Shown here piece by piece: positions 1-64,000 of a stretch of 64,000 nucleotides of DNA. The first letter of the stretch is position 1, and each line of letters opens with the position of its first letter. The stretch spans positions 1 to 64,000 of IMG/VR virus record IMGVR_UViG_3300011113_000805. The stretch is one strand, 5' to 3'. The position numbers were made by a program, and so were the translations under genes. Below the pieces are notes generated by a model. It did no database searches, had not been told where the DNA came from, and saw only the letters and a program-made list of their open reading frames with translations.

Positions 1-818
1 AGCAAGAGAGATCCATTCACGTGGAGACCTGCTGGGATGGAGGTGATGCCTGAGTAGGTGAGGTCGAGATCACCCTTCACGATCCTCTGATCTTTAGGTA
101 AGCGCTTTAGACGTTTGAGAATCATTATCGGGTCCCACTTCCCAGTTTCGAAATCGCCCATTGCCGAGCGACGGAGAGCCGACTGCTGCACGGGTCGGCC
201 CTCTCTGGCACTGACATCAGGACGATCAAGGGGTGTGAGAAGAGCTGCTCTGTCAACGGGTGTCCAGGATTTAGAATCAACCCGCTTCCACGCCATTGGG
301 ACCGCGGTCGTTGGGTCGTAAACGACGGCGACCCTACCATCATTCCTGCCCGTAAAGACGATACCCTTTACTTCGTACTGAAGTGATTCATAGACTTCCA
401 AAGCGGAATCAGAAGTGAATCTACCTGTCGGCACACTCACAGAGCGCAACGCCTCGATGACATCTTCATTGTACCCAGCTTCCTCTGCCTGTTCAGCAGG
501 TGTGAGCTGTTTCTTGTAGACTTTCAGCGCAACATCAGGGTCAAAAATAATGTACCCGTAGAGATTCACTTTCAGTTTGATGATGTGCGAACCGTAGTCA
601 CCCTTTTCCGTCTTCGTGCCCTCGAGGTCGTAGACAGTGTAGAGGCCCTTCCCGTACAATGCACCGGCACCGGCACCCGGTGTGAACTTGTCCTGCAGCA
701 GAGCGTCGATGAGAGCCTGTGGGTCAGCTCCTGTTCCATGGTAGACGACAGCCTGGGCGCCGTAGACTTCTTCCAGGAGCAGGGTTTCACGAATGAGAGA
801 ACGGAGGAGATGTGTCAT
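1..818 (-). CDS. ADP-ribosyltransferase-fold + LRR protein, paralog 1 (runs off the left edge)
   Basis: Not in the ORF track. Manual translation of both ends gives MTHLLRSLIRETLLLEEVYGAQAVVYHGTG...LYGKGLY and RLPKDQRIVKGDLDLTYSGITSIPAGLHVNGSLLL in the same frame. Constant 1178-nt offset to the paralog at 815-1996. ATGA start/stop overlap at 815-818. Confidence 0.85.
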   Translation of the reverse strand, partial: MTHLLRSLIRETLLLEEVYGAQAVVYHGTGADPQALIDALLQDKFTPGAGAGALYGKGLYTVYDLEGTKTEKGDYGSHIIKLKVNLYGYIIFDPDVALKVYKKQLTPAEQAEEAGYNEDVIEALRSVSVPTGRFTSDSALEVYESLQYEVKGIVFTGRNDGRVAVVYDPTTAVPMAWKRVDSKSWTPVDRAALLTPLDRPDVSAREGRPVQQSALRRSAMGDFETGKWDPIMILKRLKRLPKDQRIVKGDLDLTYSGITSIPAGLHVNGSLL

Positions 819-2011
819 TTTAGTTTATCCTTGAGGTGCTGAGGGACACCTGCCCAGTAATCACTATCGAAATAGTAGATTTTACTACCCACCTGGAGGT
901 CTGCTGGGAGGGAGGTGATGTCTGTGTTCCGGAGCATGAGACTGCCACCTACCTCGAGACCTGCCGGAAGGGAGGTGATACCTGTGAAGCTGAGGCCAAG
1001 ATTGCCGCCCACCTTGAGACCTGCTGGGAGCTCCTCGAGGTCTCTGTTGAAGTCGAGGTAGAGACTACCCTTCACATTGAGGCCTGTTGGAAGGGAGGTG
1101 ATGCTTGTGCGGTTGAGGTAGAGATCACCGTCCACCTTGAGACTTAATGGGAGCTCCTTGAGGCTTCTGTTGTCGGAGAGCCAGAGATCACCCTTCACAT
1201 GGAGACCTGTTGGGAGAGCGGTAATGTCCTTGTCGATGAGGGCGAGATCGCCCTTCACGATCCTCTGGTCTTTAGGCAGGCGCCATAGATGTTTGAGACT
1301 CATTATCGGGTCCCACTTCCCAGCTTCGAAGTCACCCATTGCCGAGCGACGAAGAGCCGACTGCTGAACGGGTCGACCCTCTCTATCACTGACATCAGGA
1401 CGGTCAAGGGGTGCAAGAAGAGCTGCCCTGTCAACAGGTGTCCAGGATTTGGTACCAACCTGCTTCCACGCCATTGGGACCGCTGTCGTTGGGTCGTAAA
1501 CGACCGCGACCCTGCCGTCGCGACTACCCGTGAAGACGATACCCTTTACTTCGTACTGAAGTGATCTATGGGCTTTCAAAGCGGAATCAGAAGTGAATTT
1601 GTCCGTTGGCACTTTCACAGAGCGCAACACCTTAATGACATCTTCATTGTACCCAACTTCCTCTGCCTGTTCAGCAGGTGTGAGCTGTTTCTTGTAAACT
1701 TTCAGCGCAATGTCAGGGTCAAAGATGATGTACCCATAGAGATTCACTTTCAGTTTGATGATGTACTTGCCATAGGTACCCCTTTCCGTGAGCGTGTCAT
1801 TGAGGTCATAGACGGTGTAGAGGCCCTTTCCGTACATTGCACCGGAACCGACACCTGGCATGAACTTGTCCTTCAGCAGAGCGTCGATGATAGTCTGAGG
1901 GTTAGCTCCTGTTCCGTGGTAGACAACAGCCTGAGCGCCGTAGACCTCTTCCAGGAGTAGGGTTTCACGAATGAGAGAACGGAGGAGATGTGTCATTTTA
2001 TTTTTAGTCAT
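815..2011 (-). CDS. ADP-ribosyltransferase-fold (PARP-like) + leucine-rich-repeat protein, paralog 2
   Basis: YHGT and MYGKGLY PARP-like motifs. C-terminal 21/22-aa LRRs (LPxGLxVxGxLxL...ITS). Likely start MTHLL at 1996. Confidence 0.8.
   Translation of the reverse strand: MTKNKMTHLLRSLIRETLLLEEVYGAQAVVYHGTGANPQTIIDALLKDKFMPGVGSGAMYGKGLYTVYDLNDTLTERGTYGKYIIKLKVNLYGYIIFDPDIALKVYKKQLTPAEQAEEVGYNEDVIKVLRSVKVPTDKFTSDSALKAHRSLQYEVKGIVFTGSRDGRVAVVYDPTTAVPMAWKQVGTKSWTPVDRAALLAPLDRPDVSDREGRPVQQSALRRSAMGDFEAGKWDPIMSLKHLWRLPKDQRIVKGDLALIDKDITALPTGLHVKGDLWLSDNRSLKELPLSLKVDGDLYLNRTSITSLPTGLNVKGSLYLDFNRDLEELPAGLKVGGNLGLSFTGITSLPAGLEVGGSLMLRNTDITSLPADLQVGSKIYYFDSDYWAGVPQHLKDKLK
880..1260 (-). repeat. About 6 tandem 63-66 nt LRR-coding repeats
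   Basis: Recurring gagacctg(c/t)tgggag...ggtgat and cccttcacat/ccaccttga units. Confidence 0.8.
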
Positions 2012-2068
2012 TATAAGCAGCTTTATAATAAAATTGCTAAGCTCTTTTGATTAATCAGCGGATTTTAT

Positions 2069-3766
2069 TTACCACCACCCTGGGATATTTCTTCCAAACA
2101 TCTTGGTGGCCCGGCAGGCCCAGTAGCTAGCTGAGAGTTTGTTCTTGTTTTGTGAGCAACGATGACGGTTACCAAAAGACTTGCGACGCTTCCTGTGTGA
2201 CTCTGAGTCACCCATTGCATCAGGAGCTCCGGATCCGAATGATATCCTCTTTACCTTTCCAGTATCCGGATCGCGAACATAGACGTGTGCCCGCCCGCCG
2301 GAACGCTTTGCACCTTTGGCACCAAGTGTTACTTCACGACCCTTGTACTTTGCCTCTGGTAGAAAATTATTTTCAGCACCCTCGTTCATCTTATTGAAGT
2401 TCCCAATAAATTTTCCCTTATTTCTGGGGATAAACACTTCATAATGATCCTTCGAAGTTCGAGCCATAGCTTCAGGTCTCTTCATGTTGCCCAGGTTTTT
2501 AGATTGCCAATCAAACTCATCAGGACGCAATCTACCAAAAACATACTTTCGAAGGGAGTCAGCATCAACCAAATACCACCCATTTCCTCTATCTACTTCC
2601 ATGGCACCTGGCACATCACTTATTCTTGTATAAAGAAGACCAACATATCGTGATTTCCTTAATTTTAGACTTGGCTCTTTTCCTTTTGCCCTTTTCATTG
2701 CACGATACCTGCTAGTACCATCAGAATCTACAACACCTGCATCATTTGTGGATGTAACAAGAAAAGGTTCAAAATAGGGAGCAATAAATGCCCAAACACC
2801 AAAGCGTTCTGGCGCCGAATCATTGGTTTGTTTTACGGCTGAAAATCCTCCAAGTCTTGAAAGAATAATGCCTGGCCCGCCGGTATAAGGCTTCTTGTCA
2901 GCACCTTCGTTTATCTCATTGTCATCCCACATTGGAAAGTCAAGGGGCACCCTCATTCCTTCATAGAGAGCCCACTCACCAATATCAGATTCTAGGATAT
3001 CTTGTTCGGATTCCGTTGGAATATACCCACCCTCGCGATAGAGAGCCTTAGCCTCTCGAAAGAGATCAAAAAACTCCGGTGTGCCTGGTCTCCATACAGG
3101 ATCCTCCAGACTTATCCCACGGCTAACATGGTATAGTAAACCCTCAGAGAGCCCAACCTGTGACACAGGATGTTTCCTAGTTGTTCCGGAAGCGCTTGTT
3201 AATATGTTTCCATTCTTGGATTTGTTTGTTATTCTCATGAAATTCTCATTACTTCCTTGTAACACTGACCTAAGATTGGCAGGCAAGGAAGAGGTATCAC
3301 CACGAAGTGACGCGATAGCTTCCCTTATCTTGGGAATATGCTTCTTCATCTCTTCGTTTTTCTCGGCCCTTTTCAAAATAGACTCAATAAGTTCCTTGTT
3401 CTCATCAAGCGCAATCTTAAGGAGCTTGATTGCCTCAACAATTTTTGGACCATACTTTACTGTAGTGCCGGCTGCTTTAGGAAATGTTTTCGTTGCCCAA
3501 ACAGCAAGCTTCCCACCTTTACCCACAATGTCACCGATGGCTGGAATGGCAGATATTAATGACAATGCCGCAAGAAGCCATTCACCTTTTTTGGCATAGA
3601 GCAATGCATTAATTGCATCAAAGTATTCACCAACTCCAGGAATAAGACCTGCGATGTCCAGCATAACATTGAGAACTGATGTTCCACCCTTCTCCTCGCG
3701 CAGCCGACGCCTGCTATGGCGTGCCAAGGTGTTCTGTTTCAAGATATTGTGCATTCGAACTTGCAT
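2069..3766 (-). CDS. Modular phage protein with an N-terminal pre-toxin TG-like helical region and a basic C-terminal domain
   Basis: LDIAGLIPGVGEYFDAINALLY...AIPAIGDIVGKGGK; C-terminal VYVRDP...ISFG...RRKSFGNRHRC...YWACR; blocks separated by xxE linkers. Confidence 0.55.
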   Translation of the reverse strand: MQVRMHNILKQNTLARHSRRRLREEKGGTSVLNVMLDIAGLIPGVGEYFDAINALLYAKKGEWLLAALSLISAIPAIGDIVGKGGKLAVWATKTFPKAAGTTVKYGPKIVEAIKLLKIALDENKELIESILKRAEKNEEMKKHIPKIREAIASLRGDTSSLPANLRSVLQGSNENFMRITNKSKNGNILTSASGTTRKHPVSQVGLSEGLLYHVSRGISLEDPVWRPGTPEFFDLFREAKALYREGGYIPTESEQDILESDIGEWALYEGMRVPLDFPMWDDNEINEGADKKPYTGGPGIILSRLGGFSAVKQTNDSAPERFGVWAFIAPYFEPFLVTSTNDAGVVDSDGTSRYRAMKRAKGKEPSLKLRKSRYVGLLYTRISDVPGAMEVDRGNGWYLVDADSLRKYVFGRLRPDEFDWQSKNLGNMKRPEAMARTSKDHYEVFIPRNKGKFIGNFNKMNEGAENNFLPEAKYKGREVTLGAKGAKRSGGRAHVYVRDPDTGKVKRISFGSGAPDAMGDSESHRKRRKSFGNRHRCSQNKNKLSASYWACRATKMFGRNIPGWW

Positions 3767-3778
3767 AAGATACCTTTG

Positions 3779-4546
3779 TCACTTTTTGGTGGATTTCTTG
3801 GTATTGGGCATACCAGTGGCAACGATATGTGCGGCCTGTGCGGCGGCGTAGGGCTCATCAGCCCAACTGAATGCACCTGACTTCACGGCCTTCTTGGTGG
3901 ATCCACCGCTCTTCTTAAGGGCATCCAAGGATCCCTTTGAGGCAGCATATTGCTTACCGGCATACTTTTTCTTCTTTATGCCGGCCTCGGACATTGCTCC
4001 GGATCTATTGTACTCATAAGTAAGATAATCGGCAATAACATCAATCATCTCATCAACAACGGCAATCTTCTCCTGAACCCATTCAGGAAGATCATCGGCA
4101 TCACCCACCATGTCATGCAATTGCTGCGCCTTTGAGGAGATGGAGAAGAGGTTGGATTTAATCATGCCTGCCTCCTCATGCGGATTCGAATCTTCAAATG
4201 AAAGACCGTTACCAGAGCTTACGGGATGGTACTGCATCAGTGCCTGCTGCTCCATTTCCTCACATGCGCATTCGTGAATGATTTGCCTGATCTTGGAAAG
4301 TGTCTTTGATTCAGTGATTCCAGTTCGAAATCCTGGCGCTAGCACCTTTCGACGAATGATGTCTGCATTCTTGAGAATGTTAGCGGCATCATCAACCGAG
4401 AGACCAAACTCTATGATAAGGTCACCAATCGTGAGGTTCTCAATCAGGGCCAATGAGTCCTCAGGCAAGAGTTGACCGTTATAACTTCCATGAAGTGTCT
4501 CAATAATTGAAGCCAAGGTATCAACTTTTTTCTTATCAAATGACAT
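3779..4546 (-). CDS. Hypothetical phage protein, possibly virion-internal
   Basis: 255-aa ORF with SD GGAG and an ATAGTTA motif upstream; internal LSKIRQIIHE motif and DLPEWVQEKI helical domain. Confidence 0.6.
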   Translation of the reverse strand: MSFDKKKVDTLASIIETLHGSYNGQLLPEDSLALIENLTIGDLIIEFGLSVDDAANILKNADIIRRKVLAPGFRTGITESKTLSKIRQIIHECACEEMEQQALMQYHPVSSGNGLSFEDSNPHEEAGMIKSNLFSISSKAQQLHDMVGDADDLPEWVQEKIAVVDEMIDVIADYLTYEYNRSGAMSEAGIKKKKYAGKQYAASKGSLDALKKSGGSTKKAVKSGAFSWADEPYAAAQAAHIVATGMPNTKKSTKK

Positions 4547-4562
4547 TTAGCTCTCCCAGGTT

Positions 4563-4570
4563 ATAACTAT
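4563..4570. promoter_or_regulatory. Bidirectional ATAnnTA late-promoter-like motif
   Basis: ATAACTA (+) and ATAGTTA (-) overlap in the 27-nt gap between divergent genes. Confidence 0.55.
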
Positions 4571-4573
4571 ACA

Positions 4574-5044
4574 ATGCACAGCCATTCTGACTACATTATT
4601 GCTTACATTGCTTTCGTTAGAGCAGCTTACAGCTGGTTTCACGCAGCACACCATGTCACCAGCGGAGCAGCATTTGCCGGTGATCATGAGCTCTATTCTG
4701 AAATTTACAACGATTACCTGCAGGTACTTGATGGAATCATAGAAAAGTCCGTCGGAAGCTGTGGCATTGAGACGGTTGCCGCTCCAATTCCTTCACTAGA
4801 GCTTTCTATCGCTGTATTGAAGGGGTATCCAAGTCCCGAATCAATGACATCACTAGCGATTGCTGGTGCGGCACTTCAACTTGAGCAAGACTATCTTCAG
4901 GCAACCGACGAGCTCTTTCGAACACTAGAGCAGATGGGAAGCCTTCCTTTAGGGCTTAATGATTTCTTGGCGGCCTCGGCAAACAAGCATGATACATTTG
5001 TGTACAAGCTAACTCAAAGAGTAAAGTCAGAAGTTCAGGACTGA
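4574..5044 (+). CDS. Ferritin/Dps-like four-helix protein
   Basis: HAAHH..SG..F.GDHELYSEIY...LDGIIEK...GLNDFL...H....YKL Dps-like pattern. Confidence 0.7.
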   Translation: MHSHSDYIIAYIAFVRAAYSWFHAAHHVTSGAAFAGDHELYSEIYNDYLQVLDGIIEKSVGSCGIETVAAPIPSLELSIAVLKGYPSPESMTSLAIAGAALQLEQDYLQATDELFRTLEQMGSLPLGLNDFLAASANKHDTFVYKLTQRVKSEVQD

Positions 5045-5460
5045 GACTTCCTTTTTGTTCCCATAAGCCTGTCTATAATGGGATAGACAATATCAAAATT
5101 AGACTGTGGATTTCTAAAGTGATGTTCCCTGTGGTGATCGGCAATGGAACCGCTAGCGCCTTCATGTGATCTACGGTGGCGCCACGAATACAGAAGGACA
5201 TAGGAAATCGCGCCAAGACCCATTGCCGGTATCGCAAAGACAAGAAGTGCTAATGCAAGAAACAATATTGCATTCCATCCTGGAGAGAATAGAAAACCAC
5301 CCGGGTCACGAGGCTTTTTGTGATGATACCTGTGCTGCAAGTATAGTGATCTGAAGTGAGGCCAAAGACCTAGCTTACCATGCAGCACCCATCGATGGGT
5401 AGAGTAAAAGCCGGCAGCAAGAAGAGCATGGCCTAAGAAAAAATATAAAAGATGGAACAT
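5035..5460 (-). CDS. Fatty-acid hydroxylase / sterol desaturase-like membrane protein
   Basis: His boxes HRWVLH, HRYHH, HRRSH, HHREHH; terminal NF....DRLMGT. Confidence 0.75.
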   Translation of the reverse strand: MFHLLYFFLGHALLAAGFYSTHRWVLHGKLGLWPHFRSLYLQHRYHHKKPRDPGGFLFSPGWNAILFLALALLVFAIPAMGLGAISYVLLYSWRHRRSHEGASGSIADHHREHHFRNPQSNFDIVYPIIDRLMGTKRKSQS

Positions 5461-5490
5461 GCACTCTCCTGTAGGTACATATTACATGTT

Positions 5491-7308
5491 TCACTCAACG
5501 GTAACAGATTTTGCAAGATTTCTTGGCCTATCGATATCCTTGCCAAGAATTCTTGCTGTCTCATATGCAATAAGCTGAAGTGGAACAACAGTAACTAGAG
5601 GTGTGATGAGATGATGAGCCAGGTGTGGAACCTTGATAATATGATCAGCAATGCCTGCTAATGTCCCATCACTAGAATCCGTGACAATGATAATTTTGGC
5701 ACCTCTTGCCTTTGCCTCAATGATATTGGAGAGTGTTTTCTCGAACCAGCGATCCTGTGGGATTACAGCGACAACAGGTGTCTCACAGTCTATCAAAGAG
5801 ATGGGACCATGTTTCATCTCCCCTGCAGGATATCCAAATGATGGAATGTAAGATACCTCCTTGAGTTTAAGCGCCCCTTCACATGCAACAGGGGCCGAGA
5901 CACCTCTGCCAATAAAGAAAACTTGTCGGGCACATGATATCACCTTAGCGACATCAAGGGTCCTGTAATAATCATCACTTGAGAACCACTCTTGCAATAA
6001 GAATGGTGTCTGCAGTAATGAGCTTGCAAGGTGTGATCGCTGTTCATAAGAAAGCCCTCGAGACTTGCCAAAGTATAGTGACATTAGTACTAGGGCGGTG
6101 ACTTGTGATGTGAACGCCTTTGTGGAGGCAACAGACATTTCAGGTCCTGAGTGGATATAGATGCCATTCCCACATTCACGAGCGATAGTGGATCCTACGG
6201 AATTAACTATGCCGGTCGTTAGGGCCCCACGCTCGCGAGCCATTCTCATTGCATGAATTGTATCAGCAGTTTCACCAGATTGTGTAACACCCACAAAGAG
6301 ATCGCAAAGATCTATTTGTGGTGTTCGATATCGAAGTTCGGAGGCAATCTCAGCAGATGCCCTAAGACCGGCAAGTTCCTCTAAAGCATGAACACCTACC
6401 TGTGAAGCATAGTGCGATGTTCCACAAGAAACAAGGCTAACATGGTTAAGACTTGCAATCTGCGCTGGTGTTAAGGAAATGCCGCCAAGTTTCGCTCCAT
6501 CATGCACAATCCTTCCTGCAAGGCACCTCTCCATAGAGACAGGCTGTTCCCAAATCTCCTTCAGCATAAAGTGAGGAAATTCACCCATCTCACCAAGGCT
6601 TGATGTGTCAGGGACTGTCTCAGCATGCCTCTCAACCCGACCAGCAGGAATAAAAACCTCGTATCGATCTGGCCAGATAGAGGCGATATCACCGTCCTCG
6701 AGGTAGACGATATCACGTGTGTACTGAGATATTGCGGATGGATCACTTGCAATAAATGATTCATCCTTTCCAATCCCAATAATGAGCGGTGAGCCATTTC
6801 TTGCTAGCAATAACTGCTCGCTTCCCTGCATTGCAACTGCAATGCCCCAGGTACCTCGAAGCCTCATGACTGCCTGTCTAAATGCTTCCAGAGGAGAGGC
6901 ATCACGAAGATAGTGCCTGATAAGGTGAGGAATCACCTCGGTATCAGTCTCGGAAAGAAACTTTATGCCGATTGCTTCAAGTTCATTCCGGAGAGTGGAA
7001 TAGTTCTCGATAATGCCATTGTGAACAACAGCAATTTTTTGCTTGATATCAAAGTGAGGATGTGTATTAGGAATTGTCACACCACCATGTGTTGCCCACC
7101 GTGTATGGCCAATCCCTGTTCTTCCCTTACGAGCAGGAAGTTCTGCGAGATTTTTCACCTGTCCTAATGCCTTGCTATGATGAATCTTTTCACCAGAAAC
7201 AATGGCGATTCCGGCACTGTCATACCCACGATACTCCAGTCTTCGAAGGCCCTCGAGAAGAATGGGTGATGCCTGCTTTTTGCCTGTGTAACCTACAATT
7301 CCGCACAT
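5491..7308 (-). CDS. glmS: Glutamine-fructose-6-phosphate aminotransferase
   Basis: MCGIVG start at 7308 with SD GAGG; EYRGYDSAG, GHTRWATHG, QSGETAD, C-terminal DRPRNLAKSVTVE. Confidence 0.97.
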   Translation of the reverse strand: MCGIVGYTGKKQASPILLEGLRRLEYRGYDSAGIAIVSGEKIHHSKALGQVKNLAELPARKGRTGIGHTRWATHGGVTIPNTHPHFDIKQKIAVVHNGIIENYSTLRNELEAIGIKFLSETDTEVIPHLIRHYLRDASPLEAFRQAVMRLRGTWGIAVAMQGSEQLLLARNGSPLIIGIGKDESFIASDPSAISQYTRDIVYLEDGDIASIWPDRYEVFIPAGRVERHAETVPDTSSLGEMGEFPHFMLKEIWEQPVSMERCLAGRIVHDGAKLGGISLTPAQIASLNHVSLVSCGTSHYASQVGVHALEELAGLRASAEIASELRYRTPQIDLCDLFVGVTQSGETADTIHAMRMARERGALTTGIVNSVGSTIARECGNGIYIHSGPEMSVASTKAFTSQVTALVLMSLYFGKSRGLSYEQRSHLASSLLQTPFLLQEWFSSDDYYRTLDVAKVISCARQVFFIGRGVSAPVACEGALKLKEVSYIPSFGYPAGEMKHGPISLIDCETPVVAVIPQDRWFEKTLSNIIEAKARGAKIIIVTDSSDGTLAGIADHIIKVPHLAHHLITPLVTVVPLQLIAYETARILGKDIDRPRNLAKSVTVE

Positions 7309-7344
7309 GATGTGATTATCCTCGCTTTGATTTGTTTGTTCAAT

Positions 7345-7384
7345 TAAATAACAAATGCCCAGGTTGAATATCCAACCTGGGCAT
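7345..7384 (-). terminator. Hairpin, probable intrinsic terminator
   Basis: Perfect 12-bp stem atgcccaggttg (7355-7366) / caacctgggcat (7373-7384), T-rich tail on the minus strand. Confidence 0.6.
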
Positions 7385-7402
7385 GTCTGTTGCAAATTTT
7401 AC

Positions 7403-7630
7403 TTAAACGACAATTCCATCAATCTCATCGATATAGCTGTCACACTCAGGTTCCGAATCACCCAGACGAGACTTGATCTTTACGATTCGAATTGCCGCCT
7501 TGAGAGCCTTGATGTCGATCTTGTCCTCGTACTCCTCCATTAGAGCCTTTCGATCCTCCGACAGGAGTCGCATCTCCCCCTCGAGATGGGTAAGCTTCTC
7601 GATAAACTCTTTCACTACTGACTGGGACAT
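7403..7630 (-). CDS. GapR/DUF2312-like small DNA-binding protein
   Basis: MSQSVVKEFIEKLTHLEGEMRLLSEDRKALMEEY..IDIKALKAAIRIVK; SD GAGGA before ATG 7630. Confidence 0.7.
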   Translation of the reverse strand: MSQSVVKEFIEKLTHLEGEMRLLSEDRKALMEEYEDKIDIKALKAAIRIVKIKSRLGDSEPECDSYIDEIDGIVV

Positions 7631-7826
7631 TTTTTGATTCCTCGTTTGTACTAATGATAACCCTGGGAACGCTGGGGAAGAGTGCTTCAATCTCTTCCTC
7701 AGGTGGAGGTCCAATACCCCTCCTGACAAGGTAAGCCAGGAGCTCTTCCCTGCTTTGCAAGCCGTGAAAGCCTACAAAATTCTCAAGCTTGATATGACGA
7801 CGCTCTGAAAAATTATGCCAATCCAT
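7458..7826 (-). CDS. Hypothetical protein (3' end overlaps the next gene)
   Basis: Fills the operon gap; low-complexity tail lies over the GapR-like gene. Confidence 0.5.
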   Translation of the reverse strand: MDWHNFSERRHIKLENFVGFHGLQSREELLAYLVRRGIGPPPEEEIEALFPSVPRVIISTNEESKNVPVSSERVYREAYPSRGGDATPVGGSKGSNGGVRGQDRHQGSQGGNSNRKDQVSSG

Positions 7827-7829
7827 CAA

Positions 7830-8096
7830 TTATGCCTCGATCTCTTTGTCTGTCCAGTGAGTTACGGAGACCATGAAAGCATTCACAGCCATCTGGGCAA
7901 TCTCCTCATTAAAGAGATTTGAGATCTCACTCTTTAATTTGAGCATTCTTCGTTCAGCATCAAGTGGATCACGAGTTTCTGCTAATGCCTTAACGAACAT
8001 TTCCATTAGATGGACAAGCATCTCCTCATCCCAATCAAGGGCCTCCAATAGTTCGGTGACCATATGAAGTCCTGAAGGGGTAAATGGAACTTTCAA
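7830..8096 (-). CDS. Hypothetical protein
   Basis: Operon-coupled 88-aa ORF. Confidence 0.55.
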   Translation of the reverse strand: MKVPFTPSGLHMVTELLEALDWDEEMLVHLMEMFVKALAETRDPLDAERRMLKLKSEISNLFNEEIAQMAVNAFMVSVTHWTDKEIEA

Positions 8097-8395
8097 CGCC
8101 TTGCCTTCTTGGAACGCAATTCTTCAGAGATCATCTCAACCATCGCCTCCTGAAAGCGAGGATCGGTGGCGACACGATAAGCCTCACGATCCAACTCATC
8201 ACCGGTTTTACCATGAAGAGCAACGAGAGGACGAGAAACCTTCAGTAGGCCACGAAGAAGGACATTTCGCGCAGTCGCATGATTCATCTCATCACCATCG
8301 GCGGTCATTTGCTCGGCAATCTCACGAAAGCCTAGACCAACACCGGTGACAGTGGAGTAGCCATGATTAAACTTCTGACCCTTAGGCATAGACAT
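8093..8395 (-). CDS. HTH protein resembling sigma region 4.2
   Basis: GFREIAEQM...NHATARNVLLRGLLKV; TGATG overlap with the sigma stop codon. Confidence 0.6.
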   Translation of the reverse strand: MSMPKGQKFNHGYSTVTGVGLGFREIAEQMTADGDEMNHATARNVLLRGLLKVSRPLVALHGKTGDELDREAYRVATDPRFQEAMVEMISEELRSKKARR

Positions 8396-9165
8396 CAAAC
8401 ACCTCCACAGCGAGAATCAAGTACGTCAACTTCGGCCTGACTGATAGGAAAATCCCCATCATTGTCAGGATCTTCAGAGATTCCGAACCTAAGTCGAATG
8501 ATTTTCTCCTCACGAGGACTCAGCGCCTGGAGTGCATCACGAACAATTGCAATCATGCGCTCTCGATCAATAATGTCCGTTGCGTCCTGCTGATTCTCAT
8601 CGGTCAGGGTCTCATGAAGTCGAGGACCCTCACCATCACCGCCAGGAACCTGACTGTCAAGGGAAAGAGTGCCTCGATACGTATTCATCAGAACCTGGTA
8701 CCGATCGATTGAGACACCCATAAACTCGGCAACCTCCTCATCGGAAGGCGGAGATCCAAGCTCACGGGTGTAATCTTGAATCATCATCTTTGCGCGATAG
8801 TAGAAGGCATTGGCCGACGCAGGCATCCGAATATTGCAACTTTGATCTACCAGGTGACGACGGACAGACTGCTTAATCCACCACGTGGCATAGGTGCTGA
8901 ATTTGAAGCCACGACGCCAGTCGAAACGATCCACAGCCTTCATCAGGCCAATGTTGCCCTCCTGAATAAGATCTTCGAATGAAGACCCCTTATTCATGTA
9001 TCGCTTAGCGATGGAGATTGCCAGGCGCAGGTTGGATTGAATGAAAATCTCACGAGCCTGTCGATCACCAGCCTCAATTCGCTGAGCTAGCACTGCTTCT
9101 TGTTCACGAGTAAGCAGCGGGTGATTACCAACATTTTTGAAGAAGCCTGTCAAGGTGTCGGACAT
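8395..9165 (-). CDS. RpoD/RpoS-family sigma factor, lacking region 4.2
   Basis: NLRLAISIAKRY, DLIQEGNIGLMKAVDRFD..RGFKFSTYATWWI, LSLD, LSPREEKIIRLRFG, then ends without the HTH. Confidence 0.92.
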   Translation of the reverse strand: MSDTLTGFFKNVGNHPLLTREQEAVLAQRIEAGDRQAREIFIQSNLRLAISIAKRYMNKGSSFEDLIQEGNIGLMKAVDRFDWRRGFKFSTYATWWIKQSVRRHLVDQSCNIRMPASANAFYYRAKMMIQDYTRELGSPPSDEEVAEFMGVSIDRYQVLMNTYRGTLSLDSQVPGGDGEGPRLHETLTDENQQDATDIIDRERMIAIVRDALQALSPREEKIIRLRFGISEDPDNDGDFPISQAEVDVLDSRCGGV

Positions 9166-9247
9166 TTGTTCTCCAGGATGACTTTATTGCAACCTTGCAT
9201 AGATAATATAATCACTCTGTGATCAGGAGGACACTGCAAAATTGCAA

Positions 9248-11291
<2,044 letters not shown>

Positions 11292-11293
11292 CT

Positions 11294-12082
11294 TTACTCC
11301 TTAAGCGTGCTAAATGTGTTAATGTATTTGTTCCATGACTTGTCACTAACAATAGATTGAAATCCCATTTCAGTTAGCCGAGCCCTTGTTGCATCCCAGT
11401 CAGTGTCATCTTCAAAGCTTTCAAGCTCATCATGAATCTCATGAAAGGAAATGAGATCACGATTCATCAAAAACTTGTCACGATGACCAGGCTGCTGTAA
11501 GAATTCCTCCAGCTTTTGCTGATTTGCCAGTAACTTCTCGGCGGTCTTTCCACCAACACCCTTGAATCCTGGAATATTGTCTGACCCATCGCCGACAAGA
11601 GACTTCCAGTCAACATAGTTGTAATTACAGGGACTTACCCAGGATTCCTTAATAGGATTCCACAGTCGAATCCTATCACTCTCTGGAGAGAGGAGCTGGA
11701 TAAAGTCGGTATCCGTTGATACAATGACACACTCATCATCCAAGTGTGTCACCCTTGCGAGATGCGCAATTGTATCGTCACACTCTCGCAAGGGATGACG
11801 GACAATACTGACAGGCATCTTTGCAAGAATCTCACAAATTTCACTGTGCTGACGCCAGAAATCATCACCTGCCGAGGAACGGTTTGTTTTGTATTCACCA
11901 AAGGTATCGTGACGCCGTTGAGGACGCCCCTCCTTAACAATGTAGAGCTTGCTGGGAGAGAACTTTTCGACAGTCTTTCGCAGCATAAGGAGGAACGTGT
12001 AAGTGATTGCATGCGGACCACGACCGAAGCCGGCACGAGCCCGATGAACCATATTATTGAAATCGATTAGTAATACAGTCAT
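11294..12082 (-). CDS. 5'-3' exonuclease (PolI N-terminal / T4 RNase H family)
   Basis: LLIDFNN, YKTNRS, ECDDTIA, STDTDFIQL, LVGDGSDNIPGFKGVGGKTA. Confidence 0.92.
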   Translation of the reverse strand: MTVLLIDFNNMVHRARAGFGRGPHAITYTFLLMLRKTVEKFSPSKLYIVKEGRPQRRHDTFGEYKTNRSSAGDDFWRQHSEICEILAKMPVSIVRHPLRECDDTIAHLARVTHLDDECVIVSTDTDFIQLLSPESDRIRLWNPIKESWVSPCNYNYVDWKSLVGDGSDNIPGFKGVGGKTAEKLLANQQKLEEFLQQPGHRDKFLMNRDLISFHEIHDELESFEDDTDWDATRARLTEMGFQSIVSDKSWNKYINTFSTLKE

Positions 12083-12144
12083 CTAATCTCCAGGTATCAA
12101 TATAATCACATTTGCTATGATTGAACAGGAGTTTTGACCTATTT

Positions 12145-12564
12145 TTACATTTGAACACTAACCCATTCACCGGTATCCAACTGAACACGTTGGGTATTCC
12201 CTTGACGAACGGGTGCGGAAGGACCTTTAATATTCTCAACTAATGCCAATGACTTTGCTTGAGCAGGTACCTGCTCAAACTCATTTGATGCCTTGGCAGC
12301 TTCCTCGCAAATAGATTCAATTGCTCGAGTGGCATTCTCAATCATGTATTCTCGAGCATTCTCTAAAGAGAAAAAAACTATTTCCTTCGAAAGATCTAAA
12401 GGATAGGCCTTTGCACCAGGTGCAGGCGAAGCCTTCACATAGTACTTCACCTCCTCACCGGTAAGCTTACGATGTACAACTTCCTCAACGACTTGCACCG
12501 GTGCAATCCGATGATCATCGCGGAGGAGAATGAATATAACCTGACCGACATTAAGTTTCATCAT
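12145..12564 (-). CDS. Hypothetical protein
   Basis: 139-aa ORF directly downstream of a sigma70-like promoter. Confidence 0.65.
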   Translation of the reverse strand: MMKLNVGQVIFILLRDDHRIAPVQVVEEVVHRKLTGEEVKYYVKASPAPGAKAYPLDLSKEIVFFSLENAREYMIENATRAIESICEEAAKASNEFEQVPAQAKSLALVENIKGPSAPVRQGNTQRVQLDTGEWVSVQM

Positions 12565-12569
12565 GCCAG

Positions 12570-12598
12570 ATTATATTCATCCTTTAGAGGATGTTCAA
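12570..12598 (-). promoter_or_regulatory. Sigma70-like promoter (near-leaderless)
   Basis: TTGAAC-N17-TATAAT, ATG 5 nt downstream. Confidence 0.65.
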
Positions 12599-12949
12599 TC
12601 AGCGCTTAAAACCAATTCCTGGAAATCCCATTGTCACAGTGCCAGGCCTAGACCTTGTACGACGACCATGAACCTGTCCAGAGGTGTACTCGTAATTGCG
12701 CATATCACGTGACTTAAGAGATCTTGAGATCTCGTCACGAATGACACGACGAAGATCAAAGCTCTCCTCAAGCTCCTGAAGCTCGCTCTCATCGATCTCG
12801 TAGACCTCCTGAGGAGACTCATCAAGTTCATCTGCCATGTCAGCCTCGTCCAAATCGTCTGCCTCTTCTAGTTCTGAATTGTCAATTGTTGTTACTGACT
12901 CTTTAAGAAGGCCGGCCAACTTTGCAACTCTTGCTGTCTGAAACTTCAT
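12599..12949 (-). CDS. Acidic hypothetical protein (scaffold/internal-like)
   Basis: RVAKLAGLLKES, repeated LEE/LDE, LRRVIRDEI; SD GGAGG and ATACATA upstream. Confidence 0.6.
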   Translation of the reverse strand: MKFQTARVAKLAGLLKESVTTIDNSELEEADDLDEADMADELDESPQEVYEIDESELQELEESFDLRRVIRDEISRSLKSRDMRNYEYTSGQVHGRRTRSRPGTVTMGFPGIGFKR

Positions 12950-12973
12950 AATACCCTCCAATTTTTTATGTAT

Positions 12974-13624
12974 TCATACCGGTGACAACTTTACAGAAAA
13001 AGATTCATTGTCAGGATTTTCCCAATATTCCTTCCTCTCCAGAAGTTTCTGGTAAGTTAGAGTTCCTGGGCGTTTCGATGCCAATTTGGCATTGATTTGT
13101 GATAGCATGCCAATAGACTTTGGTATGTATTCACCATGCAAGACGGTGCATCGATTGAAAGTTTCTGACTTCTTCATCTTTGCTTTTCCACGTGAAGATG
13201 CGACTGTTGTGCTAAAGTCGCTTCGATGAAGACCATGAAAATGTAAGACTACAAAATTCTCAAATTGGTTATCGGCAACGACATAGAGAAAATCCTTCTT
13301 ACCATCACCAAATCGATCACCATCAGCTTGAAAGCTCAAGCTGCCAGATGAAGAGGGAGAAGTAAGCTTGCACTCAAGATCAATGCCAATCTCAGGAATG
13401 ACAATGTCAGGTTGTCCGGTTCGACCATCACAGTGCGCAAGCGGAAAACGACCCTTTAGCTGCTCGGAGAAGAATGCCTCTTGTGCCTGCGAAAGATAAG
13501 CATTTCGACGACCGGTATTTTCTTCCAATGTTAGATTGTGCCTATGAAAACAACCCGAAAGATCTCGATGAAAGTTTCGCATCGAAACCAATGCACGGCG
13601 TGTCATCTCTTGTGTCAAGTACAT
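12974..13624 (-). CDS. PD-(D/E)xK restriction-endonuclease-like nuclease
   Basis: GQPDIVIPEIGIDLECKLT. Confidence 0.6.
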   Translation of the reverse strand: MYLTQEMTRRALVSMRNFHRDLSGCFHRHNLTLEENTGRRNAYLSQAQEAFFSEQLKGRFPLAHCDGRTGQPDIVIPEIGIDLECKLTSPSSSGSLSFQADGDRFGDGKKDFLYVVADNQFENFVVLHFHGLHRSDFSTTVASSRGKAKMKKSETFNRCTVLHGEYIPKSIGMLSQINAKLASKRPGTLTYQKLLERKEYWENPDNESFSVKLSPV

Positions 13625-13641
13625 TCTCTCTCCTTATGAAG

Positions 13642-13671
13642 ATTATAATCTCCACAAGAAGAGATTTTCAA
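13642..13671 (-). promoter_or_regulatory. Sigma70-like promoter
   Basis: TTGAAA-N18-TATAAT followed by SD AAGGAG. Confidence 0.6.
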
Positions 13672-14042
13672 TTATCTACTTTTCCACCAACATTAGATGC
13701 GACACCAGCTGTGATTGCCTTTCCTTTCTTTGCGGCAGATGCACGATCCTCCAGCCCTAAAGCATGTCGTACCTTGTCATAGTCGCTAGGAGATAGTTTC
13801 GAAGCAAGAATGCTCATATCGGCAAACTGCCTAAGTTCCATATCATATACAGGGAGTTCCTCCCCTCGAGAGCCTGGTTCTGTCTCACCTGTCTTTCGAT
13901 TGATAAAGATAAAAAGGAGAGCTGGATCGCTCTCACCATCCGGAACATCGATAAAGGGAATTGAGTCACCCTCCTGGTACATGATCTCCGGAATCCAATT
14001 GGAAGTTTTTGTTTTCTTATTTTTCATTTGTGAATGATACAA
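13668..14042 (-). CDS. Hypothetical protein
   Basis: 124-aa ORF in operon. Confidence 0.6.
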   Translation of the reverse strand: MYHSQMKNKKTKTSNWIPEIMYQEGDSIPFIDVPDGESDPALLFIFINRKTGETEPGSRGEELPVYDMELRQFADMSILASKLSPSDYDKVRHALGLEDRASAAKKGKAITAGVASNVGGKVDN

Positions 14043-15242
14043 TTAAATTGAAGGACGTTTACCTGCTTCATCAATTTTTTTGAGACCATCCTTCACGGTT
14101 CTAGCAAGGGCACCTTCCGGATCAATGCTCTCAAGAAGTTCAAGTGGTACATCCTCGAGGAACTTTCTCTTGAAGACTTCGCGCATCTTCTCTGTCTGGG
14201 GGATAATCTGCTTCTTGGCCGCCAGCATTGCCTGGCCAAGTAAATTTTTCATCTGATAAGCCTTCACGGCATCTAACAATCCTTTCTCATCAAGCATTTC
14301 AGCATCCAGTTCAGTCTTCAATTTTTCAAGGCTTCCTTTCTCCTCAGCTGTCTTAATTACCCTTTTAGCTGAGTTTTCCAAGAACTCCGGAGTAAGCTTG
14401 TCAATTCCATTTACGGAGATTGGTGAATTCTTGAGAATTTGAATTGCTGATTTCACATCATTAATAGCCTTGGCCCTGGAAAGCTTATCTAGAAAATCAG
14501 TAGGTGCACTCAGGACTTGAGACAATGTTGCTGCTTCTTTCCTTTTCATCTCAATATAGCCCATAGCATCCTTATTTGAGACTTTGAAAACATCAGGAGG
14601 TGCATTTCGAAATGCCTGAAGCATCTCCTCTTTGGAGGCATTTATTTTTGCTTCACGAATTAAAGACTCACCCAGAGATTTTCCAAAGACGGCATCCAGC
14701 TTGCGTTTGATTTGATTCAACTGTCCGATTGCTGCATCGCTAGGCGTGCGGCTATTTGGGCCTTGAGAAACAGTACCCGCGTCGGGCAGCAGTGGATCTT
14801 TTAGATATCTTCTAAACCAATCTGCCTTAATTATACCTGTGTCTTCCAAGAACTTTAAAGATTCTTCAAAGTTTTCTGAGGAAGCTTCGGCAAACTTATA
14901 TGCAAGATATGGACCAGGATTGGTGATAAAAACAAGAGGTTCAATAGGACCAAGCTCACTAATAATAGGCTCTGTGATTGTCCTATATTGACTAGTCAAT
15001 CTTTGATCAACTTGATCGTATCTTTGAAAGATATCTTCGATTTTTTTCATATCTTGGGTGAATGTGACTTTTATGTTTAACACCAAGACAGCTATTAGAC
15101 TTTTAAGGCCAATTTGCATCACCTTAAAAACATTCGTGAATGAATTCCAGATTTGTTTTAATTCGTTAACGTCAAGGTCACCAGGCGCTTCAGTAAGCAG
15201 CACCTCCTTTTGAATATACTTTCTTAGATCCTCTTCTCTCAC
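14043..15242 (-). CDS. Hypothetical helical protein, putative virion-internal
   Basis: 399 aa; N-terminal LRKYIQKEVLLTE motif. Confidence 0.7.
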   Translation of the reverse strand: MREEDLRKYIQKEVLLTEAPGDLDVNELKQIWNSFTNVFKVMQIGLKSLIAVLVLNIKVTFTQDMKKIEDIFQRYDQVDQRLTSQYRTITEPIISELGPIEPLVFITNPGPYLAYKFAEASSENFEESLKFLEDTGIIKADWFRRYLKDPLLPDAGTVSQGPNSRTPSDAAIGQLNQIKRKLDAVFGKSLGESLIREAKINASKEEMLQAFRNAPPDVFKVSNKDAMGYIEMKRKEAATLSQVLSAPTDFLDKLSRAKAINDVKSAIQILKNSPISVNGIDKLTPEFLENSAKRVIKTAEEKGSLEKLKTELDAEMLDEKGLLDAVKAYQMKNLLGQAMLAAKKQIIPQTEKMREVFKRKFLEDVPLELLESIDPEGALARTVKDGLKKIDEAGKRPSI

Positions 15243-16111
15243 TTTTCCTTCTCCACCAAGGGAGGAACTGCCTGCGTCCGTGGATTTCCGCCTCCGTTTC
15301 TTCTCTCTGCTGCACGAAGCTGTGACTTAAGGGCATTGATCGCTACACCAAGAGAGTGCCTCGTGTCAGATCCTTGTTCCTGATAAGACCTGATCCTTTG
15401 AAGATCCGCAATCCTGGCCTCCAAATCCTTGATGTGTGCCGATGAGCCAAAGGGGACTAGTCTCCCTGAGCTTACAGGAACATCAATTTCACGAAGCTTT
15501 CGAATGGCACCTTCTCCTACAGTGATGGGAGCACTTGTGGTTGTTGGCTTTTTTACAGTTCCGGCAGTAGTGGCAGGATTCTTGGCAACAGGTGCTACCT
15601 CATTGCCTGACGTGTTTCCTCCCTTAATAATAAGTTCAGCTGGATCTTCGTATGTTGGAACTTCAGCAGGAGGCTTTCTGCCCAAGACTATCTGTGCCAA
15701 TGCCTCAAGTGTAGTGTAGGCTGCCATCCTCTCTGGCTCACGCAGCTGAATAATCCAGGTTGCAATATCCTTCTTCACTTGCTCATTTGAGGTGGAGGCA
15801 CCAGCACGAATAAAGTTAATCATCTGAGCAATCTCCTTTGATGTAGGAGACTTACCAGGAGGAAGCTGGGTGTCTTCAAGTCTATCAGCGCCAGGAAGCT
15901 TGTCAATTTTCTTTTTCTTCTTAGGCTTTTCTTTGGCCTTCTCTTCTTTTTCCTTGCTTTCTTCCTTGTCGGTTTCTTCTTTCTCATTAACGGGCTCACG
16001 AAGACGACGAGCCATTGCTGTCTGACGATCCCTCTCTAGCGTGGCATCTTCCTGAATGATAGCAAGGGTCCTAAGAAGATCAGTCCCTTTTTTGATATGC
16101 AACTTTTTCAT
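15239..16111 (-). CDS. Hypothetical protein
   Basis: 290 aa, coupled to its neighbours. Confidence 0.7.
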   Translation of the reverse strand: MKKLHIKKGTDLLRTLAIIQEDATLERDRQTAMARRLREPVNEKEETDKEESKEKEEKAKEKPKKKKKIDKLPGADRLEDTQLPPGKSPTSKEIAQMINFIRAGASTSNEQVKKDIATWIIQLREPERMAAYTTLEALAQIVLGRKPPAEVPTYEDPAELIIKGGNTSGNEVAPVAKNPATTAGTVKKPTTTSAPITVGEGAIRKLREIDVPVSSGRLVPFGSSAHIKDLEARIADLQRIRSYQEQGSDTRHSLGVAINALKSQLRAAERRNGGGNPRTQAVPPLVEKEK

Positions 16112-16280
16112 CTTTGATAACGAGTCCTGTTTTGTGGCAGCTCCCTATAACGCTCGATGTATCGACGAGCATCTGTCTTGTCATCAATAGGCACCTGTTG
16201 TCTTTCAGTGGATCTCTCGCTACGCTGAATAGACTCCATAAACTTGTCAAATTCGAAATCGATCTCCTGCTCGTTATCAC
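16080..16280 (-). CDS. Hypothetical protein
   Basis: 66 aa, fills the operon gap with overlaps. Confidence 0.4.
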   Translation of the reverse strand: MITSRRSISNLTSLWSLFSVARDPLKDNRCLLMTRQMLVDTSSVIGSCHKTGLVIKDEKVAYQKRD

Positions 16281-16633
16281 TCAAAGGACACCTCTCTACT
16301 ATGTATTGCTGTCACGGTGCAAATTTGTGATGCGATATCACAAGATACACTTTGTATGAGGAAAACTCTTGAAAGCTGCCTATCTGATATCTCAAGTGTA
16401 GCATTAATGGATTCCGCAAGAAGACCGAATGGGTCGGCCGTGGCGACAAACGTGATGCTCAGCTGGCTTGTGTCATATGCAAATCCTTTGATTAAGCCAA
16501 CATCATTACCACCAATGACAGCATGAGGTGATAAACCTGTGGTCTCTTTTGCCGACTGAGATTTGCCTAAGGCCTCAAGGAGACCTTCGGATGCGTAGAT
16601 GTCTCCATCAATGTCCTCTAATCTCACGGGCAA
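16277..16633 (-). CDS. Hypothetical protein
   Basis: 118-aa operonic ORF. Confidence 0.55.
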   Translation of the reverse strand: MPVRLEDIDGDIYASEGLLEALGKSQSAKETTGLSPHAVIGGNDVGLIKGFAYDTSQLSITFVATADPFGLLAESINATLEISDRQLSRVFLIQSVSCDIASQICTVTAIHSREVSFE

Positions 16634-16952
16634 TCTCCTCTATGGTAGCCTTAAATTTCAAAGGAATTTCATTTTCAGATGTGATTGTGACGCTAAAACC
16701 GTCTATTCGGATTGGAATATAAGTTCCTGTCTCATCCTCCAACTCCATATAGGCAACTATAAAATCTTGAAGATCCTCACGGGTTTCGAATTTAATAGTC
16801 CTCTCCAGGTCATCAGTGAGTTCCCAGCCTAAATTCTCAACAGGAACAGGAAACTCTTCGACAGGACCAAAGTTAGGAAGAAAATCCCAGCGCCTAGTCG
16901 GTGCAGGTCTCTGGTTCTCAATATATTCACGAAGGAGTGTCTTAAGTTGCAT
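16608..16952 (-). CDS. Degenerate pterin-4a-carbinolamine dehydratase-like fold protein
   Basis: GWELTDDLERTIKF...LQDFI; lacks the HHP motif; N-terminal LKTLLREY. Confidence 0.45.
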   Translation of the reverse strand: MQLKTLLREYIENQRPAPTRRWDFLPNFGPVEEFPVPVENLGWELTDDLERTIKFETREDLQDFIVAYMELEDETGTYIPIRIDGFSVTITSENEIPLKFKATIEEIAREIRGH

Positions 16953-16953
16953 C

Positions 16954-17313
16954 TCAGACCTCGGATTGGACCTCTTCGGCCTCCAGGTTATACTTGTCAA
17001 TCATTGCCACAAATTCCCTGTAAAACTTACCAACCAACTCTGATGGTACCAAGGATGAAAGTGAGTCAAGTGCCTTACCTAGTTCCTCAGGATTTGCCGG
17101 CTCAAATTCAGGATCCTCAACAGGAGGGCGCTGAGCATGTAGCTGAGTTGCTACCTGATCACTTGGGTTGATAGGAAGACGAGACGGAACCGTAATGTCC
17201 ATCTGCTTATCATCCCTACCATGTTGGGTGGTGCCAGGTGTTGTCGCAAGTGCCTCTCTCAACACCTGTCGTATTGCCTCGGTCGAGGCTGTGACCCTTA
17301 GTCTGCTTTTCAT
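16954..17313 (-). CDS. Hypothetical protein
   Basis: SD AGGAG, CATACATA upstream; AIRQVLREAL motif. Confidence 0.65.
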   Translation of the reverse strand: MKSRLRVTASTEAIRQVLREALATTPGTTQHGRDDKQMDITVPSRLPINPSDQVATQLHAQRPPVEDPEFEPANPEELGKALDSLSSLVPSELVGKFYREFVAMIDKYNLEAEEVQSEV

Positions 17314-17343
17314 CAGGTGCTCCTACAATTCACATTATGTATG

Positions 17344-17568
17344 CTAGTGAAAGCTATCCTCAAATTTCTTGGATGCAGAAATATTTTTAGGACTCAATTG
17401 CTCCACAATCCCCTCCAACTCGAGACCAGTCTGTACCGAGAGGGATGCGAGGTCGCGAAGAACCTCAGACATTTGCTTTATGGTTGCCTCCAGCAACGCG
17501 ACCCTATCCTCGAGCTCACGGATATTAGGTTCATTCGTTTTGCCAAAGATCTTATTTAAGATTGACAC
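17344..17568 (-). CDS. Hypothetical coiled-coil protein
   Basis: SD GGAGG, heptad pattern. Confidence 0.55.
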   Translation of the reverse strand: MSILNKIFGKTNEPNIRELEDRVALLEATIKQMSEVLRDLASLSVQTGLELEGIVEQLSPKNISASKKFEDSFH

Positions 17569-17829
17569 TTATCCTCCGTTAATTGCACGATAAACGGCAT
17601 CGGCATCTGTTTGTTTGATACGCTTGATTGTTTTGTCCCTCTTGCTCTTTGAGATATCTTTCGCTATGTTTACAATGTCCTCATCCTCATCAAGGAGACG
17701 TGAGATACACTCCTCTAAAAACTCCTGCATTGTGAGGCGCTGATTGGCACAGGCGCCCTTAAAGGCACTGTGCATATCATCAGTCACCGTGATATGGATG
17801 GACTTTCTTTGAATATCGTAAGATCTCAA
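17569..17829 (-). CDS. Ribbon-helix-helix-like DNA-binding protein
   Basis: KSIHITVTDDMHSAFKGAC...TMQEFLEECI. Confidence 0.6.
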   Translation of the reverse strand: MRSYDIQRKSIHITVTDDMHSAFKGACANQRLTMQEFLEECISRLLDEDEDIVNIAKDISKSKRDKTIKRIKQTDADAVYRAINGG

Positions 17830-18299
17830 GCCGTGGGAGTCCTTGCACCTACAGCTATATTATTGCTTGTATTGTGATCCTGTTTATCTTCATTGGAGAC
17901 ATCGTACTGAGTGTCCATCACTTCCAGGAAGTCGGCTGCAACATCATCACCATGAGCATTCTGAACGTAGTTGTGCGCCATCTCCAGGATAGTGCCCTTG
18001 ATATCCAGAAGCACATTAGCATTCTCAATAAGCCTGGCCACCTCGGATGCGAATGACTCAAGGTTCATCTCCGGACGATCAGGCTTATCATCCTCCTCCG
18101 GGGCAGCCTCGAAGAGCCAATTCATACTTTTTGACCTAAGTGACTCTTCAATGGAAACATCATCAAGTGGATTGCGTGCCGTGGCCACACCGATGGAGAG
18201 CTTCTCAGCCTTGGTGAAGAACCTAAGAACTTGAGCATCCAGTGACTCCTCTGGGCTAATATTGGGATCACTGGTCTCGAATAGGAACTTCCTCTTCAT
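17826..18299 (-). CDS. Hypothetical protein
   Basis: ATGA-coupled; FLFE/WLFE motifs. Confidence 0.65.
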   Translation of the reverse strand: MKRKFLFETSDPNISPEESLDAQVLRFFTKAEKLSIGVATARNPLDDVSIEESLRSKSMNWLFEAAPEEDDKPDRPEMNLESFASEVARLIENANVLLDIKGTILEMAHNYVQNAHGDDVAADFLEVMDTQYDVSNEDKQDHNTSNNIAVGARTPTA

Positions 18300-19003
18300 G
18301 ACATCACCACCTTTGCAATCCTCTCGGCTTTCTCTACCCTCTCCTCAATCTTACTCCAGTTGAGCTCACGCATCATTGCATAGATGTAAGACTTTCGATC
18401 TTTAAGGTAGTCAGCGTAGTAAGTGTGTTCCCAGCAATCCACCACAATAATGGGAATGCACCCAAAGGGAACATTGAGACAATGAAGATCCACCACCACG
18501 TTAATGTAGCGCTTTAGGAATGTGCTATAGCAGGTGACGACCCAGCCGTTTCGAGCTGACATCCCGCAAGCAATAAAGTCCTTCTGCCACTTGTTGAAGT
18601 CACCCCAGTCTCGTGCAAGCCTCATATAGGCCAGGGAATCCACGGTGACACGCGAACTAGGCGATCCGACATTGTCAAAGAAAAGACCGTGAAGGAATGC
18701 CGCATTGAGATTGTGGGCCTCGTCTATCTTCAGGTTCCGGAAAGCCGAGTTATTGGGATTTGCTCCCTCCCTGTCAGCCGTATCCAGCTGAGCTGAGACT
18801 TCATTAAGAGCCTTCACGTAGCCGTCTAGAAGCTCCTGGTGTGCAGCTCGAGACTTCTCAGAGAGGGAGTCGGTCTTCACATCGAACTTTTTCGACTGGA
18901 CAACATAAGCTTCCTCGAGACGCTTCTCACGTCTGGGTGGAACCGGTGTCTCAGAGAGTGCTTCCTCCACCATCCTCTCCAGGAGCTTTTCGTTAATTTT
19001 CAT
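18296..19003 (-). CDS. Fe/Mn superoxide dismutase-like protein with N-terminal extension
   Basis: GYVKALN, FLHGLFFDN, GWVV, PIIVVDCWEHTYY. Confidence 0.85.
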   Translation of the reverse strand: MKINEKLLERMVEEALSETPVPPRREKRLEEAYVVQSKKFDVKTDSLSEKSRAAHQELLDGYVKALNEVSAQLDTADREGANPNNSAFRNLKIDEAHNLNAAFLHGLFFDNVGSPSSRVTVDSLAYMRLARDWGDFNKWQKDFIACGMSARNGWVVTCYSTFLKRYINVVVDLHCLNVPFGCIPIIVVDCWEHTYYADYLKDRKSYIYAMMRELNWSKIEERVEKAERIAKVVMS

Positions 19004-19461
19004 CAGGCCTCCTTATAGTACTTCTCAAACTCTTTCTGGTCAACAACAAACATAGTCTCACCGGTGTCATTCTCCGGAGGCGCCTTGGTCTTTGGATAAG
19101 CCCTGCTGCCATAATCCCGCTTGTCTTGCCCCTTGTCATTATCTTCAGGATTAGAGTCCTCAGCAACTGCATTGGTGGAGACAGGCTCAGCAGGTGCTGC
19201 CTGTGGGGTTCCATCAGATATGGGCTGGACTCTGGGCTCCTCCGGAGCGCGGAGAACCACCTTGGCGGATCCTGGCTCACCGGTGACACCCTTTACAGTA
19301 TAGACAAAACCCGAAGGTTTATGCATCACCTTGAGATCCTTGCCGATAACCATGACACCACGAGAGTCAAAAAGGGCAACTTCCTCCAACTTCTGTAGAA
19401 GTTGGGACTCATACTCCTCACGAAGGAGACGAATAACACCAGATTGTGTGAGCTTTTTCAC
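19003..19461 (-). CDS. Hypothetical protein
   Basis: N-terminal VIRLLREEYE; coupled on both sides. Confidence 0.65.
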   Translation of the reverse strand: MKKLTQSGVIRLLREEYESQLLQKLEEVALFDSRGVMVIGKDLKVMHKPSGFVYTVKGVTGEPGSAKVVLRAPEEPRVQPISDGTPQAAPAEPVSTNAVAEDSNPEDNDKGQDKRDYGSRAYPKTKAPPENDTGETMFVVDQKEFEKYYKEA

Positions 19462-21377
19462 TTAATGATCCCCGCGAGACGCTGCCAGTTTTCAAGGATG
19501 ATGTCATTTTCGTTGAATTTTGACTCAATCTTAACCCCCTCCAGATCATTCAAGAGCCGACCTAGATACGTTTTAAGATCTTTTCTCATTTCGGAGTTAA
19601 TATTTTTTGCCTTATCCATGTTACCGGCTGGGTCAATATTCTGCATTGTTAATGTAAGATTGTTCAAGTTCCTCTTGATGCTGCTGGTCTTTGATTGAGG
19701 ATCATCGTCTTTCTTTACTTTAAATCCCTTTCTCGGATTATTACTGTCAATAGGTGCAAAGAGAATGTCTGATAGTTTTTGCTTAACATTATCACTGGCA
19801 TTGCCTTCTCTTTCATTAGCGGTATCACTGCCGGAAGGCTTAGGTGCATTTTTTAATGAACCAATTTCACTTTCTAGCTCTTTAAATCGCTTTTTCTCCT
19901 TTCCAATTGTCACAATTCTTGAAGCAATTTCCTTTGCCTCAGCATCATCAATTTCATTACCAGCACCTAATTCACTAGGGCCTAACTTTAGTGCTTTAAT
20001 CGCATAGTCAGAAATGTCATTGTTTCCACTGGCTTCCTCAAAAAGAAAGTTAATCCATTGGCCTGACTCGTGCAAAGGGTTTCCATTAATGCGTTTTCCA
20101 GCTAGTTGTAGCGCTGATTTCAATTGATCATCATTTGCAATCTTATTGTCAATAGCCTTAGGTGCCTTAGGACCTCCATGCTTTCGAATAAGTCGAAAAA
20201 CATTTAGAGGAAGTGTATCAATGACAGCATAGTCCTCCTCAGCATTATTCGAAATGTCTCCTATAGGAGTTCGTGTCATTGCAACCGTATCAGCCGCATT
20301 TGCATCTTTATCATAATTTTTGACTATATCTGCAATAAACCTTCTCTGTGGTTTCGTTAAGTCATTAAATGACTTTTCAAATTCTTTTTGTCTATTTGAC
20401 AATGCAAGCACGACAGTTTGAACAACCGATCGATCAACATCGCTTGCATTCAATATTTTAGCTACAGTTGTTGCAAATTCAACATTGGCATCGACAACTT
20501 TAGGTAAATCGGATGATGTATTTTTCTGAGGGGTTTTCTCGGATTTTTGCTCTTTATCAGAAGCTTCTGACTCTACTGAATTAGTTTGATAAGTTTTTAC
20601 AAGTGCTTTAATTGGCTTAATGACACCGGAATCAACTTTATTGAACTCCAATTTAGCCAAATCATCAGCCTTTGAATCACCAATAAACGAGTAAAGAAGA
20701 TTAAGTGTTTCACCGCCTGGTTGGAAAAAAGTCTTCATTTTCCCAGTCATTTTCATGCTGCCAGAAATTGCCCTGCCAAGCCAATTGAGTATATTCACTT
20801 CATGAATTGGACTCTTGAAATTGACCTGAGACTCGGTTGCAAGAGGCTTCTTTAAGTTAAAGAACTTGTTAACAAATCCCTTAAGTTCACCTGCACCACC
20901 TAGTATTTCTTGAAAAGTTTTGTTTTTATCATTGTCATCAACATCATCACTAATTTGCCTTGCTTTAAGAAGCAAAGCTGCCAACCCCAAATGCCATCTT
21001 GCAGCTAATAGAATCTCTTCTCTATCGTCAGCATCATCAGAAATTAATGTTTGCGTGTATTTTCCAACTGCTCTATTAGCAGCCTTAAGATCCTTAGAAT
21101 TAGGAAGTCCTAGATCATCGATGACCTTAAATGCCGATCTTATTGCATTAGGAACCATGGTATTGTCATCAGCAGATTTATGATTCACGGTCTTTGCAGA
21201 AGTGTCATCTATGTCACCCCATGGATCATCTTCGTTATCAAATGGATCACGTGAATTGGGATAAATGGATGAGAAACCTTCTTCTAAGAGTACATGTGAC
21301 ATCGAGGTTTTTTTGATGCTTTCATTAATCAAAGAAAGAGATGAATCAGTGCCATACTGCTTGATAATTTGCCTCAT
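19458..21377 (-). CDS. Large AT-rich hypothetical protein, putative virion-internal
   Basis: Start at ATG 21377 (SD GGAG, CATACATA upstream); C-terminal ILENWQRLAGIIK. Confidence 0.7.
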   Translation of the reverse strand: MRQIIKQYGTDSSLSLINESIKKTSMSHVLLEEGFSSIYPNSRDPFDNEDDPWGDIDDTSAKTVNHKSADDNTMVPNAIRSAFKVIDDLGLPNSKDLKAANRAVGKYTQTLISDDADDREEILLAARWHLGLAALLLKARQISDDVDDNDKNKTFQEILGGAGELKGFVNKFFNLKKPLATESQVNFKSPIHEVNILNWLGRAISGSMKMTGKMKTFFQPGGETLNLLYSFIGDSKADDLAKLEFNKVDSGVIKPIKALVKTYQTNSVESEASDKEQKSEKTPQKNTSSDLPKVVDANVEFATTVAKILNASDVDRSVVQTVVLALSNRQKEFEKSFNDLTKPQRRFIADIVKNYDKDANAADTVAMTRTPIGDISNNAEEDYAVIDTLPLNVFRLIRKHGGPKAPKAIDNKIANDDQLKSALQLAGKRINGNPLHESGQWINFLFEEASGNNDISDYAIKALKLGPSELGAGNEIDDAEAKEIASRIVTIGKEKKRFKELESEIGSLKNAPKPSGSDTANEREGNASDNVKQKLSDILFAPIDSNNPRKGFKVKKDDDPQSKTSSIKRNLNNLTLTMQNIDPAGNMDKAKNINSEMRKDLKTYLGRLLNDLEGVKIESKFNENDIILENWQRLAGIIK

Positions 21378-21397
21378 TAAAACTCCATCGTCACCGA

Positions 21398-21877
21398 CTA
21401 TGTATGTCTTCGGACGATGATTCCGCACTCCCTGAGCAAATTTATTCCACTCGGATCACGATACTCCTCGGCATAGACGACTTCTTGAATTCCACCATTG
21501 ATAATGGCTTTTGCGCACTGCCGACAGGGAGAGAGGGTGAGATACATTCGTTTCGGCTTTGGGTTGTTGTAGTCACACTTGATGAGAGCATTCGTCTCCG
21601 CGTGGAGAAATCCACTCATCCCGGGTTCCATCGACTCCACGGAGTTGGGACCCCCACGGTGATCCCCGTTGTATCCCACCGAGAGAACCTGTGTGTTATC
21701 ACCGGTGACAATGACTGCACCCACCTGGTGCCGGGGATCCAAGGAACGCCGAGCAATGATTTTGGCAGTGTCCATCCACACCTCATCCCAGGTGGGCCTC
21801 ACCGGTGCAGGAGGATGTCTCAGGTGATCTAGAAAGTCATTGGATGGTTGAACCCCTTTAGGCTTTTCCTTGTTCAT
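21398..21877 (-). CDS. dCMP deaminase
   Basis: RPTWDE, VGAVIV, GYNG, HAETNA, SPCRQC. Confidence 0.92.
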   Translation of the reverse strand: MNKEKPKGVQPSNDFLDHLRHPPAPVRPTWDEVWMDTAKIIARRSLDPRHQVGAVIVTGDNTQVLSVGYNGDHRGGPNSVESMEPGMSGFLHAETNALIKCDYNNPKPKRMYLTLSPCRQCAKAIINGGIQEVVYAEEYRDPSGINLLRECGIIVRRHT

Positions 21878-22743
21878 TCCTGATTACTCCTTGTTTCTTT
21901 CTGATCAAAGATGCTCTCGATGGTGACACCAGGAGGAAGTGAGAAACCGGCGGCCTTTCGGTGACCACCACCACCCCACCGCTTTGCCACCTCACTGACA
22001 TCAGCATCCTCGTGGTGGGCACGAAGGGAGGCACGTACCTGACAAGTCCGATGATCCCACCACCAGATGAGGGCAAAATCACACCGGGGTGCCAGGGCGG
22101 AACCAATCTCCGAGATGAGGTGGAAGGCATTCACCACCAAGACACTCTTGCCACCAATGGATCTGGGAGTCGCTCGCTTGATTGACCGGGTGATAACAGT
22201 CTTATTGTATGCAAGGATGTGGGCTCCCCTTTCCTGGGCAGCATCCACTGCGGAGTCATCAAGGTACTTATCATACTCCTCAAACTCGAACGGAACCATA
22301 TCGAATGCTGCGACAAATTCACGGGAGTAAGGGATCTCCCACTTCCAGATGTCTCGGTCCTCAATGTGCCTAATCATTCGAGGAGGCTCTTTTCCAGGAT
22401 GAAAGAACTTCCAGGCCAGCATTGCCCCGCTATGGTTCATGTCAAATCGAGCGCAGGCGATGTCATGCAGATCCACCATGGCAGACTTGTGGTGATCGAT
22501 GATGAGAAAACCCTTTGCCTCACTAATGAGTCGCTTCGTGGTGGCATTGTCATAGGAGAAGTCCAGGACCACCACATTTTTACCACGTACGTCTGGGATG
22601 GGATCGCCGTGCTTTGATGGATGGTAAGTTGCCCGGTCACCAAGAAGCTTCCAGGCTGCCCATGCAGCACCAAAACCATCCGAGCAATCACCATGAAAGA
22701 TGACCATATCAACAGAATTGGGATCGGTAATCATCGATTGCAC
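21874..22743 (-). CDS. DHH/DHHA1 phosphoesterase
   Basis: HGDCSDG, LDFS, IDHH, GGGGHRKAAGF. Confidence 0.9.
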   Translation of the reverse strand: MQSMITDPNSVDMVIFHGDCSDGFGAAWAAWKLLGDRATYHPSKHGDPIPDVRGKNVVVLDFSYDNATTKRLISEAKGFLIIDHHKSAMVDLHDIACARFDMNHSGAMLAWKFFHPGKEPPRMIRHIEDRDIWKWEIPYSREFVAAFDMVPFEFEEYDKYLDDSAVDAAQERGAHILAYNKTVITRSIKRATPRSIGGKSVLVVNAFHLISEIGSALAPRCDFALIWWWDHRTCQVRASLRAHHEDADVSEVAKRWGGGGHRKAAGFSLPPGVTIESIFDQKETRSNQE

Positions 22744-22784
22744 CTCATAATCATTTTAATTCATCCTGCCCAAAAAGAGAACCC

Positions 22785-23357
22785 TCACTGTGTAACAAGA
22801 GGGTGACAGTTCCAACACAGCGGTTCATAAGTATCTGCTCCGCCAACTTCGATCTCATCTTCAGATGGGACTCGCCTATGTGTCAATGCAGCATCAGCAC
22901 CACAGGCGACACAGACAGCAGCACACTTCTCCACACGTGTAGCGAATGACAGGATCTTCTCCATCTCTGGAAAAGGTTTCAGGTTAGCTGAGAGCTCGAT
23001 GGAGGAGACATAGACCGAGATACCACGCATGAAAGCTGTCAGTAGAGCACTTGCACAACCGTCAATCATAAAGGCCTCATCGACGGCAATAACATCAGTA
23101 GGATTTTTCTCGATGTAGCGAACGATATCCTCACCAGAGGAAACCGGGATTGCAGAGATGGAACTGCCTGAATGGGTCACAATAGCTGTCTCTGCATAGC
23201 GTCCATCAATAGTGGGCTTAAAGCAGGCGACACGAGTTTTTCGAAGACGATGACGCTCCACGGCGGCAGTGAGTCGAGTCGATTTTCCCGACCACATGGG
23301 ACCACAATAAACAACAAACTCTTTGTTTATCACCGATCGATGTGAACAACTAACCAT
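22785..23357 (-). CDS. tdk: Thymidine kinase
   Basis: GPMWSGKST, FKPTID.RY, VDEA.M, CVAC...YEPLCWNC. Confidence 0.92.
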   Translation of the reverse strand: MVSCSHRSVINKEFVVYCGPMWSGKSTRLTAAVERHRLRKTRVACFKPTIDGRYAETAIVTHSGSSISAIPVSSGEDIVRYIEKNPTDVIAVDEAFMIDGCASALLTAFMRGISVYVSSIELSANLKPFPEMEKILSFATRVEKCAAVCVACGADAALTHRRVPSEDEIEVGGADTYEPLCWNCHPLVTQ

Positions 23358-23405
23358 TTATTTTCCTCTCCACATAGTATACTATATGTATGAATGGAGG
23401 CTGAA

Positions 23406-24275
23406 ATGTTTATTGAGAGAATTTCGACACCGAGAATCAATAAGAAAGGAGAACCATCGAAACAGAACAGGGTTATCTTTAAGTATGAGTGTGATACCTG
23501 CGGTGTGATTTACGAAAAGAGGCCCTGTAGCGCTAGCCGATCTACAAGCGGTCTTACTTTCTGTAGCAGAAAGTGCAGAGGTATGTCTGTTAGAGTCGGA
23601 AACGAAGCTTATCTTCTCACTAAAAAGAAGATGCTCGAGATTCACGGAGTTGAAAACTTGATGCAGCGCAAAGAAACAAGAGAGAAAATCAAGAAAACGC
23701 TCCTCGAGAGATACGGTGTTGAGAACCCTTCCCATTCTAAAGAATTCAAGGAAAAACGAAAAAGAACACATCTTGAGAGGTACGGTCACGAAGAAACTTT
23801 TCAGTCTCCGGAAATTCTCGCAAAGCGTGAGGTCACATGGATGAAGAAGTACGGGCAGAAAGATCCAAGAAATCAACCTCATCTGCAACAGATTGCAAAA
23901 GAAAAATCTCAAGAAACGATGATGCAGTATCCACAAAAGTGGTCATCAAAAATTGAGAATTCTTTTGCGGAGACCCTCTCATCTGTATTCGGTGAGGTGA
24001 TTAGACAAAAGCGGGTCAATCGATGGCCCATCGACTACTACATCCCTTCCATCGATACTTACATCCAGCTTGATGGGGTCTATTGGCACGGTCTTGACAA
24101 ACCAATTGATGAGATTAGAGAGTCAAGACGACCAAGAGACATCGGGAGAGTTCAAAAGTGGGAACAGGACAGAAAACAGGAAGAGTGGTTTGCCTCTCAT
24201 TCACTTCGTCTTGTTAGAGTGACCGACATCGAGGTGAAAGAGGGGAAAGCTCTTTCAAAAATTCAAAATCACTAA
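23406..24275 (+). mobile_element. Free-standing Vsr-like (DUF559/EDxHD-type) homing endonuclease
   Basis: CxxC...FCSRKC zinc motif, ERYGVENP repeats, IDYYIP...IQLDGVYWH...D; opposite strand to both neighbours; SD GGAGG. Confidence 0.8.
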
Positions 24276-24326
24276 ACTGTTAGAACTGCGATAGCCTTAT
24301 CAATCATATCACGGCTCCTGGCAAAA

Positions 24327-25334
24327 TCACAGTCCCCACCATTCCCAAGTACGGGCCAGTCCGTCTTCCAGTGAGACCTGAGGGGTCCATGCGATCTCTT
24401 GCCATGCTGTCGTGATATCAAGCTGTGTATCGCGAATATCACCCAGGCGAGCAGGGGCAACCTGTACCTGAATATCAGGCTTTCGATGTCGAAAGTGTTC
24501 CAGGATTGTGTTATTTGAGACACGGGTTCCTGTACCAATATTGACAACCTGCCCCGCAAAGAATTCTTCACGTCTTGCTGCAAGAAGATTTGCTCGTGCA
24601 ACATCGGTAACAAAGACCATGTCTCGGGTCTGCTCACCATCACCATCAGACCTTAGAGGATTTCCGGAGACAGCTGCATTACACCAGGCAGAAATGGCTG
24701 TAGAGTAAGCGCCTCCACCCAGCTGGCGGGGGCCGTAGACATTAGCATATCGCAAGGAGACAGCATCCAAGCCCCAAAGCCTATGTGATTGCCGCAGGAA
24801 ATGCTCCACCGTGAGCTTTTGCAGTCCATATGGTGACTGTGGATCTGTTGGATGAGCCTCAGGTGTTGGTAGCATCTCAACATTTCCATAAACTGCTGAC
24901 GTGGAGGAGAAGACGAGACGAACATGACTGGGAGACTTTCGAATGCTTTCCACCAATCGAGCAGTTCGAGTCACATTGATGTCAAAGGTCGTTGCGGGAT
25001 GCTCGACCGAGAATGTGACTCGAGGATTTGCAGCCAAATGAAAAACCGTATCGTAAAGTCCTCGTTCAATGCGACTGAGAATGTTAGGATCCTCAATGTC
25101 ACCTTGCACAACTACCACAGTATCCCGAGACCTTGCGTGTTCATAGAGGCTCTCGTACTGAGAGAGTAGGCCACCAAGAATAGATCGAATTCGAAGACCT
25201 TCCAGGAATTCGATGCTCCCTGCCGAGAGGTCGTCAATAATGTCGACCTTCCATCCTTTGCTTACCAACAGATGAACCAAATTGGATCCAATAAATCCAC
25301 AACCACCAGTTACCAATGCACGCATAAGAGTCAC
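24327..25334 (-). CDS. NAD-dependent nucleotide-sugar epimerase/dehydratase
   Basis: VTGGCGFIGS, HLAA, SSTSAVYG, SPYGLQK, RYANVYGPRQ, TRDMVFV. Confidence 0.93.
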   Translation of the reverse strand: MTLMRALVTGGCGFIGSNLVHLLVSKGWKVDIIDDLSAGSIEFLEGLRIRSILGGLLSQYESLYEHARSRDTVVVVQGDIEDPNILSRIERGLYDTVFHLAANPRVTFSVEHPATTFDINVTRTARLVESIRKSPSHVRLVFSSTSAVYGNVEMLPTPEAHPTDPQSPYGLQKLTVEHFLRQSHRLWGLDAVSLRYANVYGPRQLGGGAYSTAISAWCNAAVSGNPLRSDGDGEQTRDMVFVTDVARANLLAARREEFFAGQVVNIGTGTRVSNNTILEHFRHRKPDIQVQVAPARLGDIRDTQLDITTAWQEIAWTPQVSLEDGLARTWEWWGL

Positions 25335-25431
25335 ATATCCTCCTGTTAGGAATAACTTTTCATTATAATGGTGAGTTGCAATTTTGTCATTGAATAGCTC
25401 AAAAGCACATATTTATTTCTTTGAGGAAGCG

Positions 25432-26919
25432 ATGAGCAAAAGACTCTTCGAAGACAAGTTCAAGCGCGAGACAGGAAAGCGTTTCACAGATGATCTTCAG
25501 AAAATAAAGGACGCTGTTGACAAGGAAAAATTTTTCGTTCATTTCACCGACACGCCTAAAATAGGAATCAATCCAAGAAGCACTTTCCTTCCAGGACTCT
25601 ACGCTTATCCGCTTACTCGGGAAATCTATGAGAAGTTTGTTATCTCAGTGGACGAGTACGCAAGAGGACAAGGCAGGGCAGGAAGATATGTTTTTCTACT
25701 AAAAATAAAACCTGATGCAAAAATCATTGAGGGAAAAGAGTTGGAGGGGAGAATTGTCAAGAACTTTGCGTATTGCATTGCTCCCTTGCTGGATAATAAT
25801 CTTGTAATAGCAGTTCCTAAGAATCGATATCTCGGCCATGAAGAAGTCGCAGAGCTTATTGAAACACACTATCGAGATGATATTATGCTCGGGTTGGAAC
25901 GAATTCGTTCTGAACTCAAAAGAATTGAGTTTCGCATCAACAAGAGATCAGCCAAACTTGCAGCCTTAAAGACCGTTCTAAGAGAAACGGCACCTGATGC
26001 CGGAGAATTACCAGAATGGATTAACGAGAAACTTTGGGATGGATCAAAGGAATCTAAGAGAAACATACAAAAACTAACATTGGATCATATCACAAATGAT
26101 GAGTTGGCAAGTGGGAAGCTTGCAAGTGCAATTTACACTTACAAAGATCATCCCATTACAGCCGGCATTCGAAACAGTGTTGTTATCTCTAATGACATAA
26201 TAGCACTGCAAAATCTTGCAAATCACAGCTATTCTGGGGCTGCAACAAAAAGATGGGATGTCCTAAGAGACCTATTTGTCTTTGACAAGAAGATGAACAC
26301 AGCATCGTTCATTCGAACAAAGAGCGGTGAAAGAAAGGAAATGAAGCAAATCGTTAATGAATGCCTTGAGAGAACCGTGCAGATAATGAAAATCTCTAAG
26401 GAGAAGCTATTGCAGATTCTGAAACAAGATTCTGTTGGAACAAATATACTGCTAGGTCTAGGTGATGCCAATGTCCTCATAGATACTGGCATCGATGTCA
26501 GAAATACAGCAGCCGGCTGGGGTGGAATTCTAGGCGACCTTGAAGCAGCTCAGGCATACATCAGACCTCCGATCGGAAAATCAATAGAGGTCATAGCGAT
26601 GGTGGATCGATTTGAAGGTGATCCTGACAGTAAAACACCACCTGGCACTAGTACTCCCGATAAGGACTATGGAAAAGTTGCCGACGAAGAATGGAGAGAT
26701 TGGGCGGCAGGTCGGGAATCTAGTGCCAGGGATTTGTCACCTCGTGCTCTGGCACTCAATAAGAAATTCCTGGGCAAAGGATATCAGCAGGCAAAATACG
26801 ATAGGGACAATCGACTTATAAGGCCCGGAAAGGAATCGCCTACCGAGAGATGGAAGGATGCCAAGCTGGAAATGATTGTCAGAGACTGCATTAGGGAAAT
26901 GATCTTCTCCAAGAATTAG
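25432..26919 (+). CDS. Hypothetical protein (possible divergent ART-like fold)
   Basis: SD GAGG and CATATTTA upstream; FVHFT..KIGINP..GLYAYP; C-terminal IVRDCIREMI. Confidence 0.6.
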   Translation: MSKRLFEDKFKRETGKRFTDDLQKIKDAVDKEKFFVHFTDTPKIGINPRSTFLPGLYAYPLTREIYEKFVISVDEYARGQGRAGRYVFLLKIKPDAKIIEGKELEGRIVKNFAYCIAPLLDNNLVIAVPKNRYLGHEEVAELIETHYRDDIMLGLERIRSELKRIEFRINKRSAKLAALKTVLRETAPDAGELPEWINEKLWDGSKESKRNIQKLTLDHITNDELASGKLASAIYTYKDHPITAGIRNSVVISNDIIALQNLANHSYSGAATKRWDVLRDLFVFDKKMNTASFIRTKSGERKEMKQIVNECLERTVQIMKISKEKLLQILKQDSVGTNILLGLGDANVLIDTGIDVRNTAAGWGGILGDLEAAQAYIRPPIGKSIEVIAMVDRFEGDPDSKTPPGTSTPDKDYGKVADEEWRDWAAGRESSARDLSPRALALNKKFLGKGYQQAKYDRDNRLIRPGKESPTERWKDAKLEMIVRDCIREMIFSKN

Positions 26920-27974
26920 ACATCAATGTACTTCATTTGATGTACATTAGTGGATGTTCCCCAGGAGGGATCGGACTTCACGTTGGCTAGCCAGATGCTA
27001 TATGGGACAAGTTTCGATCCTCGATTTCCCCACACACGAAGCCAAGTCACCTGCATAGTTGTATCTGTCACCTTGAGGCGCATGAAGGGCTTACCATTCT
27101 TTGTCTGCTTCTCCTCCACCTGAAGGACACAGAACCAGCAGACATCCTCACCACCAGAAGAAAGCTCAGCAATAGGTGGAAGTTCTGCCTGCCGAATACG
27201 GGCCATGATCTCATCAGGAAAGATAATGTGATGGGGTGCTGAACCTGAAGTCTCCACCTGTTGTTGAACTTTTTGTGTCCGATCCCAGTCATCAATGTGC
27301 CTGACAGTCTCGATGAGTTCCAGGAGAATCGGTGGCGCATTGGCCTTTGCCGCCTTTCGCGGGTTCATGCCCCACCGACCCTTCTTCAGGGTGCCGTAGT
27401 TGCCGATGATAATCTCATGAAGTTGTCGATGATTAAGAAGGCGACCGTCCTGAAACTCTTCCAATGTTCCAAAGGCCTCCATAAAGAGGAGTGATTCGAG
27501 GCAGCTCCTATTCACCTTTGTGTGCCTCCACTTACCTTCAGAATCAAAGAGAAGCTCATCCAGGTTTCGATAGGGCCTATTCTCAAGGATTTCGGAGACA
27601 GCCGTGTCACCAACTCGCTTTAGAGATGAGAGCGGAGGAACGAATGCCTGTAAATCATTGGACCAGCTCCAGACATCACCAGAAGTATTGATGTCTGGTG
27701 GTGAGATTTTGTAGCCCATTTGCTTGATCTCTGAGACTACCACAGAGAGACCTTCAACATTTCCACTTTCTGACTGCAGGCAGGTTGCAAGCCAATCAGT
27801 TTCATAGTGTGTCATTAGCCATGCACCATAATAGGAGTCAATGGCATATGCAACCGAGTGAGAATTTGAAGTCAAAAGGCCGTTTGCAAGATAAAACTGG
27901 TGATCCGGATGATCCACTTCAAGGTCATAGGTCTGGTGTTCGCCGATGCTCTTGTAGGACTTAACTTTTGCCAT
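26916..27974 (-). CDS. dnaE: DNA polymerase III alpha C-terminal part fused to a split C-intein (27864-27974)
   Basis: MAKVKSYKSIGEHQTYDLEV...ANGLLTSN|SHSVAYA; PPDINTS, LKRVGD, OB-fold TKNGKPFM. Confidence 0.9.
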   Translation of the reverse strand: MAKVKSYKSIGEHQTYDLEVDHPDHQFYLANGLLTSNSHSVAYAIDSYYGAWLMTHYETDWLATCLQSESGNVEGLSVVVSEIKQMGYKISPPDINTSGDVWSWSNDLQAFVPPLSSLKRVGDTAVSEILENRPYRNLDELLFDSEGKWRHTKVNRSCLESLLFMEAFGTLEEFQDGRLLNHRQLHEIIIGNYGTLKKGRWGMNPRKAAKANAPPILLELIETVRHIDDWDRTQKVQQQVETSGSAPHHIIFPDEIMARIRQAELPPIAELSSGGEDVCWFCVLQVEEKQTKNGKPFMRLKVTDTTMQVTWLRVWGNRGSKLVPYSIWLANVKSDPSWGTSTNVHQMKYIDV

Positions 27975-28929
27975 AATCTTCACCTATAAGAATAAGCCCT
28001 GTTGATTTTTCAGTAAGGGCACTTAGAATTTGTGTAATACAGGATTCTTTGAATTTGCCCTTTTGAAATTCTGAGTGAGAAACCCTAATTACGGTATACC
28101 CTTTCTTTGTCAAGGCTTCATTTAATATTAAATCAGACCGCCTTATGTTTTCAAGTTTCTCAGCTCCGAATATTGGCAAAAAGTGAACAGGACCATCAAA
28201 TTCTACCACCACCTTCAACAGCGGATCCATGATATCGATTTGTCGTCTCTTCGAAATCGTGTTAAACGATACATCAAATATTCTTTGATTTTTACGAAAC
28301 CCAACATGATGTTTGCTAAGCATGTCAAATAAGGCTTTTTCAGGATAGCTTTGCTTAACAGCATGCATTCTCATAGTGCATTTCGAATAAAATTCTTCAG
28401 GATTGGAAGATCTCCACTTTGCAAGTGCAATTGTTCTTGCATGAAGAATTTCAGGTTTGTTTGAAGTAACTCTTGCTACACGTGATGATCTTTCACGACT
28501 TTTTTCACTCCTATTAAGATTGGACAAATTTTCACTTCTTGCCTTAATGGCACTAGGTGACCTTCGAATGCCTGATGATTTTGCTTCACCATGGCCGGCC
28601 CCATTTATTTTCCCAGCACTACTGTACTTTTTAACACATTCGTCTGCTGCAATTTGACCAGTATAGTCTTTCTTGGTAATGCCATGAGATTTTCTTAGGT
28701 GACGAGTTAAGATTCGAAACTTTTCTCCGCATATAAGGCAGACAACAAAATCCTTTCCTTCAGTTAGAGAAATACATTTCTCGCATGAAAGAACATGTGA
28801 CCAGAATATTGAGTTTTCCCTTAGGAAAGATCTTCCGCAGTCACAACAATTTCCAAGTCTTCCTGAATGATTTTCCAGATTGGAAGCATCTGACCGCAAG
28901 TTGTCCTGAATTTGTGATCCATCGTGCAT
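27961..28929 (-). mobile_element. Vsr-like/DUF559 homing endonuclease between the dnaE split-intein halves
   Basis: Zinc finger CLICG...HLRKSH; IDIMD...VVEFDGPVH...D...GYTVIRV; overlaps both dnaE parts out of frame. Confidence 0.8.
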
Positions 28930-31742
28930 CGAACTTTTTCTCCTGTATCAAGCTCAAACTCGTGCAGCTCTAAGACACCATGGTCATGCTTTGCACGAAC
29001 CTGAACAAACAAGTCTTTTCCTGTTGATTCTTCACGAGACTTAACAAAGCAACCTGGGGTGATGTCCTTGAGCATCAAAGTTTCAATAAACTCACCATTA
29101 TGTGAATACGTATGTACCTCTTCCTCAAAGTGACAAGTTTTATTGAAGCCATAAAGTGAGAAGTACGCGATGGTATCAAAGAGGTCCTGGGCTTGCTTTG
29201 GTGTCAATCCGGATTTCTCAATACAGCCGGAGACAAACTTCTTCTCCAGTGCCTCCTTCTCCTCAGACTTCTTACCAAGTGAGGTAAGATCTTTCTTCAC
29301 CAGAGTCTTTCGCATCTTGTCAGAGTCACCAGGTGAGAAACCTGCGAGTTTCTGAGCAAGTACCATGAATTGTTCCTGGAACACAATAAAGCCGCATGTG
29401 GGGCCCAGGACTTCTTCGATAACAGGATGATCGTACTTGATGGCATCTCGATTCTGCTTTGCCTCCACATATTTTTTGTGCACATTGGCTTTCAAAGGAC
29501 CGGGGCGATAGATCGCCGTAATGGTGGAGAGGTCGATAATATTCTCAGGCTTTGCTGCCACACAGAACTTTCGAGCTCCATCTGATGTGAACTGGAAGAT
29601 GCCTGACCAACGACCCTCCTGATAGACATGCCTGAAGACTTTTGAATCATTAGGCTCCACATAGCGACAATTGAGCTTCTGATCATAGAAGTCTTTTACT
29701 TCGACAAAGGTGGGATCTCGACCAAGCTCTCGGAGGAGGATTCGACGAATGCAGTCCTCCACCATTTGCATTTGCTTCAGGCCCAAGAAATCAAACTTCA
29801 GAAAGCCGTTCTCTTCCAAGTTTCGAATATTGACACCTTCGGTCCACGGTGTCTGGAGTTCTCCCTTTACCGTGATGAGAGGCATGTGCTTCTCAAGTTC
29901 TGGGCAGATGAGGACGCCGCCAGCATGTCGACCAACAGATCGATTCATCATGAAGAGTGATCGCACCTTGTCTTGTACCTGAGGATACTTCTCCATAAAC
30001 TCACGGTATCGAGGTGAGTGCTCCATACAGTCCTCGTGCTTCAGAACAAACATGGACTTCTCCATGTTAGGATCACGGGATTTCTCGGCAACCTCACGTT
30101 CAAGGGGTCCGGTGACGGCATTGACTTCATCGAAGGGAACACCGTAGAACTTGGAGACATCTTTTACCAGTGACTTCAGCTTCAGGGTATTGAAGTTGGA
30201 GACCGGCACCACTGATTCCTCACCGAAGATCTCACGTGCCGCCTCAATGAGCTTATCACGATCACCGACATCAGTGTCAATATCTGGCCAAGATGCCTTC
30301 TGCCGAGAGAGAAACCGCTCCCAGAGGAGATCATACTTAATAGGATCCACGTGTGTGATACCAAGGAGATAGTTCACAAGGGAGCCTGCGCCACTTCCGC
30401 GGCCGGCGCCTGGAAGGGTCCTGTTCTCGGCGACCTTAAAGACTTTCTCCAAGGTAAGAAAGTAGTCCTCAAACTTGAGGAACTTGATATCACCAAGCTC
30501 CATTTTTGCACGTTCGATATAGACAGGATCCTTGTGGAGTCCTTCCTCAATGAGTCGCTCCTTCACGATCTGTGTCAATTGACTCATCCCGGTCTGCTCA
30601 GGTGTGTTGAACTTTGGAAGCTTTGCGCTACCATCAAACCATACCTGCTGACATTGCTCCCAAACAATATCGTGTGACCGCTCGATGGCATCTCGGACTC
30701 TCTCCTCGTTGCCACGGTAGAAGCTATTGTCCGGGATAAGGCTCACGAACTCGTCCCAGATCTCATTCGCATTCTTCGGATAAAGCTCAGCCTTCAGATC
30801 TGTCCTCAGTGGGAGGACAGGTGCTGTGCCATCATTCTTGATGCGACCGGGCTGAAGCTGACGATAGATCTCACGAGACTCCCAGAAGTCCGGACCTGGG
30901 TAGTGCGAGTCTGAAGTAACGATGAGTGGGACGCCAGTCTTCTGTGAAGCATCTAGAAGAAACCGATTCGTAAGATTCTGGGCAGGAAGCTTGTTGAACT
31001 GTAGCTCTAGGAAGAAATTATCGCGACCAACAGCATCAGTAAAGCGATCCACCATATTTCCAAGACGTCCCAGGATACGATTACGACCAGCTACTCCTGC
31101 GACATCATAGAGATCAGGTGTCAGCTCGGAGAACTTCTTGTCAGGAAACTCTCGAAAGATATTTCCAGAGGCGAAACCGCCTACACAGGCCGTGCTGACA
31201 ATAAGGCCGCGACCATGTTCCCGAAGCATCTGAAAGTCGATTCGAGGAAACTTATAGAAACCCTCACGGAAAGATCGCTTCACCAGTGTAAAGAGATTTG
31301 CCAGGCCCTCATTGTCACGTGCCACCACCACTATGTGGTAGCGTCGATTAATGTTATCAACAACATCGGAGGATCGAGTCTCATCGGCATCCTCCACCAC
31401 AAGGCGACCATTGCCGTCCTCGTCAACAAGGGACTCCTCCTCCTGGCTCATTCCTGACTTGGAGAGGGCATATGCCTTTCGCCACTCATTGAGATCCGGA
31501 ACAAAGTAGAACTCAACACCAAAGAGCTGTCGAAAGTGCTTTCCTTTGGTGATGAGCTTTTTTGCGTGAGCATGAGCATGAGCAAGACCATTGCCATTGC
31601 CATGATCTGTCAGGGTCCAAGAGTCAAGTCCATTGGAGATACTGAAGTCGATGTGATCGGAGGGCTGCCCAAATCCATCGTAAGGTGAAAAATGGCTATG
31701 ACCATGAATGGAGGCATATCGACGAGGAGGTTGGATGATCAT
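28821..31742 (-). CDS. dnaE: DNA polymerase III alpha N-terminal part fused to a split N-intein (about 28821-29138)
   Basis: PHP HGHSHFS..DG/TDHG, GRGSGAGSL, PDIDTD, KFDFLGL, YGFNK, then a Hint N-half with CTMDHKF. Confidence 0.93.
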   Translation of the reverse strand: MIIQPPRRYASIHGHSHFSPYDGFGQPSDHIDFSISNGLDSWTLTDHGNGNGLAHAHAHAKKLITKGKHFRQLFGVEFYFVPDLNEWRKAYALSKSGMSQEEESLVDEDGNGRLVVEDADETRSSDVVDNINRRYHIVVVARDNEGLANLFTLVKRSFREGFYKFPRIDFQMLREHGRGLIVSTACVGGFASGNIFREFPDKKFSELTPDLYDVAGVAGRNRILGRLGNMVDRFTDAVGRDNFFLELQFNKLPAQNLTNRFLLDASQKTGVPLIVTSDSHYPGPDFWESREIYRQLQPGRIKNDGTAPVLPLRTDLKAELYPKNANEIWDEFVSLIPDNSFYRGNEERVRDAIERSHDIVWEQCQQVWFDGSAKLPKFNTPEQTGMSQLTQIVKERLIEEGLHKDPVYIERAKMELGDIKFLKFEDYFLTLEKVFKVAENRTLPGAGRGSGAGSLVNYLLGITHVDPIKYDLLWERFLSRQKASWPDIDTDVGDRDKLIEAAREIFGEESVVPVSNFNTLKLKSLVKDVSKFYGVPFDEVNAVTGPLEREVAEKSRDPNMEKSMFVLKHEDCMEHSPRYREFMEKYPQVQDKVRSLFMMNRSVGRHAGGVLICPELEKHMPLITVKGELQTPWTEGVNIRNLEENGFLKFDFLGLKQMQMVEDCIRRILLRELGRDPTFVEVKDFYDQKLNCRYVEPNDSKVFRHVYQEGRWSGIFQFTSDGARKFCVAAKPENIIDLSTITAIYRPGPLKANVHKKYVEAKQNRDAIKYDHPVIEEVLGPTCGFIVFQEQFMVLAQKLAGFSPGDSDKMRKTLVKKDLTSLGKKSEEKEALEKKFVSGCIEKSGLTPKQAQDLFDTIAYFSLYGFNKTCHFEEEVHTYSHNGEFIETLMLKDITPGCFVKSREESTGKDLFVQVRAKHDHGVLELHEFELDTGEKVRCTMDHKFRTTCGQMLPIWKIIQEDLEIVVTAEDLS

Positions 31743-31769
31743 TGCTTCTTCTCCATTGAATTACAACTA

Positions 31770-31798
31770 ATGGTAATATCTTATTGCAATATTTTCAA
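31770..31798 (-). promoter_or_regulatory. Sigma70-like promoter of dnaE
   Basis: TTGAAA-N17-TACCAT. Confidence 0.55.
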
Positions 31799-31800
31799 TG

Positions 31801-31831
31801 CAAAAGGCCAGGCAATGCTGCCTGGCCTTTG
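31801..31831 (-). terminator. Intrinsic terminator
   Basis: aaaggccaggca-atgc-tgcctggccttt stem with T run. Confidence 0.75.
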
Positions 31832-31852
31832 AACACAGAAATTTAAGGTGAC

Positions 31853-32299
31853 TTACTCAATATTGCCGGTGTAGGGCTCCACAAGCAACTTGCCAGCGAC
31901 TCGACACCGATCCAGATAGTGTGCCAGCTGTTCGAAGGAAGTGCAGACCTTGATACCACTTCGGGAGAGCATAAGGTTGAAGAGAGCCTTTGGTGGAAGA
32001 CCATTGCAGAAATACACGATAGGCTTGCCCTTTGCAAAAGCATACCCCGCCTCCCAGATGGTGCCAATGTCCTTATCGCGGGTATTCACCAGGAGGAAAT
32101 CTGCAGTCTCGATGTGATGAAGATTGCCTGAGAATACCGTGTCCTGCGTTTCGCGAGGAGCATCAGGTGGGCAAACAAAGATTCGACGGGGTGAAGCAAG
32201 ATCAATCCAATCAGACCTCTCATCGAAAATACCTTCGAGACGAGTAAGCTCTTCTGCCTGAACCTGATTGAACCATCCTGATGCAAGATATACCTTCAT
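31853..32299 (-). CDS. Nucleoside 2'-deoxyribosyltransferase / (d)NMP N-glycosidase (Rcl/MilB-like)
   Basis: KVYLASGWF, SPR, DIGTIWEAGYA.A.GKPI, NLML. Confidence 0.85.
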   Translation of the reverse strand: MKVYLASGWFNQVQAEELTRLEGIFDERSDWIDLASPRRIFVCPPDAPRETQDTVFSGNLHHIETADFLLVNTRDKDIGTIWEAGYAFAKGKPIVYFCNGLPPKALFNLMLSRSGIKVCTSFEQLAHYLDRCRVAGKLLVEPYTGNIE

Positions 32300-32309
32300 G
32301 TTTGACTCC

Positions 32310-32906
32310 TTAGTAGTTAGTCCGGATATTATTGTCAGTCATACCAAGTTGTTTTGCTTCGTCCCTACAAGTATTGACAAAATCTTTCGGACCTGCCAGG
32401 AACAAGGGACCTTCCAGGATCTCATCACGGCTCAGGAAAGTACTCAGGACTGGTGCAGGACGAGATCCTTGTGATATCGTGCACCAGTGAAAGATGCTAC
32501 CTCCGGAGGTACCCCAGCTGAGGTCGAAGATACGAGACGAGATGGGAGTATGGCCCCTCGTGATGACAATAAGATGTGTCTTAAGACCGGCATATCGGCG
32601 CTTCTCGGCAAGAAGAACACCGACACCTGCTGCGGTACCGGCGACAGCAATGGTTGCTGTAGGATCAGTATAGCCAGGAAAGCCTTTGCCAATAGGGCCC
32701 TCCAGGGAGAAATGAGAACCACGAGGAGCATCCAGCCGAGTGCCGGCACGCACAAGCAATGTAACAGACCCAGCAGTGAAATCAGAGATTGCGAAATACG
32801 AATCACCTATCTTGACACACTGTCCTGGGATTACCTCGGTAAGACTATGGCTCAGAGTAACAGAGGCATAGTCACCCCTTCGTACTACCTGAATGATATC
32901 AGACAT
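32310..32906 (-). CDS. Ferredoxin-NADP reductase-like (FAD/NAD-binding) protein, degenerate
   Basis: PGQCV..YFAIS, LEGPIGKGF, AVAGTA, FLAGPKDF..NIRTNY. Confidence 0.65.
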   Translation of the reverse strand: MSDIIQVVRRGDYASVTLSHSLTEVIPGQCVKIGDSYFAISDFTAGSVTLLVRAGTRLDAPRGSHFSLEGPIGKGFPGYTDPTATIAVAGTAAGVGVLLAEKRRYAGLKTHLIVITRGHTPISSRIFDLSWGTSGGSIFHWCTISQGSRPAPVLSTFLSRDEILEGPLFLAGPKDFVNTCRDEAKQLGMTDNNIRTNY

Positions 32907-33417
32907 TGAGGCCGTCCATAATCACACTTACCTCCCTTTCCAAGTTCTCGTCATCAACATTAAGCTCTAAGACCTTGCAAGTAGTCCAGACAGCAAACTC
33001 GAGATACGTATCATGAATTCTTTGCAGGTTCTTGCTAATGGCATCATAGTCATCTCGAATACCGGCGTAGGAAGATCGGGTCGGAATAACAATGACTGTT
33101 CCAAGTTGACTATGACGCCTGTCAAGCTCTCGCAGGACACTCATGTCAGTATTTCGACCAAGAACATGTGAATACACCCACTCAGATGGCCAGGAGCGGT
33201 CAAGAACGACTGACGCTCCTGATGATTCTAGGTAAGAGGTAAAGTAAGTATCGACATACCTTACAGCATTGATGAAGTACCCAGGATCGCTGAGGAAATA
33301 CTTGTGCTCGTCATTATTCTTGAAGTAGGGAATATTGAGACGACGAGCTAACTCCTTGGAAATCTGTGTTTTCCCACATTGGTCAGGACCCTCTAGAATA
33401 ATAACTTGCTGTCCCAT
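32899..33417 (-). CDS. Deoxynucleoside monophosphate (dTMP-like) kinase
   Basis: IILEGPDQCGKT, VLDRSWPSEWVY. Confidence 0.85.
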   Translation of the reverse strand: MGQQVIILEGPDQCGKTQISKELARRLNIPYFKNNDEHKYFLSDPGYFINAVRYVDTYFTSYLESSGASVVLDRSWPSEWVYSHVLGRNTDMSVLRELDRRHSQLGTVIVIPTRSSYAGIRDDYDAISKNLQRIHDTYLEFAVWTTCKVLELNVDDENLEREVSVIMDGLNV

Positions 33418-34343
33418 TACTTGCTCTCAATCTTACGAATACGAGCTTCATACCCAATCGTCTGCCAATCATCGATCATCTGGCGCTCACCAGGGAAAAG
33501 GAGAGAATCCGGAAGACGCTGAAGCTCAAAGTACCAGGCAGACTTGGAGAAATCCCAATCGGGCTGATTCTCTGGGTTTGCCAATGAAGGAATGTGCTTT
33601 CCAGCAGAAGGAGCTCGACCGGTGTTACCAAAGACCTTGTCTGTGTTGAGGCAGACCTTATTGCCACCCATTGCATCAAGCTTTGTTAGAAGTGCAGACC
33701 ATCCGGAACCAGGCACTGTATCAGTACCATCAGGATTCAAATGTGCCAGACGAAGCTCACGAAGGATGAGACGACCAATAAGATTGAGCTCGTCCGTGAG
33801 ACCGTTCTCACAGCGGCGAGAGAAGTAACCACGAAGTGCCATAAAATTAACGACACAAACAAGATTGGTTTGCTGACCGTGAAGGGTAAGGTATCGACAA
33901 TCCTGCGGTGGAATACCGGCTGCAACCATGTCATTATAGAGCTGGAATGAATCTTGTGCGAGCTTGGTTGCACGCTTATTGAAGTCATGACTCAGGGCAA
34001 TGTTAAGTGGAACAGTAACAGCATGATCGATCACCTCAGGCATCTGTGAAGTGACACAGTAAGCCCAGCCGACACGACCTCGAGTAAACTGAGCAAGACC
34101 AACTCGGCTGATACCTTCGATACGAACCTGAAAGTTGAGGGCTTCTTGAGGAACCGGAAGTGCGGTGCCAGCGAGAACCTCGTGGCATGCCTCAATATGC
34201 TTTGGATTGGTCGGATCAAACTCCACATTCCGAAGGGAGTACCAGGTCTCACGGTACCAGTCCCAGAACATCTTGAAGGGTGTCGGATTGCCGGCATCGA
34301 GGAGGGTGACACGAATGTTATCAAAACCAGAAACTACCTGCAT
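33417..34343 (-). CDS. Divergent ThyX (flavin-dependent thymidylate synthase) paralog
   Basis: IEGISRVGLAQFTRGR...SQM, AGIPPQDCRYL...VNFMALRGYFSRRC; start at ATG 34343 with SD GGAG. Confidence 0.75.
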   Translation of the reverse strand: MQVVSGFDNIRVTLLDAGNPTPFKMFWDWYRETWYSLRNVEFDPTNPKHIEACHEVLAGTALPVPQEALNFQVRIEGISRVGLAQFTRGRVGWAYCVTSQMPEVIDHAVTVPLNIALSHDFNKRATKLAQDSFQLYNDMVAAGIPPQDCRYLTLHGQQTNLVCVVNFMALRGYFSRRCENGLTDELNLIGRLILRELRLAHLNPDGTDTVPGSGWSALLTKLDAMGGNKVCLNTDKVFGNTGRAPSAGKHIPSLANPENQPDWDFSKSAWYFELQRLPDSLLFPGERQMIDDWQTIGYEARIRKIESK

Positions 34344-34365
34344 TACTTGCTCCAAGTTACTTGTG

Positions 34366-34394
34366 ATTTTATTGTAGAGATAATTGATGTTCAA
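34366..34394 (-). promoter_or_regulatory. Sigma70-like promoter
   Basis: TTGAAC-N17-TAAAAT. Confidence 0.6.
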
Positions 34395-34395
34395 T

Positions 34396-35586
34396 TCAAA
34401 GTTTTGCAATAATCGACTTCAATTCAACCATCGAATCATGAAAGTTCTTAACACCTAAGTGTGTGTCAATGTAATTGCGTCCTGCCTGAATCATTTTCGC
34501 ATGATTTTCTTCAGACCATCCTGGTAGAAGCTCATCATAAATCCAATTAGCGATGAGATCTCCATCCGGACGTCCATCGGGACCATAGCATTTTTCAGGC
34601 AATCGATGCATGATGGTGTCCCACTCATCAGAAACATAAAACCTTCGATCAACAATCGGAATAACACCCCAGTCAATCGCCTCGGACTGGCAATTTTGCA
34701 TACCACCATCACCCCATCGAATCTCGTCACCCTTGCTGAATGTCAGATCAATGGAGAATCGAGGAGCAGTCCCGGGACCATCACCAGCCAGAATCTTAGG
34801 AACCTGGTCACGAGTGTAAGCTCCCTTCATGATGGGCACAACTCGTTTCCATGCATCATGGTTTTCACTCTTTGATTTGATCGCCCCAAAGAAAGACATA
34901 CCATTTTCATCTGGTGACCATCCCCAAGCCGCTAGTCGAGGAGGATTCTCACGTTGCATCAAGGAATCAAACATTTTCAGTACCTGTACGGCACCTTTCC
35001 CAGTAGAGAACCTCGTGTTCGAAATGATGTACCGTGGATCTCTTTCGAGAGAAGATTCGACTGCTGTTTTCTTGCAAACATTATCATGAACATTACATGA
35101 CATGACATGTGGAGTCGTCTCTTCAAGAAATCCTTTCCTAAGATTGTGCTCTCTAATTGCAGGTCGAACTGACCACCATGCATCCCAGTGGGGCATCCTG
35201 GAGAAGTCGGTACACATACGAGTCTCATGTGTGCCAATTCCTAGGGCCACCTTAGGTGCCTTAATCTTTGCAAAAACCTCAGATGCTGTAGGCCATTTGT
35301 TGTTCATGAAGAATAACGAAAAGACAATGTCAGCATCTTCACAGGCATCCAAAACTTCCTGATCAGAGCAAGCAATAGTAACGCCTTCACCAAACTTAAG
35401 CTTAAGCTTCTCACGATGGCGATCTCGAGATCTCGAGGTCCTTTCAGGTGTAGAGAGTTCTGGAGTCTGTGAAACGATCACCATCCCCTCTTGGTAGCTT
35501 CTGTTGCCATTGAACAGAAAAAGCAAATTTTCAACATATGTCCTAGCGCCACCAAAACCTTCGTAAGTAATTACTTTAGCTAGCAT
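34396..35586 (-). CDS. GT-B fold glycosyltransferase (candidate DNA/nucleotide GT)
   Basis: FGGARTY, TRFSTGKG, GGMQNCQSEAIDWGVIPIV, AGRNYI. Confidence 0.7.
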   Translation of the reverse strand: MLAKVITYEGFGGARTYVENLLFLFNGNRSYQEGMVIVSQTPELSTPERTSRSRDRHREKLKLKFGEGVTIACSDQEVLDACEDADIVFSLFFMNNKWPTASEVFAKIKAPKVALGIGTHETRMCTDFSRMPHWDAWWSVRPAIREHNLRKGFLEETTPHVMSCNVHDNVCKKTAVESSLERDPRYIISNTRFSTGKGAVQVLKMFDSLMQRENPPRLAAWGWSPDENGMSFFGAIKSKSENHDAWKRVVPIMKGAYTRDQVPKILAGDGPGTAPRFSIDLTFSKGDEIRWGDGGMQNCQSEAIDWGVIPIVDRRFYVSDEWDTIMHRLPEKCYGPDGRPDGDLIANWIYDELLPGWSEENHAKMIQAGRNYIDTHLGVKNFHDSMVELKSIIAKL

Positions 35587-35609
35587 CTTTCTGTTTCCTT
35601 CCTTTAAGT

Positions 35610-35804
35610 TCAGTTAATTGGTTTTGACAAGTAAGCTGAATGAATACCTGTTAGCAACTCACAGTTGAACAGGACATCATAGGCTAAACAACATCTAGTC
35701 TCACCATAGGTACCTAGCCACGTTTTCTCGTACGGGCCCTTTACAATGATGACGTAGTGCAGACCTGCGACTGCTAAATCACCAGGTTTAAACTCACTCG
35801 TCAT
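35610..35804 (-). CDS. Small hypothetical protein
   Basis: MTSEFKPGDLAV...YDVLF; internal ATG of the track ORF 35610-35966. Confidence 0.5.
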   Translation of the reverse strand: MTSEFKPGDLAVAGLHYVIIVKGPYEKTWLGTYGETRCCLAYDVLFNCELLTGIHSAYLSKPIN

Positions 35805-36000
35805 CACGAGCTGATTGCAGGGTGTGAAATCCTGTTGGATAATATCGCATCTCAGTTCCCACCAAGACCGCGTAATGCTGTAGGTGCGGGTATGCCACAA
35901 CGATTCCACCTCCCGGAATACCCTGCCCACAGTAAGTTCCAACGGCACACTTCGTACCGTACTCATTGATAACCCTGACCCTGGTCTTTCCGGCTTCCAT
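35794..36000 (-). CDS. Small hypothetical protein
   Basis: SD AAGGGG; ATGAAC-N17-TAAGAT promoter at 36025-36053. Confidence 0.5.
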   Translation of the reverse strand: MEAGKTRVRVINEYGTKCAVGTYCGQGIPGGGIVVAYPHLQHYAVLVGTEMRYYPTGFHTLQSARDDE

Positions 36001-36166
36001 TTGCTAGATCCCCTTTATGATTAGATCTTATCACGACGCTTCGAATAGTTCATAGCTTGAATTCAAATAAGCGAACTATCTCAATAGTAACTCAGGTTAT
36101 TCCTGAGTGTCTTTCAACTTGTGAGGTTTAGGTAATACCACAACAGTCATTTCGGTTCAACCAAGA

Positions 36167-36685
36167 TCAATCCTGTGCAACGACGATACTTCCTGAGATG
36201 ATGCCACAAACATCGATCTCAGAGATAGGGGTATAATCCCAGAGATCGACACAGACATTAAGGCTCTTTCCATCCCACCTTGGAGGACTATGCCTATGAC
36301 CATGTATGAGTGCATCCCACTCTGTGAGACGGTTTCCTGGAAGTGGTTCATGATGAAGCAGCACATTGAATCCGTCAGCAAGGGTCATGGCCATCTGGTT
36401 GCAGACGTCTTCAAATCCCATCTCAGTCATGACCCTTGCTGACCGGTCATGATTTCCCCTTACAAGAATCTTTCTCCCCCTTAGGGATGCAACAATAGGT
36501 GCTGCATCCGCGGGCTTTCCAAGAAAAACATCACCCACGACATAGACGGTGTCACTATCGACGACTCTCTCATTCCACCTTGAGACTAGTGCAGTATTCA
36601 TCTCTGCAACAGACCCGAAGGGTCTGTTGCAATATTTTATGATATTCGTATGCCCGATATGAAGATCAGAGGTGAACCAGATCAT
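36167..36685 (-). CDS. Calcineurin-like metallophosphoesterase
   Basis: SDLHIGH, VGD, GNHD, HEP, HGHRH. Confidence 0.9.
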   Translation of the reverse strand: MIWFTSDLHIGHTNIIKYCNRPFGSVAEMNTALVSRWNERVVDSDTVYVVGDVFLGKPADAAPIVASLRGRKILVRGNHDRSARVMTEMGFEDVCNQMAMTLADGFNVLLHHEPLPGNRLTEWDALIHGHRHSPPRWDGKSLNVCVDLWDYTPISEIDVCGIISGSIVVAQD

Positions 36686-36750
36686 TGGTCGTCCTGACTG
36701 CTTTTTTATAGTGGTAGATCTTCACATTTTGTAAAGGCAAATTTTTTAAT

Positions 36751-37143
36751 TTACATCAGCGAGAAGAGGATTTCTAATAGAGGATAGAGCACCATACCGA
36801 CTGTTAGACCGGCAACAAATTTCAGATAAAACTTTATCCATTTTACCTGTCGCTCAACCTCTGCATACTGTGACCGTAGTTCAGCGTACCTCCACGTAGC
36901 AGACTCTAGTTTTTCATGCACGACTAGCAACTGAGTCTCGAGATCATACCTCTCCTTCTCCAGTCGGGCCTTAGCAATTCCCAAGGCGACCTGCATGTCA
37001 CCTTGTACCTGCTCACTTGCCTCACCTAAGGTATCCTTGGCTACCTGTTGACAGAAAGCCTTAAGACCTTCTCTGTCCCTAATCTCTTTCAGTTCACGCT
37101 CGACCTGTTCGATTCTTTCCCTAACAACAAAAACATCAGCCAT
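36751..37143 (-). CDS. Coiled-coil protein with C-terminal TM helix
   Basis: Heptads plus a hydrophobic tail. Confidence 0.6.
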   Translation of the reverse strand: MADVFVVRERIEQVERELKEIRDREGLKAFCQQVAKDTLGEASEQVQGDMQVALGIAKARLEKERYDLETQLLVVHEKLESATWRYAELRSQYAEVERQVKWIKFYLKFVAGLTVGMVLYPLLEILFSLM

Positions 37144-37501
37144 TTTTCTTTCCTCCTAAGTATTGTACCCATGCCCATAGGGGTCTTGATAAGAGGTATT
37201 CTGCATTATTTTCATTAATGCAAGCTTCTTGCTCCATTGGATTATGGAAATATGCCTCATATTTGTTCATTCCTCTAAACACATTTAATGCCCAGAGAGC
37301 TGGGTAGAGAATAATAAATCCAACTATGCATAGCTCCAGCCACTGTCTCATATGTATCATCTCATGCTGGATGGTGGCGTCGTCCAATGTCTCTTCGCAG
37401 AAGGTGAAAGGTGGAACTGTGAATGACCAAAGTCTCACCGGTGCAAAGAGTGAGAGTATACCTGGCAATCGTGAATTTTGTACATAGATGGGTTTAAACA
37501 T
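37136..37501 (-). CDS. Small HExxH (zincin-like) membrane-associated protein
   Basis: QHEMIH..Q...AY..NPMEQEA. Confidence 0.6.
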   Translation of the reverse strand: MFKPIYVQNSRLPGILSLFAPVRLWSFTVPPFTFCEETLDDATIQHEMIHMRQWLELCIVGFIILYPALWALNVFRGMNKYEAYFHNPMEQEACINENNAEYLLSRPLWAWVQYLGGKKNG

Positions 37502-37505
37502 TGAT

Positions 37506-38282
37506 TCACCTGATTCGCCTCTCCGGTCTTTGTCCAATCCGGCGACGATCTGCACCTGCTCTCATTCTCTTCACTCGGCCGAGTCTATCGGTGATATCAA
37601 ATTCTACCTGCGATTCAAGTTCCCTAATAATCTCAATGAGAACACTTTCTTCAGGTGTTGGAATTTGCATTAATTGACAACATCTGCAAAGCACCTGAAT
37701 ACGAAGAGGCATGTTTCCAAATGAAACACCCCAAGTCCAGCTAACTGATCTTTGTAACCGCTGTGACTCCTCGCGAAGAGAGGCAATCTTGGATTCTAGA
37801 GCTCTTTCAAGTTCTTCCAAAGGCATGCCTGTTTCAATATCAAGCTCTGCAGCGATCTCGGCTAGCACTTGATAGTCTCCTCCGGACCAAGCTGCAGCTG
37901 CTTGCTGATAAAGGAGAATAAGACGATCTCTCTGGGCATCGGAAATATTTGGATCATGATCCACTTTATCCGGATGAGTCCTGAGGACTATAGCTCTGTA
38001 AGCTTTCTTTGCCCAGCCTGGATGTTGCGCAGATATCTCGTCGCTCTCTTCCTGTGAAGGAGGAGTCTGCTCGGTTTGCGAAGGAGATTCCCGTAAAGGA
38101 CTTTGTTGCTGTCCCTTTCGAATATCAGGTGCATTGCTTGAAATAACAGCAGTATGAAATTTACCTAGGGCCAAGATGGCCCTATTTACATCATGATCAT
38201 ACGCCGACTTCTTCTCTAGCAGGTGTTCATGGTCTTCACGAAGGTCACGAAGAACCCTCGCAAGGGCTTTAGCCCTTGACAC
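37506..38282 (-). CDS. J-domain (DnaJ-like) protein
   Basis: KKAYRAIVLRTHPDK. Confidence 0.7.
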   Translation of the reverse strand: MSRAKALARVLRDLREDHEHLLEKKSAYDHDVNRAILALGKFHTAVISSNAPDIRKGQQQSPLRESPSQTEQTPPSQEESDEISAQHPGWAKKAYRAIVLRTHPDKVDHDPNISDAQRDRLILLYQQAAAAWSGGDYQVLAEIAAELDIETGMPLEELERALESKIASLREESQRLQRSVSWTWGVSFGNMPLRIQVLCRCCQLMQIPTPEESVLIEIIRELESQVEFDITDRLGRVKRMRAGADRRRIGQRPERRIR

Positions 38283-38284
38283 AT

Positions 38285-38536
38285 TTACCTCTTTTCTCTT
38301 AGCGTTTTGAAGATCTCAAGAGGCCACAGAAGGGACATCTTATAGCTAGCCTGCACGGTCTTTGCAGCAGCAGTGGCCTCCTGCTTTGTCTCCCGAGAGC
38401 GAGCCGCATCTCCAAGAGACCTTAGGAACCTAACGACCACAATTTTGGAGACAAATGACGAGAATGCAATTGCCATGTATTCAACAGGAACCATGATTGA
38501 AAGTGTGACTAGTACTGCCTGCAGTGTCTCGCTCAT
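38285..38536 (-). CDS. Hypothetical membrane protein
   Basis: SD AGGAGG, hydrophobic N-terminus. Confidence 0.55.
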   Translation of the reverse strand: MSETLQAVLVTLSIMVPVEYMAIAFSSFVSKIVVVRFLRSLGDAARSRETKQEATAAAKTVQASYKMSLLWPLEIFKTLREKR

Positions 38537-38551
38537 ATGAGCCTCCTGTTT

Positions 38552-39022
38552 CTATTTATCCTCCTCACGTGACTTTTTCAATTTTTCAGCTTCCCTTTTG
38601 ACACCAACTCTCTCGGGCCTCTTCGAATCACCGTCTTCATTGGCAACCCTCTCTATCGCTGCTTTTCTAGCAATAAGTGCATCCCTACGATTTGTGAGAT
38701 ACCCCTGCGTTGACTCCAGCACTAGTGTCCTCTCTCCCAATGCAACGACCCTGTCACGTAGTCGTGACTGTTCCTTTCCTAATGCCTCGAGGATCTTGCC
38801 GTATCCACTAGCCAGGGCCGTCAACCTCTCCTGCTCGGAGGCTCTCATCGCCTCATTGAGCACGGCCTTAACGAAAGCCTCAATCTCTCCCAGGTTTCGA
38901 AGGAACTTTGTCTCCACCCTTGCGACTTCCAGCTCTCCTGTCGCGGCCGTCACGGTCTTCCCAAGCGAGTCAATAATCGACTGTAGTTCGTTAACTGTGT
39001 CTTCAATGCTTTCATATTTCAT
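38552..39022 (-). CDS. Hypothetical coiled-coil protein
   Basis: 156-aa helical ORF. Confidence 0.6.
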   Translation of the reverse strand: MKYESIEDTVNELQSIIDSLGKTVTAATGELEVARVETKFLRNLGEIEAFVKAVLNEAMRASEQERLTALASGYGKILEALGKEQSRLRDRVVALGERTLVLESTQGYLTNRRDALIARKAAIERVANEDGDSKRPERVGVKREAEKLKKSREEDK

Positions 39023-39044
39023 TTTGATACGCTAATATCTTCAA

Positions 39045-39082
39045 GAAAAATGTAAACGGCAGGGATCAATCGATCCCTGCCG
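39045..39082 (-). terminator. Intrinsic terminator
   Basis: cggcagggatc-aatc-gatccctgccg followed by tttacattttt on the minus strand. Confidence 0.75.
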
Positions 39083-39109
39083 CACCTCGCTTAACGAGGA
39101 TTTATGCTA

Positions 39110-40969
39110 TCAGCGGATGACAGCCACGATGACGTCATCAGCCTTGAGACCGAACTCGAAGTCGACCATGGCGTTGGAGACGGTGTAGTCAGCACCGGAG
39201 ACCATCAGCTGACCATTGAGGTAGATCTCAGTGCGATCTGCAGCTGCATCGAGGTCAGGAGCAACAGCACCGCCACCAATCTGGTCAGCACCAAGGAAGG
39301 TGTACTGACCGTTGGCAACATCACCAGTGAGAGCCTTCACCCACTTGCCCTTGCCAGCAACGGCGCCACCGGCGAGGCTGTTGAGGGCCTCCACCAGTGA
39401 GACGTTTCCGAAGTTGGCAACGAAGCTTGTCCAGTCGCCAGCGGCCTCGGAGAGCTTGAAGGCACCCTGGGCATCGGCGAGGAAGAGGTCGGCAGCAGCC
39501 TGAACCTTGAAATCCGAACCGGAAGCCAGCAGGTCGCCGTATGCACCCAGGTTGAGTGCAGCAAACTCGGGAGTTGCGGCGGAGTGGATGTCCTGAGGAA
39601 GGCTCAGGGTGATGCTACCATCGTTGTCATCAGCGACGGAAACCTGGTTGGCAGTGCCGGCAACCCAGGCGAAGAGGTCGGCGGAGACCATTGCCTTGGA
39701 ACCATTTGAAGCCATTAGGCGCGATGCTGTGAGGTTGCTGCCGGTGACAACCGCGAAAGTCACGGCGTCGGTGGTGGCAACGGGCTGACCGATGGCAACG
39801 GTGATTGTGGCACCTGCCTCGGAGATGGTGACACCGGTTCCGGCAGCGAGGCGACCCTCGATTGCATCAGCGAGGTCCTGGTTGCTGATCTCGACAAGAT
39901 TACCAGAGGCATCAGCCCAAACAATGTTGGAGCTGAGGTCAAGGGCCTGCATTGTGTCTGCAGCGAACTTGTCGGATGCAATCCACTTGCCGCCATCTGC
40001 TGTTGCCCAGCGAATGTTCTCACCAGCGGTGTCATCAGCGAGGTAGAGACCAGCGCCGTCGACGAGAGAGCCTGAGGAGATGACGATCTTGGCGTCCTTC
40101 ACCAGAAGATTCTGTGTGTCGATGGTGGTGGTTGCACCCATCACATTGAGGTCACCGGAGATGGTGAGGTCACCGGAGAACGAGCCGCTGCGAGCGGAGA
40201 GGTCCTTGGCGAGCGTGAGGCCGGCGGCTCCGAATGTCATCTCAGAGCTGTCGATGAGGGCGCCGTCGGCACCAACATAGACAACGCGAGTTGCAGTCAG
40301 GTCACGAACCCTTGCGGACTGCATGACGAGGTCTGAACCGGAGACTTCGAAGTTGTTGCTGTCAACAAGCTCACCGCCGACATCGCTGTAAACCAGCCTG
40401 CCTGCTGTGAGGTCCTGCACCTTGGCGGATGCGAAGATGCCGGCAACAGATGCAACAAGGTGCGATGCTGAGACTGCGCCTGCCACTGTGAGGAGAGGTG
40501 TTCCACCCATTCCACCGGTGGGATTGAAGGTGAGGTCCTGCTCATCGAAGAGCTGACCATTAGGTCCAACCCTATAGAGCCTACCAGCAACATCACCATC
40601 AACCTTGATCTCGGAAGCCGAGAGGGTGGTGGCGACATCGACGATCCCAGCAAAGTCGGCCTTGCCAGCAACGGCAAGGGTGGCCTGCATGTTGACGGCA
40701 CCGGCGATATCAGCCGAGCTATCGACATCGAGGTCACCAGCTAGCTTCATTCCAGCGGAGCCGGTGAGGGCATGCGAGAACTGACCAGCGGCCTGCTCGG
40801 TGAAGGTAGGAGCGCCGGTGATACGCTTGATTGCACCGGCAAAGTGACCAAGAACGTCCTCGAGATGCTCAGCTGCACCTGCGGCAGGAACGCCTGCGGC
40901 CTTGGCGGCACCCTCGATTGCAACGAGAGAGCCTGTAACTGCATCTAGTCTAAGTTGTGTACGAGCCAT
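39110..40969 (-). CDS. Virion fibre/decoration-like structural protein
   Basis: Ala/Gly-rich beta repeats (LTAGRLVY, LTATRVVY, LTASRLMA), GDLTISGDLNVMG, C-terminal IYLNGQLM..GADY; visibly GC-richer codons. Confidence 0.65.
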   Translation of the reverse strand: MARTQLRLDAVTGSLVAIEGAAKAAGVPAAGAAEHLEDVLGHFAGAIKRITGAPTFTEQAAGQFSHALTGSAGMKLAGDLDVDSSADIAGAVNMQATLAVAGKADFAGIVDVATTLSASEIKVDGDVAGRLYRVGPNGQLFDEQDLTFNPTGGMGGTPLLTVAGAVSASHLVASVAGIFASAKVQDLTAGRLVYSDVGGELVDSNNFEVSGSDLVMQSARVRDLTATRVVYVGADGALIDSSEMTFGAAGLTLAKDLSARSGSFSGDLTISGDLNVMGATTTIDTQNLLVKDAKIVISSGSLVDGAGLYLADDTAGENIRWATADGGKWIASDKFAADTMQALDLSSNIVWADASGNLVEISNQDLADAIEGRLAAGTGVTISEAGATITVAIGQPVATTDAVTFAVVTGSNLTASRLMASNGSKAMVSADLFAWVAGTANQVSVADDNDGSITLSLPQDIHSAATPEFAALNLGAYGDLLASGSDFKVQAAADLFLADAQGAFKLSEAAGDWTSFVANFGNVSLVEALNSLAGGAVAGKGKWVKALTGDVANGQYTFLGADQIGGGAVAPDLDAAADRTEIYLNGQLMVSGADYTVSNAMVDFEFGLKADDVIVAVIR

Positions 40970-41055
40970 TGTATTTTCCTATTGTCTTTGTTCTAGTCCC
41001 AATCTGCACCGCGCTTCATGGGTAACGGGACTGGTCTCATTGAGACCACCTGCAG

Positions 41056-41298
41056 TTATTCTGCTGGTGACTTAGACTGAGCTCGTGGCTCATTGAGCAT
41101 TCTCTTAATTTTCCGCATTGCTGCATCAAAATTTGGGTGCTCAGTTCTTAGATATGCCTGTTCGAGGTCAAATGCCTCATTATTTTTGTCATCAAATGTA
41201 AATATGAATTTACCTTTTGCCCTCTCTGCGCTGAGAATACGCAGTCCACGCATGAGCAGGTAAGCTGCCGTGGCCATGTCAGAAGTTGTATAGATCAT
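41056..41298 (-). CDS. DUF5659-like small protein
   Basis: YTTSDMATAAYL..G....FIFTF. Confidence 0.6.
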   Translation of the reverse strand: MIYTTSDMATAAYLLMRGLRILSAERAKGKFIFTFDDKNNEAFDLEQAYLRTEHPNFDAAMRKIKRMLNEPRAQSKSPAE

Positions 41299-41357
41299 TT
41301 TACATATTCCCCATTATATGTATGATCAACCGGTCAAACTTCTTGCATAGCGAAACG

Positions 41358-42329
41358 TCAGTAAGAATAAGTTGCAAAAAATCTTGAAACTTGCAAATCC
41401 CTAAGTGAGTTAGAGAAATTAATAGTCCTATCATTCAACGAGAAATCCTCATCCCCTGTGAGGAGCTGCCCATTCATGAAAACCATTAATGAGTTCGATG
41501 GATTAGGGGCGGCATTAAGAACTGCTGATGCCAATTGGGCACCGCCGGAATTTACAATGTCAACAACAAGCGGCTCGTTAATAGAGTAGCTCGTGACAGG
41601 CACCTGATAGGAATAGAGGGCAAGAATAACATCATCAATAACAGGGGCTTCAGCCAAGGTAAGTGTTGCCCCTTGCAATGTAAAGTCCTTGTCATGACCA
41701 GAAGAAAGAAGCTGACCATTAAGGAACAGCATTAGCGATGAGGCAGGGGATGGTGCACTTGGCAATGTGAATATACGATTTGATCCGTCTATTGCACCGG
41801 ATGGAGAAACGTTCATCGCCAAGCTACTACCAATACCACCTGAGGATCCCTGCTCGAGGAGGTTCATACGCCCTGTTAGGGAATTGAGACTAGCACTTGT
41901 AGCAAGGAGAGATGTGTTTAGCGCTGTTTGAGTAGCGCTCTGTTGCTCAGACAATAGCGAAAGGATTGCCAGCTGCGATTCAATGTTTGTGATCCTGGTG
42001 TCATTGTTATTACCTCCGATGCCGGCCGTAGGAGCTGTAAGTGATATTTGAATTTTTCCGCTATTGAGTCTCGTGATTGTGAGACCCTCACCACCTACAA
42101 TTGCCGGGGTGCCATCAGGCATAAAGAGTGCCCCAACAACTCCGCCTTCAAAAAATGCCGCATCCTTCACAGTGGCCTTGCCATTCACCGTGAAGTTTGC
42201 GGCCTTCTCTACGACACCAACATTCAAATCATAGATCGTGTTGAGACTTTTGATTTTCTTTGTTTTAATGTCACGTGAAGGTACAAAATTTCCTGACTCA
42301 ACTTCTTTCTGGGGTAGTGTAGTTCCCAT
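41358..42329 (-). CDS. Virion fibre-like structural protein
   Basis: Coiled coil plus two (L/V)F(L/M)NGQLL...DF repeats; CATACATA upstream. Confidence 0.6.
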   Translation of the reverse strand: MGTTLPQKEVESGNFVPSRDIKTKKIKSLNTIYDLNVGVVEKAANFTVNGKATVKDAAFFEGGVVGALFMPDGTPAIVGGEGLTITRLNSGKIQISLTAPTAGIGGNNNDTRITNIESQLAILSLLSEQQSATQTALNTSLLATSASLNSLTGRMNLLEQGSSGGIGSSLAMNVSPSGAIDGSNRIFTLPSAPSPASSLMLFLNGQLLSSGHDKDFTLQGATLTLAEAPVIDDVILALYSYQVPVTSYSINEPLVVDIVNSGGAQLASAVLNAAPNPSNSLMVFMNGQLLTGDEDFSLNDRTINFSNSLRDLQVSRFFATYSY

Positions 42330-42382
42330 GGCTCTTCCCCACTAGTAAGACTATGTATGTCTTACGGGTAAATCCATGGAAA

Positions 42383-42793
42383 CTAGTACCCCTCTTCAAG
42401 CCTCTTATGAATGATTGCATCCTTCTTCAGGAAAGCCTTAAAGAATTCCTCAGAATCAACACCAAGCAAGATAAGTGCTGCTGTAAAGTAGTTAAAGGAA
42501 TCAACCATCTCCTCAAGGAAAAGCTCGCGATTAAACGACGTGTCTTCACTAAGACGATGATTTTTCCAATTTTTGAGCTCACCTAGCGCTTCAAAAATTT
42601 CTTCAACACCTTTAAGTGTTACTTCCCTTACAAGTTGTTGTGATTTTTTCTGTGAAATATCTACTGGCCAGCTTCCATAGGCTCCTCGCTTGTCAGCTAT
42701 TTCACGCATAAACTCTTCGCGAAGAGCAAAGATTTCTTGAAGTCTATCGGGTCTCAAATGTGTCATTCCCGGCACCAGATGAATGTTGTGCAC
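42383..42793 (-). CDS. All-alpha NTP pyrophosphatase (dimeric dUTPase/dCTPase-like)
   Basis: EEIFEAL..LKNWKNH...EEMVDSFNY...KKDA....R...Y. Confidence 0.8.
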   Translation of the reverse strand: MHNIHLVPGMTHLRPDRLQEIFALREEFMREIADKRGAYGSWPVDISQKKSQQLVREVTLKGVEEIFEALGELKNWKNHRLSEDTSFNRELFLEEMVDSFNYFTAALILLGVDSEEFFKAFLKKDAIIHKRLEEGY

Positions 42794-43013
42794 TTTGCTC
42801 TAGCATAGACTCAATATTCCTATTGAATGCATTAAGAAATTCGGGTGACGGTGCAAGCCGACCATCACCAATATTTACTAGTTGCATTGTGCGTAGATTG
42901 TCGACAATATCGGTACCTGTGATAATGGCAATCTGTACTAGTCGTGCAATTGCTCCAATCGCCTCATCAGTGAGGCGAAGTTCTGAATTTTCGGCATTAA
43001 ACAAGCTGCTCAT
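42744..43013 (-). CDS. Hypothetical protein
   Basis: SD GAGGGAG before ATG 43013. Confidence 0.6.
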   Translation of the reverse strand: MSSLFNAENSELRLTDEAIGAIARLVQIAIITGTDIVDNLRTMQLVNIGDGRLAPSPEFLNAFNRNIESMLEQSAQHSSGAGNDTFETR

Positions 43014-43052
43014 GTTTGTCTCCCTCTTAATGTTAAGATTATTCAATCGAAG

Positions 43053-43847
43053 TTAAAGTTGTACACGAGGTGCCCACCAGGTTGTCCTTCCATCACGTGT
43101 CTCTTGGACAACCACTAGCTCACCATTAGGATCTGTCTTTCGACCGTATACTAGCATTTCATGCTCCCCTACATTACCATCGAATCCCTTGTAGGTAAGA
43201 ATAGTAGAACCACCTGAAGAGTATGCAGCTGAGATCACAGATCGAACCGCAAGGCAAAGATCATGCAGTTGAATATCTGTGCACTGTGAAACTTTTCGGT
43301 GTGGGCTCAATTTTACCAACCATAGAGAATCAGCCTTCAGGTAGTTTCCTACACCGGAAATGATTCCCTGATTCATCAAGACCTCGGCAAGTGTTTTCTC
43401 CGGAAACTTTCGAAGACGACCAATAAATGTCTCTGGTGAAACATTGTCACTTAGCATGTCCGGACCTAGTGTATCCAGTTTTGCCTTCAATCCGGCACGA
43501 TCTGATACCTTGAGGGTTCCAAAATTTCGAGGGTCACTGAAGAAGAGATCGCCCTTCGAAGTTTTCATGGTGACTCGAGTATGTTTTCCTTGACGATTAG
43601 ACCAGGATCCGGACATTCCAAGTGTATTAAAGATGACAGCATCACTATTGAAGAAGGTGAAGTAAATGAATTTTCCTTTACACCCGACAGTTTCCACACC
43701 AAGCGGAAATGACAAATCACTCAGGCCTTCAATAGGATTCCTTAGATATCGCCCGCTATTAATGACAATTCCTTCAATAAGGGCAACACCCTCTAGAAAT
43801 TGATTAATGGAATCAACAAACCCACGAACTTCTCCACCTTCAGGCAT
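43053..43847 (-). CDS. Fpg/Nei DNA glycosylase (zincless finger)
   Basis: MPEGGEV, KGK, LGMSG, DPRNFG, LGPD, GVGNY; no zinc-finger cysteines. Confidence 0.92.
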   Translation of the reverse strand: MPEGGEVRGFVDSINQFLEGVALIEGIVINSGRYLRNPIEGLSDLSFPLGVETVGCKGKFIYFTFFNSDAVIFNTLGMSGSWSNRQGKHTRVTMKTSKGDLFFSDPRNFGTLKVSDRAGLKAKLDTLGPDMLSDNVSPETFIGRLRKFPEKTLAEVLMNQGIISGVGNYLKADSLWLVKLSPHRKVSQCTDIQLHDLCLAVRSVISAAYSSGGSTILTYKGFDGNVGEHEMLVYGRKTDPNGELVVVQETRDGRTTWWAPRVQL

Positions 43848-43887
43848 TTTACCTCCTTAAGAAGGATATCAGGAACTAAGTAGTTTT

Positions 43888-44673
43888 TTAAGAGTTCGAA
43901 TCAATATTGGCTCGAATTTGACGAATAACCTCGGGTGTCTCGTCATGATGGCTCACTTCGAAACCGGTACCATTGGCGGCCAGAAGTTCATAGATCTCTC
44001 GGTCATTGCCATCACCTCTGCAGCGGTCACCTACAAACCACACGGTGTGGCCACGAAGTCGATGCATAACGAAAGTCTTGTTCCAACCCTGTGGGAAGAT
44101 GTCAAATGATGTGTCACCTCCCAGCTTCACATCGATCTCTTCACCGTAGCTCGTGAAGAGCTGCCGCAGTTGGACTAGTGCTTCCTGTCGCCACCCGGTC
44201 CTAATGTCAAATTGGCGGAAAGCTTCACGCTCCTCACTTCCGGACTCCCTTCCCACCGGACACCAGTTGAGCATTGACTCACGATAAGAGATAAAGTTGC
44301 CGGTGACTTGCAGTGGATGCTGTTGCATAAAGTTACGCTGCAAAGCGAGGAGATCAAACACCATTCGCCTATAGGTGTCGACACCTATCTCCTCACGCAT
44401 TGAGTAAAGTGGATCCATTCGACGCCAGCACTTTTGCCAGTCACGAATCCAGTGCTGTGTCCCATTGCAAGGAAAAACTTCAAGACCCTCCTCAAAGAGC
44501 TCATCAGGAACCTGTTGCTTCACATAGTCAAGGCCGGAACCTGTGAGAATTCCAACCCTTGTCTTTCCTGGTGCCAAGAGATCTTCAAGGAGAGAGTTGA
44601 CATTCTCCTTGGTCATTGAGCCACGTGCAGGTGTCAGTGTGCCATCTAGATCGAAGAGAACAATATGACGCAT
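43888..44673 (-). CDS. Eukaryote-type phosphomannomutase (HAD)
   Basis: LFDLDGTLTPAR, TGS, FISYR.SMLN.CPVGR, GGDTSFDIFP.GWNK, GD....GND.EI. Confidence 0.88.
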   Translation of the reverse strand: MRHIVLFDLDGTLTPARGSMTKENVNSLLEDLLAPGKTRVGILTGSGLDYVKQQVPDELFEEGLEVFPCNGTQHWIRDWQKCWRRMDPLYSMREEIGVDTYRRMVFDLLALQRNFMQQHPLQVTGNFISYRESMLNWCPVGRESGSEEREAFRQFDIRTGWRQEALVQLRQLFTSYGEEIDVKLGGDTSFDIFPQGWNKTFVMHRLRGHTVWFVGDRCRGDGNDREIYELLAANGTGFEVSHHDETPEVIRQIRANIDSNS

Positions 44674-44722
44674 TTGGAACTTGAGACCTTAATCACACAC
44701 TTGTGACTGTTGGATGAACAGG

Positions 44723-45190
44723 TTAACGATAATTGCTCCACTTATGGCGGGGATCATCAGGACCCCGAAGTCCCACGGTATCCCACGGATCAGGTTTCAT
44801 AGGGTTCCATGGTTCCCTTGGTGGCACACCATACAAGGCCTCTCTCCGCTTTTCTTCCTCCCGATCCGCAGCATTCCTGGCTTCCCATTCTTTGTTAGCC
44901 TTTCGAGTTGCAGCAGTCTTTGACTTAATCGCAGCAATTTCATCAGGTGATTTCAAACTCCTTTGATACTTTTGATTAGCAGATCTGAATTTAGAGATAG
45001 CTGCAGGACCAAAGAAAGACTGATCAATATCAGCGTACTTTAGTTCTCCTGATAAAATGCTGTCACACATTTCATTAACGAGACTAGCGATTCTAGAATT
45101 AAAATCATTGCTAGCATCAACAGACTCGTGAATCATGCCATCAATTTCTTCTTTGACTATCCTGCGCAATTGGCTCTCAGTAAGTTTCAT
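44723..45190 (-). CDS. Hypothetical protein, putative virion-internal
   Basis: Start MKLTESQLRRIVKEEI at 45190 (SD GGAG, ATATGTA upstream). Confidence 0.65.
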   Translation of the reverse strand: MKLTESQLRRIVKEEIDGMIHESVDASNDFNSRIASLVNEMCDSILSGELKYADIDQSFFGPAAISKFRSANQKYQRSLKSPDEIAAIKSKTAATRKANKEWEARNAADREEEKRREALYGVPPREPWNPMKPDPWDTVGLRGPDDPRHKWSNYR

Positions 45191-45227
45191 TTTGTGTCTC
45201 CACGCTGAATGATCATACATATTAATG

Positions 45228-45866
45228 TTAAAAACCAAAAGCCTCAATCGTGTGCTGGAAAGGTGAGCCCGGTATCTCGCGGACTTGTCGCAACATCTCT
45301 TCCGCAAGCCAGCAGATCTCCCGCTGAGCATCAGGTTTCATTCGAAGGCCCAAGAAGTGATTGAACGATCGCCAGTTGAACATAATATCCATAGTGATCT
45401 GATTTCCGTATGGAAGGTAGAAGCGTGCCGTCTCCTTTGCTCGCTTACGACTCATTCCACCATCCACCAACCGCTTCAGGGTCTCGTGGTACTTTTGGAT
45501 TGCATCTTCCATAAAAGTGGCATACCTCTCCTGCTCATCTGCCGGCCAGTCAGGAGGAATGTAGTACTTGTTATCCTTGAGCTCTTTATAGCGAGCTGAC
45601 TCTGCATTGACTGAGAGACCAATCCTGTGCTTCAGAAGCTGAATATGAGTTGCTGCATCCACAGTCACCAGAAAATGAAGGGCAGATTTTTCGAAAACGG
45701 TGTGATGTCCCTGGTCAGCAAGCATTTTCAGGAGCTGGGGGATCCGTTGTCTCTTTTCATCGGTGAGATCTCTTGAGGTTGATGTCCATGCTGAGAGTGC
45801 ATGTGTCTCATCAGAACCATACCAGCCTGTAAGCTGGACACGGTTGGCGCCTATTGTTTCTAACAT
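45228..45866 (-). CDS. thyX: Flavin-dependent thymidylate synthase
   Basis: GHHTVFE, QLLKHRIG....ESARY, KETARFYLP, NWRSFNHFLGLR...AQREI. Confidence 0.92.
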   Translation of the reverse strand: MLETIGANRVQLTGWYGSDETHALSAWTSTSRDLTDEKRQRIPQLLKMLADQGHHTVFEKSALHFLVTVDAATHIQLLKHRIGLSVNAESARYKELKDNKYYIPPDWPADEQERYATFMEDAIQKYHETLKRLVDGGMSRKRAKETARFYLPYGNQITMDIMFNWRSFNHFLGLRMKPDAQREICWLAEEMLRQVREIPGSPFQHTIEAFGF

Positions 45867-45868
45867 GA

Positions 45869-46471
45869 TTAGTCCAGTGTGTACTTGAGATCAATCTTGC
45901 ATGTGAGTGTTGGAAGACGAAGCTCATTAGCCAGCCCATGAGACTTTGCTTCGATCGCATCTAGATACCAGTCAGCATGCCCACGCTCATGAACAAGCTT
46001 CAGAAAGTAATCAGATGGCTTGCCGCAGTTTCGTGCCATCATCTCATAGACCTTCTTGTTGAGTCGATCGGCCTCACGTGAGTCAGCCTTAAGCTCCTCA
46101 ACCTTTCCAATAGCACCAGAGGAAACATCATGAATCATAAGGGTTGCATCCGGATCCATGAATCGCATGCCTTCGGCACCAAAGGAGAAAAGGATGGCAC
46201 CACAGGACATTGCTTTGCCTTCTACAATGGTAGCAACAGGTACCCGTGAAGATCGAATAGAGGCAATCATGGACATTAGGGAATAAACCTGGCCACCATA
46301 AGAATCGATAACAACTGGAATAACTGACTGACCAGTGTTCTGGGCCATGCTCATTTGCGAAGTGAACTCCTTTGCTGACTCTTCATCAAACTTGTTAACA
46401 CGAATGATGATTGGATCGACCTTGAGTTCAACTGCCTTGATCTGTGGTGCAATGTCTGCAATAAAGTTCAT
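45869..46471 (-). CDS. clpP: ClpP-family protease
   Basis: IDSYGG, GKAMSCG, LMIHD, D.YLDA.EA...GL; start at ATG 46471. Confidence 0.85.
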   Translation of the reverse strand: MNFIADIAPQIKAVELKVDPIIIRVNKFDEESAKEFTSQMSMAQNTGQSVIPVVIDSYGGQVYSLMSMIASIRSSRVPVATIVEGKAMSCGAILFSFGAEGMRFMDPDATLMIHDVSSGAIGKVEELKADSREADRLNKKVYEMMARNCGKPSDYFLKLVHERGHADWYLDAIEAKSHGLANELRLPTLTCKIDLKYTLD

Positions 46472-46529
46472 GTTATATCCTGCTTGTGTTAGGTTGTTGA
46501 TTACCTGCTCTTGCACATCTTCTTCGTAG

Positions 46530-47531
46530 CTACTTGCAACGACTCCACCCGCAAGAGGAACACGATAGGCATCCCTCTTGGTAGATGAGATCTCCGTTGC
46601 CACACTCCGGACATCCCTTTTCACTTGACTTAGTGCCATCCTTAATATACCCCTTGAGAACCCTAGCAATTACCTTTGCAAATGAGAACATATCACTGTT
46701 TTTATCCTTTTGCAGCTGCTCAACGACGTAATGAATTGGAACATTGTGACGTAAAGCAAGTGAGATTGTTCGCGTGAATGCACCCTGTGTTGAATTGTCG
46801 AAAAGTGTGACAATATCCTTGAAGACTAGATTGTCATCATCACCGACTGGAACGAGGAGATTGTATGTAGTAACTCCTTCACGCTTACCATTTTTAACCA
46901 ATGTGCCTGACTTGTATCGCTTTGGAATCTCAATATTTTCAGGAATGCCACAAAATACCTCGTAGGGCTTCCCCTCATTGAGTCCCACCAGAATGAGCCA
47001 AGATGTTCCTCCAATATTTGCTCTATGAATATCGCACTCTAGGGTCTTTGGCCTCTTTGGTGTGAGACGACCGTCAGCAAGGGGTTTTGGCTGGACTGTC
47101 TTGGGCTCTTCAGACTGCACTAAGACACCGGTTCTGCAACCGTCACGATAGACCGTAAATCCCTTGCACCCAGACTTCCATGCCTGAAGATAGACGTCAT
47201 TAACGGTCTCACGAGTCGCTGAGTTGGGGAGGTTGCAATTATGAACCGTAAAACCATTTGCTGAAAATGAATTCCCATCAGGAACTGTTAAATCATAAGT
47301 TCTTTCATTTCCTAGCATTTCAATTGAAAGAATCTCATCGAAATCATCGGCTGTTTTGGATTCATCAAGCCATCGCTTAAGCGTCCAATATCCGGGATTT
47401 TTAATATCTGATTCATTCAGATGCGCGGTAAGTAATAAAAATTTTGCCGCTTCCTGTTTGTTTACTCGAAATTCACGAGGAATTCGAACTTCTGCATTCT
47501 TACAGATAACTTCTACAGCCAAGTCTTGCAT
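46530..47531 (-). CDS. nrdJ: Class II RNR C-terminal part fused to a split C-intein (47238-47531)
   Basis: TYDLTV...SANGFTVHN|CNLP...GCKGFTVYRDG; PYEVF domain; terminal CPECG...EGC..C..CGWSRC. Confidence 0.9.
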   Translation of the reverse strand: MQDLAVEVICKNAEVRIPREFRVNKQEAAKFLLLTAHLNESDIKNPGYWTLKRWLDESKTADDFDEILSIEMLGNERTYDLTVPDGNSFSANGFTVHNCNLPNSATRETVNDVYLQAWKSGCKGFTVYRDGCRTGVLVQSEEPKTVQPKPLADGRLTPKRPKTLECDIHRANIGGTSWLILVGLNEGKPYEVFCGIPENIEIPKRYKSGTLVKNGKREGVTTYNLLVPVGDDDNLVFKDIVTLFDNSTQGAFTRTISLALRHNVPIHYVVEQLQKDKNSDMFSFAKVIARVLKGYIKDGTKSSEKGCPECGNGDLIYQEGCLSCSSCGWSRCK

Positions 47532-48574
47532 TATAACCTTCCCAGTATTTTAAGCAGATCTTCATTAAAGATCTCGGTTTCAGTAAGAACATGAAAGTTT
47601 TGGCCAAGAACATCTCTTGCTGCCGAAATTTTCAAGGCATTAACATGCTCACACACTTTTTTAAGTGGCTTTATTTCTAGAACAATTGTACTACCTATAG
47701 CATTGACAAATGCTATATCAGGATAGTAGTGCCTTCTTGAATTGCTTATCATATACTGAATTCTTTCAGGTGTTATTACTCTTTGAATTCTACATTGTCC
47801 AAGAAGATTGTCTAAAGCTTCAAAAACTTTTTTCTCCCATGATGATCTATAAAAAAACTTATCGTTTTCCTGATTGTTCATTCTATACCACCCCTTCTCA
47901 GAGTTCTTATATCCATTCTTATCAGATTCTAAAGAAGATCTAGAGAACCTATTTGATAGATACTCACTATAAAGTGAGTCTATTGCGTCAGGAGTAAGTT
48001 CATCAATATTTTTAATGTGCATATGCAATAGAATGTGCTTCATTTTCCAAGCATGAGTATTCTTCACTCTAAAGTTTTTGTAAGCTTCTTTAGTAATCTG
48101 CTTTCTCTTGTTGTCAGAGAAATTTTTGCTATATGCAATTCCAAGCATTGAACATGCTGATTTAAGAACCCTTTCCTTGTCAGCCAACTTTATTGCATCA
48201 TGATTGCCATATTTTTTAAGCCTTCCTATTGCTATCTTTTCTGAGTGGTTTGATAGATTTTTGAATTCGCGTGCCCATAATTCTAACACATCACTATCAC
48301 ATAATCCATCGAAAGGAATGTCATGTGATATCAAAAAGTTTTTTGCACGTGTTATTTTGCTTGATTTACCATTCCTAGAAAAATCACCTGTTTCTCTTAT
48401 CTTTCTGATTCTTAATGTGTCACCATGCATTCTTCTGTTATGATAATCAGGTGTTGCCTTAAAACATTTTAATGAACAGCAGCCATGCTTCATACTAACA
48501 GATTTCGAAATTATACTGTCCATTTGATCGACAATTTTATTGCAAACTTTGCATTCGAATGTTGTTCTAGGCAC
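47531..48574 (-). mobile_element. TnsA-like PD-(D/E)xK endonuclease between the nrdJ split-intein halves
   Basis: CxxC..CSLKC; YRSSWE...I.Y....RHYYPD......LEIKP; AT-rich. Confidence 0.75.
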
Positions 48575-48615
48575 TTTCTACTCCACAGGATCTACATATG
48601 CCATGGAGTAGAAAG
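48574..48615 (-). promoter_or_regulatory. RBS-sequestering hairpin with an ATAnnTA motif in the loop
   Basis: 12-bp stem 48574-48585/48604-48615 covers the SD GGAG and the first base of GTG; CATATGTA in the loop. Confidence 0.75.
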
Positions 48616-48618
48616 AAA

Positions 48619-51120
48619 TTATGATAACTTAACTCTGTCACCGATATTAATGTCCTTTAATTCTGCCCATGCCTCAAGACCATCATCATCGTTAAGCAAA
48701 ATAAACTTATGATCTAGTGTTGTTTTGATGCTTAATCCGGATTTTGTGGTCACACGATAAACCGGCTTAACACCTTGATCTGAGACAAATCCAATCATTG
48801 CTAAACGGCCATGATGATTAACCGTCATGAGGTCACTAACAGTTGCCGAACTTTCAGATTGACAGTTAGAAAGCTCGGCAATTTCATCGGCATAAAGCAA
48901 CCCACTATCTGTTTCAACAAGAGAATCACCTGATACACAAGTTTTAGAAATTGAGTGATCAACCCATCGCTGGGCAGCCGCTTGAATCTTTACCGAATTT
49001 ACCCAGTCAATGTCATTTGCAGTTGCACCCCAATATGGACTTTCCTGAGGATCTGACTTACCCGTGATATCCATCCACTTTTTGAACCAATGATGATAGA
49101 CAGTATATTCCTGCCACTTATCACCCATTGGATCCACAAAATCAACTCGGGATGTGATATCACCCTGCGTGATCTTTCGACGACGTTTATAGGAGAGCAG
49201 GAATGCTGGTTCAATTCCGGATGTTGTCTGGGTTAGGATGGAAACAGATCCTACAGGTGCTGTGGTTGTGAGGGCAATATTACGACGACCCGATGTGCGC
49301 CACATCTCGAGGGCACCTGGTGACTCAGTCTCGACTACCTGCATAATCTTGCCAAGGTAGCTATGTCCTTTCTCTTTCTCCCAGTCCCAGACAGGGAAAG
49401 CACCACGCTCGTGTGCCATCACTAGTGAGGAGTAGTGAGACCAGGTGGCCAGTGATTTGTAGATCTTCTCAGTAACCGCAATAGACTCCTCTGAGCCATA
49501 CCGAAGTCCTAGTGCTGCCAGGGCATCACCAAGGCCCGTGATCCCAAGTCCTGTCCTGCGACCATTGCTACCGGCAGCACGAATCTTCTCCCAGAGATCC
49601 TGTTCAATCTGCTTCACATGCTTGGGCTGTGGATCGTTCTTGATTTTCTCCAGAATGCGATCGACACACTCGACCTCAAGATCAACAAGGTCATCCATTA
49701 GGCGCTGTGCATCCTGAGTGACAGTTGCAAACTCATCAAAATTGAAACTTGCATTTGGCGTAAATGGGTTTCGAATGAATGAGGTGAGATTGATCACCAT
49801 CAGGCGGCAAGAGTCATATGGGCTGAGCGGGATTTCTCCACAATTGTGAACCAGAATATCATTTGCAAAGAAATTATGTACATCATCAACGGTTAGATCA
49901 TAAACATCTTCATTTTTTACCGCTGAGATGTCTTGAATTTCATCCCATTCTGTATTAATTTTGAGAATTTTATCACTAGTTTGAAGCTCGCCCGCCTCAA
50001 TCCAGCCTCTCTGTGTAAAAACTCTGTGATCAGGAGTTAGCTTAATTGATTTACCACTCTTTGTGGTAAGTTGCAGAATTTTTGCATCTTCCTTTGTTTT
50101 GAAAGCAGTCGCTGTTTTCTGTACAACCTTATTTTCCTTAATGTCATATGCACAAACCATAAACTGTGCATTATTATCTGCAAGTTCTTTAACAGTCTTT
50201 GGTCCTGCATTTGTTTTTACAACTGTGTCACCGGTGACACACGGATTCGTTGAGATTGTCTTGTATCCGACATCCCTATAGCAATCGACAATGCCTTCAT
50301 TGACCACCGTATCCCAGAAAAGAGCTCCAGGTTCAGCAGATGCCCAGGCAGCATCAATAAACTTCTCCCAAACTTGCCTTGCATTGACCACGCGTGTAAT
50401 CTCAGCATCTTCAGGAGCTGCCTCTACGGGCCATCGAAGAGTAAAGTCCTCGCCCTTCTCAACCGCCCGCATAAACTCATCAGTAAATCTGATTGAGATA
50501 TTTGCACCGGTAACTTTCTTAAGGTCACGCTTGATGTCAATAAATGTTTCAAGCTCAGGATGATTACAATGAACGGTTAGCATCAGGGCCCCACGCCGGC
50601 CGCCTTGAGCAACTTCCCGTGTAGAGTTGGAGAAGCGCTCCATAAAGACACCGATACCATCAGTCGTCCGGGCCGCATTGGTTGTTGGTTGTCCCTTTGG
50701 ACGAATGGTGGAGATGTCAAAGCCAACGCCTCCGCGGCGCTTCATAATCTGCACCTGTTCCTGATCGCTGAAGAGGATGCCGCCGTAGGAGTCGTGAGGC
50801 TGATCAATAACAAAACAGTTGGAAAGTGACTGAAGCTGATGAGGATTGCCAATTCCTGACATTGGCGATCCCTGAGGGACTACTTGGGCAAATCCCGTGA
50901 GGAGACTCAGGATTCTTTCCTCACTGAGTGGGTTTGGATACTTTGCCTCGATCCTCGCAAACTCCTTTGCAAGCCGTGTATGTAGCTGCCCAGGATCGGT
51001 CTCTAGCAAGTCACCCTGATGATTCCTGAGAGCGTACTTCAGAAAGACATCCGGTGCAAGCTCATCACCGCCAAAGGCCTCACGAAGGTGTTCAAGAACG
51101 CTTTGATTTTTGTTACTCAT
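48619..51120 (-). CDS. nrdJ: Class II RNR N-terminal part with a cis mini-intein and a split N-intein (48619-48939)
   Basis: SLSNCFV, GGVG, RRGALM, EPGA, TNP|C..HN|CGE, RRTGLG, APVGS, SISKT|CVSGD...TTLDHKF. Confidence 0.93.
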   Translation of the reverse strand: MSNKNQSVLEHLREAFGGDELAPDVFLKYALRNHQGDLLETDPGQLHTRLAKEFARIEAKYPNPLSEERILSLLTGFAQVVPQGSPMSGIGNPHQLQSLSNCFVIDQPHDSYGGILFSDQEQVQIMKRRGGVGFDISTIRPKGQPTTNAARTTDGIGVFMERFSNSTREVAQGGRRGALMLTVHCNHPELETFIDIKRDLKKVTGANISIRFTDEFMRAVEKGEDFTLRWPVEAAPEDAEITRVVNARQVWEKFIDAAWASAEPGALFWDTVVNEGIVDCYRDVGYKTISTNPCVTGDTVVKTNAGPKTVKELADNNAQFMVCAYDIKENKVVQKTATAFKTKEDAKILQLTTKSGKSIKLTPDHRVFTQRGWIEAGELQTSDKILKINTEWDEIQDISAVKNEDVYDLTVDDVHNFFANDILVHNCGEIPLSPYDSCRLMVINLTSFIRNPFTPNASFNFDEFATVTQDAQRLMDDLVDLEVECVDRILEKIKNDPQPKHVKQIEQDLWEKIRAAGSNGRRTGLGITGLGDALAALGLRYGSEESIAVTEKIYKSLATWSHYSSLVMAHERGAFPVWDWEKEKGHSYLGKIMQVVETESPGALEMWRTSGRRNIALTTTAPVGSVSILTQTTSGIEPAFLLSYKRRRKITQGDITSRVDFVDPMGDKWQEYTVYHHWFKKWMDITGKSDPQESPYWGATANDIDWVNSVKIQAAAQRWVDHSISKTCVSGDSLVETDSGLLYADEIAELSNCQSESSATVSDLMTVNHHGRLAMIGFVSDQGVKPVYRVTTKSGLSIKTTLDHKFILLNDDDGLEAWAELKDINIGDRVKLS
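49843..50241 (-). mobile_element. Cis mini-intein (133 aa, no endonuclease) at the RNR active-site NPCGE
   Basis: CVTGDT...TPDH...VYDLTV..HNFFAN..VHN|C. Confidence 0.92.
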
Positions 51121-51121
51121 G

Positions 51122-52507
51122 TCACTTTGCTCCCATAACTTGTTTCCACTTCTCTCGCAGGACATTCTTCCTGCTATTGTCATCCTGGGTTATTGCTTCC
51201 TGTAAGGTGAGCTCACCCTCATCTAGAACTTTAATGGTAGAACGAGCCGTGTCAATGTGAATAGGAAAAAGAATGCCATCACGTCCTGCTCGATTCTTTG
51301 CTACAAAAAGCCTTCCCATTCCTGTGGCCTTTTCGGCAGGCTTTCGGGAGAGAGAGAGGACCACGTCAGCCACCATTGCCTTGCCATAGGACTCTGACAT
51401 ATTCTCAAGGCCAACAATGTCAGAATTTGAGGAGTCACGATTTGCCTGGGATGCCGTCCAGATGGGAATGTTTTTCTCCATTGCCAGGTTTCGAAGCTCC
51501 TCATAAATAAGCTTAAGCTCAAGTCTTAGGGCATCATACTCTCGCGATGATCGCATAATATCAGCATAGTCGATGAGAATCAGATTAGGAACAAATCCTC
51601 TCAACGAGAGCTTCTCGAGGTGATTTCGAAGGGTATTGACAGTTGCCGTGCCTGTAGGATACTCCTTGATGATGAGCTTGCCTAGCTCCATATCCTTGTA
51701 CTTGTCCATTACCTCCTGCTTTGAGTCCTGGATCTCGTTGGACGGGATCTCAGTCAGGTGAGAGTCATAGCGAATGCCAACCGCTGTCTCAGTGAGCTCA
51801 AACGTATAATGAACAACATTCTTTCCTCGTTTCAGGGCGTTTGCTCCCAAGGAGACAAGCATATGGCTCTTGCCGACACCGGTATTTGCAGCAATAACCC
51901 CTAGCTCACCGCGACCAAGGCCTCCATTAAGGACTGTCTTCTCGTCAAGCTGATCAATACCGGTAGGACATGCAGCGCGATTGATCTTAACAAAACGAGC
52001 TTCAGCATCCTCAAAGAAGTCATGACCAACAGATGTGGGCAGGCCTACGGAGACTGCCTTGCGCATAAGATCAACGACGGCATCATACTTGTCACCTGAA
52101 ATAAGTTCGACAGATTTCTCAAGTGCCTCACGAAGGGCTTGCTTCCTGCAAAAATCAAGCGCCTTATCCTTCACATATGCAATGTCACCCATGTCAGGTG
52201 AGTGACGCATACGACCCAGGTACTCTACAATTTGCTCCTTAAGGACAGCATTGCTTGGCTCACGCAGCTCATCCTTGATGATGGAGATGAGCAAGGAGAG
52301 AGTCGGAAACGAGCGATACTTGCCATTGTACTTGAAGTACTTGTCACTGAGGTAAGCAAGGTATTTCAAGTCAAAGTAGTTTGGTTGCATCACCTCTGAC
52401 ATTTGTGCGGCCCAGGTATGATCGGTCAGGAGGCCCTGGAAGATCTTTTCCTGAAAGGGTTTGCCATACTGCTTGAATAACGCTTCACCGGGACTATTGT
52501 CAGACAT
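51122..52507 (-). CDS. DnaB/gp41-like replicative helicase
   Basis: ANTGVGKS, IIKEYP, IDYAD, WTASQANR, KNRAG. Confidence 0.92.
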   Translation of the reverse strand: MSDNSPGEALFKQYGKPFQEKIFQGLLTDHTWAAQMSEVMQPNYFDLKYLAYLSDKYFKYNGKYRSFPTLSLLISIIKDELREPSNAVLKEQIVEYLGRMRHSPDMGDIAYVKDKALDFCRKQALREALEKSVELISGDKYDAVVDLMRKAVSVGLPTSVGHDFFEDAEARFVKINRAACPTGIDQLDEKTVLNGGLGRGELGVIAANTGVGKSHMLVSLGANALKRGKNVVHYTFELTETAVGIRYDSHLTEIPSNEIQDSKQEVMDKYKDMELGKLIIKEYPTGTATVNTLRNHLEKLSLRGFVPNLILIDYADIMRSSREYDALRLELKLIYEELRNLAMEKNIPIWTASQANRDSSNSDIVGLENMSESYGKAMVADVVLSLSRKPAEKATGMGRLFVAKNRAGRDGILFPIHIDTARSTIKVLDEGELTLQEAITQDDNSRKNVLREKWKQVMGAK

Positions 52508-53462
52508 ACTTCCTCTTTAGATTTACTGTTGCGTTCATGTAGAGCCTGTCAATGTCGAATGTTTTAATTCCGGCCTTGAGAAGCGAGCGAATGAGCTCCA
52601 TCTTATTGCCGGCTGGAACTTCACTCTCGATGGCCGAGTTGATCCTTGTAACCTGGTTCCAGCTGAGATTTGAGACATCAAGGTGCATGAGCTTCCAATT
52701 CATTCTAGCCATGTCAGCACCGTTTTTCACTTGCTGGTATGTTTTTGCTGACTTTTCTGGCATTGAGATTGCATGCGTAATGATTTCTTCCAAGTCAATG
52801 GGACTATTACCGACAAGCTGCGGAAACCTCTTGGCCATAGTCTTCAGTCCTATGCCTTTAATCCCGGGGAGTGCATCAGAGACATCTCCGCAGAAGCATC
52901 GAGCAACAACCATATTGTAGGGTCGTATTCCAAATTTTTTTGTGACATACTCGTCATCGACTACGGCCTTGAGAGTGGGAGACCAAATTTTCACTCTTTC
53001 ATTCACTAGCTGTAAGTAATCATGATCAGAAGAAACTATCAGCACCGGTGACTGTGAGTAAGAATATTTTGCCAAATAGCCAATAACATCATCAGCTTCA
53101 CAATCTGAGACGTAGATCTGCCTAACAGGCAGATGCTTCAATGCCCCAACAAGGACTTTCACCTGCCAGTTTCGATTCTCTACAGTGTCTGGAAGGTCTC
53201 CTTCGTGAAAACGATTGAGCTTTACTGGGCGACGTCGCGACTTATACTCCGGATAGATAGCACGCCGCCGGGCCGAACCACCACCTTCCCAGACAATGAC
53301 ACACTCATAAGGTGAGTGCGTTGATATTAAAGAGTTCAATGACTGGAGGAACCCAACCACCCCACCGACGTGCTGACCCTCAGCCATCAGCGGATTTGCA
53401 CAAAAATTTCTTAGGTACAAGTTGTAGGCATCGATAAGGAGGACGGGTCCCTCGGTTGTCAT
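52500..53462 (-). CDS. 5'-3' exonuclease (second copy)
   Basis: LLIDAYN, YPEYK, EADDVIGY, SSDHDYLQL, GDVSDALPGIKGIG. Confidence 0.92.
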   Translation of the reverse strand: MTTEGPVLLIDAYNLYLRNFCANPLMAEGQHVGGVVGFLQSLNSLISTHSPYECVIVWEGGGSARRRAIYPEYKSRRRPVKLNRFHEGDLPDTVENRNWQVKVLVGALKHLPVRQIYVSDCEADDVIGYLAKYSYSQSPVLIVSSDHDYLQLVNERVKIWSPTLKAVVDDEYVTKKFGIRPYNMVVARCFCGDVSDALPGIKGIGLKTMAKRFPQLVGNSPIDLEEIITHAISMPEKSAKTYQQVKNGADMARMNWKLMHLDVSNLSWNQVTRINSAIESEVPAGNKMELIRSLLKAGIKTFDIDRLYMNATVNLKRKYV

Positions 53463-53468
53463 GAATTA

Positions 53469-54686
53469 TTACTCCGGAGAGATATCATAACCCGATTCTG
53501 TCAATTGATCAGCAAGTGATTTCACTTCTTCATAAGACTCACTATCAATATCAATGTCATCAGCCTGGATCTGAGTTTTAACCATTGCCTTTTCTAGAAG
53601 GCCCTCAATCCATGGACTCGCCTCCGGATCCTTCATGACATCACCGAAATCATTCTTGTAGAACTTTCGTGTGAGAATATTGACACCTTCTGAGTTCATT
53701 ACCGTGAGAGTCTTCCATGCACCGGCACCTTCAATGGAGACCTCATGATCATTGACCATGTCCTTGCCAAAGTTTCGAAGCAAGTCAAAGATCTCCTCAT
53801 GCTCAACGATTCCTTTGCCAAAGTGAATCTGGAAGTTGGCCGACCTGAAGGGTGGGCCCACCTTGTTCTTGATGGTCTTTGCCGAGACATTGATACCAAT
53901 AACAGCGTCATTGGCACCCTTCACTTGCTGGCCAGCACCAAGCTTGATTCGAACCGATGCATGAAATGGAATTGCATTTCCACCAGGAACTGCAGTCGGA
54001 TCTCCGTAAAGAACACCGATCTTTGTCCTCACCTGGTTCAGGCAAACAAAGAGAACCCTTTGATCGCCAATGAGACCAGTAATCTTTCGCATTGCCTTGG
54101 AGATGGTCCTCGCCTGGAGACCGATAGTATCCTTGTCATACGCACCCTCAAGCTCAGCCTTAGGTGAGGATGCCGCAACGGAGTCCCAGATGATGGTGAT
54201 GGGTGCATCCTTACTGAATGTCTTTGCCTTCAGAATAGTCTTCTCGGCGATATCAAAGACTTCCTCCGTACAATGTGTATCGACATAGACAAATCGCTTC
54301 GAGATATCAACACCAAGTGTCTGCAAGTTCTCTGGATTGGTTGCATTCTCCGTGTCAATATAGACTACAATTCCACCCATTCGCTGGGTAGATCTGGCAA
54401 TATGAGTTGCAATATGACTCTTGCCAATTGAGGGTGGGCCAAAGATTTCGATGATTCGACCCTCTGGAAGACCACCATCACGGCGGTTGGAGACGATGTA
54501 ATCAAGCTGCTTTGAACCTGTCGAGATCCAACGCTTCACGTGAGTCGGTGACTGATCTGATGCAAGATTATAAGCGACTCGGTGACCGATGTCTCGATTA
54601 AGTGAGTTAATGAGATCAGAAGTAAAATCCTCGGCTGCTGTGGTGCCGGCATCATTCGAGACTGTTGTTTTCTTCTTTGGTGGCAT
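53469..54686 (-). CDS. recA: RecA/UvsX recombinase
   Basis: STGS..LD, GLP.GRIIEIFGPPSIGKS, IDTE, DSVA, NQVR, GG.AI.F.AS.R, KNKV. Confidence 0.93.
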   Translation of the reverse strand: MPPKKKTTVSNDAGTTAAEDFTSDLINSLNRDIGHRVAYNLASDQSPTHVKRWISTGSKQLDYIVSNRRDGGLPEGRIIEIFGPPSIGKSHIATHIARSTQRMGGIVVYIDTENATNPENLQTLGVDISKRFVYVDTHCTEEVFDIAEKTILKAKTFSKDAPITIIWDSVAASSPKAELEGAYDKDTIGLQARTISKAMRKITGLIGDQRVLFVCLNQVRTKIGVLYGDPTAVPGGNAIPFHASVRIKLGAGQQVKGANDAVIGINVSAKTIKNKVGPPFRSANFQIHFGKGIVEHEEIFDLLRNFGKDMVNDHEVSIEGAGAWKTLTVMNSEGVNILTRKFYKNDFGDVMKDPEASPWIEGLLEKAMVKTQIQADDIDIDSESYEEVKSLADQLTESGYDISPE

Positions 54687-54703
54687 TGCTTCTCCTAAGC
54701 GAT

Positions 54704-54755
54704 ATTGTAGTTGGAAGTAAAGACATGTTCACCCCGGATTTGAACCCGGGGTGAA
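54704..54755 (-). promoter_or_regulatory. Hairpin after the SSB gene overlapping the recA sigma70-like promoter
   Basis: 10-bp stem ttcaccccgg/ccggggtgaa (54728-54755); GTGAAC-N17-TACAAT. Confidence 0.6.
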
Positions 54756-54777
54756 TTCATTGTGTGGCTAAACCTGA

Positions 54778-55608
54778 TTACTCGAGATCAGCGAATGCAT
54801 CATCGAGATCATCGAAGGCCTTGCTAGGCTTCGGCTTTGCCTTGCCTTTGCCACCACCAGACGAACGAAGCTCAGCGATATCATCGTCAAGGCTTTCCGG
54901 TGTTGCACGTGAGGCAGTCTCGGTTCGAACATCGGTCTTGTCGGTGGTGCCACCGGTGAGCCAGTCATTAACACGCTTCTCGATCTCCTCAGGAGAAATG
55001 TGCTCATCATAATCCTCCATCTTTGGAATGGAGGAAAGCCACTGCTTTACCTGTGCAGGATCCTTCGAGAGAGGAGTCTGGGAGGCACGTGGAGTCACCT
55101 TGGTATCGGCATAAGTCTTGGCAGGCTGCTTTGTCACCGAGACCTTGATGTCGCGACCCGACTCCGGATCGGTGATGTCACCATAATCCTCATCAAGCAT
55201 AAGCTTGAGAAGATCCTGATAGATCATCTTGCCAAAGCTCCAAAGGCGTACACCCTTGTCTTCCTCACCGCGGACCACCACAGCCGCGGTGGTTCGAAGT
55301 TTCGGATAGAGCTTCTTTACAAGTTCACGAGAGGCATCTGATCCATCCTCACGAAGCTTGTCAATAAGCTCCTGAATGGGATCGCGCTTGCCAAACTGTT
55401 TCGGCGAGAGAATGGCAGGAGCCTTTTCGCCACCAATACCGTAGTAGTACCAGCGGTCGACGAAAGGCTGACCATCATTGTTGGGGAATGCAATGATTCG
55501 AACCTGATAGTCCTTGCCCTCTTCCGGGCGCCAGGTAACGGCTGACTTCTTGTTCTGGCCGGAAAGCTGGCCAAGCTTCTTACGAATTGCGTCAAAGTCA
55601 ATGGGCAT
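54778..55608 (-). CDS. gp32-like single-stranded DNA-binding protein
   Basis: W.P..G...RI, LWSFGK.IY, YGDITDPESGRD; acidic tail DDLDDAFADLE. Confidence 0.85.
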   Translation of the reverse strand: MPIDFDAIRKKLGQLSGQNKKSAVTWRPEEGKDYQVRIIAFPNNDGQPFVDRWYYYGIGGEKAPAILSPKQFGKRDPIQELIDKLREDGSDASRELVKKLYPKLRTTAAVVVRGEEDKGVRLWSFGKMIYQDLLKLMLDEDYGDITDPESGRDIKVSVTKQPAKTYADTKVTPRASQTPLSKDPAQVKQWLSSIPKMEDYDEHISPEEIEKRVNDWLTGGTTDKTDVRTETASRATPESLDDDIAELRSSGGGKGKAKPKPSKAFDDLDDAFADLE

Positions 55609-55705
55609 TTGATTTTTCCTTATGTTTGTTGGTTGGTTGCTGTCATGGTAGTCATCAAAGGCGTCACCCCCGCTGATGACCTCAGTGTGGTCCTGCCACA
55701 GTGAG

Positions 55706-55734
55706 ATTATAGTAATTGTCTCTTAGGTTTTCAA
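55706..55734 (-). promoter_or_regulatory. Sigma70-like promoter of the SSB gene
   Basis: TTGAAA-N17-TATAAT. Confidence 0.65.
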
Positions 55735-56108
55735 TATTTCCATTGTAGAAATTTTGATACCGCAGCTCTATTCTTGAAAGGAGACTTTGCTCCTCCATAT
55801 GCCCGGGCAAGGCATTCGACAGAAGACTCATAGGTTTCTGTCCTATCCCTAAAGTGATTTGTCTCGAGATTATCCAAAACTCCATTGTTATTGAGATCAA
55901 GCATTGCAATGGTTAAACCACTACCGACAGTATTGACCTCACGTAGGCGTCGCTTCTTCGGAGAAACACTTGGATTCGGATAAGTTGCAGGAGCACCAAG
56001 AGGCACAGTTGCACCAGCAATTGCGCCGGCACCGGAAAACTCATCCAAATCCTCCTCGTCCAGCTCATAAATCATTTCACGAATAAGTCTTAAGAGTTCA
56101 TCTTGCAT
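55731..56108 (-). CDS. Hypothetical protein, putative virion-internal
   Basis: MQDELLRLIREMI...LDEFSGAGAIAG; CATAGATA just upstream. Confidence 0.6.
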   Translation of the reverse strand: MQDELLRLIREMIYELDEEDLDEFSGAGAIAGATVPLGAPATYPNPSVSPKKRRLREVNTVGSGLTIAMLDLNNNGVLDNLETNHFRDRTETYESSVECLARAYGGAKSPFKNRAAVSKFLQWKY

Positions 56109-56136
56109 AAGACTATCTATGCTAGACGATGTGAAC

Positions 56137-56727
56137 TTACACACTACTGGAAGAGTTTCGATACACCCACTGACGAGCCTGTGTCAGGAGGACAGCCAGT
56201 GCAGGTTCGGAGCCAACATAGAAACGGTTCTCCTCTCGTTGGGGACCTCCGGCGACCGCGATCGCGACCCACTCCTCAGGAGTCAACTTGACGCCCCAGT
56301 GCTGAAGCAGCTGTAAGGAACGATGAGCGATGGGAACCTTAGGAAGGGCCTCATTGTAGCGGTAGAGTCTTCCCTGCTTCCTGTGCCAGTCGGAGTCTTG
56401 GTCCAAGAGGTAAGGAGTCTCCACCGAGCCTACCATTCCAATTGCATGGAAGAGCCCAGACATTACAATGGATTCTGTTGGAATGTGATCCATGTCGAGG
56501 GCGGCCGCTAAGGTACGCATAGTGCCGGTGACCTCAATGGACATTCGAATGAGGCCACCAGGCTCCGACCATCCCTCATGCTCCTGTAAGGTGGCAGGAC
56601 ACATAATGATCCTTTCACCGAGAGCATCCAACATCTGTGCAATTGGTTCGGATCGACTGCCTGTCGCAGCAGCGATCTTAGAGAACTTACGGAAGTGTTG
56701 TTGCAGCGTTTCTAGTGTTTGTGTCAT
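56137..56727 (-). CDS. Degenerate HD-domain protein
   Basis: CPA..H...PGGLI, LFHAIGMVG (HD changed to HA), HRSL.LLQ..GV.L..EEW.AI. Confidence 0.7.
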   Translation of the reverse strand: MTQTLETLQQHFRKFSKIAAATGSRSEPIAQMLDALGERIIMCPATLQEHEGWSEPGGLIRMSIEVTGTMRTLAAALDMDHIPTESIVMSGLFHAIGMVGSVETPYLLDQDSDWHRKQGRLYRYNEALPKVPIAHRSLQLLQHWGVKLTPEEWVAIAVAGGPQREENRFYVGSEPALAVLLTQARQWVYRNSSSSV

Positions 56728-56764
56728 ATAGAACTTTATGGCGCTGGTTTCAAATGTTCAAAAA

Positions 56765-57244
56765 TTAAGCTCGAGCACTTACAATAATCCTGCACTTCTT
56801 TTCATTTTCATTTATCTGTCGCCTATAGTATAGCCTTGCGCTCGAGGAGATGTCAATTATTTTTTTAGTAGCGCTGGCATCCAAGATTGCCTTAAGATAG
56901 CGCCAGCCATTGGATCCTCTCTGGCCCACGGCAGTTGTTGGCCATGCCTCATCATTGATGACAAGATTAATGATGATTCCTTCATCTTCTACATCAGGTG
57001 TCTCAAAGACATCAGAAAGAACATCCGAATCAATTGCCTTTTCTAGTATTTCGGATGGTTTTAGCTTTTCTCCATCTGCGTCAATGCCAAGATCCTTCAA
57101 TAGCCCACTTGGATCAGACTTTGCTCGTGCCTCGGCATCGGCAGCGCCAAGAGTTTTTCCTCCAACGTTAGACTTATCTTCCCAGTCAGAAGATTCTTTA
57201 AGAATAAGACGCGTGTAGTGTCTAATAAACTGATTGGTATTCAT
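56765..57244 (-). CDS. Hypothetical protein
   Basis: FIRHYTRLILKES; CATAGATA just upstream. Confidence 0.6.
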   Translation of the reverse strand: MNTNQFIRHYTRLILKESSDWEDKSNVGGKTLGAADAEARAKSDPSGLLKDLGIDADGEKLKPSEILEKAIDSDVLSDVFETPDVEDEGIIINLVINDEAWPTTAVGQRGSNGWRYLKAILDASATKKIIDISSSARLYYRRQINENEKKCRIIVSARA

Positions 57245-57252
57245 AGGATTAT

Positions 57253-58383
57253 CTATGCTGCTTCATCCAGTCCATTCAGGGATAACGAAAAATTACCATA
57301 TGGTTGAACCATTATCCCATCATTGATGATTCTGGAAAGAACTCCTGTGTTATCCGCCGGCACATCAACAAAGAGAGCATCATGCACGAGGAAGAGAGGA
57401 TCACAAAGTCCATCGAGTTTTTCTGCCAAGCTTGAGAAACCTAAGAGGCAAACATCAACAGCTGTGGACTGGACCCAATGTGGAATCATTAGTCGAGGCT
57501 CCTCGGGCTCAATGGGCCGGCCATAGCCATTCCTGCCTGGGGTGCTAGTAATGAGCTCCTGCAGCTGCTGAACTCGAAAGTACTCCTTTACGTGACGCTT
57601 CAGTTTCTCCTCAACACCACCAGATGCCCCGGCACCATAGAGAAAGGAGAGAGTTGCAATCTTTGCCTTTGCTCGGCTATAGCCTGATGCCTTGGAAATC
57701 TCCTCATAGACATCTCCTTGTGGGCTCTCACCGACTGCCATCAAGGCCAACCGTGGCTCTAGGGAGACGAAATCAATGCTCATAATGCTTCCACCAGGAT
57801 ATCGGGAGCGAATAATACTACGATGCTTCTTGTTCATTCCGAGGACACGAGGTCCGGAATCGACGCGAAGTCGTCCTGTCTTTGTGTCATGTTTGTAGTG
57901 AATAGGTGAACAGACACTGCCAAACACCGGGAGAAAGGAGTCAATAGGCTCCCCGGCATCAACTAATGACCTTACCTTGACAGTATCAACATGAATAGGT
58001 TCGAGCCTCTCAAGGATCCGGCGACCCTTTGCCAGTGTCTCTAGATAGCCCGTCGCCTCTAGCTCCTCCACTAGTGGAAGTATCTCGCTTCGAAACTGCT
58101 GGATCCTCCTGGCAAGACCACGGGATGTCAAGGCCTGAGACCAGTCAATGTTAGTGTCGGTGCCAAGCCAAGCGCTGTATGCATTCCGGTAGGAGGCAGG
58201 GATAAGTTCTGGCAAGCTTCGACCCCAGGCAGTCACCAAGTCTTCCAAGGAAGCTGCCTTAATGCCTGTTGCACCGAGAAGCCAGGAGTCCTTGTCGGGT
58301 TCTGGTACGGTGTGGGGACGCTGGCGAATGGCAATGCATCGACCGGTACCGGTAGCTTCAGGAAGAAGGGTAATCTCTTGCAT
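57253..58383 (-). CDS. Minimal family-A DNA polymerase-like protein
   Basis: TGRL, motif A DFVSLEPR, motif B RAKAK...LYG, QSTAVD, motif C VHDAL. Confidence 0.8.
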   Translation of the reverse strand: MQEITLLPEATGTGRCIAIRQRPHTVPEPDKDSWLLGATGIKAASLEDLVTAWGRSLPELIPASYRNAYSAWLGTDTNIDWSQALTSRGLARRIQQFRSEILPLVEELEATGYLETLAKGRRILERLEPIHVDTVKVRSLVDAGEPIDSFLPVFGSVCSPIHYKHDTKTGRLRVDSGPRVLGMNKKHRSIIRSRYPGGSIMSIDFVSLEPRLALMAVGESPQGDVYEEISKASGYSRAKAKIATLSFLYGAGASGGVEEKLKRHVKEYFRVQQLQELITSTPGRNGYGRPIEPEEPRLMIPHWVQSTAVDVCLLGFSSLAEKLDGLCDPLFLVHDALFVDVPADNTGVLSRIINDGIMVQPYGNFSLSLNGLDEAA

Positions 58384-58420
58384 AGGAGAAGTGTATCAGG
58401 AAATCAGAGGTGTATATTCA

Positions 58421-61400
58421 CTATGCTTGCCACATCTTTGTGACATCGACATCAATGGTTTCCTCCTTAGCTTTGTTTTCATTGATTGCATAAGTCCATT
58501 TTTTTGCCTTGACAATGTCTTTGCCTGACCAAAGATCATTGCTTGAACCGTAATCTATCTCGTAGCATGTTAAGTCGTTTAGTTTGATGGCTTTGAATAT
58601 CTCATGAATGCCTTGACCAGGTTGTGGACCTCTAGAAAATATGATTTGAATTGAATCTGAAGCAAACCAGTTAGGTGGGGCAGCATATGCCTCCTGTATT
58701 TGTGTGACACTCTTTCCGGAGATTCTCCAAATTCGAATTTTTGTTGGTCTTAGTTTTTTACTTTCAGCTAGTCTTGCGGCAAAAGCTTCCTTAAAGGAGC
58801 TTGGCGATGCATAATTTGCAAGAATATTGATTTCTGATCCTGTTATATCAGTAGATTTTGGTACAGGCGGTGCCGACGTCTGTGGGGCCGTTGGGCCATT
58901 TGCTGCGATATCTACAAGCCCCCTCAGGGCCTCAAACTCTCTCTTGACGGAGGAATAAATTCCATATGCACCTGTATGAAGTGTAAATTTAGCAGATGTT
59001 GAAAATTGACCAGGTGACATCTTGTGAGACAGGCCTGTGCAAGCGTAGATATTATCGATCGATGTGCCTGTTCCAAAGTTGATATAGACTGATTGCATAA
59101 AGTGAAGGATCGGACATCCTAAAAGTTCAACCTGAACTTCAGTGCCATTAAGGAGAAGAGGTAGGCCGGCTTCCTTCGAAGCAGCTGGATTTGCCCCTTG
59201 TGCATCTTGTGCTTTAATGATATTAACCGTACTGAGCCTAGCATCATTGATACTGTTGACTGATATAGATTTTACAAGACCTGCTCCGCTACCGTAATGA
59301 ATAACAGGCAAGCTTCTAGACATAAACTCTTGCAACTTTCTTGGACTGTCTGCCCTTAAGAGGCCGGTCAAATTAATTTGATATGCAGCTGTATCACCAT
59401 TAATTGCTGATGAAGAGGTACTAGATGTGGAGGTAACATTTTTTATTACACCTTGCTGGCCCATTTTTGTTATGACATCTTTTCTTTGAGCTGCAATGAT
59501 GTCCGACCTCATGTCTTTCCAGCTTACAACACCAAATAACCTACTTCCAGGTTCAATTGCTGCCAAGTCAATAAATCTGGTGACATCAGACCTACCTGAT
59601 GCTATTGCCTCGGAATAAGTTTCGAATGGGTTTGCCTGGGCATCATTGACATGTATTCTTAAGATTGTTTTCTCCCTATCTGTCTCGTGAGGAATACACT
59701 CTAGTGAAACCCTAAGCCTGGGCTTAATGAACTTCGCATCTTTGATACCTGCATCCGTCAATGCCTTATCATAGGCAGATATTTTTCCATCCTTTAGCTT
59801 TCCATTGTCATCATATAGACTTGAGAAACCATACACAGGATGTGCTATGTCATCGACATGCCTACCAATGAGCTCAATAAAGTTCTTTATACTAATCTTA
59901 GGTCTTTTCTTGAGCATATCCTTAATATCACTTTGAAGCGCATCTGTGTCCAAAGGAAATGCGGCTATTGAAACATCCTTCATAAAGCTAGCTCTTTCAT
60001 TAAACTTATTGAAAATTAGCTGTATTTCATCAAATCTTCCGGTTGTCATTAACGGTTGGCAAGCAAATGCAATGAGTGCTCGAGCAATTGATACTGAGCC
60101 TGTCTTGTATTTTGGATTTTGAAATCCAAGTAGACTCTTATTGAGCCCTGCGCCATTACTTTCTGCTAGCTCCGGAGATGCTAGCACTTCGCTACATGCA
60201 GGAAAGTATTCAGTGCCCTCATTTAGCCTTTTAAAGATATCACCTACGCCGGCATCAGTATCCTTTACAAGGGCACCTTGCTGATCAAAGAGTTTAGTCA
60301 TTTTTTCGCTTAAATTTTTAAGATCTCCAATCTTTGATGTGTTTCCCTTGAGCTTACGTACAACTTCTTTAAGCTCTTTGAGTTTGACATCACTAAGGGC
60401 CAAAAAAGCATCCTCTGATGACACAGCGCCGACAATGGTCTCACCTATAATGGGTTTGATGGAGTCTCCTCCGCCTTTTATGATTTCTCCAATTTCAGCA
60501 ATAGTTTCAGTTAATATTTTACGTGCACCACTCCCGGGTATTGCTGATGTAATGTCGTAGATGTCTAGATCAGATCCTCCCTTCATTGCCAGTGAGAGGT
60601 TAATATTGACCTGGCCAGAATCATCAAAATTAAAGTCGGAATTGACTATAGAATACTTTTCAATTACTCTAAGAGAATCAATAAATTGAGCAAAGACATC
60701 ATCTTGAAGACGACCACCAAAGACTCTCTTACCCTGAAGGCTCCTGTTTTGACTAACTTCAAGATCTGTAGCTAATCTTCCCGAAGATGTGTCTATCGAC
60801 CAGCCATACTCTATTTCCAGCTCTACAGTGCTATAGAACCCAGCCTTGACGAAAGGTGCAACTTCAGAGAGTCGACCTCTATCATGAAGCACCAAACTCA
60901 TCTTTCCTGTCTTGTAAGACATAAATCCACCAGCAGGCGCAACATCGAAGTCCAGGCTTGTCATTGACATTAGAGGCCTGAAGCGATCGACAGGTCTTGC
61001 ACTTCCAAAAAGATCATCATTTCGAATGTCAGGCAGGTCAGAGACCATGGTTTGAGGTGCCGTGAAGAGTTCCATCGATGCAGGTGTTTCACTGCCACCC
61101 GCGCCAAAGATCATTGCATTGATATTAGTATTTTCATCGATAGGTGCTCTTCCTTTAACATATCGTAGCAGGCTCAGGCCCTCTAGGGTTTTTGTATTAC
61201 CACTTACCGATGTTCTTCCTGCACCTCTAATTCTAACATTCACATAAGGAACAGCGCGTGACATGATATGTGCAGGGACCATTGATGAAAATATTGATAT
61301 GCCTGTCACATCACGAACAGCGGTTCCAAATCTAGAATTAAGAATTTCAATAACACTAAGTGTTGTTTTGAACTTCTGAGGGTTTTCAATTGAGTGATAT

Positions 61401-61873
61401 TTTGATGCCTCATTATTGTCCTGTGTTGGTGGAGGTGCTACAGCTTCTTGAATAGAATACACCTTTTCAGCGGTAGTCGTCCATGCCTTATCACCACTGA
61501 TAACACCTGTATCTTTGAGGTTAGTGTAACGATCTGCATCACTTGCAAGAGGCAGCGTAAATCTAATCGCCCTGGGGATGTCTTCTTTTGCAGCATTAGC
61601 AGCTGGATCTGGGGCACCACCAACTTCCTGAAATTCATTTAGAGAATTTAGCAACTCGTGAGTAAATTTCCCACCATTAATGACATCAATCACCGGTGAA
61701 ACAACAGCCTTTAGCGTGTCGATCTTGGCATCACTTCCTGTCAATATTGCCGCCGAAAGTGTCTGACCAGCCAGGATATTGGCAACCAAGTCTTCTGATG
61801 AGTCAATATTGGTGTAATCCCTCAAGGCGCTAATGGCATCGGCGTACTGTTGTCTTCGAGATGTCGCTAGCAT
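58421..61873 (-). CDS. Putative baseplate hub-like virion protein
   Basis: IEYGW; C-proximal LLGCP......YI.FGT.....Y...GLSH......F.T; adjacent to a LysM gene. Confidence 0.55.
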   Translation of the reverse strand: MLATSRRQQYADAISALRDYTNIDSSEDLVANILAGQTLSAAILTGSDAKIDTLKAVVSPVIDVINGGKFTHELLNSLNEFQEVGGAPDPAANAAKEDIPRAIRFTLPLASDADRYTNLKDTGVISGDKAWTTTAEKVYSIQEAVAPPPTQDNNEASKYHSIENPQKFKTTLSVIEILNSRFGTAVRDVTGISIFSSMVPAHIMSRAVPYVNVRIRGAGRTSVSGNTKTLEGLSLLRYVKGRAPIDENTNINAMIFGAGGSETPASMELFTAPQTMVSDLPDIRNDDLFGSARPVDRFRPLMSMTSLDFDVAPAGGFMSYKTGKMSLVLHDRGRLSEVAPFVKAGFYSTVELEIEYGWSIDTSSGRLATDLEVSQNRSLQGKRVFGGRLQDDVFAQFIDSLRVIEKYSIVNSDFNFDDSGQVNINLSLAMKGGSDLDIYDITSAIPGSGARKILTETIAEIGEIIKGGGDSIKPIIGETIVGAVSSEDAFLALSDVKLKELKEVVRKLKGNTSKIGDLKNLSEKMTKLFDQQGALVKDTDAGVGDIFKRLNEGTEYFPACSEVLASPELAESNGAGLNKSLLGFQNPKYKTGSVSIARALIAFACQPLMTTGRFDEIQLIFNKFNERASFMKDVSIAAFPLDTDALQSDIKDMLKKRPKISIKNFIELIGRHVDDIAHPVYGFSSLYDDNGKLKDGKISAYDKALTDAGIKDAKFIKPRLRVSLECIPHETDREKTILRIHVNDAQANPFETYSEAIASGRSDVTRFIDLAAIEPGSRLFGVVSWKDMRSDIIAAQRKDVITKMGQQGVIKNVTSTSSTSSSAINGDTAAYQINLTGLLRADSPRKLQEFMSRSLPVIHYGSGAGLVKSISVNSINDARLSTVNIIKAQDAQGANPAASKEAGLPLLLNGTEVQVELLGCPILHFMQSVYINFGTGTSIDNIYACTGLSHKMSPGQFSTSAKFTLHTGAYGIYSSVKREFEALRGLVDIAANGPTAPQTSAPPVPKSTDITGSEINILANYASPSSFKEAFAARLAESKKLRPTKIRIWRISGKSVTQIQEAYAAPPNWFASDSIQIIFSRGPQPGQGIHEIFKAIKLNDLTCYEIDYGSSNDLWSGKDIVKAKKWTYAINENKAKEETIDVDVTKMWQA

Positions 61874-62157
61874 CAGATGTACCTGCTCACTTGTTCACGG
61901 TTAGGAATGAGGAGTCGAGTTCCAGGAGGCACCTGAAGAGCCCAGCCAATTCCTGAAGCTGAGGCAATAAGCCACCATAGTGTGGCATCTCCATAGGCCT
62001 CACCGGCAATAGAGTCAAGCCTCTCGCCCTCATGTGTCACACGCTCCTGAACTGAGACAAGACCTGATGAAACGGCATCGTAAATAATGCCAGGTGACCT
62101 GGAGGCTCCTCGTGCCTTGCCAAATTCATAGAGAGCCGAGTTGAAGTACCTTCTCAT
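61873..62157 (-). CDS. LysM-domain baseplate wedge-like protein
   Basis: GERLDSIAGEAYGDATLWWLIA......VPPGTRLLIP. Confidence 0.8.
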   Translation of the reverse strand: MRRYFNSALYEFGKARGASRSPGIIYDAVSSGLVSVQERVTHEGERLDSIAGEAYGDATLWWLIASASGIGWALQVPPGTRLLIPNREQVSRYI

Positions 62158-62160
62158 AGT

Positions 62161-64000
62161 TTAGGACCTTTTGTTTATTGGTGATGGTGTCAATTGGCTT
62201 GCAGCTTGCACATCTCGATCAAATGCATCAGGCATATGCCTCAAACGAGTAATTCCTCCAACTGGATATGCAACAGAACGAGATGTACCATCCGCTGCAA
62301 GCCCCATTGGAATGTCGTGAATAGGCAGGAATGTGACAGACAGTGTTACCATATTTGGCGCGCGGCTTCCTCTTTCGACTGTCCATGGTGTATCTGTGCT
62401 ACCATATTCAACACCGAGCTGACTGATAAATCCAGCAAGGCCTCGACCACCTGAGCCCTGCTCAAAGGACTTGACAATAGGGTTGTCGTTAGGATCTAGA
62501 AATTTCTGCGTAGGAAATTCCGGAGTATTATTTGTCTCTGCAGGTGGAGCAATAACTTCATCAAGTGTATTGGCATAATTAATGCCAGGAAAGGCAATAA
62601 TATCTTCACTTCCACAAATAATGTAAGGACGATCTTCTGATTCTCCTCTTCTTTGAACTTCAAGTGGGTGATCTAGTTTAACAACAAAGTAAGCTGTAGG
62701 CTCCTGTGATATTCTTTCTCGAGTAGAGTAAGCAACAATTTTTCCTTCGAGTTCATTGTTAATTTTTTCACGATTGCCTCCCTCACGAGCAATTGCAGAG
62801 GCAATATTTAAGTATGCTTTATACTTCCCAGGCTTTACCTTGCAATCTTGAGGCACTATTATCCTGGCAATATTTCCTACTATAACTGACAATAGGTCAT
62901 TATCGACCTCAGAAGAGACAGGTGAGTTTAAGTTACCATCCTGTATCGATGCTATAGTTTCAAGTCCGGACCCTACAGAAACACTAGATGATCCTGTCTT
63001 TCCTGTAATGTCAGAAATATCAGTGTCAATACCTGGTTTCGGATTTTCAAGTGAGACACCTGCAAGTTTTGCGTCTTGCTGATCTAACCCAAAGAGCCTT
63101 CCTAGGGCAAATCGCGAGTAGTTGCTGTGAATGACATCACCGATTCTCACTCTGATGAGTGGTGAGGCCGCAACCGTTTGTGAAAAGGGCTGCGTGAACT
63201 TATTCTTGTCATCACTGACACTCTCGCCCTGGCTCCATTGTGGATAGAGCATATTCACCAACTTGTTAATGGAGTACCACATGTTGTCATGATCCTCAGG
63301 GCTTGTGGCAACAACAGTGAAACTGAAGCTGATAGATCTCGTCGTGTTCTTGTAAGTCTGAATGGGATCCATTCTACCAAATCCATCTGTCGCTGTATAG
63401 TTTGCAGTAAAGCTATCTGACAGCGCCGAGAGGAAGGCATGAAATGAAAGGATCTCATTAGTTCTGACATCATGAAAGTAGAAGGGCATATACTCAGCAT
63501 CTAGAAGGGTCTCGTGATATTCTCTAGTAGCAGGATCAATTCTGCCGGAATCGGCAAAGACTTTTCTTGCCCTAAGACGTCGAAGCGCAGTTGCACCTGA
63601 CTCCTTTCTATCATTGACATGATAATTTGCAAATGCTCTCAACGATTCTTTGGTGACCAACTCAGTCCTAGTATATCCTAAGGAGATGTGAGACCAAGAA
63701 AGTCTCCTGCTTCCCTCTACCTCACGTGAGCGTGAGACACGTGACTGTGCAACATCAAAATAATTGGTACCTAATCCTGCAGGTGCAGGTGTAGCGGCAC
63801 CAGGAACAGTAGTTGTCAATCTTTGATCAGGTTCAGTTGAGGCATCAGCTTCTCGTGCAACACCATTGATAATTCCAAGGCGGGCACAAGTGTCAATAAA
63901 CCTCACAAGTTTCATCTCTCTTATTGCATCAAATATTCCAAGTATGCTGGCTTCTATCTTTGATGAAAATCTCTCCGACATGTAGTAGAGATCACGGGCT
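62161..64000 (-). CDS. Putative tail tube-initiator/baseplate protein (5'-partial)
   Basis: F.AFL..LSDSF.A.Y.....GRMDP...Y.NT.R.ISFSF...P..R.RIGD; frame stays open to the window edge. Confidence 0.55.
   Translation of the reverse strand, partial: ARDLYYMSERFSSKIEASILGIFDAIREMKLVRFIDTCARLGIINGVAREADASTEPDQRLTTTVPGAATPAPAGLGTNYFDVAQSRVSRSREVEGSRRLSWSHISLGYTRTELVTKESLRAFANYHVNDRKESGATALRRLRARKVFADSGRIDPATREYHETLLDAEYMPFYFHDVRTNEILSFHAFLSALSDSFTANYTATDGFGRMDPIQTYKNTTRSISFSFTVVATSPEDHDNMWYSINKLVNMLYPQWSQGESVSDDKNKFTQPFSQTVAASPLIRVRIGDVIHSNYSRFALGRLFGLDQQDAKLAGVSLENPKPGIDTDISDITGKTGSSSVSVGSGLETIASIQDGNLNSPVSSEVDNDLLSVIVGNIARIIVPQDCKVKPGKYKAYLNIASAIAREGGNREKINNELEGKIVAYSTRERISQEPTAYFVVKLDHPLEVQRRGESEDRPYIICGSEDIIAFPGINYANTLDEVIAPPAETNNTPEFPTQKFLDPNDNPIVKSFEQGSGGRGLAGFISQLGVEYGSTDTPWTVERGSRAPNMVTLSVTFLPIHDIPMGLAADGTSRSVAYPVGGITRLRHMPDAFDRDVQAASQLTPSPINKRS

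Follow-up and report, generated by a model that had tools for sequence, protein, structure and literature searches.

A fractured nrdJ gene of a freshwater jumbo phage with a mini-intein, a split intein and a TnsA/T4 gp4-like nuclease as probable homing endonuclease

Introduction

How can a phage gene for ribonucleotide reductase (RNR) still yield its enzyme when it is broken into two ORFs, and what is the gene between them doing there? The question arises from a 64-kb window (the whole stretch of DNA analysed here) of a freshwater jumbo phage, in which translation places a free-standing ORF of 347 aa between the two ORFs of a minus-strand nrdJ. The arrangement itself is already known as the 'fractured gene' of Dassa, London, Stoddard, Schueler-Furman & Pietrokovski 2009 (PMC2677866), who described fractured NrdJ-1/-2, NrdA, gp41, IMPDH and DnaE loci; the endonucleases described in them are only of the GIY-YIG and Vsr-like types, and these loci were also reported to have a hairpin ahead of the endonuclease gene, whose ORF overlaps that of the C-intein (IntC) (PMC2677866). 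The nrdJ locus of the window has same-strand ORFs carrying the N-intein (IntN) and IntC, an endonuclease gene between them, a hairpin in the spacer and an ORF overlap, and it is a fractured gene, in our view probably with a free-standing homing endonuclease, from which NrdJ would be rebuilt by cis and trans protein splicing.

Results

Organisation of the locus

The features of the locus are as follows, with a slash marking splice junctions in the text.

51120..48622, minus strand: nrdJ ORF1; the start at 51120 is the most likely one, one base past the helicase stop
50242..51120, minus strand: NrdJ N-extein 1, 293 aa (aa 1-293, ending ISTNP), from translation and Pfam Ribonuc_red_lgC
49843..50241, minus strand: mini-intein, 133 aa, at TNP/CGE, running from C1 to VHN and followed by CGE, with a TPDH block B
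48940..49842, minus strand: NrdJ N-extein 2, 301 aa (CGEIPL...HSISKT), from translation
48622..48939, minus strand: IntN of the split intein, 106 aa, with Cys1 and a TLDH block B
48619-48621, minus strand: stop codon of ORF1, after IntN
48574..48615, minus strand: predicted RNA hairpin in the 44-nt spacer upstream of the nuclease start
47534..48574, minus strand: nuclease ORF (P0001), 347 aa, GTG start, from translation, with 32 homologue clusters
48464..48553, minus strand: four-Cys zinc-ribbon-like motif at the nuclease N-terminus (C8, C11, C33, C37), from alignment and the AF2 model
47555..47908, minus strand: TnsA/T4 gp4-like PD-(D/E)xK catalytic domain, aa about 223-340 (E247, D286, E300, K302)
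47531-47533, minus strand: nuclease stop codon, sharing one base with the IntC ATG (TAATG)
47531..46533, minus strand: ORF3, comprising IntC and the NrdJ C-extein
47238..47531, minus strand: IntC of the split intein, 98 aa, with canonical F/G blocks and ending VHN
46533..47237, minus strand: NrdJ C-extein, 235 aa, starting CNLPNSATRE, with a TSCPD domain and a C-terminal Cys-rich tail
46530-46532, minus strand: stop codon of ORF3

Every element of the layout given in a preliminary description of this DNA was reproduced on the minus strand, to the base. Coordinates and splicing residues agree on a mini-intein of exactly 133 aa at NP/CGE, the split intein that had been placed at SISKT/CNLP is present, with IntN following SISKT and IntC ending VHN/CNLP, and the YRSSWE, YYPD and EIKP motifs ascribed to the intervening gene all occur in it. 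The neighbouring genes comprise the nrdJ halves, DnaB, ClpP and ThyX. The nuclease ORF is out of frame with both nrdJ halves and has a foreign-looking composition, with a GC content of 0.33 where the flanks have about 0.45, and the sequence GGAAGG lies just 5' of the IntC ATG. The spacer hairpin has a predicted folding energy of -21.3 kcal/mol (z -2.4), and its 3' arm includes both the Shine-Dalgarno sequence GGAG and the initial G of the GTG codon at which the nuclease starts; hairpins of different sequence occupy the same position in other loci. By analogy with published fractured genes, the hairpin may regulate translation of the nuclease.

The dnaE gene in the window is also fractured, around a distinct, Vsr-like-looking ORF with a weak DUF559 match and a ROS/MucR zinc finger, in keeping with the earlier claim that the nrdJ nuclease differs in type from the one in dnaE.

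Exteins and inteins

Judged from its sequence, NrdJ is a class II ribonucleotide reductase with a barrel domain, the NPCGE Cys loop and a TSCPD domain, and in Pfam it matches Ribonuc_red_lgC (PF02867, E 3e-72) and PF12637 (E 3.4e-5, above its cut-off). The mini-intein (Pfam Intein_splicing, E 2.6e-25) carries no endonuclease domain, retains Cys1, the TPDH block B and the terminal VHN, and has as its closest solved relative the NrdJ-1 intein 8ubs (E 2.4e-15). The NPCGE motif provides its +1 residue, a Cys that we take to be the thiyl-radical Cys of the RNR. The mini-intein is precisely missing in the near-identical locus L138 and in contigs of two other runs (X2 and X3), all of which retain the fracture.

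The split intein has C1, the TLDH block B, the F/G blocks and VHN/C all in place. The IntC profile matches solved inteins (E 3e-9), with aa 65-98 forming the canonical F/G blocks and aa 1-58 a conserved three-helix extension of no recognised fold; its length of 98 aa is new for fractured genes. IntN and IntC are predicted to pair, with an ipSAE of 0.80 compared with 0.01 for the best of three controls, a mark that is reached by 51 of 78 solved complexes and by 2 of 108 mismatched pairs; the models share at least 96% of contacts between runs, and the partners have a pLDDT of at least 77. The preliminary description had argued that nrdJ needs both cis- and trans-splicing, and the intact splicing residues, the predicted pairing of the halves and the strong purifying selection described below all agree with this, so that two splicing events, one in cis and one in trans, appear to be needed for NrdJ assembly. 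Halves of the DnaE and NrdJ split inteins share about 35-37% identity over short stretches only, and it is plausible from these sequences that the two pairs are mutually orthogonal.

Classification of the nuclease

The ORF between the nrdJ halves consists of a zinc ribbon, in which C8, C11, C33 and C37 are nearly invariant, a helical region (aa 42-210) and a nuclease domain. Structure comparison finds TnsA (1t0f_A) as the best match (Z 10.8, rmsd 3.2, 130 aligned residues), followed by a next match at Z 7.5, and Foldseek also places TnsA first (E 2e-3, probability 1.0). By HMM, PHROG 218 ('head closure') matches aa 223-312 with E 3.8e-9. The family profile of the nuclease retrieves 2489 representatives; among 99 distant relatives PF08722 (Tn7_TnsA-like_N) is matched by 97, with a best E of 1e-20, and 27 carry NUMOD3 at the position of the zinc ribbon. 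Residues E247, D286, E300 and K302 are invariant in an alignment of 27 homologues, the YYPD and EIKP motifs align with YTPD and EYKP of a TnsA sequence, and RSSWE, YPD and EIKP are shared with small PF08722-matching ORFs of phages.

PF08722 has no match to the nuclease itself in Pfam even at E 10, and the NCBIfam model TnsA_like_Actin scores weakly (E 0.074, with 12.5 bits where the cut-off is 110), so membership in the family rests on fold and transitive homology. The HMM classification that the preliminary description had looked to is therefore borne out for PHROG 218 and, through relatives, for PF08722, but not by a direct PF08722 match, while its assignment of the gene to a TnsA/T4 gp4-like type holds on the fold match, the PHROG match and the relatives together. 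These observations support a TnsA/T4 gp4-like PD-(D/E)xK domain at the C-terminus. An EDxHD or Vsr-like class was considered and rejected: in the alignment of homologues, no His of the catalytic core is conserved, and the comparisons with I-Bth0305I (3r3p) and Vsr give Z 7.0 and 6.8 against 10.8 for TnsA. A Tn7-type TnsA transposase subunit was likewise rejected, as the TnsA C-terminal domain, TnsB/TnsC partners and a transposon context are all lacking. The N-terminal region has no match in Pfam to any recognised DNA-binding family; its helical part presumably serves in DNA recognition. Among the domain's distant relatives are many gp4-like ORFs, mostly of 140-150 aa, that lie in structural modules outside fractures, so the domain alone is not diagnostic of homing.

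Distribution and selection

Full-length homologues of the nuclease are 28-96% identical to it, and all those whose context was read (L002-L009, L032, L089, L091-L093, L138 and L140) lie between RNR-N+IntN and IntC+RNR-C at the same nrdJ site. The arrangement recurs in at least 13 independently assembled loci, and IntN, nuclease and IntC are bridged by contigs from two independent studies. In other phages (L005, L062, L066 and L084), a second nrdJ fracture at NP/C holds a related nuclease, whose catalytic domain is homologous (hhalign probability 95%, E 3e-8) and whose N-terminal region differs. About 70 related viral loci have an empty SKT/CNLP site with identical junction peptides, and in most close relatives the site is empty and the nuclease gene is absent there; no near-identical genome with an empty SKT/CNLP site was found, L138, L140, X2 and X3 all being fractured. 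The distribution of the fracture is patchy, with at least eight changes on the extein tree, at least six of them forced by starred branches. Identities in extein 2 and in the nuclease catalytic domain are 77% and 59% for L032, 61% and 54% for L089, and 43% and 37% for L003, so that cassette and extein drop together, and long vertical co-inheritance with losses fits this pattern as well as homing does.

All parts of the locus evolve under purifying selection, the exteins and intein halves strongly (dN/dS 0.03-0.07 for the exteins, with N-extein 2 at 0.03-0.04, 0.06-0.16 for IntN, 0-0.03 for IntC and 0.14-0.17 for the nuclease over all 347 codons). Two ORFs and an additional intein in one gene could suggest that nrdJ is a broken pseudogene whose pieces are never rejoined, but extein dN/dS values this low, exteins with 74-85% identity to uninterrupted viral NrdJ and no frameshift, intein halves that are predicted to pair and the retention of Cys1, TxxH, the terminal HN and the +1 Cys in both inteins make this very improbable. 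The window also derives from a metagenomic assembly, and a chimeric contig could in principle mimic a fracture; however, the X2 and X3 contigs, from two other studies, span 47110-49839 and 46400-49839 at about 96-97% identity, and the identical order is found in both L138 and L140 and in at least 11 loci that are more distantly related, which leaves such an artefact a negligible chance.

Discussion

The reading that we favour, a fractured gene with a homing endonuclease, would proceed as follows. The 133-aa mini-intein of the NrdJ-1 type would excise in cis and restore the NPCGE motif, whose Cys serves as its +1 nucleophile, and the 106-aa IntN would pair with the 98-aa IntC and trans-splice to restore HSISKT-CNLP, for a ligated NrdJ of about 829 aa. 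The endonuclease would be bipartite, with the zinc ribbon and helical region recognising DNA and the PD-(D/E)xK domain cutting it, and the hairpin would sequester its Shine-Dalgarno sequence and GTG start. Cleavage of the intein-less nrdJ of co-infecting relatives near the SKT/CNLP codons would be followed by repair that copies the IntN-nuclease-IntC cassette into the cut allele, and the split intein would render the insertion harmless to the host gene. We infer DNA cleavage, its target, homing and splicing activity from the features of the locus; the strict site association, the modular relatives at a second site, the empty alleles and the purifying selection strengthen the case for a homing role.

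The nuclease could instead be a resident phage enzyme, gp4-like and acting in head completion or packaging, or in the exclusion of host DNA or competitors, that became fixed in a broken intein. The best family match is PHROG 218, distant relatives are mostly short gp4-like ORFs in structural modules, the 257-kb record holds no second member of the family, and the cassette co-diverges with nrdJ, all of which would suit such an origin. Against it, close relatives with an empty site have no such gene at nrdJ, the N-terminal region of about 220 aa with its zinc ribbon and helices is restricted to the fracture clade, and a sister clade with another N-terminal region occupies the second nrdJ fracture. 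Such modular targeting is typical of homing endonucleases. In addition, the translational hairpin and the overlap of the ORFs are as in published fractured-gene endonucleases (PMC2677866), and we consider a resident enzyme unlikely. Still less likely is a decaying remnant, dead or unexpressed, whose ORF is kept for the IntC ribosome-binding site and start at its 3' end. The hairpin over the nuclease's own start, the GTG codon, the lack of a direct Pfam match and the apparent age of the cassette could be taken this way, but the constraint on the nuclease extends over its whole length, the catalytic tetrad and about 20 other positions do not vary even among homologues as distant as 27% identity, the ORF is unbroken and full-length at all loci read, and the AF2 model is confident (mean pLDDT 87).

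Compared with the loci of Dassa et al. 2009, the homing locus that we propose is alike in its hairpin spacer, the overlap of the endonuclease 3' end with IntC, phage origin and freshwater source (PMC2677866), and its mini-intein is the closest relative of their NrdJ-1 intein. The place of the fracture, the family of the nuclease and the length of the C-intein are new: in their NrdJ the break falls at the thiyl-Cys site, whereas in that of the window it falls about 300 residues downstream at SISKT/CNLP; their endonucleases are GIY-YIG or Vsr-like and ours TnsA/gp4-like; IntC has 98 aa against the usual 33-54; and the overlap with IntC is 1 nt against the published 6-69 (PMC2677866). We found no published report of a TnsA/T4 gp4-type nuclease in a fractured gene. 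The N-terminal domain of Tn7 TnsA (1f1z, 1t0f; PF08722) has the same restriction-endonuclease-like fold and E...PD...ExK layout, but the nrdJ nuclease has an N-terminal zinc ribbon and helical region and lacks the TnsA C-terminal domain. T4 gp4-type head completion proteins (PHROG 218) belong to the same nuclease domain family by HMM, yet they are single-domain proteins of about 140-150 aa encoded among structural genes, whereas the nuclease has about 220 additional N-terminal residues and a location inside nrdJ. I-Ssp6803I, from a cyanobacterial tRNA intron, is a small, oligomeric enzyme and is not known to have a DNA-binding module of its own. It provides a PD-(D/E)xK precedent as a homing endonuclease and, as far as its citation in PMC2677866 goes, is intron-encoded, unlike the free-standing nrdJ nuclease. 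The EDxHD/Vsr-like I-Bth0305I (PMC3239194) would share the ecological role, and shares the bipartite build and broad fold superfamily, but its catalytic residues are E, D, H and D, the His acting as general base (PMC3239194), whereas the nuclease has an invariant E, D and ExK. In Aeromonas phage Aeh1, nrdA is likewise an RNR large-subunit gene broken up by the gene of a free-standing endonuclease, mobE, and according to the account in PMC2677866 a hairpin over the ribosome-binding site of the latter limits its translation (Gibb & Edgell; PMC3045599). MobE, however, belongs to the HNH type, and there are no inteins, the halves assembling non-covalently. Set against these systems, it is an even bet that the TnsA/T4 gp4-like domain represents a further modular homing endonuclease family, with N-terminal modules that target at least two nrdJ sites and resident inteins broken into split inteins, and that the three-helix extension of IntC is a new accessory module packing on IntN.

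Anatomy of the fractured nrdJ gene

The window covers the first 64 kb of an IMG/VR virus record of 257 kb, whose estimated completeness is 76%, and its source is a jumbo phage whose gene set includes a DnaE-type polymerase, GroEL, GlmS, DnaB, ThyX and ClpP. The sequencing runs that contain the window sequence are mainly freshwater and mine-water metagenomes. Three ORFs lie between 51120 and 46533 on the minus strand, and they divide nrdJ into two pieces around a nuclease gene:

51120..48622, minus strand: ORF1, with NrdJ aa 1-293, a mini-intein, 301 extein aa ending HSISKT, and the N-terminal split-intein half (IntN)
50241..49843, minus strand: mini-intein of 133 aa, between TNP and CGE
48939..48622, minus strand: IntN, 106 aa, at the 3' end of ORF1
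48574..47534, minus strand: nuclease ORF, 347 aa, GTG start, separated from ORF1 by a 44-nt spacer
47531..46533, minus strand: ORF3, with the C-terminal split-intein half (IntC, 98 aa, ending VHN), then CNLP and onward, 235 extein aa with a TSCPD domain
47358-47531, minus strand: N-terminal extension of IntC, aa 1-58, under strong purifying selection

The preliminary description of this DNA had placed a 133-aa mini-intein between NP and CGE (site a) and a split intein between SISKT and CNLP (site b) around an intervening gene. Both placements are exact. Pfam recovers the RNR barrel at E 3e-72 and matches the intein pieces at E 2.6e-25, and a scan of the entire record with the intein model gave separate, weaker matches in the same places. 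Both nrdJ inteins retain Cys1, the TxxH block, the terminal HN and the +1 Cys. An Rfam scan of 44000-54000 gave no match and therefore no intron in that interval, and tRNA genes were not found within the window. Searched against the phage collection, the locus had no DNA match by megablast and just three weak gp4-like matches by tblastn.

Integrity and expression signals of the locus

Runs X2 and X3, which belong to two unrelated studies, have contigs that span IntN, the nuclease and IntC at ~96-97% identity, and in the likely source run one identical contig spans the whole locus. An NCBI assembly contig (L138) is near-identical to the window (98.7% and 94.8% on the two sides), and a further locus, L140, has the same gene order. 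Each extein, intein and nuclease segment was treated on its own in the searches, the dN/dS estimates and the tree. Against L138 and L140, dN/dS is 0.03-0.07 for the exteins, 0.16 and 0.06 for IntN, 0 and 0.03 for IntC, and 0.17 and 0.14 for the nuclease, respectively. The predicted pairing of IntN with IntC scores an ipSAE of 0.80 in three runs versus 0.01 for the best of three controls, a mark that 51 of 78 solved complexes attain but also 2 of 108 mismatched pairs, with contact agreement between the runs of at least 96% and partner pLDDT of at least 77; since split-intein complexes have already been solved, this model is a likeness rather than proof. Given the bridging contigs, the two related loci, the low dN/dS and the predicted pairing, we rejected the readings of the locus as a pseudogene or as an assembly artefact.

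A 17-bp hairpin with a single bulged base is predicted in the 44-nt spacer (-21.3 kcal/mol, z -2.4); its 3' arm includes GGAG and the first base of the nuclease GTG start, and most other folded loci have a hairpin of different sequence at the same position. At the other end, the nuclease stop overlaps the ATG of IntC (TAATG), with GGAAGG just before it. Spacer hairpins and ORF overlaps are known from fractured genes and from Aeh1 mobE, according to Dassa et al. (2009, PMC2677866). The GC content of the nuclease ORF is 0.33 versus ~0.45 around it. Contigs from a freshwater-sediment metatranscriptome (run X15), ~90% identical to the window, cover 47025-47906, 48030-48521, 48721-49146 and 49927-50192, spanning the nuclease/IntC junction, the nuclease, IntN and the mini-intein; they are not proof of transcription, because DNA carry-over is possible.

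The N-terminal extension of IntC, ~60 aa long, is common to the IntC halves of all the fractured site-b loci that were read, with R16, P18, R22 and L32 invariant. AF2 predicts it as three helices (pLDDT ~88 for aa 11-50), and the model of the complex has it in contact with IntN; a fold search with the three-helix model found no match (best Z 4.0), and sequence searches gave none either. By eye, RIPxExRxxKxxAxxFL resembled LAGLIDADG blocks D/E, and a remnant of that kind is unsupported by the fold search and by the PDB profile search with IntC, which returned only intein F/G-block matches and an insignificant I-MsoI match (E 3.8). BLAST also aligned IntC aa 26-64 with the block-B region of the mini-intein; this alignment probably just runs on from the strong C-terminal match and was given no weight.

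The intervening gene encodes a TnsA-N/T4 gp4-like nuclease

Pfam recognised no family in the nuclease itself, giving only Phage_endo_I at E 0.043, and the TnsA-like match in NCBIfam was weak (E 0.074). Residues 223-312 do match PHROG 218 ('head closure', T4 gp4 type; E 3.8e-9). In an alignment of 27 homologues (27-96% identity), E247, D286, E300 and K302 are invariant and fall in the motifs (F/Y)RSxWE, YYPD and ExKP, and an N-terminal four-Cys pattern is almost invariant. With the AF2 model (mean pLDDT 87), Foldseek returned Tn7 TnsA as the best solved match (E 2e-3, probability 1.0), and VIA-align scored TnsA at Z 10.8 (rmsd 3.2, 130 residues, model 199-338), followed by the next entry at 7.5, I-Bth0305I at 7.0 and Vsr at 6.8. 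A family profile search collected 2489 representative proteins, ~46 of them full length. Tn7_TnsA-like_N was matched by Pfam in 97 of 99 distant relatives (best E 1e-20), with NUMOD3 in 27 and DUF7487 in 28 of the same 99.

Because TnsA is the top fold match and nearly all of these relatives carry its N-terminal domain, the class proposed in the preliminary description, a TnsA-N/T4-gp4-like PD-(D/E)xK nuclease, is borne out by modelled fold and transitive homology, the direct HMM test being negative.

Distribution of the fracture among phage nrdJ genes

Every full-length homologue whose context was read (L002-L009, L032/L090, L089, L091-L093, L138 and L140, with identity down to 27%) is flanked by an RNR-N+IntN ORF on one side and an IntC+RNR-C ORF on the other, and the position in NrdJ is the same throughout. 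Where the C-extein begins CN(L/I)P the cut follows SKT, and where it begins T(T/I)NLP the cut falls one residue before that and the +1 residue is Thr: HSISKT precedes a +1 Cys in the window, L002, L007, L089 and L091, and HSISx precedes a +1 Thr in L003, L005, L008, L092 and L093. This one-codon shift in register between sub-lineages echoes the one-residue offset between NrdA and NrdJ noted by Dassa et al. (PMC2677866). The distant relatives sharing only the domain are mostly 140-150-aa gp4-like ORFs or ~320-aa NUMOD3+TnsA_N ORFs, and they sit in structural modules, outside fractures. One locus has a free-standing relative next to the same gene: a 155-aa single-domain TnsA_N nuclease (L129:4495-4962; PF08722, E 9e-17) lies 13 nt before an uninterrupted nrdJ begins.

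Among 79 viral loci with NrdJ C-exteins related to that of the window (identity up to 83%), site b is uninterrupted in all that reach the junction except L032, and the empty junction is mostly the same peptide, DHSISKT followed by CNLPNSAT(R/K)E. The tree built from extein segment 2 (88 rows; quick method, LG+G4) requires at least eight changes of the fractured state, at least six of them forced by starred branches, and none of 500 shuffles gave a count as low; the state is therefore clustered but patchy. This count is blind to gain versus loss, and different queries were used to gather the two sets of loci. The identities of the cassette (IntN, nuclease and IntC) and of the exteins fall in parallel, which points to an old, largely vertical association between the cassette and nrdJ.

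A second fractured site and its alleles

Site a, empty in most loci, is itself fractured in four (L062:3845-5106, L005:3808-4575, L066 and L084) by an ORF of 255-281 aa that carries YVWLRSSWE, YRPDFF and VEIKS motifs. This ORF shares a homologous catalytic domain with the window nuclease (hhalign probability 95%, E 3e-8), and its N-terminal region is unrelated; Pfam gave no match to this ORF, and a PDB profile search with the alignment of these nucleases gave nothing informative. In L005, nrdJ is in three pieces with both sites fractured, and the first ORF adds intein and LAGLIDADG domain matches. A single catalytic domain with two recognition modules at two nrdJ sites resembles the build of modular homing endonucleases.

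In L013 and L037 the same site holds a contiguous HNH-containing intein, and in L032, as in the window, it holds a mini-intein. That of the window, 399 nt long, is precisely missing from L138 (L138:3733) and from the X2 and X3 contigs, where the flanking exteins are 99.5-100% identical, and is thus a clean presence/absence polymorphism. Since it has no endonuclease of its own, its recent gain or loss must involve recombination with another allele. Among solved structures, the NrdJ-1 intein, from the fractured nrdJ of Dassa et al., comes nearest to this mini-intein (E 2.4e-15).

The dnaE fracture and other inteins

A second fractured gene of the window is dnaE:

26916-31742, minus strand: fractured dnaE, its DnaE-N part ending GFNKT
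29135..28824, minus strand: dnaE IntN, 104 aa
28929..27961, minus strand: middle ORF, 322 aa, overlapping both neighbours
27983..27864, minus strand: dnaE IntC, 40 aa, ending TSN before a +1 Ser, then DnaE-C

The middle ORF has a ROS/MucR zinc finger and a DUF559 match (E 1.4e-3) under that model's cut-off, and from its sequence it looks Vsr-like. The nrdJ nuclease family is distinct from the Vsr-like/EDxHD type, because no core histidine is conserved, and the earlier statement that the two fractures hold nucleases of different type therefore stands. The DnaE and NrdJ intein halves share only 35-37% identity over 26-35 residues. Natural split inteins so distant are usually orthogonal, the topic of PMC7090010, and these two pairs may plausibly be so as well.

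A fourth intein of the genome is contiguous and lies outside the window (G000:C1:88364-90076; L141:865-2577, minus strand). It is a large intein in a 570-aa ORF, with junctions LGE/CVPPGT and WTGN/CDHP and LAGLIDADG-type motifs by eye, and the ORF adjoins possible structural genes. Upstream of nrdJ in another locus (L002:1-2266), an ORF with NUMOD3 and REase_MTES_1575 is followed by an ORF in which a faint intein signal is fused to DnaB_C; the pair resembles a fractured dnaB helicase gene of the Vsr-like kind already published.

Implications and comparison with known fractured genes

We infer a role for the nuclease in homing. Few catalytic families of homing endonuclease are known, and if this role is true, a TnsA/gp4-type enzyme at one nrdJ codon position in very divergent phages would be an additional type, with the empty, fractured and one-codon-shifted alleles as a ready natural series of targets. 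It would tie selfish homing elements to transposon TnsA and to the small gp4-like nucleases that abound in phages. The locus also adds a natural split-intein pair, new and with an IntC of unusual length, the NrdJ and DnaE split inteins in one genome form a natural test of orthogonality, and the nrdJ alleles (empty, mini-intein, HNH-intein, fractured at either site) are snapshots for testing the model of split-intein origin.

The NrdJ of the window would need splicing both in cis and in trans, and Trichodesmium DnaE is a precedent for the two within a single protein. In the literature searched, the coverage of which was incomplete, no fractured gene is described with a TnsA-like nuclease, and surveys of intein-associated homing endonucleases to 2025 list only the GIY-YIG, Vsr-like/EDxHD, HNH, LAGLIDADG and endonuclease-VII-like types.

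In every architectural respect the locus conforms to the fractured genes described by Dassa et al. (2009, PMC2677866), whose DnaE-1 locus likewise contains part of an additional in-frame intein. Three differences separate the window from the published genes: their NrdJ loci break at the thiyl-Cys site, whereas that of the window does not; the IntC of the window is long, unlike those of their fractured genes; and their text, through which the nucleases were compared, names only GIY-YIG and Vsr-like enzymes, whereas the one in the window is TnsA/gp4-like.

What the first reader, a model, noticed from the sequence alone, without database searches (positions are those of the whole stretch)
48574..48615. 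Timing switch for the nrdJ-embedded nuclease: anti-SD hairpin with a late-promoter motif in the loop
Seen: a perfect 12-bp stem pairs the SD (GGAG) and the first base of the GTG start, and the loop holds CATATGTA, matching the ATAnnTA motif. Known: T4 I-TevI and related endonucleases use this design. Inference: read-through nrdJ mRNA keeps the nuclease off and a late transcript lacks the 5' arm. Since NrdJ-C is coupled to the nuclease stop codon, the hairpin could also affect RNR assembly. A weaker ctcca/tggag pairing with ATATGTA precedes the endonuclease at 23406.
Basis: partly seen in the sequence, partly recalled or inferred. Interest (0 to 1): 0.6.

Follow-up and report, generated by a model that had tools for sequence, protein, structure and literature searches.

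The report
Hairpin switch on nrdJ-splitting nuclease
A freshwater giant phage has its ribonucleotide reductase gene cut in two by a selfish nuclease gene whose ribosome-binding site is locked in a conserved RNA hairpin with a promoter-like motif in the loop; this on/off design is already known from phage T4 and from "fractured genes", so it is a well-supported new example, not a new principle.

Summary
On the minus strand, a perfect 12-bp stem (48615-48604 with 48585-48574) pairs the GGAG Shine-Dalgarno and the G of the GTG start of a 347-aa ORF. The 18-nt loop holds ATATGTA. The fold is -21.2 kcal/mol, z -3.9.

nrdJ is a "fractured gene" of the kind described by Dassa et al. 2009. It consists of an N-extein with a 106-aa N-intein half, a free-standing PD-(D/E)XK nuclease, and a C-intein half with the C-extein.

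In seven related loci from metagenomes, five of them with nuclease proteins only 48-57% identical, the hairpin persists with different stem letters: 8 of 15 pairs change on both sides, and 87% of cells are paired against 42-54% in slid controls. The loop core CATAYKTA stays fixed.

ATAnnTA is enriched 5-fold between genes in this genome. It sits 15-25 nt before the starts of tail tube, sheath, adaptor and portal genes, with the same spacing as at the nuclease.

The I-TevI/mobE-type switch is therefore the best explanation, but no transcription start was mapped. The claimed effect on RNR assembly and the second hairpin at 23406 are not supported. It is a new member of a known kind.

The parts
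48604..48615 (-). 5' arm of the hairpin (CTTTCTACTCCA), the anti-SD strand; it begins 3 nt after the nrdJ-N stop codon
   Evidence: compensatory changes
48586..48603 (-). 18-nt loop TGGCATATGTAGATCCTG; its outer 3 nt on each side can pair in the window but not in L002
48593..48599 (-). ATATGTA, the promoter-like ATAnnTA motif; the core CATAYKTA is invariant or near-invariant in 8 loci; the predicted start of a short transcript is about 48586-48588
48574..48585 (-). 3' arm TGGAGTAGAAAG holding the SD GGAG (48581-48584) and the first base of the start codon
48572..48574 (-). GTG start codon of the nuclease (ATG in the more distant relatives)
47531..48574 (-). Free-standing nuclease gene, 347 aa: N-terminal Cys4 motif, helical middle, C-terminal PD-(D/E)XK domain (E247, D286, E300, K302 invariant)
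48619..48621 (-). TAA stop of the nrdJ-N piece
48622..48939 (-). N-terminal half of the split intein (106 aa, CVSGDSL...TLDH...KLS)
48940..51183 (-). nrdJ N-extein (class II RNR barrel). The ORF is given as listed; the true start is probably the ATG at 51120. It contains a contiguous 133-aa mini-intein at 49843-50241.
47238..47531 (-). C-terminal half of the split intein (98 aa, ends ...FTVHN), including a conserved extension of about 55 aa; its ATG overlaps the nuclease stop (TAATG)
47537..47542 (-). GGAAGG, an SD-like sequence for nrdJ-C inside the 3' end of the nuclease gene
46530..47237 (-). nrdJ C-extein (starts with the +1 Cys, CNLPNSAT...; TSCPD domain)
55706..55734 (-). Sigma-70-like promoter candidate (TTGAAA-17-TATAAT, 11/12) at the head of the tightly packed run of genes that ends in nrdJ; a likely source of read-through transcripts

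Best explanation
The hairpin is the translational lock of a homing-endonuclease cassette that has fractured nrdJ inside an intein. On long transcripts that enter from the upstream replication genes (UvsX-like, 5'-3' exonuclease, DnaB-like helicase, nrdJ-N), the 5' arm pairs with the GGAG and the start codon of the nuclease. Ribosomes therefore rarely initiate there. The loop DNA carries a -10-type promoter element of this phage's ATAnnTA class. RNA polymerase starting 5-7 nt downstream of it would make a transcript that begins just before UGGAG, lacks the 5' arm, and is translated. Nuclease synthesis would thus be confined to the time when that promoter class is active, probably late, together with virion genes. 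Shown here: the hairpin, its selection as a structure, the conservation of the loop motif, the motif's enrichment and placement before structural genes, the open structure of the shortened RNA, the nuclease fold, and the fractured-gene layout. Inferred: that the motif is a promoter, the start position, the timing, and the repression itself.
For: There is a perfect 12-bp stem plus 3 inner pairs over the SD and start, -21.2 kcal/mol, z -3.87. Loci L002 and L003 (97% and 88% protein identity) keep it, with one A-U to C-G double change. The loop core GCATATGTAGAT is invariant there, while 3 of the other 6 loop positions vary. Loci L010-L014 (48-57% protein identity, same nrdJ-N / nuclease / nrdJ-C layout) keep a hairpin at the same place with different letters. 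On alignment A3, 87.3% of cells are paired against 42-54% when the partner is slid, 8 of 15 pairs change on both sides, and 0 of 500 shuffles reach the covariation score. ATAnnTA: 42 of 149 minus-strand copies are intergenic, 5.1x against 1.4-2.6x for composition-matched patterns. ATATGTA itself is intergenic in 5 of 9 copies. The motif lies before the tail tube gene, both sheath genes, the adaptor and the portal. The distance from motif to start peaks at 15-24 nt (nuclease 18). The distance from motif to SD is mostly 5-9 nt (nuclease 8). The motif is in 8 of 17 gaps in the structural block against 3 of 17 in the replication block. RNAs starting at 48592, 48589 or 48587 have no significant structure, z +1.1. 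There is no gap of more than 6 nt between UvsX and nrdJ-N, and a sigma-70-like promoter lies upstream. The phage encodes a sigma-70-family protein and a second weak sigma/gp55-like ORF, and no RNAP beta subunit or T7-type RNAP was found. The same design occurs at this phage's own genes: the Dam methylase hairpin has ATATATA in its loop, and the fibre-like gene has ATAATTA at its 5' arm. Precedents are I-TevI, I-TevII, I-TevIII, segB and Aeh1 mobE (PMC2988022), and 15 of 16 fractured-gene endonuclease leaders, 10 of them with TATAAATA (PMC2677866).
Against: No transcription start, no expression timing and no translation data exist. The phage is uncultured and the public runs are held only as contigs. 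The loop motif ATATGTA differs from the commonest form before virion genes (ATA[C/G/A]ATA) at its fifth base, and relatives have ATACTTA or ATATTTA. It matches T4's TATAAATA at only 5 of 8 positions. A thymidine kinase gene also has the motif, so the class is not strictly 'structural'. The 8/17 versus 3/17 contrast is not significant on its own. The gp55-like hit is weak (E 0.003, and 0.62 by BLASTP). The stop codon of nrdJ-N lies 0-3 nt before the stem in all loci, so terminating ribosomes must open the stem base, which could give coupling instead of pure repression. The loop block conserved in relatives (CCATAYTTACTNATAG) is longer than a minimal -10 element.
Confidence: 0.55

Rival explanations
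1. Constitutive attenuator or translational coupler. The hairpin keeps nuclease translation permanently low. Alternatively, it lets translation happen only when a ribosome terminating at the nrdJ-N stop (3 nt upstream) melts the stem base. The loop then holds no promoter, and its conserved block is an operator or RNA-protein site (for example autorepression, as with I-TevI).
For: The stop codon is 0-3 nt from the stem in the window and in L010-L013. The conserved loop block in relatives is 12-16 nt, longer than a -10 element. The window clade also uses a weak GTG start. I-TevI binds an operator overlapping its promoter (PMC2988022).
Against: A ribosome at the stop would open only the lower few pairs. 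GGAG pairs with the distal part of the arm and would stay paired. The loop motif belongs to a family that is enriched before many unrelated genes, with matching spacing, which an element-specific operator does not explain.
Confidence: 0.25
2. RNA processing, stability or termination element. The hairpin marks the 3' end of the nrdJ-N message, or an RNase III-type cleavage site that separates the two halves of the operon.
For: It is a strong stem directly after a stop codon. The genome has many strong intergenic hairpins.
Against: No U-run follows the stem on either strand, and the terminator scan does not list it. nrdJ-C lies downstream and is needed together with nrdJ-N, so termination here would be harmful. 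The 3' arm always covers the SD and/or the start of the nuclease in relatives. There is no Rfam match.
Confidence: 0.1
3. DNA-level inverted repeat left by insertion of the cassette, or chance, with no function in RNA.
For: The element is mobile. An exact empty site exists in a relative.
Against: Covariation keeps pairing while the letters change. About 0.5 such stems are expected per genome by chance. The position relative to the SD and start is conserved.
Confidence: 0.05

Closest known systems
[quoted passage not shown] 2009, PMC2677866; includes NrdJ-1 and NrdJ-2)
   Same: The host gene is broken into two ORFs. N- and C-intein halves lie at the break, with a free-standing endonuclease ORF between them. 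There is a hairpin in the endonuclease leader, often with a late-promoter element. The endonuclease 3' end overlaps the start of the downstream piece. The context is phage.
   Different: The split site here is ...SISKT|CNLP..., not the thiyl-radical Cys site reported for NrdJ-1/2; that site here holds a contiguous mini-intein. The nuclease is neither GIY-YIG nor Vsr-like: it has a canonical E...PD...ExK motif and a TnsA-like fold. The loop motif is ATATGTA, not TATAAATA. The C-intein piece is 98 aa and has a conserved extension.
T4 I-TevI (also I-TevII, I-TevIII, segB): RBS-sequestering hairpin with a late promoter placed so that late transcripts lack the 5' arm (reviewed in PMC2988022)
   Same: The logic is the same: the gene is embedded in an early/middle unit, the SD is about 6-8 nt from the start and is paired in a stable stem, and a promoter-like element lies between the 5' arm and the SD.
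   Different: Those endonucleases are in group I introns or between genes, and belong to the GIY-YIG/HNH families. Their promoter is the gp55-dependent TATAAATA, with mapped starts. Here nothing is mapped and the phage is not T4-like (DnaE-type polymerase).
Aeh1 mobE inside nrdA (Gibb and Edgell 2007, 2009; Friedrich et al. 2007; cited in PMC2988022 and PMC2677866)
   Same: A homing endonuclease splits an RNR large-subunit gene. A hairpin sequesters its RBS and a late promoter is embedded. The two RNR pieces are expressed separately.
   Different: In Aeh1 there is no intein: the NrdA pieces assemble non-covalently. Here split-intein halves predict covalent trans-splicing. The enzyme is class II (NrdJ), not class I, and the nuclease family differs (PD-(D/E)XK against HNH).

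Membership tests
I-TevI/mobE-type translational switch (RBS hairpin plus internal late promoter) | A stable RNA hairpin pairs the Shine-Dalgarno sequence and/or the start codon of the endonuclease | tested here: met
   12+3 bp, -21.2 kcal/mol, z -3.87; conserved with 8 of 15 covarying pairs
I-TevI/mobE-type translational switch (RBS hairpin plus internal late promoter) | A promoter lies within the hairpin, so that its transcript lacks the 5' arm | tested here: inconclusive
   A conserved ATAnnTA motif is in the loop, with genome-wide enrichment and matching spacing. The shortened RNA is unstructured. No start has been mapped.
I-TevI/mobE-type translational switch (RBS hairpin plus internal late promoter) | That promoter is of the late class | tested here: inconclusive
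   The motif lies before tail tube, sheath, adaptor and portal genes, but also before a thymidine kinase gene. The sigma/gp55-like ORF is only a weak hit.
I-TevI/mobE-type translational switch (RBS hairpin plus internal late promoter) | The gene is embedded in a longer transcription unit that is active earlier | tested here: inconclusive
   Gene packing leaves no gaps from UvsX to nrdJ-N. A sigma-70-like promoter is at 55734-55706, and no terminator-like site lies directly before the hairpin. This rests on layout only; there are no RNA data.
I-TevI/mobE-type translational switch (RBS hairpin plus internal late promoter) | Repression of translation on long transcripts and release on short ones | not testable with these tools
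   This needs reporters or toeprinting.
Fractured gene (Dassa et al. 2009) | A conserved enzyme gene is broken into two adjacent ORFs on the same strand | tested here: met
   The RNR barrel profile covers positions 1-494 in the first ORF and 492-523 in the third
Fractured gene (Dassa et al. 2009) | Split-intein halves lie at the break (N half with blocks A/B; C half ending in HN, followed by Cys/Ser/Thr) | tested here: met
   The N half is C749...TLDH...; the C half ends in VHN, followed by C. Trans-splicing itself was not tested.
Fractured gene (Dassa et al. 2009) | A free-standing endonuclease gene lies between the halves | tested here: met
   Invariant E247, D286, E300 and K302. The AF2 model has pLDDT 88, and the best PDB matches are TnsA and other PD-(D/E)XK nucleases, with weak E-values from 6e-3. 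There are PHROG endonuclease and gp4-like hits. Cleavage was not tested.
Fractured gene (Dassa et al. 2009) | The endonuclease is of the GIY-YIG or Vsr-like (EDxHD) family | tested here: not met
   There is no Pfam hit and no PDB sequence hit. The motif is the canonical PD...ExK and the fold is TnsA-like. This is a feature of the described cases, not of the arrangement.
Homing endonuclease (mobile) | Presence/absence polymorphism, with an exact empty site in relatives | tested here: inconclusive
   One contig in library X11 joins ...SKTC directly to NLPNSATK-E. It has only 25 nt on one side and depth 4.6. All 11 relatives examined sit at the same nrdJ site.
Rho-independent terminator | A GC-rich stem followed by a U-run | tested here: not met
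   The stem is followed by GUGCCUAGAAC, and the terminator scan does not list it
T4-type late promoter | TATAAATA consensus and a gp55 homologue | tested here: not met
   CATATGTA matches at 5 of 8 positions. The gp55 protein finds nothing. The gp55 profile gives only E 0.003.

The most novel reading that the evidence does not exclude
The hairpin, the loop motif, the Zn-finger/PD-(D/E)XK nuclease and the conserved N-terminal extension of the C-intein piece form one portable, self-regulating cassette. On this reading it is a third, so far undescribed homing-endonuclease family of fractured genes. It is specific for a new nrdJ site (SKT|C) and spreads among uncultured freshwater giant phages with DnaE-type polymerases. 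Its loop motif would reveal the -10 element of a new phage-sigma-dependent late promoter class (ATAnnTA).
Probability: 0.4. Interest if true: 0.5.

Novelty: new member of a known kind. Interest (0 to 1): 0.4.

Why it matters
The finding adds an unusually well-supported case, with compensatory evolution across eight loci, to the idea that homing-endonuclease cassettes bring their own translational lock and promoter when they break an essential gene. It extends fractured genes to a new nrdJ site and to a canonical PD-(D/E)XK nuclease. It gives a candidate promoter motif for an uncharacterised lineage of freshwater giant phages. It also points to a naturally split NrdJ intein pair (106 + 98 aa) that could be tested as a trans-splicing tool. 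It does not change any principle.

Tried and rejected
- **Close relatives in curated phages.** Megablast of the locus against INPHARED phages found no match. tblastn of the nuclease gave only weak matches to T4 gp4-like 'head completion' nuclease domains.
- **IMG/VR scans.** Scans with the nuclease and with the hairpin pattern found nothing.
- **Pfam and PDB by sequence.** Neither gave a hit for the nuclease.
- **Rfam.** There was no match around the hairpin.
- **T4 gp55.** The T4 gp55 protein searched against the genome found nothing. The gp55 profile gave one weak hit, which BLASTP and hmmscan did not confirm.
- **TSS evidence from public reads.** It is not obtainable. All runs are held as contigs, and the RNA-library contigs stop on both sides of the hairpin (48521 and 48721), which shows nothing.
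- **Terminator reading.** Rejected, because no U-run follows the stem.
- **Second hairpin at 23384-23410.** Rejected as structure, z -0.16.
- **Bias in the ATATGTA count.** Several ATATGTAT copies are the reverse complement of ATACATAT at divergent gene pairs. The heptamer count is therefore partly shared between strands.

Full report
**Observation.**
All genes around the finding are on the minus strand. The minus strand reads as follows:
- TAA, the stop of an 854-aa ORF, at 48621-48619, followed by TTT.
- The 5' arm CTTTCTACTCCA at 48615-48604.
- An 18-nt loop TGGCATATGTAGATCCTG at 48603-48586.
- The 3' arm TGGAGTAGAAAG at 48585-48574.

The last G of the 3' arm opens the GTG start of a 347-aa ORF (47531..48574). 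The arms are exact complements, and GGAG (48584-48581) lies 6 nt before GTG. RNAfold gives -21.2 kcal/mol, with three further inner pairs. Shuffles average -10.8, z is -3.87, and 0 of 200 shuffles fold as well. The window is the first 64 kb of a 257-kb IMG/VR virus record. That record has 19 perfect stems of 12 bp or more, against about 0.5 in simulated genomes.

**What the locus is.**
- The 854-aa ORF is the class II ribonucleotide reductase barrel, Pfam profile positions 1-494 of 523. It carries a contiguous 133-aa mini-intein at the thiyl-radical Cys site (aa 315-447, window 49843-50241).
- Its last 106 aa (C749 VSGDSL ... TLDH ... KLS) are the N-terminal half of a second intein.
- The 333-aa ORF after the nuclease (46530..47531) starts with 98 aa ending in ...FTVHN, followed by Cys. 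It then continues with the end of the barrel and a TSCPD domain.

So nrdJ here is a 'fractured gene' in the sense of Dassa et al. [quoted passage not shown]

**The nuclease.**
- The 347-aa protein has no Pfam or PDB sequence match.
- Its C-terminal part matches PHROG endonuclease and gp4-like families.
- An alignment of 28 relatives has invariant E247, D286, E300 and K302, the canonical E...PD...ExK pattern, and a Cys4 motif at the N-terminus.
- An AlphaFold model (mean pLDDT 88) is closest to TnsA and other restriction-endonuclease-fold nucleases, although the E-values are weak, 6e-3 at best.

The 'nuclease' label is therefore supported. The family is neither of the two (GIY-YIG, Vsr-like) described for fractured genes.

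**Comparative evidence for the hairpin.**
The nuclease has 32 relatives in the metagenome protein collection, at 96-28% identity. I fetched 12 loci. One further look-up (P0010) returned the gene list but no DNA. Wherever the flanks are held, the layout is nrdJ-N / nuclease / nrdJ-C, with 41-46 nt between stop and start in the closer ones.

In L002 and L003 the hairpin is kept. L003 has an A-U to C-G double change in the stem. The loop core GCATATGTAGAT is invariant, while three of the six other loop positions vary. In L010-L013 (48-57% protein identity) a 12-15 bp hairpin sits at the same place with largely different letters. L014 has a weakened one, and L011 is shifted so that the ATG itself is paired.

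On the eight-sequence alignment A3:
- 87.3% of cells form pairs, against 42-54% when the 3' partner is slid by 1-3 columns.
- 8 of 15 pairs change on both sides.
- No shuffle of 500 reaches the covariation score.

The more distant L015, L016 and L019 have other hairpins over the SD or ATG, and L017 and L018 show none that is clear. In L018 a second, unrelated free-standing ORF at the other nrdJ intein site is preceded by a 22-bp perfect hairpin, z -7.4. The hairpin is thus a selected structure and part of the cassette.

**The loop motif.**
Across A3 the loop keeps C-A-T-A-Y-K-T-A at a fixed position; the A, T, A, T, A of ATAnnTA are invariant.

In this genome ATAnnTA is intergenic in 42 of 149 minus-strand copies. 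That is 5.1 times expectation, against 1.4-2.6 times for eleven composition-matched patterns. The enriched members are ATACATA (10/21), ATAGATA (9/20), ATATGTA (5/9) and ATAATTA (4/8).

The copies lie before the tail tube gene, both sheath genes, the head-tail adaptor and the portal, among others. The distance from the motif's end to the start codon peaks at 15-24 nt (26 of 54 copies), and the nuclease's is 18. The distance to the first SD-like tetramer is mostly 5-9 nt, and the nuclease's is 8. The motif is in 8 of 17 gaps in the 64-125 kb structural block and in 3 of 17 in the 24-64 kb replication block, the nuclease's gap being one of the three. That contrast is not significant alone.

Some cautions apply:
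- The virion-gene form is mostly ATA-N-ATA, close to the core of T4's TATAAATA, whereas the nuclease has G at the fifth position.
- Several ATATGTAT copies are the reverse complement of ATACATAT at divergent gene pairs.
- A thymidine kinase gene also carries the motif.

**Transcription apparatus.**
The phage encodes a clear sigma-70-family protein (window 8395..9165, 86 bits). It also has a second ORF (G000 126870..127604) with weak matches to both Sigma70_r2 and the gp55 profile, E about 0.003-0.007, which BLASTP and hmmscan did not confirm. No RNAP beta subunit was found; the search for a T7-type polymerase also found nothing, but that search rang in no control genome, so it shows nothing. 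The record is estimated 76% complete. The DNA polymerase is DnaE-like, and no close relative exists among deposited phages, so this is not a T4-like phage. 'Late' is an inference from the genes the motif precedes.

**Mechanism.**
From the UvsX-like gene through the 5'-3' exonuclease and the DnaB-like helicase to nrdJ-N, there is no gap longer than 6 nt. A sigma-70-like promoter (TTGAAA-17-TATAAT) lies at 55734-55706, and the only spacer in the run is the 44-nt one that holds the hairpin. Long transcripts therefore contain both arms.

If transcription starts 5-7 nt after ATATGTA, as at -10-only promoters, the RNA begins at about 48586-48588. That is one or two bases before UGGAG. Such RNAs have no significant structure: -6.6 to -7.7 kcal/mol, z +1.1. 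This is the design shown experimentally for I-TevI and Aeh1 mobE (review PMC2988022). Dassa et al. also noted it for 15 of 16 fractured-gene endonuclease leaders, ten of them with TATAAATA.

The same phage uses SD-sequestering perfect hairpins at its own genes: baseplate hub, glycosyltransferase, exonuclease, a fibre-like gene and Dam methylase. Two of these have an ATAnnTA element in the loop or at the 5' arm. This echoes T4 genes 25, 26, soc and e (PMC2988022).

**Rivals.**
- *Coupling or attenuation.* The stop codon lies 0-3 nt before the stem in all close loci. A terminating ribosome must therefore open the stem base, which could give coupling or constant attenuation without any promoter. 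This does not explain a loop motif shared with many unrelated genes.
- *Terminator or processing site.* This is unlikely, because no U-run follows the stem, nrdJ-C must be co-expressed, and there is no Rfam match.
- *Chance or an insertion scar.* Covariation excludes this.

The TAATG overlap of the nuclease stop and the nrdJ-C start is real. The reading frame after that ATG is conserved with synonymous changes in L003. However, nrdJ-C has its own GGAG/GGAAGG 5-8 nt upstream in 8 of the 11 loci compared, so dependence of RNR on nuclease translation is not indicated. The 'weaker hairpin' before the + strand HNH endonuclease at 23406 is not better than chance.

**Mobility evidence.**
Contigs from three independent DNA metagenomes (X2, X3, X5; about 97% identical) keep the nuclease and the split intein. 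They lack the mini-intein precisely, by a net 399 nt. One contig in an RNA-seq library (X11) joins ...SKT-C directly to NLPNSATK-E, the exact empty site. It is a single contig with only 25 nt on one side, so I treat it as suggestive.

**Verdict.**
The structure and its selection are shown. The promoter role and the timing are plausible but unmapped.
- It is a new member of a known kind.

Read laying was given 4,901 letters.

Noticed in passing
window 49843-50241 (-): A contiguous 133-aa mini-intein (no endonuclease domain) sits at the thiyl-radical Cys site of nrdJ-N. It is precisely absent (net 399 nt) in contigs from three independent DNA metagenomes that otherwise match at about 97% and keep the nuclease.
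   Followed up: partly
window 47210 joined to 48937 (run X11): One contig in a metatranscriptome library reads ...SKTC-NLPNSATK-E. This is an uninterrupted nrdJ without split intein or nuclease, the exact empty homing site. It has only 25 nt on one side and depth 4.6.
   Followed up: partly
window 47367-47531 (-), first ~55 aa of nrdJ-C: The C-intein piece is 98 aa instead of the usual 35-40. Its N-terminal extension carries a motif (RIPxE[FY]RxxKxxAxxFL) conserved in loci down to 28% nuclease identity. It may be a docking or DNA-binding module of the cassette.
   Followed up: partly
G000 71326-71364, 130271-130315, 131130-131164, 143137-143163, 169629-169671: Perfect 10-14 bp hairpins pair the SD and/or the start of the baseplate hub, a glycosyltransferase, a Cas4/RecB-like exonuclease, a fibre-like protein and a Dam methylase. 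The Dam loop holds ATATATA, and the fibre gene has ATAATTA at its 5' arm.
   Followed up: partly
L013:1-4044 and L018:1-4377: In two relatives nrdJ is fractured twice. A second free-standing ORF (281 and 255 aa) lies at the first intein site. L018:760-805 is a 22-bp perfect hairpin ending at that ORF's ATG (z -7.4).
   Followed up: partly
window 23384-24275 (+) and 22785-23357 (-): An HNH-type homing endonuclease gene lies antisense to its neighbours. A palindromic ATATGTAT/ATACATAT element between it and the divergent thymidine kinase gene could serve both directions. Similar divergent pairs occur at G000 166846 and 253012.
   Followed up: partly
window 8395-9165 (-); G000 126870-127604 (-): The phage encodes a sigma-70-family gene (Sigma70_r2, 86 bits) and a second ORF with weak sigma/gp55-like matches. 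No RNAP beta subunit was detected in the 257 kb held.
   Followed up: partly
window 28821-31742 (-), 9511-11118 (-), 45869-46669 (-): The record carries a DnaE-type DNA polymerase, a GroEL-like chaperonin and a ClpP-like protease. It comes from a freshwater giant phage with no megablast relative among 50,697 deposited phage records.
   Followed up: no
G000 216561-216605 / 216892-216936; 220575 / 220676; 221094 / 221211: These are pairs of near-identical intergenic repeats. Two contain TTGAC...ATAGATA or ATAGCTA blocks, possibly duplicated promoter regions.
   Followed up: no
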